A DNA stretch of 64,000 nucleotides. Source: Saccostrea cucullata (taxonomy: Eukaryota). A model generated the notes under the pieces. That model saw nothing but the letters and a program-made list of their open reading frames with translations. It made no database searches and was not told where the DNA came from. This document shows, one piece after another, positions 1 to 64,000 of this stretch. A program made the position numbers and the translations under genes. The stretch is from NCBI RefSeq assembly GCF_032062105.1, contig NW_026938938.1, forward strand, positions 744,001 through 808,000, written 5' to 3'. How positions within the stretch are numbered: position 1 is the first letter of the stretch; every line of letters starts with the position of its first letter.

Positions 1-11549: not shown

Positions 11550-11799
11550 CGATTGTATGTTGTTTAACGCCTTCCTTCGTTTTTTCCAGTCATATGGAGA
11601 CGCCATCACTTGCCGGCGGAGAGCTTCAAAATTTGTCATATACTCAGCACCTGTAGGGCCATTGAGCAGTGAGGGATCTTTTTTGTGCTAGCACCTACTG
11701 CGACGTCCCACTGTGGGATACGAACCCGCGACGTAAGGATCGACTCCTTACTTGGCGACTCTAAAGCAGACACTCTAACCACTGCGCCACACAAGGGAC
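11550..11799 (-). mobile_element. tRNA-derived SINE (tRNA-like head joined to bivalve SINE tail)
   Basis: Minus strand carries an A box TGGCGCAGTGG and a B box GGTTCGTATCC, followed by AAAGATCCCTCACTGCTCAATGGCC...GGCGTTAAACAACATACAATC. Confidence 0.7.
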
Positions 11800-12449
11800 C
11801 TCGGTACCTTGTAATGAAATTTAAAACTTGTACCATATTTTCAAACAGGTCAATGCAGATTTCAGTGAGAAATGCCATAAAACACACAATTTTGAAAAGT
11901 TACATATTCTTAAAGAGGCATATTATAGCCAAAAATTAGAATTTCTGTTGTTTCTTTGCGTTTTCCCTTAACTTATGACAACCTTTGTTTCCGATAACCA
12001 AAACCGAGTTTTCCGATAACAAAGTGCATTATTCAACCGTATTTCCGATAACATACTGAAAGTTAAACTCGGGCACTTTTTGCCCTTTAATTACATATTC
12101 GCAAGATTCTGAGGACGTCTTCTTGTGGACAATCATTAACGCAAGGTAAACAAGGGTTTTGAAGAAAAAAGGCTATTTACAGCAATGCCAATCGGAGAAA
12201 AACTTGCAAAATATAATAAATTTGACTTTAAAAGCCTTCCAAAGGCTAACAAATGCTATACCAGTACGTATCGAGGCTTTATTTTGTATCCGTATTCATT
12301 TCTGTTTACAAAAAGCACAATGAATATTCTCTGTTTCTATTTTAACAGAGTTTATTTAAAATAATTTACTAACCTGTCAAAAATTGTTATCAACCGAGTG
12401 TCCGATAACAACCGAGTAGCCGATAACGCGTTGAGCAGTGTGAGTTGTG

Positions 12450-12830
12450 CTTATGGCCCTAAGTGCCGAGTAAATGTCAGAATTTGAAGCCCTTCGCCGG
12501 CATGATATGGTGACGTCTCTGTATGAGTGAAAGATTCTCGAATGGGACGTAAAACAACAAACAGAATCAATCACTTAGTGCTTACTCGGTATCCATCTGC
12601 TCAGTTTAGGCCTAGTTCATTGAACAAAGACTGAGGGCCCGAGGGGTCATTATCGTAACAACTGAACGCCTGCCGTGACATACGGGACCTCGGTTTTTAA
12701 AGTCTCATCCGAACTTCGAAAGCACCCACAACTTTCACTTCAATGTACAGAGCGCATGGCGAACAGTTGCAACCCGTTTTTTTTTTTAATTGATTTAGGC
12801 CGAGATTCGAACTCACGACCTCCCGATCAC
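12450..12830. mobile_element. Two SINE fragments in opposite orientation
   Basis: Plus-strand tail GGCCCTAAGTGCCGAG...GGGACGTAAAACAACAAACAGAATCAATC (12450-12573). Minus-strand head/body with B box GAGTTCGAATC (~12810) and CCTCGGTTTTTAAAGTCTCATCCGAA. Confidence 0.6.
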
Positions 12831-15800
12831 AGCAGTAGGATGAGTCGATCGGTATATCCATTTTTGGCTTCTATGTCATCTATAACAGTACTATTATAGA
12901 TTTTACGGATGTCACAAATAAACAATATTGTTGATGTATCTATGAACTGTAAGTGGGAAATAACTTTAACGTAGCAAAAAATATGCCCATGATATTGGAT
13001 GAGATTTTCTTTGGTGAAATGAATGATTGATTGTTGTTTTAAGTACCATTCGAACATTTTCATTTAAATTAATACATCACCACGCATTTTTATAGATCAC
13101 CATATTTATAGCCTACCATGAGACTTGGAACAACGATTCCACAATTTTTTAAAAGGTTTCATCCGAGAGGCTTTTGACTTTCATTTAAAGGATCACTTCA
13201 TATTATAAATAGGGATCTAACTTATAGGACGGGCTTGATTTTTTTCTCTACAAAAAGCTTGTCGATTTCTGTTCCGATTGAAATTCATTAGGCTGAATAC
13301 ATATAACAATTTGTTTTTCCTAAATCTTTATTTCGATGAGTAGAAGTAGGAGGAACTCTTACATTGATTTTCTGAGGTGGTTATCTCCAAATGTAATAAT
13401 TCTTATAATTGATATTTTTCTTTACTTCTCCTTGTGCACAATGGTAATGTCTACTGTCTCTGAAATTCTTTTCTTTATGTCTAGGCTATTTATCCGGGGG
13501 TATGATAAAACATGTCATTAATGTGTGCAAATTATATGTAGCCCTAAATGAAATTCAAGGGAGTACAGTTACTGATATATGTAGCCAAAATCAATTCTAA
13601 GGAATATATGTATATACAATTGAAATTCAGCGCAGCTCAATGCTGCAAAGAATACTTGTAACACAAAATGAGTTATTCTTGTCCTCGGAGAAAGTGTGCT
13701 TATACTGGGTTTGTTCCGACAACTGTACATTGGATTGTTACGATTTGATCTCTCTTTAGTGTTTTTCAAGAATGAACATGCATAAAGAAAAGATAATTGA
13801 TGAAAAATACACAATTCTATTAAAAAGAAATAAAATAGTCTTTGAAAAAGCTAAAATAAAAAAAACTTTATGCAGGTGGACTCGAACCCCCAACTTTAAA
13901 AAGAGAGTATCCACGGAATACTAGTATATCAATTGAGCTAATGTGACTATATAAGAATTAATAGTATAAATTTGAAGTAGATTATCAAAATCAAGTTTCC
14001 TTATTTTTTGCAGGTTTTTTTTTGTGAATTTCGACATAGGGCAGGGATGCCCCAAAAAGAATTATATCTTAAATTATTCCTTACATCCCAACCTATCAAA
14101 ATATCACAATTTTATTTAGGGGCAGGCCTGCCCTGAAGGACTTCTAGGCCAACATTCATGCAAAAATCAACGCTTTAACGGACAAAATGGTGTTTCGACC
14201 AACTTTGGAGGTTTATTGTAAAGTTGTAAATAATATATACGGTAGAAAACAAAAAATAAAGATTTATTTTTAAACGTCACTTTTTCCTGGAAATTGTTCT
14301 CTCCTATCTTATAGGTCAATTCTTTTGTCATAGTGAATACATCCTTTAGAGCCAGGCGTTTGCCCCCCCCCCCCCCCCCCCCCCGGGTGATTTTTATCAC
14401 ATTTAGAACTATATATGAAATTCCTGCGTACGATTGGTTGTAGTCTGTCACGTAAAATTGCTCATGCACGGCCGCTTGAAAAATGAGGAGTTATAAAATC
14501 AATTCTTTTGTAATGCCTGGAAGCAAGTTAAATTTCTCAATATATGAACAAGTAAATTAGTGTAATATATGTTCAATTAATATTTTGAAAGAAAAGTGCG
14601 ACTATATTGTGAAAACGACACAAGTTAACATATCTCAAATCTATTTTACTGTCATTATTAAAGATTAAAATATTATTAATAATTAAAACATTTTAAAGCT
14701 TATTCTGCAGTGTGAAAATATGTTGTAAAATACATGTATGTTTATTGTATGTCTCAGAGAGAGGAAGAGAGAGCTAGGTAGAGAGAGGGAGAGTGTTTGT
14801 TCAAATACGTAAAATACATCCGCTACAAGAAGCAGGAAAACAAAACAAAACAATCATCTGTATCCGTATAAAACACTTCTTACTCTTAAGTTTGCAGACC
14901 ACAAACTTTTAAAGACGTACATATAGATATATCAATGTTTTTTTTCCTGTTTTCATACTTTCAACCAGAGTTGGGTATTTTTTTTTTCATTTTGTTTAGT
15001 TAATGTTGTTTGGGGTTGTTTTTTGTTTATTTGTCTCTCTGTTTGTTTGTTTTTTGGTTTTTGTTTGTTTGGTTTTTTTTTTTTTTTAGAAACAAAACTA
15101 ATAAAATGCTGAATTAGAGGGAGGGGGTAATTCCCTGCACTATGGGAGGGGAAGCGAACACGAGTGAGTGTTATGTGACTAATGTAAGCCTGAAAGGCGA
15201 AACTGTATCAAATTCTTGTTTCAACAGTTCAAATAAGTTTGATAAAATTTTATCCAGAGACCATGCACGTCACTTTATACTGAAAGTTTTTTACGCAATA
15301 AGACGTGTAAAGCAGCCGTACAACCCACACTGTCACACTTCTGTCGAATCGAAAACAGCTCACCCAATCTGAGGACTTTTAATTTCAGGCAACATTCCAA
15401 ATAGAAGCTTGAAAAGGATAAAAGCAACTTTAAAAACAAGAACGACGTTACTGTGTGAGCTGAAAGATGCTGAATTTTGGATATTTTGTTTTTCTTGCAT
15501 TCTTCCTTCACTTTGTCGGCTGTCTACCTGGGAAAACTGCCCCGTCACATGGGTAAGATACCACTCAATACTTTCAGTCGATAGTAGCTCTTTCATATTA
15601 CCGATAATCAAAGTAGTAACATTATTACTACTAATAAATGATTATTGGTCAATCAATCATAGACTGCATTTTTTGGAAACTAATCTCTTTGATAACTATT
15701 TCGCAGGTTTAGCAAAATTAAGTCAGCAGAATATTAAAAAGAATTAGTTTTGAAATTGTTTTGTTTCCATGAATACTTATATGTCGTCTTATGGGGATAA

Positions 15801-16570
15801 CTGAAAATTTAATAAAATTTCTTTTGAAATCTCAACATTATATGTCATCAGCTATAAGCACATGTGCAGAAAATACAGGAAACGCAGTTACAATACGTAG
15901 GAGTGAATACTTGTAGACCCTCAAAATATATATTTGTGTTTTTAAATTGAATATAGACTTATACCTAATTACCAATTAAATTCATTTTACAGTACACATT
16001 TTACTTTAACGTTCTTTCATACTGATAAATGTAAAACAGCAATGCGTCAATGAAGACATTGGTAGGACTGGGATGATCAGTACTGAAGGCGTTTCACTGT
16101 AGATACATTTAATTATATTACGTTTTCTTTTTTTTCAGATTAGTTACTAGTACATTTCCACAATTTTTCCTTCTTAAAAGGCATGAATTGCTTGTGCAAT
16201 CTTTATTAGATACTGGCAATTAGCATTGGGGGAAGGGGGGGGGGCTAATCCTTTTTTCAAATATGACTTTTTACTATTGAAAACGTAGATTAAAAGGGTA
16301 CTGAGAGAAGTTCACCTACCCCCCCCCCTCCATGAGATAGGATTTTCGAGTTTGGACAAGTTTCAATTCTTTTTTTTTTTAATAGAAAATACCTATATCG
16401 TCCCAATCGTACGCCATATTTTGCAAAAAAAAAAAAAAAAATCTCTTGTAGTTTAATTATTTTTAAGGTTGTTTAAACTTGGATTTTAATACTAACAGGA
16501 AAATGTAGCCTAATTTTTTTTTTATTTAGACATTCTCACAAAATCATTCAGAATTTTAGATCAGATGTAT

Positions 16571-16574
<4 letters not shown>

Positions 16575-16614
<40 letters not shown>

Positions 16615-16630
16615 CTCTCACACACACACA
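16575..16630. repeat. (CA)n microsatellite
   Basis: About 18 uninterrupted CA units plus a short second run. Confidence 0.95.
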
Positions 16631-17779
16631 ATGCTTACTTAGATGTAAACAATATGCATCTGAAATGGAATTTTTAATCATAACTTTAACAATAAACATC
16701 CCTGTTGTTTTTACTTTCTTTAACAATTTTCGCATCTCAATTTATAAAATCTTGTTGTTTTGATATCAAAGAATCCCACTTTATTAAGACTTCACAAACC
16801 AGTCTTGACATCGGAAGTGGTATATTGTATGTACATGTTGTTTGATTTGCCAGATAAAATGAAGAACTGACACTTCAAGTCGATTGTACAGTTAAATTGT
16901 AACTTTTACATGCGTAGGTACGGAGCTTGTTTTATTAAATCACACCTCTCAAAATATGTATCAGCAATAGTAATGGAAATTAGAAATACATGTGTTTAAA
17001 GTTAAGTACCAAGGATGCGTAAACTAACTGGAAAGTATTGCCCGTTTTATGATTTTAATTTTTCGGTAAATTCAAAGTTTTGTGCCAATGTAATTGCCTT
17101 ACCTTACTGACATTTGAGAGCAAGTACTAGTATGTGTGAAGATGCATTTAAAGTTTATCTCTTCAAATTCACTAAACGTTTGATATTCCTTCAAAAAATA
17201 AATTGAAAAATTATTTAAATAAAAAGCAGAATATGCTGTATTTTCATTTCATTCGTAAATTTAATGAAACTGAATTCAGAGGAACTATTAGCTGATAATA
17301 TTAATAAAGGAAGAATTTTGCGTGCTGTTTCAGACAATTTATGTGATATCGATAATGATTTAAGAAAAAAGGGCTGTTATAAAGATTATACTTCTAACAC
17401 AGAAATTTAAGGGTTTTAGACTGATTGCAGCGAAATAAGGATGTTCAGGAAAAAAAGAATTTGATTTATTATAAAGTTGTTTTTCACTGCACATCTTTTG
17501 ATGAGTTAGATTTTTCTACCCATTGAACTAAAAAAATACAACTCAATTATTGTTCATTTATTGACATATCATTTATCCAACACAAATCAATTGACCTCAT
17601 TTTTACATGTATTTCTTAAAATTTATTTTAGGTAAGCAATCATTAGTAAATTGTCTTTGTTCATTTTTTCCATGAGCTAAATCGCTGATACACTCTGTTT
17701 TGATCAATTACAAACAAGATTTAAATATAATTTTCAACTTTATTAATAAACGATGTATTTCTTTAGTTTCCAACAATAT

Positions 17780-18427
17780 TTATGCCCCTATAATCGTTTC
17801 TCTGTTTGTCAGCAAAAACTTAAACCTTGCTCATAACTTTTGATTAAGTGGAGCTATGACTTTCATATTTCACCTGTGTATTCCTTGTGAAAAGACCTTT
17901 CTTTGGGTACAACAAAATTTGACCTTTTGACCTTGGAGTTTGACACACTTTTACGCAAAAATTCTGAACTTTTACTTTGGCCATAACTTTTGAACGGTAG
18001 ATACTAGGACTTTCATACTTCATAAATGTATTCTTTGTGACAAGGCCTTTCATTGGATACAAAGACCTTTAAACCTTTGTCCTTGGAGTTTGAACTACTT
18101 TTTAAAAACGTTAACCGTGGCCATAACTTTTGAATGTTAGGGCGATGGCTTTCATACTTTACATATATAATCCATGTGAAAAGACCTTTCTTTGTATAAA
18201 CCAACAATTTTGCCCCTTTGACGTTGACCTTTAGTTTGACCTCCCTTTCAAAAAATTATCCTTGGTCATAACTTTTGAACAGGTGGTGCTAGGGCTTTCA
18301 TATTCACAATTGTATTTCTTGTGAGAACTTACTTTGGGTACCAATATATTCAGTTTGCATTTTAGAAAAGTTTAATCTTCGCTATGTTGCCATACGGGGG
18401 CATCAGTGTTTCACAAACATCTTGTTT
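17780..18427 (-). mobile_element. HINE-like element with ~140-150 bp tandem units
   Basis: CATAACTTTT recurs at 17832, 17982, 18122 and 18267; terminal GGGGCATCAGTGTTTCACAAACATCTTGTT (AACAAG on the minus strand). Confidence 0.75.
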
Positions 18428-18469
18428 TCTTTAGTGTAGTTATAGAGGGTCCTTAAAAGTATGGGATAT

Positions 18470-18679
18470 TGAGCCTGTTTTACAAGACCATATATTTATA
18501 ATAGACTGGATTATAAATTTGGCAAAATTGATGAATCTGTTAAAAATTGTCTGTGTAAAATATCTTACTACATTCCTTAAAGATAAATTAAAACCATTAT
18601 TAATAAAATGTAAATTAAATTCGTGAAACAAAATTAGATTGTGGTCTTAGTCGTAGGTGCTTTTGTAAAACGGGCCTCA
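18470..18679. mobile_element. Short MITE
   Basis: Imperfect TIRs TGAGCCTGTTTTACAA and TTGTAAAACGGGCCTCA. Confidence 0.45.
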
Positions 18680-19205
18680 GATGTACATGCAAGTTTATAT
18701 ATGTCTAGTTTTCTTATATGAAATAGAAGTGCATATTCATTTAGGAAATTTTGAGGTGGTGAAGACAAGTTACATCTATCCACCACTCCCTATCAAAACT
18801 GCTGAACGTGCTGTGGTTAAGAACGACGTGACAAGACATAGGGGGACGGGGAAAACGCGACGTCAGTGTAGTATACTGACCCGGCCTATCCTATAGACTA
18901 GGCTAAAAACAATAACTAATTTTAAAAAGTCAATGCTTCAAATAATGAAATCTCTTCAAAATATTCCAGAGCCTTTGAAATATTCAGAAGGTTTAATTTT
19001 TTAGCATCACGGGGTATTAAAAAAGACTAATAGCGTTACCAAATTAATACATCCTGTACATGCACTTAGATTTAATTGAAACAAAAAAAAGTTAGAAAGA
19101 GGAAAAATTCGGACAGTTTAGTAATGGAATGCTTGGAGTTTTGCACTTAACCTTGTGGTTAGAAGGTGTACAATAGTTAATATAACAGGCCGATAAAGGA
19201 GAGAT

Positions 19206-21431
19206 ATGCCCCAAAAATTGGAGTATGTCACCAAGCAGCCACTTACTCTGGTTTTAATTAGTTCAAGTGCCTTTCTCTGTTTCGTCACAGGTCTGTCTCA
19301 GAGGTCGCAGAAGCCATGTGTCTGTATTTGACACCAAGAAAAACGATTCAAACACTATTAAAACTTAAGTTAACCAATCGAAAAGATTGTCCTAATCTGA
19401 CTTTAAAGGGGTTATCAGATGTAAAAATTGCATTTATGGACTACGATGTACACTTCAATCAATATACAAACTTGCACAATGAACACTGCTTAAAATGTCC
19501 ATACCCGAATAAATGCAATCATGACGGATATATTGTATATAATTCATGAAATCATTTAAACCCTACAGAGAAGGGGACAGACAGACCCCTCCCATATTTA
19601 ATAAAGAATATTCTTCATATCAGAAAGATGCATTTTGTTATATGATGATCTTTGATACAGGGCATCAATGCCAGTCTTATCATAGATTTGTTCTAATATT
19701 ATCATATTTTTTCTAACAGGAGAAATGTTTGTACGTATAAAACCGATAGGATAGAAATGGTACCAACGCGACAGACTTACCGGAGGCCATTTTACAACCC
19801 TCGGCTGTGTTCGAATAATGATACTTGTGTCAACTCCACAAGGTACCTAGCAATTTCTTAAGCACAGTTAGCTCTGGGAAAATAAAGTCTAAAATTCTCT
19901 TAATTTTCATAAAGCGTTTTGGTTTTACCTAAATCTTATTTAGGGTGTACATGAGGATAGCCTATCGCACGGTGTTTTATAAACGTATGGTGCAAGGGGA
20001 ACATAAACGGTGTTGTCCAGGATGGACGAAGAAAAACCCACGTGACATGGCCTGTTTAGCACGTAAGGAGAAATTTTAAAAATACGAATACGTATACAGG
20101 ATGTCTTACTGAACTATTTTAATGTTACAAAATATAAAGAAATAGGATTAGGTCAATCCACCAAGGTTAATGATTCTTAGCCTAGAAATTTGTGAATATC
20201 ATCGCCTTATTTACAGCAATATGCAGATATGGATGTAAAAATGGCGGAATCTGTGTGGGTCCAAACGAATGTGAATGTCCACCATATTACACAGGTCATC
20301 AATGTGAAAAGGGTGAGCATCAAGGCAGCCAATATAAACTCCAAATGTTTCATATTTTACACTCGTGTAAAATATGTGAGCATGATTTTTTCTTTGTCTA
20401 CTGCAGATGTAGACGAATGTTTAACTGGTAGAAGTAGCTGCCAACAGATTTGTAAAAATACCATTGGGGGATACGAATGTGGCTGCTTCCATGGATTTAA
20501 ATCACTAAATAAATACAAGTGTGAATGTGAGTCTTATTACTTAAATGATCTTGTTGTAATGTGTCTGATCGTTACATCACCCATGCCTGTAAAATCATGC
20601 GTTTTTTTCAGTTTGTCCATTGTGTTTACCACCTATAGCAGATATGATGAACAAAATCAATGATTTACAAGGACAACTTAACAAAGTAGAAAAAGAGAAA
20701 GTAAGCATTCTCCTTTCAATCTAGAATGTTACATTAATATTATAATAGCATTCCACCGCAGGTTTATTTATTTTTTATATTTTGCAAAAACACCACATTT
20801 TCTAATCTTTGATTTTTACTAGGATGAGATGCGTGGTAATTTTTCTGTTCTGGAGGGATATTATAATGATGCCATCACCCAAGTAGAGGAACTAAAATCT
20901 GCTTCGTCATCGACCACCGCACCACCAAGCACTACAACAGAGGATCTGTACGACTTTGATATTATTTCCTCTCTCAGTGATCAGATTTCCCAGTTAGAGG
21001 AGAGAATTGGGTCGTGTGAGTACATTTCTTTTTCACTCACTTTGGGTCCCTATCACCATAAGTACCACGTACCTCTCTAGTTATTTCTTTTCATTCCAAA
21101 AGAAAGGAATTATCGAACATGCACATGCATGGCTGGCTAATTATTACAACCCAGTGATGTTAAGTGTAGCTCTCCACTTGATTTGGTCCTCTTGTTTCTG
21201 ACATTGAGAATGTCAAGGAAAAGTGTCTTAATTAGTCATGTGAAAATAATTACTTGTCAAAACTTTGACAAATCCATCTGAGTTTGGCTGTTTATTTCAA
21301 ACGAATCAATGGCATATTTCCAAAATGATTTTCCTTTGGCCATTTTTTTTGGCATAAAAATTGTACACTCCTATATTACAGGTGACTGTGGGAATTCAGG
21401 AAGGAGGTCCAGATACAGATACGGGGGCTGA
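19206..21431 (+). CDS. EGFL7: EGF-like domain protein 7/8 ortholog (signal peptide, EMI, EGF, Ca-binding EGF, coiled coil)
   Basis: Exons: ~19206-19303 (MPQKLEYVTKQPLTLVLISSSAFLCFVTG; donor uncertain), 19720-19842 (RNVC...), 19944-20062 (IAYRTV...RCCPGW), 20217-20312 (ICRYGCKNGGIC...), 20407-20526 (DVDECLTG...), 20612-20700, 20823-21015 (SSLSDQISQLEERIGS), 21382-21431 (CDCGNSGRRSRYRYGG*). The C-terminus matches the EGFL7 motif SLSEQISFLEEQLGSCSC. EGFL7 versus EGFL8 cannot be resolved. Confidence 0.88.
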
Positions 21432-22845
21432 TGGTCTTATTATCACGTGCCTTAATACACACTACAGAGTTTGTCAAATGTCAGGCAGTGGACACATATA
21501 CATAGACTTGTATTGTTTCCACTTCATTTTGGTTGAATTTGATTTTCTTTTTGACTTAAGAAGGAATCAAGGGATATAAATTATTTTAAATATATGAATA
21601 TTGTTATAGTGGATATTAAAGGGATGCTACAGCTCCTTTTTCCATTTCAAATTGTGTTATTTAAGAATCTTGTGTTAATCATATGCCCTTGGACAGAGAG
21701 AAATTATTGTTGACATGTTATTGCATCACTTGATGCTTTCATAAAATGTGTTGTACTAAATAATAGTATTTAAAATATTCAGTTTTTCTACATGTACATT
21801 GCTGCACTTATATTCAGATTTATAGCATGCCATACTATGTAAGAAATGTTGTGTATTACAAATTTATCTTATTTTACCACAAGCAAGCCTAGATTCACAC
21901 AGTTTATAAAAGCATGTATTTATTTTTCCTTTTTAGTTGGATTTTGTACCATAAATCAATTAACAAATAAATACTGATTTTAGTTTTTTATTTGTAAAAT
22001 ATGTACAAGTTCTTGCAATTACATGTATATTCAGCATAATTTTCACTTCAAATATAAAAACCTTTCCTATTAAATTCTTCCCATGTCACGAGAAGTTGAG
22101 ATTCTGCACATAGATGAACCAGCAACCATGTATTGAAATAAAAAATATATAGCACCATTAAGTGAGGTATCTATTGGTGATAAGGAACTACAGATCATTA
22201 TGGTATTCTGACAAGTAGAAGTTGACAGGAGAAGAAAATAAGCTAGTTCTATAGCACAAATACAGGGAAGTAAAGCTTAATCAGAACATTTTGTATCGAT
22301 AAAAAAGAATGAGCTAGAATTCTTCATCAATGTTCATAATTTAGTCAATTCTTACAACAACACTTTACTCTCAGTGTTAGCTCAGAATACACCTAATTCT
22401 AATATTACATGGTATGTTTTAAAACTTAAGACCTTCTTTAATATCTGACAATACATTATTTAAGCTCGCACATTTTCACCTCTTTCTGCACAAATACACA
22501 AAAAATCTTTAAACAAGTTTCAAAATATGTGAAGCACTTCTGTGCAATTTGTTAAATAAGTCCAGTTTTAAGTAGAAGTACATGGAAAAAAAGGAAAACA
22601 AAAAGACGAGATAATCTCAGCATATACAGCCATTACCTGTCACTACTTTTATAAAAAGGCAGGACAATATATTAACAATGAAACATGAAAAGTTAAAAAT
22701 ATATAATGTTAGCACATGAATTGTGAGCAAAATACAATGTATTTTCTTTGATGGTGCAATATAAAACGGATTTCTAAAGGTTTAATGGATTTCTTGAGAG
22801 TTGTGTCCCCTGACATTAAAATTTGAGTTGCAACTCCTGTAGATG

Positions 22846-25800
22846 TCACTTTTTATCACAGGCCTGATTATGGTAGTACACCGAACTCTGTTTCATTGGA
22901 GGACTCTCAGGATCCTGTAATAAATCAAAGATTGACACAAAATATTAAAATGGTTTCTAATATCTCTTCAAATTCTGATGAATTGTATCTAAAATGACCC
23001 TTTATCAAGTTCTCTTGATTAGTCTGAGATTGTAATGTACTTACACTAGTATTCAAGGTTGTAAAATTCTTTTCTTGTTGGCCTTTCCTCTTTCGATACT
23101 AAGAAAAAATAAATGAAAAAAATTGTTACTGACAGAAATTAAGGAGTTTTTTGCATCCAATATATACCAAAAAAACATTAAGGTAAATTTTACAAAAATT
23201 TTTTTACAAAAAACTTACAACAATGAATGCCACAATGGCTATCAGAACAACAACACAAATGACAACTACGACAACTATAGTTGTTGTTGCACTTTCATCT
23301 TTTTCTGCTGTGGGGGATTTAGAAATATCTCCTGATGTCTGAGCTTGGAAGGTAAAGGTGGTTTTAGTCTCTGGTTCTGCTGTTATGGTCTGGCCTTCAA
23401 ACCTCATGTCCAGTCCATTGTTTACCTGATGTAGAAATTTAATTATAATGTACATTCAAATAATAACTGAACCTTCTGCTCAGAATTAAATATTTTATAA
23501 TTTGAAAAATTAAACTTTAAAATTTTGTTTGTTACTTTTTTTTTCCATCTGACATGAGATAATATGAATATGGTTATTTCTCTAGACCTATCACTTTTTC
23601 CTCTAAAAATACTTATCTTTGACTTACCTCATTTTCCAATACATTCACTAGACTTCCTATGTCTTCTGGTTCTGAGTTTTCAGATGTTTGTCCAAACTCA
23701 ATATCAACATATACACTGCCTTTTCTTATCTACAAAAATAAAAAAAATCATTGACTTACATATGCATAACTAACATATAACATATACAGTTGTTTACCTC
23801 TTCGAATATCCACAAACAAAAATAACTTTCCTGGTCTCATAACAAACACACTCTGTCCATCAGCACTTACTTTTATTGTCTTGATATGTTGGATCATTTT
23901 GGGTGATATTTCCTTTAATTTGTCAATCACAACCCTAAAGAAAAGATCAAGTCAGAATTATAAACATAAAGATTAGTGACATATGCTTATACATGTATAG
24001 GTATCTCTAAGACTGTTGGTAATTAAAACATAAGTTTTCAGGCATATCAATATTTAAATTTCTAATTTAATTATTTACTTTGAATCAACACAGGTCATTA
24101 AAATATTTCTTAAATAACAGAAATAATTTTTTACCCTTTAAGCTTTTCTTCTTTTCCTTTGACATACACATCATAATCCAACTTGAATAGCAATGATACC
24201 ATGGCAGACACTGTTTTATTGTGGCCTAAAATTGAATATACACATATAAAATACACATACAGCAATGGACCACAGTTTTTAGTACTTTTCTGTCATTAAA
24301 ATTTTGAGTACTTACTGCAGCCGATATTTTGAGCTGGACCCGAGACCTTTCTCTCTGATCCTGTTAGTTTGTTTCCGAGGCCGTCCACACACCAGCACCT
24401 GTCGGAGGCCGCGTCACACTGCTGGGGAGAGAACTCCCCCTTCACGTCACACACAGATATCGGTACAGACTCTGATACCTTATAATTATACATCTCCTTC
24501 ATCAAAGCTTTGCGCTTTTCTTGTGATCTTCTCAGCTGGCAAAGTGGGGTTACTATAAGATTGATAAAGACCATTGCATGTAGTTGGTAATTCTCAGAAG
24601 TGTAAGATTTAATTTCATGAGGATAATTAAGGTATATTTAAACAAGAAAATGCTCTCTTTGTTAATAAGCGAATAAAAATTTATATATTTATTACTTTTT
24701 TTCTGTTTGCTATTTCCTCAAGATATGAATCATATTATGTACAATATATGACAATACCAGAATCACAGTTCACAGGAACATTGGAAACCAGGTCAAAGAA
24801 CATGACTTCACAGGTGCATGGGTGAATCTGACACTGAGCGGCAGGAAATCGACGACACACCTGATCTGAACAGCTGGTGACGCAACTTTTAGGTCCACCT
24901 CCATTACAGATGGCACCTTAAAGAGTATAATGTATGTATTAATCTCCACCTAAAGATTATTATATGGCTACTTAACTGCTTTTAATTTTTTAAAAATTAT
25001 ACCTACATACAGGATTAAATAGTTAGATGTACACTCTCAGTAAATCTTTGGATCTACTCCTCTGTGACCTACCTATACATTTAGATCTACACTCCCACTG
25101 ACTTTTGTAATAAATATCTTCCCCATCACACGAAGAGAACAGAAAATGTTCACACTCCTTGGCCTGAGCATCAAACACCCATCGTTGTTCCAGATTTCCA
25201 CAGCCTTGTTTATTGCGGGACGTGGAAATGGGCTTCTTCAGTGCACATTTATCAACTACAAAATTTATCAGGATAAAATATTTTTCAACACTATGGTGAA
25301 ACAGTCAATTTTCACAAGGATATAGGAATGCACATTAAATATAAAATTTTGACATATTTACTACAAAAATTGCATATTGATATTGTATGAGATAATAGTT
25401 AAAGTAAGAGCTGGTTACCATTGCATGTGACTGGCTTGTTATTTGTGTCCACAAAGGAGACCTTGCACTTATTACAGGGGTCTACCACACAGGTGACGTC
25501 ACTCCTACCCTCACATTTAGCTGTATCGCACTCATTTTTATCACACAGCACTGGGGCACTGCCATCAGCACATACTGAAATATAGAATATGGTTACAGAG
25601 GGTACTCAATATTATATTGTCATTTCCTAAAGCTTGTAACTTCTAGTGCAAGATATTCTGAGTAATCATGATTTTTATATTTCTTTAACTATAGTGGTTA
25701 AACATACCTGGAACTCTGGAGGCATCACTGGTGTCAGTTACCCCTGTCACTGAAGAAAAGAAGAGAAGGGTTACTTTAAAATTTAAATACAAAATAAAAT

Positions 25801-28800
25801 ATTTTTCATAAGGGACCTGAGTATTCCTAAAACCGTCTACCTGATTTATAATGGATGGTTGCCCACGCTCATTACCTGATTTATACCAGGATGGTTTGCC
25901 CACTCTCATTCAATACCTGATTTATAACAGGATGGTTTGCCCACACTCATTTAATACCTGATTTATAACAGGGCAGTTTGCCCACTCTCATTACCTGATT
26001 TATAACAGGGCAGTTTGCCCACCCTCATTACCTGATTAATAACAGGGCAGTTTGCCCACTCTCATTACCTGATTTATAACAGGATGGTTTGCCCACTCTC
26101 ATTTAATTATAACAGGGCGGTTTGCCCATTTTCATTACCTGATTTATAACAGGGCGGTTTGCCCACCCTCATTACCTGATTTATAACAGGGCAGTTTGCC
26201 CACTCTCATTACCTGATTTATAACAGGGCAGTTTGCCCACCCTCATTACCTGATTTATAACAGGATGGTTTGCCCACTCTCATTTAATTATAACAGGGCG
26301 GTTTGCCCATTTTCATTACCTGATTTATAACAGGGCGGTTTGCCCACCCTCATTACCTGATTTATAACAGGGCAATTTGCCCACTCTTATTACCTGATTT
26401 ATAACAGGGTGGTTTGCCCACTCTCATGGTGTTGGGCTTCATGACCCCGATATCATCTACACACCAACACAGAGATCCCTGACACTGCATCTCAGCAAAC
26501 CGTCCGTCGTCCAAACAATCCGGCACAAAGTTACCATTCACCACAGGCGGGACTTTATCAGCTGTGAAAATGTCAATACAGGAACATTAATGACGAAACT
26601 GCTAGCTCAAAATGATACAGTATAATATTCAGCATTAATTTCTAAATGTATCATTCTTTTTGTGATTCAGTTACATATAAATTGCATCTATTGTAAATTA
26701 GTTGTATTTTCCAGAGTTGTTGAAAACTTTTTCAGATAGCCAGTCATTCGGACTGACAAGAAAACAAACTAAGCTGCTCCTCTTTTTTTTTTTGTCAGTC
26801 CGAAATAGTAAGTCGCAAAATGGAAAAAAGCATAACATTTATTCATTTTATAACACATCTATTTAATAAATAATGTTGTTAATAAAACAAAATTCAGTCT
26901 CCATTTCCAAGTACTCTTCCGTTTTCTTTAATTTTGCATTCATAACAATACGAGATACAATTATACCACCACTTTTTGGCAGATGACAATGCTAACTCAG
27001 TACAGTCAATGTAATTTTTTGAAACATTTATACATTTTGGAATTATATTAACCTAGAAAATGGGTCTAAAAATTCTTTGCATTGATAATCTGATAATAAA
27101 GATATCAACACGATCGGAGAAAAAACGAAAATCCTGGACAGTCGGAAATACTAGGTTAAATGCTTTCTCCACCTGTGCTTGAATTCTTTCTGTTGAAATT
27201 TTTCATATTTAGCTCGTCTTTATCTTAAGTTTTTCTTTAATATGTTTTCTACCTAGCTCGGCCCCAGTTGTGAATTTAATAGGTCACGAGAACCATGCTA
27301 GTTTCGCTTTCATTTACAGCCTCGATCTCGTTTAAAGAAAAAATATTACGTAATCGCATATAAGGTACGATAATTAAGATGGGAAATGCACAAAACAAAA
27401 AACTTTAACCAAATAAGGAGCCGGTCATTTGGACCGACATTGATAGCATTTTTACCGGTCATGCGAATTTTAAGCCGGTTTTGCTGGCATGACTGACAGT
27501 TACCCACAACTCTGATTTTCCCCATATCCTTCATGTAAAATAGGTTATAAAAGCTATTTTCTGTAATCACAGGGTATTGATGAACAACCTATTTTATATT
27601 GTTTTAAAGGTAATCTTATTATTCTTGTATACAAATAAAACATAATGGCAATACAGTTAACAGTTTTTAAAAAGTCTAATGACACAATCACCTTATTTAT
27701 TAGGATAAGGATTACTTCTGAGCAAATTCCTAAGTTCATGAGGAAAATAGTATGTCTTTGAGTATTGTGTCATCTGACCTTGAGCAATAACTTCATCAAA
27801 TTAAGAAGAGAGGTTTGACTTACAGATACACTTTGCCTCAGTGTCACTGACAGGTAAACAAATGGTGCCTGCTGCACATCGGATTTTCTGAAATGAAAGT
27901 AAAAAGCATGCATAACTGCTTTCAATTGCTAAAAATCTCAACCTAAGAGTTTTAAATAATAATATTGCCTACATTTGAGTATATTTACATTTTTTATGCT
28001 TGGTCAAAAAACTAGCATTATGTTTTCTTTCAACAGGGAAGAAGAAAGAAATAATTGATGGCCTTTTAAGTTTAATTCCAGTCACATTCAGCAATGTTTG
28101 GCTGAAAATTTAGTAAAAATTAGCTGAATGGTTCTGTACAAAAAGGAAAGTTTATGGGCTGTATTATGTATATATACATACAGACATTCATAATGTACAG
28201 GTCAAAATGTTCATTGAGCCTATTGTTTGAAATAAGAATGAAATATCTTACCTCACATGGAGCAGCCTGCACATCTCTAGAGCCTGTAAGAAATCAGGTT
28301 GACAATACACAAAAGCATTAGAATTTCAGTATCTCAATCATTGATATTAAGCTCTCTTTCTGACCAATTTCAGATCAAACAATTATTGTATTTATGCTCA
28401 TAAATCTTTTAGTTTGTATGTGATTGTTGTGTACATAATAAAGCTTCATTCCTTTAACAGTACATGTATCTTAATTGTTCCATTGACAAGATAATCATTA
28501 TTAATACTTACTACAGGTACTGAGACACTGTGTGAGGGTTAAGAAACGGTTCCTGTTCCCTTCACATCCCCCATAGTAAAACTTCTCACACTTGTTGCTG
28601 GTAACGTTATAGAAGTACATGGGGATTCGGGCCCGGCATCTGCCTGTATCTGGGTCAGGAAGGCACTGAGGGGGAAGTCCAGCTAAAAGCAAGAGGAACT
28701 CAACATGTAGAGTACGTGGAATCAAAATACACTACCTTTTACATAAAGAAGCATTTTACTCAGGTAGATATTAAAAGAAGATACACTATTGTTGTTATTA

Positions 28801-31800
28801 AGGCAAGAACAACAATTTAGCTGTAAACAGACACAGCTGGGATTTTTTCACTTCTAATTAATTGTATACATATTCAGTACACATAATGATCTTTACTTAT
28901 GTAGAGTAGATCACCATTAGGGTGAACAAACATATAAGAATGTCAAGCTTTCATTCCTTGAAGTTTCAAAATGTATTAAGAACTCTACTAGATACAGAAT
29001 TTTTCAAAAAGAATTAAATTTTTCATTCCTGGAACTTCACCGTCAGCTTTTATACCGTATACTTTTTTCTTTATATTACTTTATATCTAAATTACTTTAC
29101 ATTTTACCTTTTGAGCAAGCCCTCTCACAAGCTTTCTGAGACCCGAAGTTGTTTTCATTGCCTTTACATCCTCCATACACAAACTGTTCACACCTGTTAC
29201 TGGTGGAATTGTAAAAGTGTCGGATCATACGACCCTTACATGGTCCAGTCACAGGGCGGTGGGCACAGGCTGCCTGGTGGGGCAATACTGGGGAAGGAGC
29301 AGGATAAAATAATGGATTAGCAAAATCAATCATAATTGCTATGCTTGGATCTAATATTTTGCTTTCCTTACTTTTAAATCTCAGAAATGTTTTTTTTGTT
29401 TGCTGTTGTTTTAAATTCCAACAACATTTTTCTTAAGCATTTTAAAGTTTTATCAATAGATTCTTACCACTAATAGGAACCTGGCATTTATTGAGACAAC
29501 ATTTACTGGTTCCTTGACAATCTTCGTCTGAGGTACAGTCCTGAGTCAGAGCCTTGACAGCCTTAGGATGTAATCCTAGACACTCCCCGGCCTTACCAGA
29601 GGATATCACTCCTACAAACAATCAAATCAAACAAAATCTGTAGGATGTAATCCTAGACACTCCCCAGCCTTACCAGAGGATATCACTCCTACAAACAATC
29701 AAATCAAACAAAATCTGTAGGATGTAATCCTAGACACTCTCCAGCCTTACCAGAGGATATCACTCCTACAAACAATTAAATCAAACAAAACCTGAAGGAT
29801 GTAATCCTAGACACTCTCCAGCCTTACCAGAGGATAACACTCCTACAAACAATTAAATCAAACAAAATCTGTAGGCAGACCTGCCAACCAAAATTGATGC
29901 TGTGGGGGGTCATGACCCAACATTCAGAATTGAAATGTTGGGTCATAGCGCACGGCGACATTTTTGTTGAGGTTTGAGTAACAAAATGCTCCCAATTTTT
30001 AGGCATCAATGCAAACAGTAAAACACATGCATGTATATGTTATATTTTATTGCAGACTTAATTTTTACTTAGGACAGGTTACTTAAAATTGCTTGTATAA
30101 GAACACTTTCAGATTGATAGTAAGATTCAGATACTTTTTGTTCAATAGAATTTTTGCAAAGTTTTAAAAATTTAAAAAGTTTCTGGGAAACATTTGTTAG
30201 ATTCTACATTAATTTTCAACATATTACACAATCAGAAAATTGTAATTAGACATTACATTGAAAGATTAATATTGAAAAATTGCTGATGCATGGGGTGGTG
30301 GTATATAAGAAATATGTGCCATCTAATTTCCTATTATTAATTTTAAAACACACACAAAAAAAAATTAAATGAATCAAATACTACAAAATAAATTATGAAG
30401 GATACCTAACACCCTAAACAAAAACTTAAAATCATTAGAGTCATGATGTGACTGACAAGTGGGTTTTCCCTTGTCATAGCCATTTAACAAAGAAACACGA
30501 CATACAATACTACATTTTAGGAGGGGGGGGGGGAGAAATTCAATATACTTCACTTTAGACTCTTTTGCTTTATCTTAATTAATATCATTTTCTTATAACC
30601 ACTACACTTAACAATTATTTCAATATACGAGAGCTGATAAAATCAGCTGTTATCAGTTATGCTTTGTAGTTTCGTTTTTTTTACTTTCGTTTTTAAAAAA
30701 CGATCCCAATGTTTATCATATCATTGTATTTAATTAATATCTGTTTTTAATAAAATGATATTTAATTAACCTCTAAATCTATGTTGTTCACCATGCATAT
30801 ACCCCTTCAAATGGTTACGTAATTAATCCCCTAAATGCTCCAGGCATATTACCTGTACAGCTGTGTCATTCTGCGATCAAGCGTGAAGTGATTTCCTGTG
30901 GCTAATTAACAGTTTTTTTAACACCTCGGCAAACAAAGATACTAATCTGTGTGCATTGAATAAACAAAATATTCATATCCTGATTTATAAAACACAAATC
31001 GGAAATTTTAGGATGAATTTTCAGATCTTTCTTGTTGAGACAAATATGCTTAATTAATATTGGGTCAAAAAATTGGGATGATCGATTTTGCGGGTGAAAA
31101 CAATGACACGCCGCGGGTCATTATGAGTGGGGGGTGAGAGGTCAATTTTGCGGGTGTGACCCACCGAATGCGGGTCACTTGGCAGGTCTGCTGTAGGATG
31201 TAGTCATAGACACTCCCCGGTCTTACCAGAGGATATCACTCCTACAATCAAATAAAATCAAACAAAATCTGTAGGATGTAATCCCAAACACTCCCCAGTG
31301 TTACCAGAGGATATCACTCCTACAAACAATTAAATCAAACAAAACCTGTAGGATGTAGTCATAGACACTCCCCGGTCTTACCAGAGGATATCACTCCTAC
31401 AATCAAATAAAATCAAACAAAACCTGTAGAATGTAGTCATAGACACTCCCCGGTCTTACCAGAGAATATCATTCCTACAAACAAACAAAATCTGTAGGAT
31501 GTAATCCTAGACATTCTCCAGCCTTACCATAGGATATCACTCCTACAAACAATCAGGTGACATAACAATGTCTTACATATGATAATTCCAATAAAAACTA
31601 ACTGATTCTATCATTCCTAGCCACTTTTAAGTTATGTTATATTAATTAAATTTCAGAGTAAAGTCTTGAGGTACATGTAAAAAAGCAATTTGCCAACACT
31701 GAGAGCTTACTTTCTGCAGTTGGTAGGACAACCTGCTTCTTTGATTTAACTTGTCCCAGGTATTGCTTAGTGAATCCTACATCTGTGTCCATCCAAAATG

Positions 31801-34800
31801 TGCTCAAAGAAAGGGCCTTCAATCTCATCTTCTCACATCTACTTAAACCTACAAAGGACCAAATTTCAGCATTCTATACAGTTGTATGGAAGACTACCTT
31901 GAACTTAAAGAAAAGTCATGATAAGTTTTTTGTGTACAAAAAAAAAAAGAAAAAATCTAAATATTACCAGAAAAACAGTTGACGAGTGTGTTTTTGTCGT
32001 CGTAGAACTCAGCCTTACAATCACCACATGGGTTGATGCGACATTGAGCTGAGGGATTAGCAGGACAGGAATGGTGGACACATAGGTCCAACTTACAGCA
32101 CTTCGGAGCAGATCCATTAGGGCACACTGGAACAAAGGAAATCCATCTCATACATTTAACTACATGTATATATTTTTTTCCCTTAAATGTTTTGCTCATA
32201 AGTTCATGATAAGTTATTGAATTCAAAATATCTGTTCTTTTCTGACAGTAAATTTTGTCATTCTCCAAAAATAATATGTTTTTAACAGTCCAACTTAATC
32301 AGTTTTAATAAATTTTTATTTATGCAACTTAATTCATGATCAACCTGAGTTCAGACAAATCTGTTTCAATAACACATCCAATCTAATATATCACTAGGTA
32401 ATGGTGCTTTTTGAAAGGTATTCTTGTTTATCTTCCAACCAAGTATGATAAGTAATTTATGTATTTCCCATAGGTAGTTTTCTGGTGATTTTTACCTGTA
32501 TTGATAGGGAGGGGACAGCAGTGGCCCCCCTCACAGGACCAGGTTACCTCCCCACAATCTGCGTCCTTTACACAGGTCATTGACTTGTTGTCCATCATCT
32601 TCACCATTCCGTTATTGGGGCACACAGAAATAGAACCTGAAAATTAGAAAATAAGCACAAACTGTAATATCTATTATCTCCAGTTGTGAACAGATGATAA
32701 GAAAGTTGATACTTTCATAATTGATATATTCTTTTTCTTTATAAACTTGACTGTAATATTAAAGGTGTGTGTACCCGGTTGAGAACAGCAGTATCCCTCA
32801 TTGCAATAATAAGCCCCTTTCCCTGACCCCTGACATTCTATGTTGTCAGTGCAAAGTTTAGGCTGTTGTTTTTCATCTAATAGCAGTCCTCCATTATTGG
32901 GACACACAGCTACAACAAAAGGAATTGACATGATTTTCTAAGCTTTAGACAGAAATGTGTCTCTATTTGATATCAACAGGCTGCTTAAGACATATGCTTT
33001 TTTATTCAACAGAAGAACCTTGATTGGCATCCTTGGGACAGCAGTAGTTGTTGACACAGGAAAACTTTCCACTGGAGCCGATACATTCAAAGTCCATGCT
33101 ACATCTCTTAGGATGACCTCCATGAACCATGACATAACCTTGGTTAGGACACATTTCTGCAAAGAATGTAGAAAATTTATGTAACATAGAATTACACTGC
33201 CTTATTATTTAAATACTGTAGAAGTACTTTTTTACGCGTGGTATTAATTTACGCTCTGAACGCGGTCACAAATTTTCCGCGGAAATTTGTCCCATCCAAC
33301 TTAATGCAAATATAAGGCATATAAGGAGAGTCTTAAGATATCCGCGTAATTTTCTACCAGTGGATTGAACAGAAAAAGAGATTCCGCGGAATTATGACCC
33401 CGTGGAAAAAAGTACGTCTACAGTACCTTCACATCTAGATAATAATCACTAACAGTGTTTGAAAATTGTATGTTTTTTCCTTTGTTGTATATCGATGATT
33501 TTTGCTGAATTTTTTTTATCTTAATGGCAAACAGACAACCAGGAATTTGAAAAGAGAAAAGTTTCATAATCCAGATGAATTTTCAGTACATATAAACTGT
33601 GTTTTATGCAAAATTTTTAGTAAACCTATACCAGATAAAAGAAAATGATTTATAACATACTATTCAAAGTAAATTTCTTGGTATTCAGTGATTACAGTCA
33701 ATTCTCGAATTATCGCCATTCGATTCATCGCCATTTTCGCAATACCGCCATGCTTTCCAAAGAACGTTTTTCCTGCTATATAAAATTCTCTTTATAACGC
33801 CAAATTCGCATACCGCCATCCGCCACCCTGTTTTCACAACAAACGTCCATTTTTAAGTGTCAATTATCTCGATAATACCGCCACAGGTGCATGTGGTCAG
33901 AGAAGCGCGGCTAATTGGTTGACGGTATCCCTGTTGTTACAAAGCATGTAAAGCCAGTCAATTAAGGTACATACAATGAAATTATTAAATAAACAATAAT
34001 TTTAACATGACTGTTAGAATAATTTTGTTTTCTGTTTAATAAAACCATTTAGTCAAGGCTTCGCCTCGAAAGTTGTCGTTGTAAAGTACCGTACGCCGAA
34101 TACGATATTATTTTGATGATCTCTGCTTTCAAAACCAGTGCAAAGATTGCTTAAGAAATAATTATACGTTAGAAATTGTGAACGTTTCATTAACAACAAT
34201 GTCATAAACAATGGATTTATTCAAGAATTTCTTTTTACGTACTATGGGCAATTTATCACGACGATCGACCCAGCATATTTTTTTTCAATATTAAACGTGC
34301 CGATTTACATGCATACACATGTACTTGTCTTTATTTCATAGCTAAATATTTTGTCTTAGTGAAATTTACATAAAAATTACTTGAAGTATTTTCAAATTTA
34401 GAAATATGTTTATATATACATGTATATGTAAAAATAAGAATAGAAACGCTAAATGGTATTTCTAAGAACGATAACTCTACGTCTCATTTCCTAAAAGCTG
34501 GAAAATTCAATTCATCGCCAAATTCGTTATACCGCCGTGATTTCTAAATTACAAAAGGTGGCGGTTTATCGAGAATTAACTGTATAAGCATGGGTGCAAA
34601 TTTAGCTGTGAAAATTTATTCAGGCTACTACATAACTTCTAAAATAAACCAGAGTTAGCACCCTTCTATATGTTATTTCACTAGTTTCACATAAAGTAGA
34701 CCTTAATGCTGTTGAATACCTGTGATGAGAAGTTTTGAAGGACAGCAGTACTTGTATCCATCAATGTTAGAGCTCTGACAGCTATAGGTACTGTCCCCAC

Positions 34801-37800
34801 AGTCCATGGTGGATGAGCATCTCTGAGCATTACCAACAGAGGTCAACAGAGGCATTCCTTTGTTAGGACAAAGTTCTGAAAAATCAAGCCATTTAGATAA
34901 ATCAACAGACTGTCAAATGTGTCCTGAAGGATTCCCCTTCTCTAACAATATGTACCTGAGATATACATTGTCAAATTGTGCATGTCTCCCTCCTCCAAAC
35001 TCAGAATTCTTTAAAAAATAAAACAGCAGAAGCATCCCATTTATTCAATAACAGACTTTGTCCTCAAAGGAAAAAATAAAATCAATTCAGGACCTACCCA
35101 TATTATTAATCCTTGTAGGGCAGCAGTACTTGGAGTCCCCTGACCCTTTACATGCATAGTCCCTGGAGCTGCCACATTCTGACAGTAGGACCCCCATACA
35201 AGCTTTAGGCTTCCCATTCTCCATCAGAGGCAAGCTCTTGTTGGGACAGAAATCTGGAAGAATATTCATATTACCCTATACTAAAAATTTTTAAAAAAAA
35301 TCACTTCAAACTCCAGTCAACATTAATTTTTCCCCCTTTTCCCTAATGTTTATTGTAAATGCTTTTTAGTATGCAGAAGTTATTCCAATTATTAATAAAC
35401 ATTGATGAATCAGCTGAAGATTAACTTAGGAAGATTCTGACCTTCCTGTATTGGCGTTGGGCAACAAATCTGGTTCTCACAGGTAGCTGGTTCCCCACAA
35501 TCACTGGCCACCTTACACGTCTTTGTTAAACCATTCACATTCTTGGATGGATCCGCCCCATTTGAACAGGTTTTCACTTCAACGGAAAAACCAATTTTTG
35601 TAATTTTTTATGAATTTTAAACTCAAAGCTAAAGAAGAAATATATGTGCTACCCATTTTCACAAAACGATTATATCTTAATACTGTTACACCCCTCCCTC
35701 TCTTTTCATTTGTTTGTGGATTTATAATATTCAGTGACTGGTATATTTCACCTGGTGCCACTGTAGTGAGTCCTCCCTTTGGACAACAGTGCCCGTTAAT
35801 ACAGCCAAAACTGATGACATCACAATCCGTGTCCATGTTACACGTCTTAGGAACACCGTCAGACATAAGAACATTGTTCTGGTCAGGGCACAGTCCTGGC
35901 CAAAAGAAAGACATAAAAACTTCTCATTACATTTGTTACTTTTCAAAGTTAAAGTAGTTACTATGACTATCAAAATATAAAGAAAAAATGCATTTTGGTA
36001 CATGTAAACCAATTTAGGAACTCTATTGTATCCTTGGATAAAGAAAATGACTTTCAGTCTTTTAAATTTATTTTTTATCTATGCAATGTAGTTTACCATT
36101 CACATGCATAACCAATGAAATAGTACTAGCACCTGCTCATGCAACAGAATACAGAATGTTTAGGGATAAAAACAATTTACAGCACATGCACACCAAAGAC
36201 TTGAAGCATGATAGTATTGAGGAGTACTAAAAACATTGATTTAAAAGACTTTTGCAGAAGCCTACTAAATATGCTAAAACATAAATATTAAAACCAAGTT
36301 TGGTTTCTGAAAAGATAGAACCCAATGTAAATATTCACAGAAAAGTTAGTACATGTATTTGAAATTGTACTATCACCAGACAAAGACTTAATTAAATATA
36401 GAATCAGCCAATGTCACCACGAGAGATGAGAGCAGAACAGGACAAACTGAGGCACCTACAAAGGAGACCCTCTATACTGATATACCTGCAGAAAATTGGC
36501 AATGCCTCTCAAAAAACTCAGACTCAGAATCAGCCACTTTGGTTAAATGACTAGTGTCAGGGTACTTTGTACATTTTCCTGTATTTTGTTGATATACTAC
36601 CCCGATACAATCACTGATTGTATTACGGTCACAGGCTGCCTTACATGCCTCTACTGAAGGCATGGTCCCAGAGGCTACAGACCCTATATAGGTCACTGAG
36701 GTTGCTATATAACGACGGTATACACAAATTGTTCCTGTAATATAACAGTCAAGGCACATTTAACTTCTAAAAAATGTATGTGGTTTATTTCATACTAAAG
36801 CAAGTTTTTGATTGCTTTGACGTGTCAATGCTGTTTTTGTTGTTTTGTTTTTGTTTGTTACTTATCAACATAGTTTAAAAATAAAAACATGCAAAACAAT
36901 GAAATTCAAAAAAAAAAATCAACATCCAATAATATAAGAAAAAAAGTAAATCATGCATAAAATCAATGTGCATAACAATAACTCCATAATCTCCATAAAA
37001 ATCCACACTCCCTTAAAAACATTTGTTTTCTCACTTACCCTCATTTAATCTGGTGGGACAGCAGTAACCATTTTCACAGTGGAAGGTAGAACTAGCGCAT
37101 GTCCCCTCACCATCACACTGCACTTAGTCGTGGATTTGTAGCCATCAACTTTACACTGATATTCTGAGATATCTGAAATCATTTAGAGTTGTCTCCCTTA
37201 ATCTAATCGACAATAAACTCCCTTTCATTTTTTTAACTACAATATTTAAATATTTTTGCTTGGATTTTTAATAATAGTGTTGTAAAATTAAGATTTTCCA
37301 AGACTGCCATTCTGCCACAACTGTTTCATATTTGGATCTTTAACTAACTAAAAACAATTATGGTCAACTAATTTATGAACTGGGTAGGAAATGGGATGAC
37401 TCAACTTTTTTTTATAATTATAAAATAACATTCCGACATCACCTGCATATAGTGTCATGTCTCCCAACTGATTTGATTAACAAAAGCAAGATGATCAACT
37501 TTTAAATTGAGGCAAGCTACTGACAAACAAGCTGCTGTTATGAGGATTTCAGCCACTCCTTTTGAGTCAGCTTTTTGCTAATTTTCTACAGTCATCATAA
37601 TGCCCTTGTTTTTAATTAAATGCAACCTTTCATTTGGTTATATTTTACCAACATGTTACATACCATTTATCAAGTCAATAATTTTTTTTTTTACATAATT
37701 TGGTTACAGGGTACTGATCTATCTACCTGATCAACACATAAGGCTTACATTGGGTGTGACAGGGATGCTAACTCCCCCTAGGCATCTGATCCTACCTCTG

Positions 37801-40800
37801 GTATTTCCAGGGTTTGTGGTTTTGACCTGTTCATGATTTTGTTCATTGGATTTATGAGATTGATCACTGTTTGTGACCTTCACCTTTTACATCTTGGTTG
37901 GTGACATAACATACGACCAGGAGTCCTCATCCTGACCCCTGTTTTTTCATAATTAATGGTGTAAGAAGAGTAAAATAACTATAATCTTTTTTAATAAAAA
38001 AGCTTGGCTGGCCCTTTTATTTTAGATAAATATATAAGCTAAATACATGTACCACCTTTAATTAACCTTGTAGGACAGCAGTAGCCATTTTCACACTGGA
38101 AGGATCCACTGGCACAGTTTCCCTCTTCACATTTGGTTGTGGTGCGGTAATTATCAGCTTTACAGGTGTAATCTACAATTCCTGAAATACAGATATTCTA
38201 ACTCAAATAATGGACAAAAAAACAATAAAAAATTCTTCTTCAAATGTATTGCAAACATTCTTCTTTAGTGGTTATCATATTTTAGCACTTTTCTTAACAA
38301 AATTCCTGTACATGCTAATATGAAATAACAAAACAAAAACATGTTTCAAGACTCATTTTTAAACTTAACACTTGAAGAAATTCTATATTTTATCTTTTCA
38401 CATTGTGATAGTTTCCAATATTAGAACAGAGAGACACAATATATATCAAAGAATATATATAAAATGTAAAATAATGTGGTATCAACCTCAGATAATTACA
38501 GTATATTATGACATGTTTCAGTAATAAAATTACACCACTAAATATTAAAGTTCTTTTTATGGTACTTATTTCCATATGTCTGACATTTTTAATTTGCTCA
38601 TGGATTTTCTTAACATCAGCTAAAATACTGTATACAGGGTTATTTTTGCCTCTTTGCCCTTGCCAACAATTTTTCGCCTTTTAATTTTGCCCTGTCACAA
38701 TTCTGTTTAAGATAACTTAAATTGTGCTATTAAATTCACCCAATTTTTTAATTTGCCCAAATGTGATTAGGGCGAAAATAAAATGGGGGCGAATTTTCCC
38801 TGTATACAGTAGTTGTTTTAGATAGTGCTCACCTGAGCCAGAGTTGACAGGAACATGACAACAGGATCCTTGTAAACACTGCAGACCTGGTGGACAAGCC
38901 TGGCCATTGTTACAGAATGATGTCACCTGGTATCCAACTGGACATTTCTCAACTGTTAGAAAATCAAATTTCACTTCCTTAAATTATATTCCTTTATACA
39001 AGACAGTGAGTCTTCTATATGGGTCTACAGGTAAGGGTCCAATAATCATATTTCATCAATACTTTTGAAAAACTATGGCTTGCTGAATGTGGACTATGAC
39101 TCCAGTTTCAGACATTATACCATCCAAATAGCTTACTTTATAAAGAAAGATTGCAACCTTTAGTGACACTCACAGGATCACTAATTATATAACTGACCCT
39201 ACGACAAAAAAATCTTTTAATGGAAAACAGTGCCTCCTTGAAAAAATGAATGCTTACCTGACATAGGAGGACAGCACCACTGAGTGACAGGGTCACATAT
39301 AGACCCCTGAGAGCAGGTATTGGCATTGGTCCTACACTCTGTAACTGGGACAAAAAGTGGATCATAGGTGCAGCGGGGATTTGCTGTAAAAATAAAGGTA
39401 TGTTTAAAACTACAGTCATGTCAAAGTGTATCACTGCACTTACTGTTCTATGTATACAGCCTCATACTGAAGTTGTACTGTGTCTTAATTTATTGTTCAG
39501 AAAAGGTCTCTCTTGTACTAATTTATGAACATTGGCATTTAAAGACAGTTAATACACTAAAGAGCAGTTGATCCAAATGGTGTCAGTTTACATGAAAAAA
39601 AAAATTGAATAAAACTTGAAGAAAATCATTTTAATACATGGTCCATGTATTCTTATCCCCGATAACCAACAAAAATTCTTGACTTACTGTCTCTTTTCTT
39701 TCTTGTTGTCAAACCTTCAAAACAAAATAAAAAAAATAATATCTTTATACCTAAAAATCAATACTTTTAGAACAAATTGAGATACCCTAAAACACTCTTA
39801 AATTGAACACACTCATAATGAACTGATGCTTAGAGGGAAGTGATTATAATTCCCTACTTGACTTTAAAATACATTGAAAACTTAATGAACATAAAAAATT
39901 ACATTTATAATGAAGCTAAATCGTCCATCCTTGGCAGTTTGATATAAGCAAGTTTTACTGTACAGAGTTTTACATACTGTTTTTACCAACAGGCCCCATA
40001 CAATGATAACCACACCCATTGGAGCAGCATTTCTGGTCGCCTTGACAACTGTCGTCTGATTGACAGGTCTCCATACAGCGAAGATCTATCGCTGGTAGAC
40101 TGGTGTAGTGTGGACACACACCGGGTTTGGTTGCTGCCATAAAGAATTTAAATTTAATTCTATAAACTTAAAATAAACTCAAAATTAAATTGATCCATTG
40201 AGTTCATTTATGTTTAATAATCATCCAGCATCCCTACCATAACTTGAAATAACACTGTTTTAAATCCAGAATAGTTAACATTTCATGCAGCATTTAAAAT
40301 CAAGAGTGTTTTGAACATCAAAAATGCATACCCCTGGAACAATCTGGATTTCCTCTCACTTCTGTCCCTGGAATTTTTGTTCCATTTTGGAAAACACAAA
40401 AGCACATGCCGTTGTGATCATAACATTGTGTTCTTTCATAATTCCCTTTAGAATCACACCTATATAAAGTTACGATTTTAAAAAGATGTAAATTATTAGG
40501 AATTTAAAGATAAAATACATTGTTCATACGTACAATAAAATACATGATACACATTTTGAATTAAGATATTTTGCTCTGATCTTCCAGTTACTGTAAAAGT
40601 ACTTTTTTGCACGTGGTATTAATTTACGCTTTGTACACGGTCACAAATTTTCCACAGAAATTTGTCCCAGCATACTTAACATAAATGCAAGGCATATAGT
40701 GACAGTCTAAGAAATCCACGTAATTTTCAACCCGCGGATTAAACGGAAATTGAGATTCCACGGAATTATGACCCCATGGAAAAAAAGTATGTCTACAGTA

Positions 40801-43800
40801 ATATAAAGCTTACTGGACTATCAGATGAAAGCTAGACAAAGTTTACTGTGCTGTTATTAGGGGAACTTTGACATAAAATTTCAATTAAAATCAACCTGAC
40901 GTACTGACCTTGGAATAAAGACAGGGTTACAGCTGTCCACCTGAGATAAGACTTGTAGAGAGGCGGCCTCTAGTTCTCTCTGGCACGGGGTCTTCTCTTC
41001 TGTTAAATACAATATACAGTATAACAGAAGAAGTCATCAAAATGACAGTGCTTATTAACAAAACCTTAATGAAGCTGAAATAGTATTGCTTTCCAAAGTT
41101 CTAACTCATTTTAAATTACAAGGTATACATGTACATATAATACCTGGCGGTGAGCAGACATGGATTCCACATTCACTCCTACAGCACAGCTCTGAGGTTG
41201 GACAGTCATTGTCAGTCTTACAGCTAGGGACGTCCATCTGTCCAATACACACACCTCCTAGGTTCTTCAGACTCAATGGACATTTACCTGCCTTTTTAAC
41301 TGCATAAAATATTGTAAATGTATAATATCTTTTGAGCAGATTATAATTTTTGATCTCTTCAAGTAAAATAAAATTATCATTATATATATGATAATCCCTT
41401 AATTAACATTGTATGCAGTAATGATGACACATTGTTATTATGAGATGAAATTTATTTTGACATAAGAACTCTGAATGGCTAAATTATGTTTAATAGGTTT
41501 TTAAAAACAAGCCCTATTTATACATTTAATCAACATGTTTACGGAGTGTACCAGTATTGGCTTACCTGGTTTTTGACAGGTGTGACCACACCCATTAGAA
41601 CAGCACTTTAGATCCGCTCCACAAGAACTGTCATCTGAACACTGCTCAACACATATCCCTACCGTACCGCTGGCCACTGTCGGACAGGATCCTGTAAAAG
41701 TGTACAAGATATTCTATCTATAGTGTCCTGTAAAAGTGTACAAGATATTCTATCAATAGTTTCCTGTAAAAGTGTACAGGATATTCCATCAATAGTTTCC
41801 TGTAAAAGTGTACAGGATATTCTATCTATAGTGTCCTGTAAAAGTGTACAAGATATTCTATCTATAGTGTCCTGTAAAAGTGTACAAGATATTCTATCTA
41901 TAGTGTCCTTTAAAAGTTACAAGATCTTCTATCTATAGTGTCCTGTAAAATTGTACAGGATATTTTATCTATAGTGTCCTGTAAAATTGTACAGGATATT
42001 CTATCTATAGTGTCCTGTTAAAGTATATAAGATATTCTATCAACAGTACAAGATTCTATTAATAGTGTCTTGTAAAAGTGTACAGGATATTCTATCTATA
42101 GTGTCCTGTAAAATTGTACAAGATATTCTATCAATAGTGTCCTGTAAAGTATACAAGATATTCTATCTATAGTGTCCTGTTAAAGTGTACAAGATATTCT
42201 ATCTATAGTGTACTGTTAAAGTGTACAAGATATTCTATCAACAGTTTCCTGTGAAAGTGTACAGGATATTCTATCTGTAGTCACCTGTAAAGGTGTACAA
42301 GAGTCTATTATTAGTGTCTTGTTAAAGTGTACTAGATATTCTATCAATAGTTTCCTGTAAAAGTATACAGGATATTCTATCTATAGTGTCCTGTAAAGGT
42401 GTACAAGATTCTGTTAACAGTGTCTTGTTAAAGTGTACTAGATATTCTATTAATAGTGTCTTGTTAAAGTGTACAAGATATTCTATCAACAGTATGTGTA
42501 CAGGATATTTATCAATAGTTCCCTGTAAAAGTGTACAGGATATTCTATCTATAGTGTCCTGTAAAGTGTACAAGATATTCTATCAATAGTGTCCTATAAA
42601 AGTTACAAGATATTCTATCTATAGTGCCCTGTAAAATTGTAAAAGATATTCTATCAATAGTGTCCTGTAAAGTGTACAAGATATTCTATCTATAGTGTCC
42701 TGTAAAAGAGTACAGGATATTCTATCTATAGTGCCATGTAAAGGTGTACAAGATTCTATTAATGGTATCTTGTAAAAGTGTACTAGATTCCAATAGTGTC
42801 TTGTTAAAGTGTACTAGATATTCTATCAATAGTGTCCTGTAAAGTGTACAAGATATTCTATCTATAGTGTCCTGTAAAAGTTACAAAATATTCTATCTAT
42901 AGTGTCCTGTAAAAGTTACAAGACATTCTATCAACAGTTTCCTGTAAAGTGTACAAGATACTGTAAACCAACTTTTATTCGCGACGACTTTTTTTCGCGA
43001 TTAACCAGGGATAAACTAGTTTGCGACGATTAATTTTCGCGATCAAGCATTTTTGCATCTGTTTTTAATAGACAAATATACTATAAGGTTTCCTAGTCGC
43101 GATGAAGTGAACTTACGCGAATAAAATATTCTATCTATAGTGTCCTGTAAAAGTGTACAGGATATTCTATCTATAGTGCCATGTAAAGGTGTACAAGATT
43201 CTATAAATGGTGTCTTGTAAAAGTGTACTAGATATCAATAGTGTCTTGTTAAAGTGTACTAGATATTCTATCTATATTCTATATTCTATCGTGTAAAAGT
43301 TACAAGATATATTCTATCTATAGTGTCCTGTAAAAGTTACAAGACATTCTATCAACAGTGTCCTGTAAAGTGTACAAGATATTCTATATATAATGTCCTG
43401 TAAAAGTGTACAGGATATTCTATCTATAGTGCCATGTAAAGGTGTACAAGATTCTATTAATGGTGTCTTGTAAAAGTGTACTAGATATCAATAGTGTCTT
43501 GTTAAAGTGTACTAGATATTCTATCTATAGTGTCCTGTAAAGTGTACAAGATATTCTATCTATAGTGTCCTGTAAAAGTGTACAAGATATTCTATCTATA
43601 GTGTCCTGTAAAAGTTACAATATATATTTTATCAATGTCCTGTAAAGTGTACAAGATATTCTATCTATAGTGTCCTGTAAAGTGTACAAGGCCATTCTAG
43701 TATTATCTACTGACATTTCCTGAACTTTTCATTAATAATAGGAAAATACCAAAGGATTATAAGAAATTGCCAATTTTCAATAATAGTATAGGGAAAATCA

Positions 43801-46800
43801 ATTTATATTAAGCTAGTGAACTAAATCTTGCAACATACATGCATTAACAAAGAATATTTGCCTAGATTTCAAGCAACATTTTATATAAGAGTTGTAAATA
43901 ATTGGAAAATATACAGTTATTGAGAAAGCCACTTTTCTTCAAAGTTTTATAATGGATTAATAACAAACCTCCTTTCCCAAAGGATAGCATTTTGGTTCAT
44001 TACCTTAATTTCTGAATTATTTAAGAATATATACATGTACTAAGAAACAAAGAAATTCTTTCAACTTGAAAGTGACAATTTATTTCACAAAATTTTCCTT
44101 TCAATCCCATCACTTTACTTTTTCCTTCTTTATTGGTTTTGGTCATACCTGGCTTGTTAAATGCTTTAGGACAACATGTTCCCTTGTTACAGAATTCTGC
44201 CACAGAGCAGGATTCATCTGAAGCACAGCTTTTTATCTCAGAAGGGTTTCCACCAGGACATTTGGAATCTAAAATCAATATCATATAGATTATTGTGAAG
44301 TGTGCTTAACTCATGCATACATATTAGAAGGTTGTTAAACAAACCTTAAACACTTGAAAAATTACATATTACCAGTACAATTTATTACAATGTTTTAAAT
44401 TTCCAATATGTCTGAATCAAAAAAAAATCCAAACAAACCAAGAATATCACCTTTATTAATTGCTTTAGGACAACATATTCCTTTATTACAGAATTCTGTC
44501 ACAGAGCAGGACTCATCTGAAGCACAGCTCTTTATCTCAACAGGGTTTCCACCAGGACATTTGGAATCTAAAATTATTACAAATGATACATGAATTCCAA
44601 TGATGAAATACTATTCAAAAATTCAAACTGATCTTATAGAGAGTTTTCAGTAGACCCAAATTAACAAGAGTTATTTCCCGTTGGCCGCCATCTTGGTGGT
44701 CAACCTTGTAATTTTCCCTCTTTGTCCTACCAAATATAAGAGGGTGTTTTAACAGAAATATTTTAGGGGAAATCTTTTTGGAATAAAAATTATGAAATAA
44801 AGGAGGCTCTAACAAATATATATTTTTAAGAAAAACAATGCTTACCACCCAACAATTGCCAGTATAAAGAGTTAAAGTTGCAATTGGTTGAATAATGAAG
44901 GAATATGAGCATGTTGACCCCCAATATGGCAGCCAACGGGAAATAACTCTTGTTAATTTGGGTCTACTGAAAACTATCTATTGCTGACCTTAAATATGAT
45001 TAGATATTGAAGTCTTGAGTGAATTAAAAATGTAATGTAAATGAAATAACTGAAAACATAGGTAATCAAAGATTACGAAGCTCACCTTGACGAATGTTAT
45101 CAGTGTAAGTAATGCAAATCTCATATCATATTTTCTTAATATCTAGTATTTATCCCAACAACAATATTCTTGCAAGTTGTGTTTAACCCCTTACAAGGCA
45201 TATACACATTTCTACGCATGTAGCGTGAAAATCATGTATAGTGTAAACAAATATTCACAACTTTGTTTAATACTGCAGATATCAAGGACTTCAAGTTCAT
45301 TGGGATTAATCTGTTCCCAAAACTATAACCTGGTCTCTTGTTTGGAAAATATAGGTCACATTCAGTATCCGAAGCAAGTCTTGTAGTGTCCATCCCTAGA
45401 TGCAAGTTTGGTTCAGGTAGGGCTTATAGTTACTTGGGAATAAAAATATGGGTCAGATCCAGCAACTGGAGCAAGTCTGGTAGTGTCCATCACTAGATAC
45501 ATCATCCATGCAAGTTTGGTTCAGGTAGGGTTTATAGTTACTTGGGAATGAAAATATAGGTCAGATCCAGCATCCGAAGCAAGTCTGGTAGTGTCCATCC
45601 CTAGATGCATCTGAAGCAAGTCTGGTAGTGTCCATCCCTAGATGCATCTGAAGCAAGTCTGGTAGTGTCCATCACTAGATACATCATCCATGCAAGTTTG
45701 GTTCAGGTAGGGTTTATAGTTACAGTAAAACACGGTTATAGCGAAGTCCTTGGGACCTGTGAATTTAATTCGCTATGTCCGTAATTCGTTATATCCGTAT
45801 AACGAATTCGTATAACCATGTATAGCGAATTCGCAATATGCATGTTTTCCTTCAAGTGTTACTATCAAATATGTTAGGGAAACAAATATTACAAAACATA
45901 CCTTCGATTACTAAGGTTTTATTATGAACTGAATTTTATATACAAATGCTGAGAGAAAATAAAGTCAGTTCAATTATTCAAATTTTGAAATCTTTGAAAG
46001 TTCGTTATAAAAGATGTAAAATTCATTATATTTAACCTCAACGGGAATCAAAATCAGTTCGCTATATCCGTAAATTCGTTATATCCGAGTTCATTATAAC
46101 CGTAAAATTTTACAAAGATTTGTTAATAATTTTGCCGGGGACCAAGAAAAACTTCGCTATATCCGTTAATTCGCTATATCCGTGTTCGTACTAAACGTGT
46201 TTTACTGTACTTGGGAATGAAAATATAGGTCAGATCCAGCATCCGAAGCAAGTCTGGTAGTGTCCATCCCTAGATGCATCTGAAGCAAGACTGGTAATGT
46301 CTATCCCTAGATGCATCATCCATGCAAGTTTGGTTCAGGTAGGTCTTATAGTTCCTTGGGAATGAAAATGTAGGTCAGATCCAGCATCTGAAGCAAGTCT
46401 GGTAGTGTCCATCCCTAGATGCATCATCCGTGCAAGTTTGGTTCAGGTAGGTCTTATAGTTCCTTGGGAATGAAAACGTAGGTCAGATCCAGCATCCGAA
46501 GCAAGTCTGGTAGTGTCCATCCCTAGATGCATCATCCATGCAAGTTTGGTTCGGGTAGGTCTTATAGTTCCTTGGGAATGAATATGTAGGTCAGATCCAG
46601 CATCTGAAGCAAATCTGGTAGTGTCCATCCCTAGATGCATCATCCATGCAAGTTTGGTCCGAGTAGGGCTTATAGTTCCTTGGGAATGGACCTGCTCCAA
46701 AAACTTTAACCTGTTCACTCATCTGGAAAATCTAGGACAGATCCAGCATCCGAAGCAAGTCTGGTAGTGTCCACCCCTAGATGCATCATCCGTGCAAGTT

Positions 46801-49800
46801 TGGTCTGGGTAGGGCTTATAGTTCCTTGGGAATGGACCTGCTCAAAAAACTTAAACCTGGTCACTCATCTGGAAAATCTAGGTCAGATCCAGCATCCGAA
46901 GCAAGTCTGGTAGTGTCCATCCCTAGATGCATTATCCTTGCAAGTTTGGTCCGGGTAAGGCTTATAGTTCCTTTGGAATGGACCTGCTCCAAAAACTTTA
47001 ACCTGGTCACTCATCTGGAAAATGTAGGTCAGATCCAGCATCCGAAGCAAGTCTGGTAGTGTCCATCCCTAGATGCATCATCCATGCAAGTTTAGTTCAG
47101 GTAGGGCTTATAGTTATTTGGGAATGGACTTGCTCCTAAAACTTTAACCTGGGATGCTGACGCCGACGCCAACGCCGGGGGTATAACATAAGCTCATCTC
47201 GACTTCGTCGAGTTGAGCTAAAAATCAGCACTGACTAGAGTGTTTTGAATCTTATAATTTATGCCATAAAACCAACCCTATAAGAAATTTCAAAGCAGTA
47301 TCACCTTGATTAATTGCTTTAGGACAACATGTTCCTTTGTTACAGAATTCTGTCACAGAGCAGGACTCATCTGAAGCACAGCTCTTTATCTCAGCAGGGT
47401 TTCCTCCGGGACATTTGGAATCTAAAATTATTACAAAAGGTACATATAGAAGATAGTGATATTACAAGTAGATTGTTAAGTGTTCTTAACTTGTGTATAC
47501 ATATCAGAAGGTTGTTAAATAAACTTGAAAGACTTGAAAAATTAGAAACAACTACAATTAACTTATTTTTTTTTTATTTTACATATTTATAACATTTAAA
47601 AACAATCTCAAAGAAATATCACCTTGGTTGACTGATTTAGGACAACATGTTCCTTGGTTACAGAATTCTGTCACAGAGCAGAACTCATCTGAAGCACAGC
47701 TCTTTATCTCAACAGGGTTTCCTCCTGGACATTTTGGACCTTAAGTTAAAAGAAAATAATTAGACTTTTAAAAAGAAAATATATAATTGACTTCAATTGT
47801 GAGATATTTCATTGTAAAACAAAGAATGAGTTAAGGTTTGCTTACAAGTAAAAAGAAAAATTGTTGGGAAATGAGGAAGAGAAAATATATTGGTTCATAG
47901 GGTATTGATTTCATGATGGAAAAAGTGATTTATGCAATTTTTCTTTTTGTGGAGGATACGAATTCACATCTCTTTGTCATACAAAAAGAACAGAATTAAG
48001 GTAGGATTCTTCTCATATTTCTAATATTTAAAAATTAATGAAAGTTTCACAGGATCAAGAAGACAATATCAGTAAGTGATAGTATCAGTGAAATTAAATT
48101 TGACCGTTTTATATTAGAGGCAAGGTCAGGTCAAGGTCATTATCTTTTTCCTTGACATTAAGAATAAAAAAATAACTGTTGCCAATCATGTGATACCTAC
48201 TTCTATTTCAAAAGTTTAATGATTGTTCTTTTTGCATAAAAACATATTACTATATAGGATTTTTAAAGTCTATAGTATGATGAATCTACACTATCTGAGA
48301 ATGATTCCACAAATTTGGCCCACATTTTTAAAGATTTTTTCCTATATATTCCTATGTAAAACTTTGGGTCGGCCATTTTGGCCCCACCCTTAGCCCCGGG
48401 GGTCATGATTTGAACAAATTTGAATCTACACAACCTGAGGATGATTTCATATGAATTTTCTCTTGAGAAGAAGATTTTTTTAAAATGTTTTTCTTCATTT
48501 GAACAAATTTTTTAGGATATATAAGTTTATTTTCATATGCTTGAGCTAAAAATAACTGTTGCCAATATGTGATAACTTTTATTTCAAAAGTTTAATGATT
48601 GTTCTTTTTCATAAAAACATATATAATCTAAATGTAACTTAACTATTAGGTTAAAATTTTCTCTGTTTTTCTTAATTTTTTAGGATATATAAGTTATTTT
48701 CATATGCTTCCTATATTTAACTTTTTCTTATTTTCACATATAATAAAGTAGTATTATAAATGTACAAAATGACACAAAAACAAAAAGTTTTGATCGTTTA
48801 CTAAGAGAGAAAAAATACTTTTTATGGATTTTTGGCTCAAATCTGCACTTCGATAGGAAGCGTTTAAAAGCTAATAAAGTTCTTGTTTATTTGAAAAATC
48901 ATATTTATTTGATATATTTTGAAAGTTTAGTCCCTCATTACTAATCTAACTTACATTTGAAAATTTCTCCAAGTCTTCGATTGTGTAAAAATTATAACTT
49001 AAAATTCATTGTTCTATTATAATTTTGAGAGGCAAAAAAGAAGATATTTTCATATGCCACCATTCCGCCAAAAATATAGTCCCTGCTAGTTTTCAAACAC
49101 AGTTTACCATTTCTATTTAAAGTTGTACAATTGTGATGAGGAAAGAAAAATATGGTCTTTTAAATTCCTTACACCTCAATATGTAAGACATATAAGCAAA
49201 TATGCGTTGAATGTTTCATCTTGTCAGAAACCAGAGAAGAATCCTACCTTAAAACAAATGTATGTATAATTTCATAAAACTGAACATTTGGGACCTACAG
49301 ATGTATATATGTGAAACTTTAATGAGAAAAACAATTGTCTAACAAATATCAGCACATATCACTCATTTATGTTTATACAAACTGCATGAATGCTCATATC
49401 TCAATTTCAGACATTAAAAAAATTTGGCCACATTAACATAACACGCATATTATATTTATCAAATACACCTCCTACATTTTAATTATTACTGAACATAAAA
49501 TGCCTCACATTATTTTTATTTCTATTTATTATTTTATTTTTTTTCAGTAGGTACTAACCACTGTTGAAAGCTTTAGGACAGCAGGTTCCTTGATAACATT
49601 GCTCTGACACTGGTGAACAAGCACTGTCTTCTGAACACTTCTTGATGATAAAGGGGTCTCCATTGGGACACAGACTGTTGCCTGAAATAAAATACATGTA
49701 AATATTGAATAAGGTAAGTCAATTAAAAAAAAAAAACCCAAACTATTATAAATTACATGTACCATATTGAAGTGATTTTGAACAGAGGTTTTAAAAATAT

Positions 49801-52800
49801 CTGCCCTTCTCTCATGTAATAGAAAATTGATTTTCAATTGATATCTTCTGTACTATATTATTACTTACAGTACCTAAAAGGTGTATAGGATTTTCTATCC
49901 TCAACCTAGCATACATAATTTATGTGGGCTTAGAAATACCTTAGTCATTATATCATGTAATGATCATGAAGATGATGGTAATATGTGAACTTGCCTAAAT
50001 AACCTCAAAAACTATCAAGTTTCCCCTCTAACCATTGTATGTTTATCTCATGAATATGATATCTATAGATTAAAACAAAGTACTTTTAAATTTATTGGGT
50101 CACATTAAAATGTTTTCGGACACATTTATGATAGAACACCAGTATCGTGATGTTTAGCCCTACTTAGTCTAATTATAACAAAATTAATATTTGCAAAGGT
50201 GAGACTTAGCTTCAATGGCAAAAAACACTAATGATTTTTTAACATGCGCCATCTACAATGGCAGGAACTGTACAGTTTGATAAAGTTTTGGTAAATATTT
50301 TCATAAAATTTATATCCACCCATTTTGAAAAATAGCGGTTTTATCTTATCATCAAAACAAATAGAGTGACAGACCGACAAATACTGAAATAGGCAGACAG
50401 AAAAAAGACAAATAGACTAAGAAACAGGTAGACATAAGGATAGACTGACATAGGAAAGGCTTGACAGAAAGACAGACAGACAACAAAACAGGCAGGAAGA
50501 CAGAGGTACTGATAAACAATCTCTGATAGACAAATAAGCAGGCAGACAAAAAGAAGGCAGGCATAGAAACAGCTAGACAGGACGATAGACAGACAAAGGT
50601 ATGGCTAGACATAAGGATAAACAAACAATGGTCAGACAAAAAGATAGAAAGACAAAGAAATGGCTAGACAGAAAAACTGTCAAGGAAATGGCCAGACAGA
50701 CAGACAAAGAAACAGCTAGACAGAATGATAGACATGTAGACAAAGGAATGGCTAGACAGAAGGACTGGCAGACAAAGAAACAGACAGAAAGACAGAGGGA
50801 CTGACAGACAAATAAGCAGGAAAACATAAAGACACAGAAAGAGCTAGACTGAAGGATAGACACAATATGAAGCTGACAGACAGAGAGACAGCAAGGCAGA
50901 CAAAGAAACATTCAGACAGATTGGCAGACAAAGAGCCAGATCCACAGTATGCAATTTCTGACAAGAAATGACATCATTTACTTAATGAAATACAGACCTG
51001 TATAATTTAAATGTAAAATCAAAAATATTAAAATTTACATAAAAAAGAATATAGAATATTGGCTATAAAAATTATATGTGTAAGTAAAAGTACAGTGTAT
51101 AAGGCAATAGAGACAGCAGCCATTTGGGAGTTCCTCTAGGGTAGGAAATTAATGTAGTTCATATCAATTGTTATCTGAATTTAACCACAGCGTTTTATGA
51201 CATTACCTGCCTATAGGCAAGGTTTAACCTTACATTTTTCATCAAAATCACAAAGTTATGATCAAATAAGTCCTACTGTCTGATAATTTTTAATATTCCA
51301 TACTACAATGTATTATCAATTTTTTACATGAGTTTGCTTACCAGCTTTGGTCCACATTTTAACGGTGACATATTGAATTTCAGAGAAAAAAAACATAGGT
51401 AATCAAAGATTACAAAGCTCACCTCAACGAATGTTATAAGTTTAAGTAATGCAAATCTCACATCATATTTTCTTAAAAGTTAGTATTTACTCTGACAACA
51501 ATATTCAAGCAAGTTCTGTTTAAATAGGTCTTAAAGTTCATTGGGATTGATCTGTTACAAAAATTTTAACCTGGTTATTCGTTTGGAATATATAAGTCAG
51601 ATCCAGCATCTGAAGCAAGTTTCAATTGTTCATCCTTAGATGCATCATCCATGCTCCATGCAAGTTTGGCCCCGGTAGGATTTACATCTACGAATAACCT
51701 TGTCACTAATCTGGAAAATGTAGGTCAGATCCAGCATCCGAAGCAAGTCTGGTAGTGTCCATCCCTAGATGCATCATCCATGCAAGTTTGGTCCAGATAG
51801 GTCTTATAGTTACTTGAGAATGGACCTGCTCCAAAAACTTTTAACCTGGTCACTCATCTGGAAAATGTAGGTCAGATCTAGCATCTGAAGCAAGTCTGGT
51901 GGTGTGCATCCCTAGATGCATCATCCATGCAAGTTTGGTCTAAGTAGGGCTTATAGTTACTTGGGAATGGACCTGCTCCTAAAACTTTAACCGGGATGCC
52001 AATGCTAACGCTGACACCGATGATATAGCATAAGCTAATCTCGACTTCGTTGAGGTGAGCTAAAAATTAATGTGTTATGCCTTAATTTTAACTGTAATGT
52101 ATTAAATTTTACACAAAAAAATATATGCATTATTCTAAGAAATTATAAAATTAATTTATTTTAATAGTTGTTTTTATCTTTTTACCGTATTAAACTAGAA
52201 CTGTCCAAACGGGACAAAATACCCCACGCTGGGTTTTTTCAGAAGTAAGTTTTTCCATAATAAAGATATGCATCACACATGAATTATGAAATTTTTCTTC
52301 CAGTGACCTTGAAATTCCCCAAATGACCTTGGGTCAAGGTCATGACATACCCTTGGGTCATGGGCAATCTTTGTGTGAAATGAGAACCTACCAAGTTTAT
52401 CAATAAGAAAGATATGAACCGGACATGAATTATGAACTTTTTCTTCCAGTGACCTTGAACTTCCCTAAATGACCTTGACCAACCCTTGGGTCATGGGAAA
52501 TCCTTGTGCAGAATGAGAACCTACCAAGTGTATCCATAAAAGAGATGTAGACCGGACACGAATTATGAACTTTTTCTTCCAGTGACCTTGAACTTCCCCA
52601 AATGAACTTGGGTCAAGGTCTTGACACACCCTTGGGTCAAGGTCAATCTTTGTGTGAATTGAGAACCTACCAAATTTATCTATAAGAAAGATATGGACTG
52701 GATACAAATTATGAAATTTTTCTTCCAGTGACCTTGAACTTCCCCAAATGACCTTGGGTCATGGTCAGGACACACCCTTAGGTCATGGACAATCTTTGCG

Positions 52801-55800
52801 TGAAATGAGAACCTACCAAGTTTATCCATAAGAAAGATATGGACCGGACACGAATTATGAACTTTTTCTTCCAGTGACCTTGAACTTTCCCAAATGACCT
52901 TGGGTCAAGGTCATGACACACCCTTAGGTCATGGGCAATCTTTGTGTGGAGTAGTAGATTCTAATGTTCCTCCGTAAGAAAGATATGGACCGGACACGTT
53001 TGCACAGACAGACGGACAGACAGACAGACGGACAAGGTGATTTCTATATACCCCCCCCAAACTTCGTTTGCGGGGGTTATAAAAAGCTCATAATAAAACT
53101 AGATTCATGTCCATATGACATGAATGCCCCGCCAAGGATATATTAGTAAATAGGGATGTGCGATTTTATCGGTATACCAGTATATCGCGATTTTTTGTTG
53201 CGTGATACGTACCGTGATACGGAGACCTAAATACCGGTCTTTAGGTAAATATTATAAACTTTAAGTCCAGAAATTATACATTTATTTGTTCAATCTTTCA
53301 AATTACAATTACAGAAAGTATAAATAATGTTGTAAAAAGTGAAAAGAATGGCATCTTACCGTCCAAACATAATTGATTTTATATACATAAAAATTTCAAG
53401 AAAGTAAAATCTTGTTTTTCTAGCATATTTTTAAGAAAAATAATGACTTTTCATATAAAATCATTGTAAAAACTGCTTTTAAAAATATCATGATATTATT
53501 GTGATATTGTGGGGAAAAAATCATGATATATCGCGATACGAAATTTTTGGCGATACCCATCCCTATTAGTAAAGCAACATGAAAATTTGTATGTGTATAA
53601 AATTTGATCAGTTTGGTTCAGGTAGGGCTAATAGTTTATACTAGGGAATAAAAATATAGGTCAGATCCAGCATCCGAAGCAAGTCTGGTAGTGTCCATTC
53701 CTAGATGCATCATCCATGCAAGTTTGGTTCAGGTAGGGCTTATAGTTACTTGGGAATGAAAATATAGGTCAGATCCAGCATCCAAAGAAAGTCTGGTAGT
53801 GTCCATCCCTAGATGCATCATCCATGCAAGTTTGGTTCAGGTAGGGCTTATAGTTACTTGGGAATGAAAATGTAGGTCAGATCCAGCATCCGAAGCAAGT
53901 CTGGTAGTGTCCATCCTTAGATGCATCATCCATGCAAGTTTGGTCCAAGTTGGGCTTACAGTTCCTTAGGAATGGACCTGCTCCAAAAACTTTAATCTGG
54001 TCACTCATCTGGAAAATGTAGGTCAGATCCAGCATCCTCAGCAAGTCTGGTAGTGTTCATCCCTAGATGCATCATCCATGCAAGTTTGTATCCACATGTG
54101 AAGTTTGATAACACCATCTTGAATGGTATGTTTAAAACTGAGCTAAACACTAATTTAAGAAAAGTGAGGTCAAGGTCAAAGGAAAGGTCAAGGTCAAAAA
54201 ATGTTGATGCAGTTGCATAGCTCTCATCAATATCTATCACCATATGAAGTTTGATGAAAATATCTTGGATAGTTTCTTTGAAAATTAGCTTTGAAGAGAG
54301 CTAAACTCAAAGTGTGACGGAAGGACGAAAGACGGACATGACAAACACTATATGCCCCGGCCATATTCATGGCGGGGCATAAAAAGAAAAACGAAACTTG
54401 TCCAGAAGACCTTAGATCAGGGTCAGGACACACCCACAGATCATAAACAATCTTTGTGTCAAGCCTGACCTTCCCATGCTGAGTTCAGCTGATTACTGTC
54501 ACAGCTATGCAGGTGAGAAGCACATAGTGTGCAAAATTTTGTTCAACAGGTTACTCTTAGACTATGTGAACATGAATCCCAACACATTTGAAATCAGGGT
54601 CTTAATCATGCACTTATCTCAATAAATCCTTTGAAATCTCATCAAATCTGTAGGCCAGTAATGGCATCTTGTTGATCTTGAAGAAGTTTTTGACGCATTA
54701 AAATTGTTCTTTGCATGGTTAACACATTAATATTTAATCAAAGCCTCTTAAAAGACTGCATTGCATTGTAAAAAGTGCAACATAATGCATCTCATTGTAT
54801 TAACACAGTGTGATGAATGAAATATATCTTGGACATATTCTTTCAAAATTTTCCATTTTTTAACCAATTACCCCCAAGTTTTCTCAATTAAATACATGTA
54901 CAATATGTACTACAGAACGGCTTCATTTACTATATTTTCCCGACTATTTACAGCATTCATGTGTCTCTATTGGTGTTTTCCGATGTTTTGTGCAGAATTT
55001 TATCGCTGCTCTCTGCTCCACCTTTTCCGAAAATGTCCCTTTTTCGAAAAATGCAGATCCCCTCTCAATAGACTCTAACCTCGATTTCTCAGCCATTTCT
55101 AAACTCTGAACGTTCAAATTTTGCAGATTTGATGTTTTAACTTTTGTCAACCTCATTATGTAAAAGCAATCTGAGTTTCCACTGAATTTTACAAAATACA
55201 AATGAAATTTATAACGTGATAAATAACTTTTAAATAAAAATTTTGCGGTGCTCCAGGTCACCATCCCAAGTGTCATAATTAAGCCATAATTGTAAATATA
55301 CATTTAAAATTGAATATTTTTTTATTCACATTAAGTAAATGATTATAAATATGCTAATAATAAATATCAATGACACCATTTTTGTTTTTAGCTTGTCCAC
55401 GAACTTTACAGACAACCCTTGTATAGATGCACCTCACCATTCCAAATTAGGTACCGGGTAACCAGTTTGTGATGACAAATTCAAATCAAGATCCAACCTT
55501 TTGGATCAATATGTGATAGTATCTGAATGGTAAAATGATTCTCACAGATTGTGCCACCCGAGATTGAACACTTGTGACTGCATGAAAGCACACCAAATCT
55601 TTGAAGAATGTATCACTTGCATCACTTCAAATCCAAACATGATATTCAAGAGGTTCATGCTCAGCTATGAGTTTAGAGTTTGAAATGGACCAAAAGCCCG
55701 AAAGGGAAAATGGTACATTGTATTAGTAATGTTTAGGGGAGCAGAATTGTCCAAAGAACGGTCTGTATATTCTTTCACAGTGCATTTTATTTGTAATTGT

Positions 55801-57076
55801 AACAGATTTTTTTTTGGTCCTTAAGTGATATTGGACTCCACTTGAAATCAGCTACACATATAATTATAATAGCTGTCAAGGGTTAATCTCTTGTAAATAG
55901 CTTTTCACTGTGCTTGTGTCCATCTAATGGAATTGTAATTTTTCTCATTTTTTAAAAAAATAATTTAATGATATTGTTTTAAAAATACATGATAATTTAA
56001 ATGATGTATACTAGTATCATGATATAATATGCTTATTTTTACTTGATAATGAGGTGCATTGAGGTTTGACTACTGTAATATATTTTTAACTCAAGAGGTT
56101 TCACAACAAACTCTGAAATTTCTTAAATATCCTTGCATGAATTTGGCTCCTACACCAAATTATAAATATCCCTCACATCATATGTAATTAATATGACCCC
56201 CTTTTTCTTAATTGCATAACCTCTTTTTTTTTTTTAAAATGTGATATTTACCTAAATTTCTGACACATAATATATCCATATGTAGGTGTTTCTCTGGATT
56301 CTACCTAAATGTATAAATTAAGGTGACTTCTGCTTTGATCAAGAGGTGTTTTTTTGTGCGAGTTACATTTCCAATGTGTCATGATTGATGAAGATGGAGG
56401 ATTTCTATGCTTGTCAGCGCAAGAAACACTCTTATATTAAAAATAAAAAAATTCACTCATCCTTTCACTTAATTGTCATGTGTATCTATTACGCCTGCAC
56501 GAAAACCATTGAAAGCTACCAAAGGTATCAAGGGAAAAAATAAAATTAAAAAAACTATACATTTATGGATCACACGGCTAATTCAGTCTCCTGCCTCTTT
56601 CTGATATATTCAAATTAATTTTGAATCCCTGAAATCCCCAAGCTTATGCAAAACAGGGTCCAAGTTGCTTGAAAATAAAGCTCTGATTCTGAGACAGGGG
56701 AGAATTGTAAGATTGAATTTTAATGTAACTTTAATGTAACTTATCTGATCATTGAAATAGTTTTATATCAAACACCATATACAAATATGCAATCCTTTAC
56801 AAAATGGTGGGCTTTTTCAAAAGAAGCAAGGAAACTGCAGTTCTCTGAAAACGTTATATCATGCAGATATCATATATAGTACCGGTATATAGTCTTGGGG
56901 ACTGTTCCATTTTCCCTGAGTTGAGCAGTCCTTATATGTTAATTTGCCTTAACAATGCTGCACTTGTTCAATTTCATTTTAATTAAATATATTAATATTT
57001 TGCCATATAACTTACCATAAACAACAGAAATGAGGCCGATGAAAAAACATCTCCACACCGTTCCTCCCCACATCAT
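22846..57076 (-). CDS. Large mosaic type-I membrane protein: lustrin/WR1-like Cys repeats, WAP, thyroglobulin-1, PAN, Kunitz, SEA, TM (~41 exons, ~1790 aa)
   Basis: Signal exon 57076-57016 (MMWGGTVWRCFFIGLISVVY). Six-Cys repeat exons starting at 49681, 47739, 47421, 44567, 44268. WAP 41691-41566 and 41299-41144. TY 40999-40909 + 40459-40332. WAP 40133-39978. Cys repeats ~39383, 38952, 38181, 37172. PAN 36734-36486. Seven Cys repeats between 35895 and 32496. Unnamed Cys domain ~32127-31968. WAP-like 29611-29468. Kunitz ~29299-29108 and ~28682-28512. FOLN-like ~28283-28252 + 27887-27824. TY 26561-26394. Linker 25749-25708. Cys domain 25574-25419. Divergent Kunitz 25255-25073. Cys domain 24916-24758. 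TY ~24552-24316. SEA ~24225-23628 (3 exons). TM exon 23425-23219. Tail 23098-23045 and 22914-22846 (stop TGA). Phases are compatible except for exon 37172-37039. Confidence 0.85.
25838..26427. repeat. 37-bp minisatellite made of an exon 3' end plus its 5' splice site
   Basis: Unit ATTACCTGATTTATAACAGGGCAGTTTGCCCACTCTC, ~15 copies; the last copy is the real end of exon 26561-26394. Confidence 0.92.
29566..31555. repeat. 77-bp minisatellite made of a 3' splice site plus an exon 5' end, split by a transposon
   Basis: Unit TAGGATGTAATCCTAGACACTCCCCGGCCTTACCAGAGGATATCACTCCTACAAACAATCAAATCAAACAAAATCTG; four copies at 29566-29875 and five at 31191-31555. Confidence 0.92.
29876..31190. mobile_element. 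Non-autonomous TIR transposon with 7-bp TSD (P-element-like)
   Basis: TIRs CAGACCTGCCAA and TTGGCAGGTCTG; TSD CTGTAGG at 29869-29875 and 31191-31197. Confidence 0.85.
33216..33423. mobile_element. TA-flanked MITE (CTGTAGA family), copy 1
   Basis: TA|CTGTAGAAGTACTTTTTT...AAAAAAGTACGTCTACAG|TA; homologous to 40591-40798. Confidence 0.8.
33695..34582. mobile_element. Tc1/mariner (pogo-like) non-autonomous element
   Basis: TA|CAGTCAATTCTCGAATTATCGCC ... GGCGGTTTATCGAGAATTAACTG|TA; subterminal (T/A)CGCCA repeats. Confidence 0.8.
38628..38809. mobile_element. TA-flanked MITE (CTGTATACAGGG family)
   Basis: TA|CTGTATACAGGG ... CCCTGTATACAG|TA. Confidence 0.75.
40591..40798. mobile_element. TA-flanked MITE (CTGTAGA family), copy 2
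   Basis: Collinear with 33216-33423 and has the same TIRs. Confidence 0.8.
41691..43690. repeat. ~36-bp minisatellite made of a 3' splice site
   Basis: Unit CCTGTAAAAGTGTACAAGATATTCTATCTATAGTGT, ~50 copies over 2 kb. The first copy is the real acceptor of WAP exon 41691-41566. A truncated MITE interrupts the array at ~42961-43125. Confidence 0.95.
44636..44981. mobile_element. MITE with ~55-bp TIRs
   Basis: ATAGAGAGTTTTCAGTAGACCCAAATTAACAAGAGTTATTTCCCGTTGGC and its reverse complement GCCAACGGGAAATAACTCTTGTTAATTTGGGTCTACTGAAAACTATCTAT. Confidence 0.85.
45054..47224 (+). mobile_element. HINE-like element with 108/146-bp satellite array, copy 1
   Basis: 5' AACATAGGTAATCAAAGATTACGAAGCTCACC; tandem GGTCAGATCCAGCATCCGAAGCAAGTCTGG units; (GACGCC)n; 3' hairpin CTCGACTTCGTCGAG followed by TTGAGCTAAAAA. 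Confidence 0.85.
45723..46208. mobile_element. Tc1/mariner-type MITE nested in the satellite
   Basis: TA|CAGTAAAACACG ... CGTGTTTTACTG|TA inserted in the monomer site ATAGT(TA)CTTGGG; relatives at 6531 and ~59183-59350. Confidence 0.85.
48280..48550 (+). repeat. Cg170-like oyster satellite/HINE fragment
   Basis: GAATCTACACTATCTGAG...ATATTCCTATGTAAA...GGCCCCACCCT...CCCCGGGGGTCATGATTTGAACAAATTTGAATCTACAC; resemblance recalled from memory. Confidence 0.55.
50365..50940. repeat. Degenerate (AGAC)n-rich simple repeat
   Basis: Purine-rich AGAC/AGAT/AGAA runs that give rise to the spurious C/L/S-rich and R/Q/D-rich ORFs. Confidence 0.8.
51391..52066 (+). mobile_element. HINE-like element, same family as 45054-47224, copy 2
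   Basis: Same 5' end and 3' hairpin (CTCGACTTCGTTGAGGTGAGCTAAAAA); fewer units, with 147-bp spacing. Confidence 0.85.
52192..53085 (+). mobile_element. HINE-like element with 146-bp satellite array
   Basis: 5' AAACTAGAACTGTCC; AATTATGAA recurs at 52282, 52428, 52561, 52707 and 52853; (GACA/GACG)n microsatellite; 3' hairpin CCCCCCAAACTTCGTTTGCGGGGG. Confidence 0.85.
53097..54385 (+). mobile_element. HINE-like element with the 108/146-bp satellite but different termini
   Basis: 5' AACTAGATTCATGTCC...ATGCCCC; units at 53660, 53768, 53876, 54022; (GACG)n; 3' ATGCCCCGGCCATATTCATGGCGGGGCAT followed by AAAAA. Confidence 0.7.
53151..53565. mobile_element. hAT-type MITE with 8-bp TSD
   Basis: TAGGGATG...CATCCCTA flanked by TTAGTAAA at 53143-53150 and 53566-53573. 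Confidence 0.85.
54944..55423 (-). mobile_element. Degenerate mariner transposon 5' end with truncated transposase N-terminus
   Basis: Minus-strand terminus TACAAGGGTTGTCTGTAAAGTTCGTGGAC (mariner TACGAGGG-like); the peptide EQRAAIKFC...KTPIET resembles the mariner N-terminal HTH and is followed by a stop. Confidence 0.65.
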
Positions 57077-57257
57077 GATCTGAGAAGATCACTTGATCTT
57101 TTCTTTTTACCTGTCAATAAAAGAAGATTATCTCAAGTTACCAATAATCTCACAAGCAAAGTCAACCACATATTACACAATTAATCTCTGGTTATTACGA
57201 GATCCAGTCTGACCTATAGTTCATGACTTTACAATTCTTTGTTACTAGAACATTAGT

Positions 57258-57505
57258 AGTGGTGGATCCAGGATTTCTTAAAAGGGGGACAAACAGCCCC
57301 TAGAGGAATGGGAGTTTTCAAAGGTCAAGGTCATTAAGAACTCCCAGGTTATAGGCTTTTTTTTTAAAGATCACTGTCTTTTGCAAGTTACGCATAATTA
57401 AAGCAATATCTAAAAAAAAAAAATAAGTTGTTTAAGTTTTTGTCTCAAATGGGGGGGAGGGGACTGCATGGAGTCCAACATGGTTCCCTTCTAAATCCAC
57501 CACCA
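57258..57505. mobile_element. Degenerate MITE of the GGCGGATCCAGG family
   Basis: AGTGGTGGATCCAGGATTTC ... CTAAATCCACCACCA. Confidence 0.5.

Positions 57506-64000: not shown

Follow-up and report, generated by a model that had tools for sequence, protein, structure and literature searches.

The GA733 family, EpCAM and Trop2, combines an N-terminal domain (EpCAM_N) with a type-1A thyroglobulin type-1 (TY) domain (Thyroglobulin_1), a cysteine-free SEA-fold domain (EPCAM-Trop-2_C), one transmembrane (TM) helix and a short tail with basic residues at its start. EpCAM, of 314 aa, has been described as unique to vertebrates (PMC7563481); it is without the Gly-Ser motif of self-cleavage (PMC7349879), and seven exons of EPCAM (3-9) lead from the TY domain to the stop codon (PMC6328345). 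The self-cleaving SEA domains (MUC1, MUC16, enteropeptidase, agrin; PF01390) have a beta-alpha-beta-beta-alpha-beta fold, a juxtamembrane position and G-S-(V/I) at the beta2-beta3 turn. Compound inhibitors such as WFIKKN, eppin, papilin, testican/SMOC, equistatin, saxiphilin, SmCI and C. elegans MLT-11 / Lustrin A line up WAP, Kunitz, TY and Lustrin-cysteine units in one chain; inhibition is a known role of their TY and Kunitz units, and WFIKKN, eppin, papilin and similar proteins are, to our knowledge, all secreted or matrix-bound. HAI-1 and HAI-2 (SPINT1, SPINT2) are type I membrane proteins carrying Kunitz domains with a basic P1 residue, and a link between EPCAM, SPINT2 and matriptase has been documented in vertebrates (PMC6328345).

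Here we describe a gene of Saccostrea cucullata, located in an analysed stretch of 64,000 nucleotides (the window), whose product resembles each of these systems in part. We consider it probable that the protein is a type I membrane inhibitor array with an EpCAM-related, predicted self-cleaving terminal cassette. The array would be held at the cell surface by this conserved cassette, which runs from a TY domain through a SEA-fold domain of 115 residues (X) to a single TM helix and a short basic tail. Of known invertebrate sequences, this membrane-proximal part most closely resembles human EpCAM, which was previously held to be vertebrate-only.

Gene structure, transcript and ectodomain modules

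The gene comprises 44 exons over 34 kb on the minus strand (window positions 57073-22849), as given by exact mapping of its 1,837-aa protein (P0009), which is identical to the spliced reading of the window and is named 'zonadhesin-like, LOW QUALITY PROTEIN' by NCBI. The initial annotation had delimited the feature at 22846-36734; this segment does belong to the gene, but with the start codon at 57073 it covers only the 3' 60%. All of the peptides that it had quoted are encoded on the minus strand where it had placed them (TY motif QQCDAASDRCWCVDGLG, HNKTVS...TITAEP, TM IVVVVVICVVVLIAIVAFIV, YRKRK, GPCKG and GRCRA). The chain contains a signal peptide, four WAP, three Kunitz, three TY and one PAN domain, about 16 small 6-Cys repeats and three 8-Cys modules; the ectodomain thus strings together some 35 small modules rich in disulfides, and many of these are of protease-inhibitor types; the C-terminal order is TY, the 115-aa alpha/beta domain X, TM and a 40-aa tail. 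The features are as follows:

22849-57073, minus strand: whole coding span, P0009 mapped exactly; stop codon 22846-22848
57014-57073, minus strand: exon 1, start codon and signal peptide MWGGTVWRCFFIGLISVVYG, called by inspecting the hydrophobic N-terminus
49557-49679, 47624-47737, 47306-47422, 44452-44568 and 44147-44269, minus strand: five small 6-Cys repeats, one per exon (CPGGNP..C..D..C....FC..G.CCP), from the P0009 mapping; DUF7107 matches weak and below cut-off (Pfam, E 0.02-0.05)
41567-41689, minus strand: WAP (Pfam WAP)
41145-41300, minus strand: WAP (Pfam WAP)
40908-41000 and 40333-40458, minus strand: first TY domain (Thyroglobulin_1, 51.6 bits)
39976-40134, minus strand: WAP (Pfam WAP)
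39259-39381, 38831-38953, 38057-38179 and 37037-37173, minus strand: four small Cys-rich module exons, the last with a frame break at 37118-37119; no Pfam match above cut-off
36484-36732, minus strand: PAN/apple domain exon (PAN_1, 27.9 and 28.5 bits, cut-off 21.4)
35753-35893, 35443-35577, 35099-35254, 34721-34876, 33020-33157, 32773-32910 and 32497-32634, minus strand: seven Lustrin-cysteine-like 6-Cys repeats, one per exon (P0009 mapping and Pfam)
31966-32127, 25420-25575 and 24759-24914, minus strand: three 8-Cys modules, by their Cys pattern C-x7-CC-x4-C-x4-C-x7-C-x4-C-x2-C-x15-C
29469-29609, minus strand: fourth WAP (Pfam WAP, 29.1 bits)
29109-29288, minus strand: Kunitz 1, P1 = Lys (TGPCKGRMIRHFY; Kunitz_BPTI, 69.3 bits)
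about 28510-28684, minus strand: Kunitz 2, P1 = Arg (TGRCRARIPMYFY; Kunitz_BPTI, 69.5 bits), with spliced reads on both flanks
28252-28281 and 27825-27887, minus strand: two micro-exons with a short 4-Cys stretch, follistatin-N-like by inspection only (RNA joints)
26395-26559, minus strand: second TY domain (Thyroglobulin_1, 46.7 bits; RNA joints)
25709-25750, minus strand: 42-nt micro-exon (VTGVTDTSDASRVP), present in the RNA contig and some reads
25071-25256, minus strand: Kunitz 3, atypical, P1 = Gly and FSSC replacing YGGC (Kunitz_BPTI, 38.5 bits)
24314-24553, minus strand: membrane-proximal TY (TY2), six Cys, type 1A (Thyroglobulin_1, 49.6 bits; RNA joints)
23300-24223, minus strand: EpCAM-C-like SEA-fold domain X (P0009 1644-1770; exons 24134-24223, 23871-23933, 23625-23729 and the first part of 23219-23422)
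23715-23720, minus strand: codons of G1698-S1699 (RKG|SVYVD), putative SEA-type self-cleavage site at the beta2-beta3 turn of the model
23219-23290, minus strand: TM helix (TTTIVVVVVICVVVLIAIVAFIV; P0009 sequence)
23045-23098 and 22849-22914, minus strand: cytoplasmic tail in two exons, YRKRKGQQEKNF...VYYHNQACDKK (spliced RNA, P0009 mapping)

A 4,654-nt RNA contig and spliced reads from three oligo-dT runs link the Kunitz 2 exon, through all exons after it, to the last coding exon and its stop codon, and this one contig contains both Kunitz 2 and the TM exon; a loose RNA end at 28684 carries on with the terminal sequence of the Kunitz 1 exon. All introns joined by spliced RNA are GT..AG on the minus strand, and the 42-nt micro-exon is covered by a joint 25574>25708 and by the X1 contig, which has 39 letters between 25577 and 26394. 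Since the exons for Kunitz 1 and 2, TY, the juxtamembrane domain, and TM and tail are chained by RNA, the Kunitz-to-tail exons form a single transcript, as had been proposed. It is very improbable that the annotation fused two or more genes, one for a secreted Kunitz/WAP inhibitor and another for a small EpCAM-like TY-SEA-TM protein: the annotated model, marked LOW QUALITY, does have to skip 2 nt at 37118-37119, where the assembly breaks the frame within an upstream Cys-module exon, but separate genes are contradicted by the junction reads, by the contig and by the orthologues of four other oyster species, which have the same full-length architecture, and the search found no TY-X-TM protein of 115-486 aa.

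Pfam recovered the PAN domain and the two canonical basic-P1 Kunitz domains (GPCKG, GRCRA) read from the chain at the outset (27.9, 69.3 and 69.5 bits), while the atypical third Kunitz (25071-25256), a third TY domain (40333-41000) and the four WAP domains had gone unlisted. The WAP domains between 39976 and 41689 score 46.4, 33.4 and 51.5 bits; the Lustrin_cystein cut-off (27) is reached only at 34706-34912 (28.5 bits), the remaining repeats being weaker or without a match; and the 8-Cys modules have no family in Pfam and no lead in the structure atlas. WAP and Kunitz domains target serine proteases, and TY domains papain-like cysteine proteases. The Lys and Arg P1 residues of Kunitz 1 and 2 predict trypsin-like targets, and the array would act as an inhibitor. 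Alternatively, the protein could be a structural or adhesive surface glycoprotein (mucin-, zonadhesin- or papilin-like, of a shell or mucus matrix) with the Cys-rich modules as spacers or binding units. The automatic names of the orthologues ('zonadhesin-like', 'papilin-like', 'notch homolog 4-like') would fit such a role, as would the Gly at P1 of Kunitz 3 and the 6-Cys repeats and 8-Cys modules, about half of all modules, which have no known inhibitory function. We judge it improbable, given that the BPTI signature, with Lys/Arg at P1, is complete in Kunitz 1 and 2, that four WAP and three TY domains exceed the Pfam cut-offs and that inhibitor-type modules recur in distant members. Read as an inhibitor array, the oyster family differs from the secreted compound inhibitors in being membrane-anchored via its TY-SEA-TM cassette.

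The juxtamembrane domain compared with EpCAM and canonical SEA domains

Membership of the EpCAM family did not hold by Pfam criteria: X matches neither SEA (PF01390) nor EPCAM-Trop-2_C (PF21283), even at permissive thresholds, no EpCAM_N match occurs in the oyster protein, and X carries a Gly-Ser motif, unlike EpCAM. The AF2 model of X alone had a pLDDT of 83, the alignment behind the models comprising only 11 sequences. With this model, Foldseek placed EpCAM and Trop2 at the top (E 2e-4, TM 0.66-0.70, rmsd 2.5-3.3 A) and the MUC16 SEA domain only at rank 15 (TM 0.32 vs 0.70); the exhaustive VIA search gave Z 12.4 for Trop2 (112/118 residues, 2.9 A) compared with 9.7 for SorCS2, 8.1 for the MUC16 SEA domain and 6.5 for IA-2; and in the ESM Atlas the EpCAM clusters reached TM 0.76 and 0.71 versus 0.55-0.57 for SEA clusters. 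Furthermore, TY and X modelled together fit onto Trop2 as a single rigid body (Z 13.5, 171 residues, 3.4 A), and X shares the extra C-terminal strand of the family (TFTFQ where EpCAM has TLIYY). As in EpCAM/Trop2, X contains no cysteine and comes immediately after its TY domain; with the canonical SEA domains it has in common the beta-alpha-beta-beta-alpha-beta fold and the juxtamembrane position.

At the sequence level, a TY-only profile found EpCAM with 32.5 bits and a TY+X profile with 53.6 bits (E 2e-13), aligned in one colinear stretch (profile positions 13-187, chain residues 55-225; 15-17% identity), a gain of about 21 bits compared with about 4 bits for Trop2 and none for other single-TY proteins. 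When the profile covered the TY tail and X, EpCAM was among only three PDB matches at E<=10 (E 0.14), colinear over the whole C-domain, and one hemichordate sequence aligns to EpCAM for about 85 residues past the TY domain (E 6.6e-6). The X-only profile recovered zero EpCAM chains at E<=10, so that the sequence signal is weak and leans partly on the TY anchor. Predicted structure thus supports placing X specifically nearer to the C-domain of EpCAM/Trop2 than to SEA domains in general, and the profiles point the same way more weakly, which speaks against its being no closer, a possibility raised in the initial annotation. On the strength of structure and weak colinear sequence similarity, the TY - C-domain - TM core of vertebrate EpCAM/Trop2 has its nearest relative in this cassette, and the two most likely share ancestry by common descent. 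From TY to stop codon, the oyster gene and EPCAM both have seven exons; in the oyster protein, however, an 8-Cys module and not an N-domain precedes TY2, and the cytoplasmic tails are unrelated.

Independent assembly of the TY-SEA-TM ending by exon shuffling, separate from the origin of EpCAM, carries some weight but is unlikely. Both domain types, TY and SEA-fold, are mobile modules of extracellular proteins, and a SEA domain is often the neighbour of a TM helix; the likeness would then come from the SEA superfamily fold, from the way a TY has to pack against an adjacent SEA domain and from AlphaFold memory of EpCAM, since the training of AlphaFold2 included the EpCAM structure and the model of X could be a recall of it. 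Such an origin would agree with the missing PF21283 match, the X-only profile and the Gly-Ser motif, as well as with the TY2 sequence, which is closer to the TY domains of thyroglobulin, saxiphilin and IGFBP than to that of EpCAM and lies on one symmetric phase 1-1 exon, the shuffling-prone kind; by language-model features in the atlas, the clusters nearest to X are also canonical SEA ones (0.77-0.79; a lead only). AF2 has, however, seen canonical SEA structures as well, and EpCAM/Trop2 nevertheless lead three structure libraries by a clear margin over them; the bits added by X, the alignment of a single hemichordate sequence into the EpCAM C-domain and the occurrence of the cassette in a deuterostome also argue for common descent.

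The parallel to EpCAM drawn for the juxtamembrane region therefore stands as regards a C-domain-like fold, but not as regards the Gly-Ser (RKGSVYVD), the only invariant columns of X among 11 sequences from three phyla. X has retained at its beta2-beta3 turn the Gly-Ser that self-cleaving SEA domains carry, and judging from this motif the protein probably undergoes autoproteolysis into two chains that stay together non-covalently; the inhibitor array could then be shed by force or by a second protease.

Distribution of the cassette and the Kunitz-PAN context

The TY-X-TM order is common to 11 proteins of Mollusca, Hemichordata and Cnidaria (coral), and in every member it is a WAP/TY inhibitor array that bears this ending. 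In the hemichordate and the coral, the members have WAP, TY and antistasin domains and are without Kunitz and PAN; PAN is kept in the Ostrea, Magallana and Crassostrea orthologues, and conservation of the cytoplasmic tail is limited to oysters. Kunitz and PAN are accordingly outside the conserved context of the cassette. This distribution across molluscs, a hemichordate and a coral supports an old module; a part for the Kunitz and PAN domains in the suggested ancestral context of the EpCAM module is not supported.

It had further been proposed to read the joining of Kunitz and PAN domains with an EpCAM-like module as the trace of an ancestral functional coupling of EpCAM with HAI-type (SPINT1/2) matriptase inhibitors. 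The two basic-P1 Kunitz domains, PAN and the cassette do share one transcript, and the vertebrate link introduced above lends the idea some appeal, yet we find it very unlikely. The Kunitz domains are generic and score like any BPTI-type domain: in comparison with PDB sequences, SmCI, TFPI and boophilin were at or above HAI-1 and bikunin, with BPTI next, and the closest sequences to Kunitz 1 were generic Kunitz inhibitors. The PAN domain matches PAN_1, with no MANEC match in Pfam; LDLa is absent between the Kunitz domains, as is the internal PKD-like domain of the HAI proteins, which for their part have no TY, WAP or SEA-fold domain. Long multi-module proteins mix many domains without a pairwise interaction being implied, and a fusion in one lineage is no evidence for interaction between EpCAM and a Kunitz inhibitor. 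Among the relatives, that of abalone (P0090) has a separate canonical SEA domain, detected by PF01390.

Gene model, transcript and domain architecture of P0009

The window DNA is AT-rich and eukaryotic, and from 22.8 to 57 kb its minus strand displayed open frames with a long run of cysteine-rich peptides. When the whole library was searched by HMMER with the TY2 exon (window:24317-24550:-), which encodes the membrane-proximal thyroglobulin type-1 (TY) domain, the search retrieved P0009, a 1,837-aa S. cucullata protein that matched the window letter for letter across 44 exons from 57073 to 22849. The initial annotation had described the 3' part of this gene at 22846-36734; every peptide that it quoted was found on the minus strand, and its observation stands with a larger extent, as the gene runs from 57073 to 22849 and holds three further WAP domains, one TY domain and additional cysteine modules upstream of 36734. 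The gene is annotated automatically and uncharacterised, its NCBI name being 'LOW QUALITY PROTEIN: zonadhesin-like [Saccostrea cucullata]'. The low-quality flag is due to a frame break at 37118-37119, within the cysteine-module exon 37037-37173 (minus strand) just before PAN (...KSTTKC, 'AG', CDGEGTC...), where the NCBI model omits 2 nt. At this site the S. echinata orthologue continues without interruption (KSTTQCDGEMAC), so the window apparently carries about 5 extra bases; the break may stem from misassembly, represent an allele or be a true lesion.

Reads of three oligo-dT RNA-seq runs, together with a set of RNA contigs, were mapped to 22800-28799. Junction reads backed 14 introns bounded by GT..AG (CT..AC when read on the plus strand) and chain the exons from Kunitz 2 to the tail in an unbroken reading frame, as verified by script. 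One RNA contig of 4,654 nt contained the Kunitz 2 and TM exons together; with the junction reads, it places the Kunitz and TM exons on a single transcript, as the initial annotation had supposed, and not on separate ones. The loose end of the chain at 28684 runs into the final codons of the Kunitz 1 exon. The reads were 95-99% identical to the window, indicating that the RNA came from other individuals with the same species label.

Domains and exons of the P0009 gene (Pfam scans were run exon by exon on the window and later on P0009 and its sub-ranges)
Within 22846-36734, minus strand: PAN_1, 27.9 bits (cut-off 21.4)
Within 22846-36734, minus strand: WAP, 29.1 bits
Within 22846-36734, minus strand: three Kunitz_BPTI domains, 69.3, 69.5 and 38.5 bits
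Within 22846-36734, minus strand: two Thyroglobulin_1 domains, 46.7 and 49.6 bits (49.6 is TY2)
31966-32127, minus strand: 8-Cys module, one exon, about 52 aa
31712-31846, minus strand: 45-aa coding exon (LSRCEKMRLKALSLSTFWMDTDVGF...), no Pfam match
28511-28684, minus strand: Kunitz 2 exon, first in the junction-read chain
28252-28282, minus strand: small exon, following Kunitz 2 in the chain
27824-27887, minus strand: small exon in the chain, followed by the TY exon
26394-26561, minus strand: TY exon in the chain
25709-25750, minus strand: 42-nt micro-exon, between TY and 8-Cys module in the chain
25420-25575, minus strand: 8-Cys module, one exon, about 52 aa
Minus strand, in the chain from micro-exon to TY2: exons of 8-Cys module, Kunitz 3 and 8-Cys module, in that order
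24759-24914, minus strand: 8-Cys module, one exon, about 52 aa
24315-24552, minus strand: TY2 exon in the chain, followed by three small exons
23219-23421, minus strand: TM exon in the chain, followed by two tail exons

P0009 is an expressed type I membrane protein that carries modules of inhibitor type and, next to the membrane, a conserved cassette. From the N terminus it consists of a signal peptide, five 6-Cys repeats and the series WAP, WAP, TY, WAP, followed by four cysteine modules, PAN, seven Lustrin-cysteine-like repeats (one of the seven reaching the cut-off), an 8-Cys module, the 45-aa exon and a fourth WAP. Kunitz 1, Kunitz 2, a short 4-Cys stretch, TY, the micro-exon and an 8-Cys module come next, and the chain ends with Kunitz 3, an 8-Cys module, TY2, a Cys-free domain of ~115 aa (hereafter X), a Ser/Thr-rich linker, a single TM helix (residues 1774-1797) and a 40-aa cytoplasmic tail conserved within oysters only. 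Kunitz 1 (GPCKG, P1 Lys) and Kunitz 2 (GRCRA, P1 Arg) display the six-Cys Kunitz fold with a basic P1, and Kunitz 3, at 38.5 bits, has Gly at P1. The 8-Cys module (...C-x4-C-x2-C-x-(A/V)-x-F-x-D...V-x-C) matched no Pfam family apart from one weak ADAMTS_CR_3 match (E 0.06), and an atlas feature search gave no lead for it. By eye, the 31712-31846 exon resembles the first helix of a TY domain only and may be a decayed half-TY.

Orthologues were found in four further oysters, under differing automatic names and none of them characterised: S. echinata (92% identity across the C-terminal region), Ostrea edulis (77%), Magallana gigas (72%) and Crassostrea virginica (71%). The PAN exon is kept in Saccostrea cucullata, Ostrea, Magallana and Crassostrea and is missing from the annotated S. 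echinata protein (P0151), which may reflect exon skipping or an annotation gap.

Several further features of the locus were recorded. An open frame at 25688-25909 (minus strand), which includes the 42-nt micro-exon 25709-25750, copies the terminal part of the TY exon (MRVGKPSWYKSGNERG... versus MRVGKPPCYKSGNKSG at 26365-26586). Tandem repeats within introns, at 41662-43487 and 45235-46886 (minus strand; DTIDRISCTLLQ units and GMDTTRLASDAGSDL units), produce long, spurious, non-coding open frames. A plus-strand open frame at 20229-20663 carries a calcium-binding EGF-like motif (DVDECLTGRSSCQQICKNTIGGYECGC) and probably belongs to a convergent neighbour gene about 2 kb past the 3' end of the P0009 gene.

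Distribution of the membrane-proximal domain X

Local iterative HMM searches among the proteins returned from the library search identified X in 11 proteins, each time with a TY domain directly before it and a TM helix after it: five oysters, Pecten maximus, Haliotis rufescens, Physella acuta and Plakobranchus ocellatus and, beyond molluscs, the hemichordate Glandiceps talaboti and the coral Montipora capricornis. X begins about 3 residues past the final TY cysteine in all members, and its sole invariant residues across the 11 sequences are a Gly-Ser pair (G1698-S1699 of P0009, RKG-SVYVD in oyster) followed by V or I. The hemichordate protein combines WAP, antistasin and four TY modules, the coral protein eight TY and four WAP, and Kunitz domains occur among molluscs only; what is conserved around the TY-X-TM cassette is therefore an inhibitor array of WAP and TY modules and not Kunitz plus PAN. 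Weak juxtamembrane similarity (E 1.5e-4 to above 1) was also seen in TY membrane proteins of arthropods and nematodes.

Pfam scans of the juxtamembrane exons, one by one, returned TM noise only. The canonical SEA family PF01390 had no match on X in the oyster protein or six relatives, and EPCAM-Trop-2_C (PF21283, cut-off 25.9 bits), whose model was present in the searched Pfam library, had none on P0009:1640-1770 (E<=10) or on seven family members (E<=1). A six-frame search of the oyster genome with PF21283 gave two non-significant matches, both elsewhere. The Haliotis relative (P0090) carries a separate canonical SEA near its N terminus (residues 227-298; PF01390, 41.3 bits) and X at its C terminus, so that two SEA-type domains coexist in one protein and Pfam tells them apart. 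In a six-frame search of the 1.17-Gb oyster assembly with the X profile, the P0009 locus was the sole match, and no X paralogue was visible there at exon-level sensitivity. Word searches were made with the C-terminal 278 aa (candidates of 153-486 aa), which gave no match, and with the TY+X alignment, which returned fragments of TY domains and pieces of oyster orthologues the size of an exon, with no EpCAM sequence; neither retrieved an EpCAM-sized invertebrate protein with the cassette.

Comparison of the cassette with EpCAM and canonical SEA domains

In carcinoma, EpCAM and Trop2 are markers and drug targets of major importance, and loss of EPCAM causes congenital tufting enteropathy. The C-domain of EpCAM belongs to the SEA domains as a divergent member, lacks the GS-phi-phi-phi self-cleavage motif and resembles no sequence significantly except within its own family (PMC7349879). 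Structures were compared using predicted (AlphaFold2) models, not solved structures. The model of X alone (pLDDT 83, pTM 0.74) displayed a beta-alpha-beta-beta-alpha-beta fold with additional C-terminal strands. In a Foldseek search of the PDB, EpCAM/Trop2 occupied ranks 1-7 (E 2e-4 to 2e-3, TM 0.66-0.70, rmsd 2.5-3.3 A), and the first canonical SEA, MUC16 SEA5, ranked 15 (TM 0.32). VIA comparison with 48,161 representative chains aligned X to Trop2 at Z 12.4 (112 residues, 2.9 A), relative to 9.7 for SorCS2, 9.5 for Cas6, 8.1 for a MUC16 SEA (4.7 A) and 6.5 for IA-2; in the ESM Atlas, EpCAM clusters (TM 0.76 with rmsd 2.0 A, and 0.71) exceeded SEA clusters (TM 0.55-0.57). The combined TY2+X model (pLDDT 69) matched Trop2/EpCAM over the two domains, which superposed as a single unit (Z 12.0-13.5, 166-174 residues, 3.3-3.8 A). 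The proposal that X is closer to EpCAM than to generic SEA domains is thus borne out by all three rankings of the predicted models. EpCAM is a cis-dimer; a homodimer prediction for TY2+X, run without controls, gave a score of 0.14 and a mark of 0.32, which argue neither for nor against a dimer. In the Foldseek search, part of bovine thyroglobulin (7n4y_A, E 1.6e-3, TM 0.56, 152 columns) was also aligned with X; like the SorCS2 membrane-proximal domain aligned by VIA (Z 9.7), it is possibly a further SEA-like domain in a TY-rich or juxtamembrane context.

Sequence profiles gave a weak, colinear signal. A TY-only profile scored EpCAM at 32.5 bits, and the TY+X profile matched it at 53.6 bits (E 2e-13) in a single stretch that spans profile positions 13-187 and chain residues 55-225; the addition of X contributed ~21 bits for EpCAM and about 4 for Trop2, and cost p41 and IGFBP-3/-5 1-3 bits. 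A profile of X with the TY tail after CWCVD gave three PDB matches at E<=10, among them EpCAM, colinear over the whole C-domain (E 0.14, 15.2 bits), the third being the unrelated CheB (E 0.077); the EpCAM match is not significant as a blind search and is notable for a target named beforehand, and its alignment is the same as the pairing drawn by eye in the initial annotation. The hemichordate sequence alone matched EpCAM at E 6.6e-6, from the TY domain to ~85 residues inside the C-domain. Canonical SEA chains were absent from the matches of these sequence searches.

Taken together, the predicted models and, more weakly, the profiles indicate that X has a SEA fold and lies nearest, specifically, to the C-domain of EpCAM/Trop2, with the canonical self-cleavage dipeptide retained. 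As in EpCAM/Trop2, a TY domain (type 1A; TY2, 49.6 bits) immediately precedes it, and a single TM helix and a short cytoplasmic tail follow, the oyster tail not being kept outside oysters; seven exons extend from TY2 to the stop, the same count as EPCAM exons 3-9 (PMC6328345). The oyster TY2 exon is of phase 1-1; the introns that interrupt X have phases 2, 0 and 0, and the one following the TM exon and the one in the tail both have phase 0. In contrast to EpCAM, there is no EpCAM_N (PF18635) match on P0009:1510-1565, where the third 8-Cys copy occupies the place of the N-domain, and X differs from EpCAM/Trop2 in its lack of a PF21283 match. With canonical SEA domains X shares the motif G-S-phi-phi-phi, which the model places in the beta2-beta3 hairpin, flanked by strands 48-54 and 57-65, but not a PF01390 match.

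Common descent of the TY-X-TM cassette and the EpCAM core is, on balance, the probable explanation, although it is not proven. Several points weigh against it: AlphaFold had already been exposed to the EpCAM structure, a profile of X alone found nothing meaningful among PDB sequences, language-model features placed X toward PF01390 clusters (at lead-only scores), and the TY2 sequence is nearer to the TY domains of thyroglobulin, saxiphilin and IGFBP than to that of EpCAM. EpCAM has been described as vertebrate-only (PMC7563481), and we found no paper on an invertebrate relative of its core. A broader scenario, which we regard as a serious but slightly disfavoured possibility, is that the TY-C-domain-TM core of EpCAM/Trop2 was no vertebrate invention and came from the anchor of pre-bilaterian, surface-tethered polyvalent protease inhibitors (WAP/TY, with Kunitz in molluscs) bearing a self-cleaving SEA fold, EpCAM having lost the inhibitor array and the Gly-Ser site. 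If so, X would connect the canonical SEA domains with the divergent C-domain of EpCAM as a missing link, hinting that protease control at epithelial surfaces was EpCAM's original job. As the closest structural counterpart of TY and C-domain together, with its colinear sequence signal and its presence in cnidarians, molluscs and one hemichordate, the invertebrate cassette would supply an evolutionary origin for EpCAM and an outgroup by which ancestral features (TY/SEA packing, juxtamembrane proteolysis) could be separated from derived ones (loss of self-cleavage, the N-domain and the PKC-binding tail).

Inhibitor modules and proposed mode of action

The EpCAM-like cassette of the initial interpretation held, whereas the accompanying Rosetta-stone link between EpCAM and HAI-type inhibitors did not. 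Tandem Kunitz 1-2 matched SmCI (7.6e-39), TFPI (4.6e-26) and boophilin (1.4e-24) in the PDB ahead of HAI-1 (1.3e-22), bikunin (3.8e-22) and BPTI (about 1e-16), so these domains are generic and not specifically closest to those of HAI-1/HAI-2. P0009 also lacks the HAI arrangement of MANEC and LDLa flanked by two Kunitz domains: PAN_1 and PAN_4 were the sole matches on P0009:600-700, MANEC not being found at E<=10, the full-length scan contained no Ldl_recept_a, and Kunitz domains are mollusc-only in the family. The EPCAM-SPINT2-matriptase link is documented in vertebrates (PMC6328345), and the P0009 gene adds no evidence for it.

From knowledge of the respective families, Kunitz 1 and 2 would block trypsin-like serine proteases, the WAP domains would block elastase-like serine proteases or have an antimicrobial role, and the TY domains would block papain-like cysteine proteases, a mode of inhibition known from the p41 fragment, equistatin and testican. 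Because the Gly-Ser pair is invariant at a strained turn, X may undergo SEA-type autoproteolysis there; this putative cleavage would yield two non-covalently held chains, from which the ectodomain could be freed by force or a second cut. For mollusc biology, these proteins constitute a conserved, expressed family of membrane-anchored compound (predicted) protease inhibitors, plausibly a part of epithelial defence.
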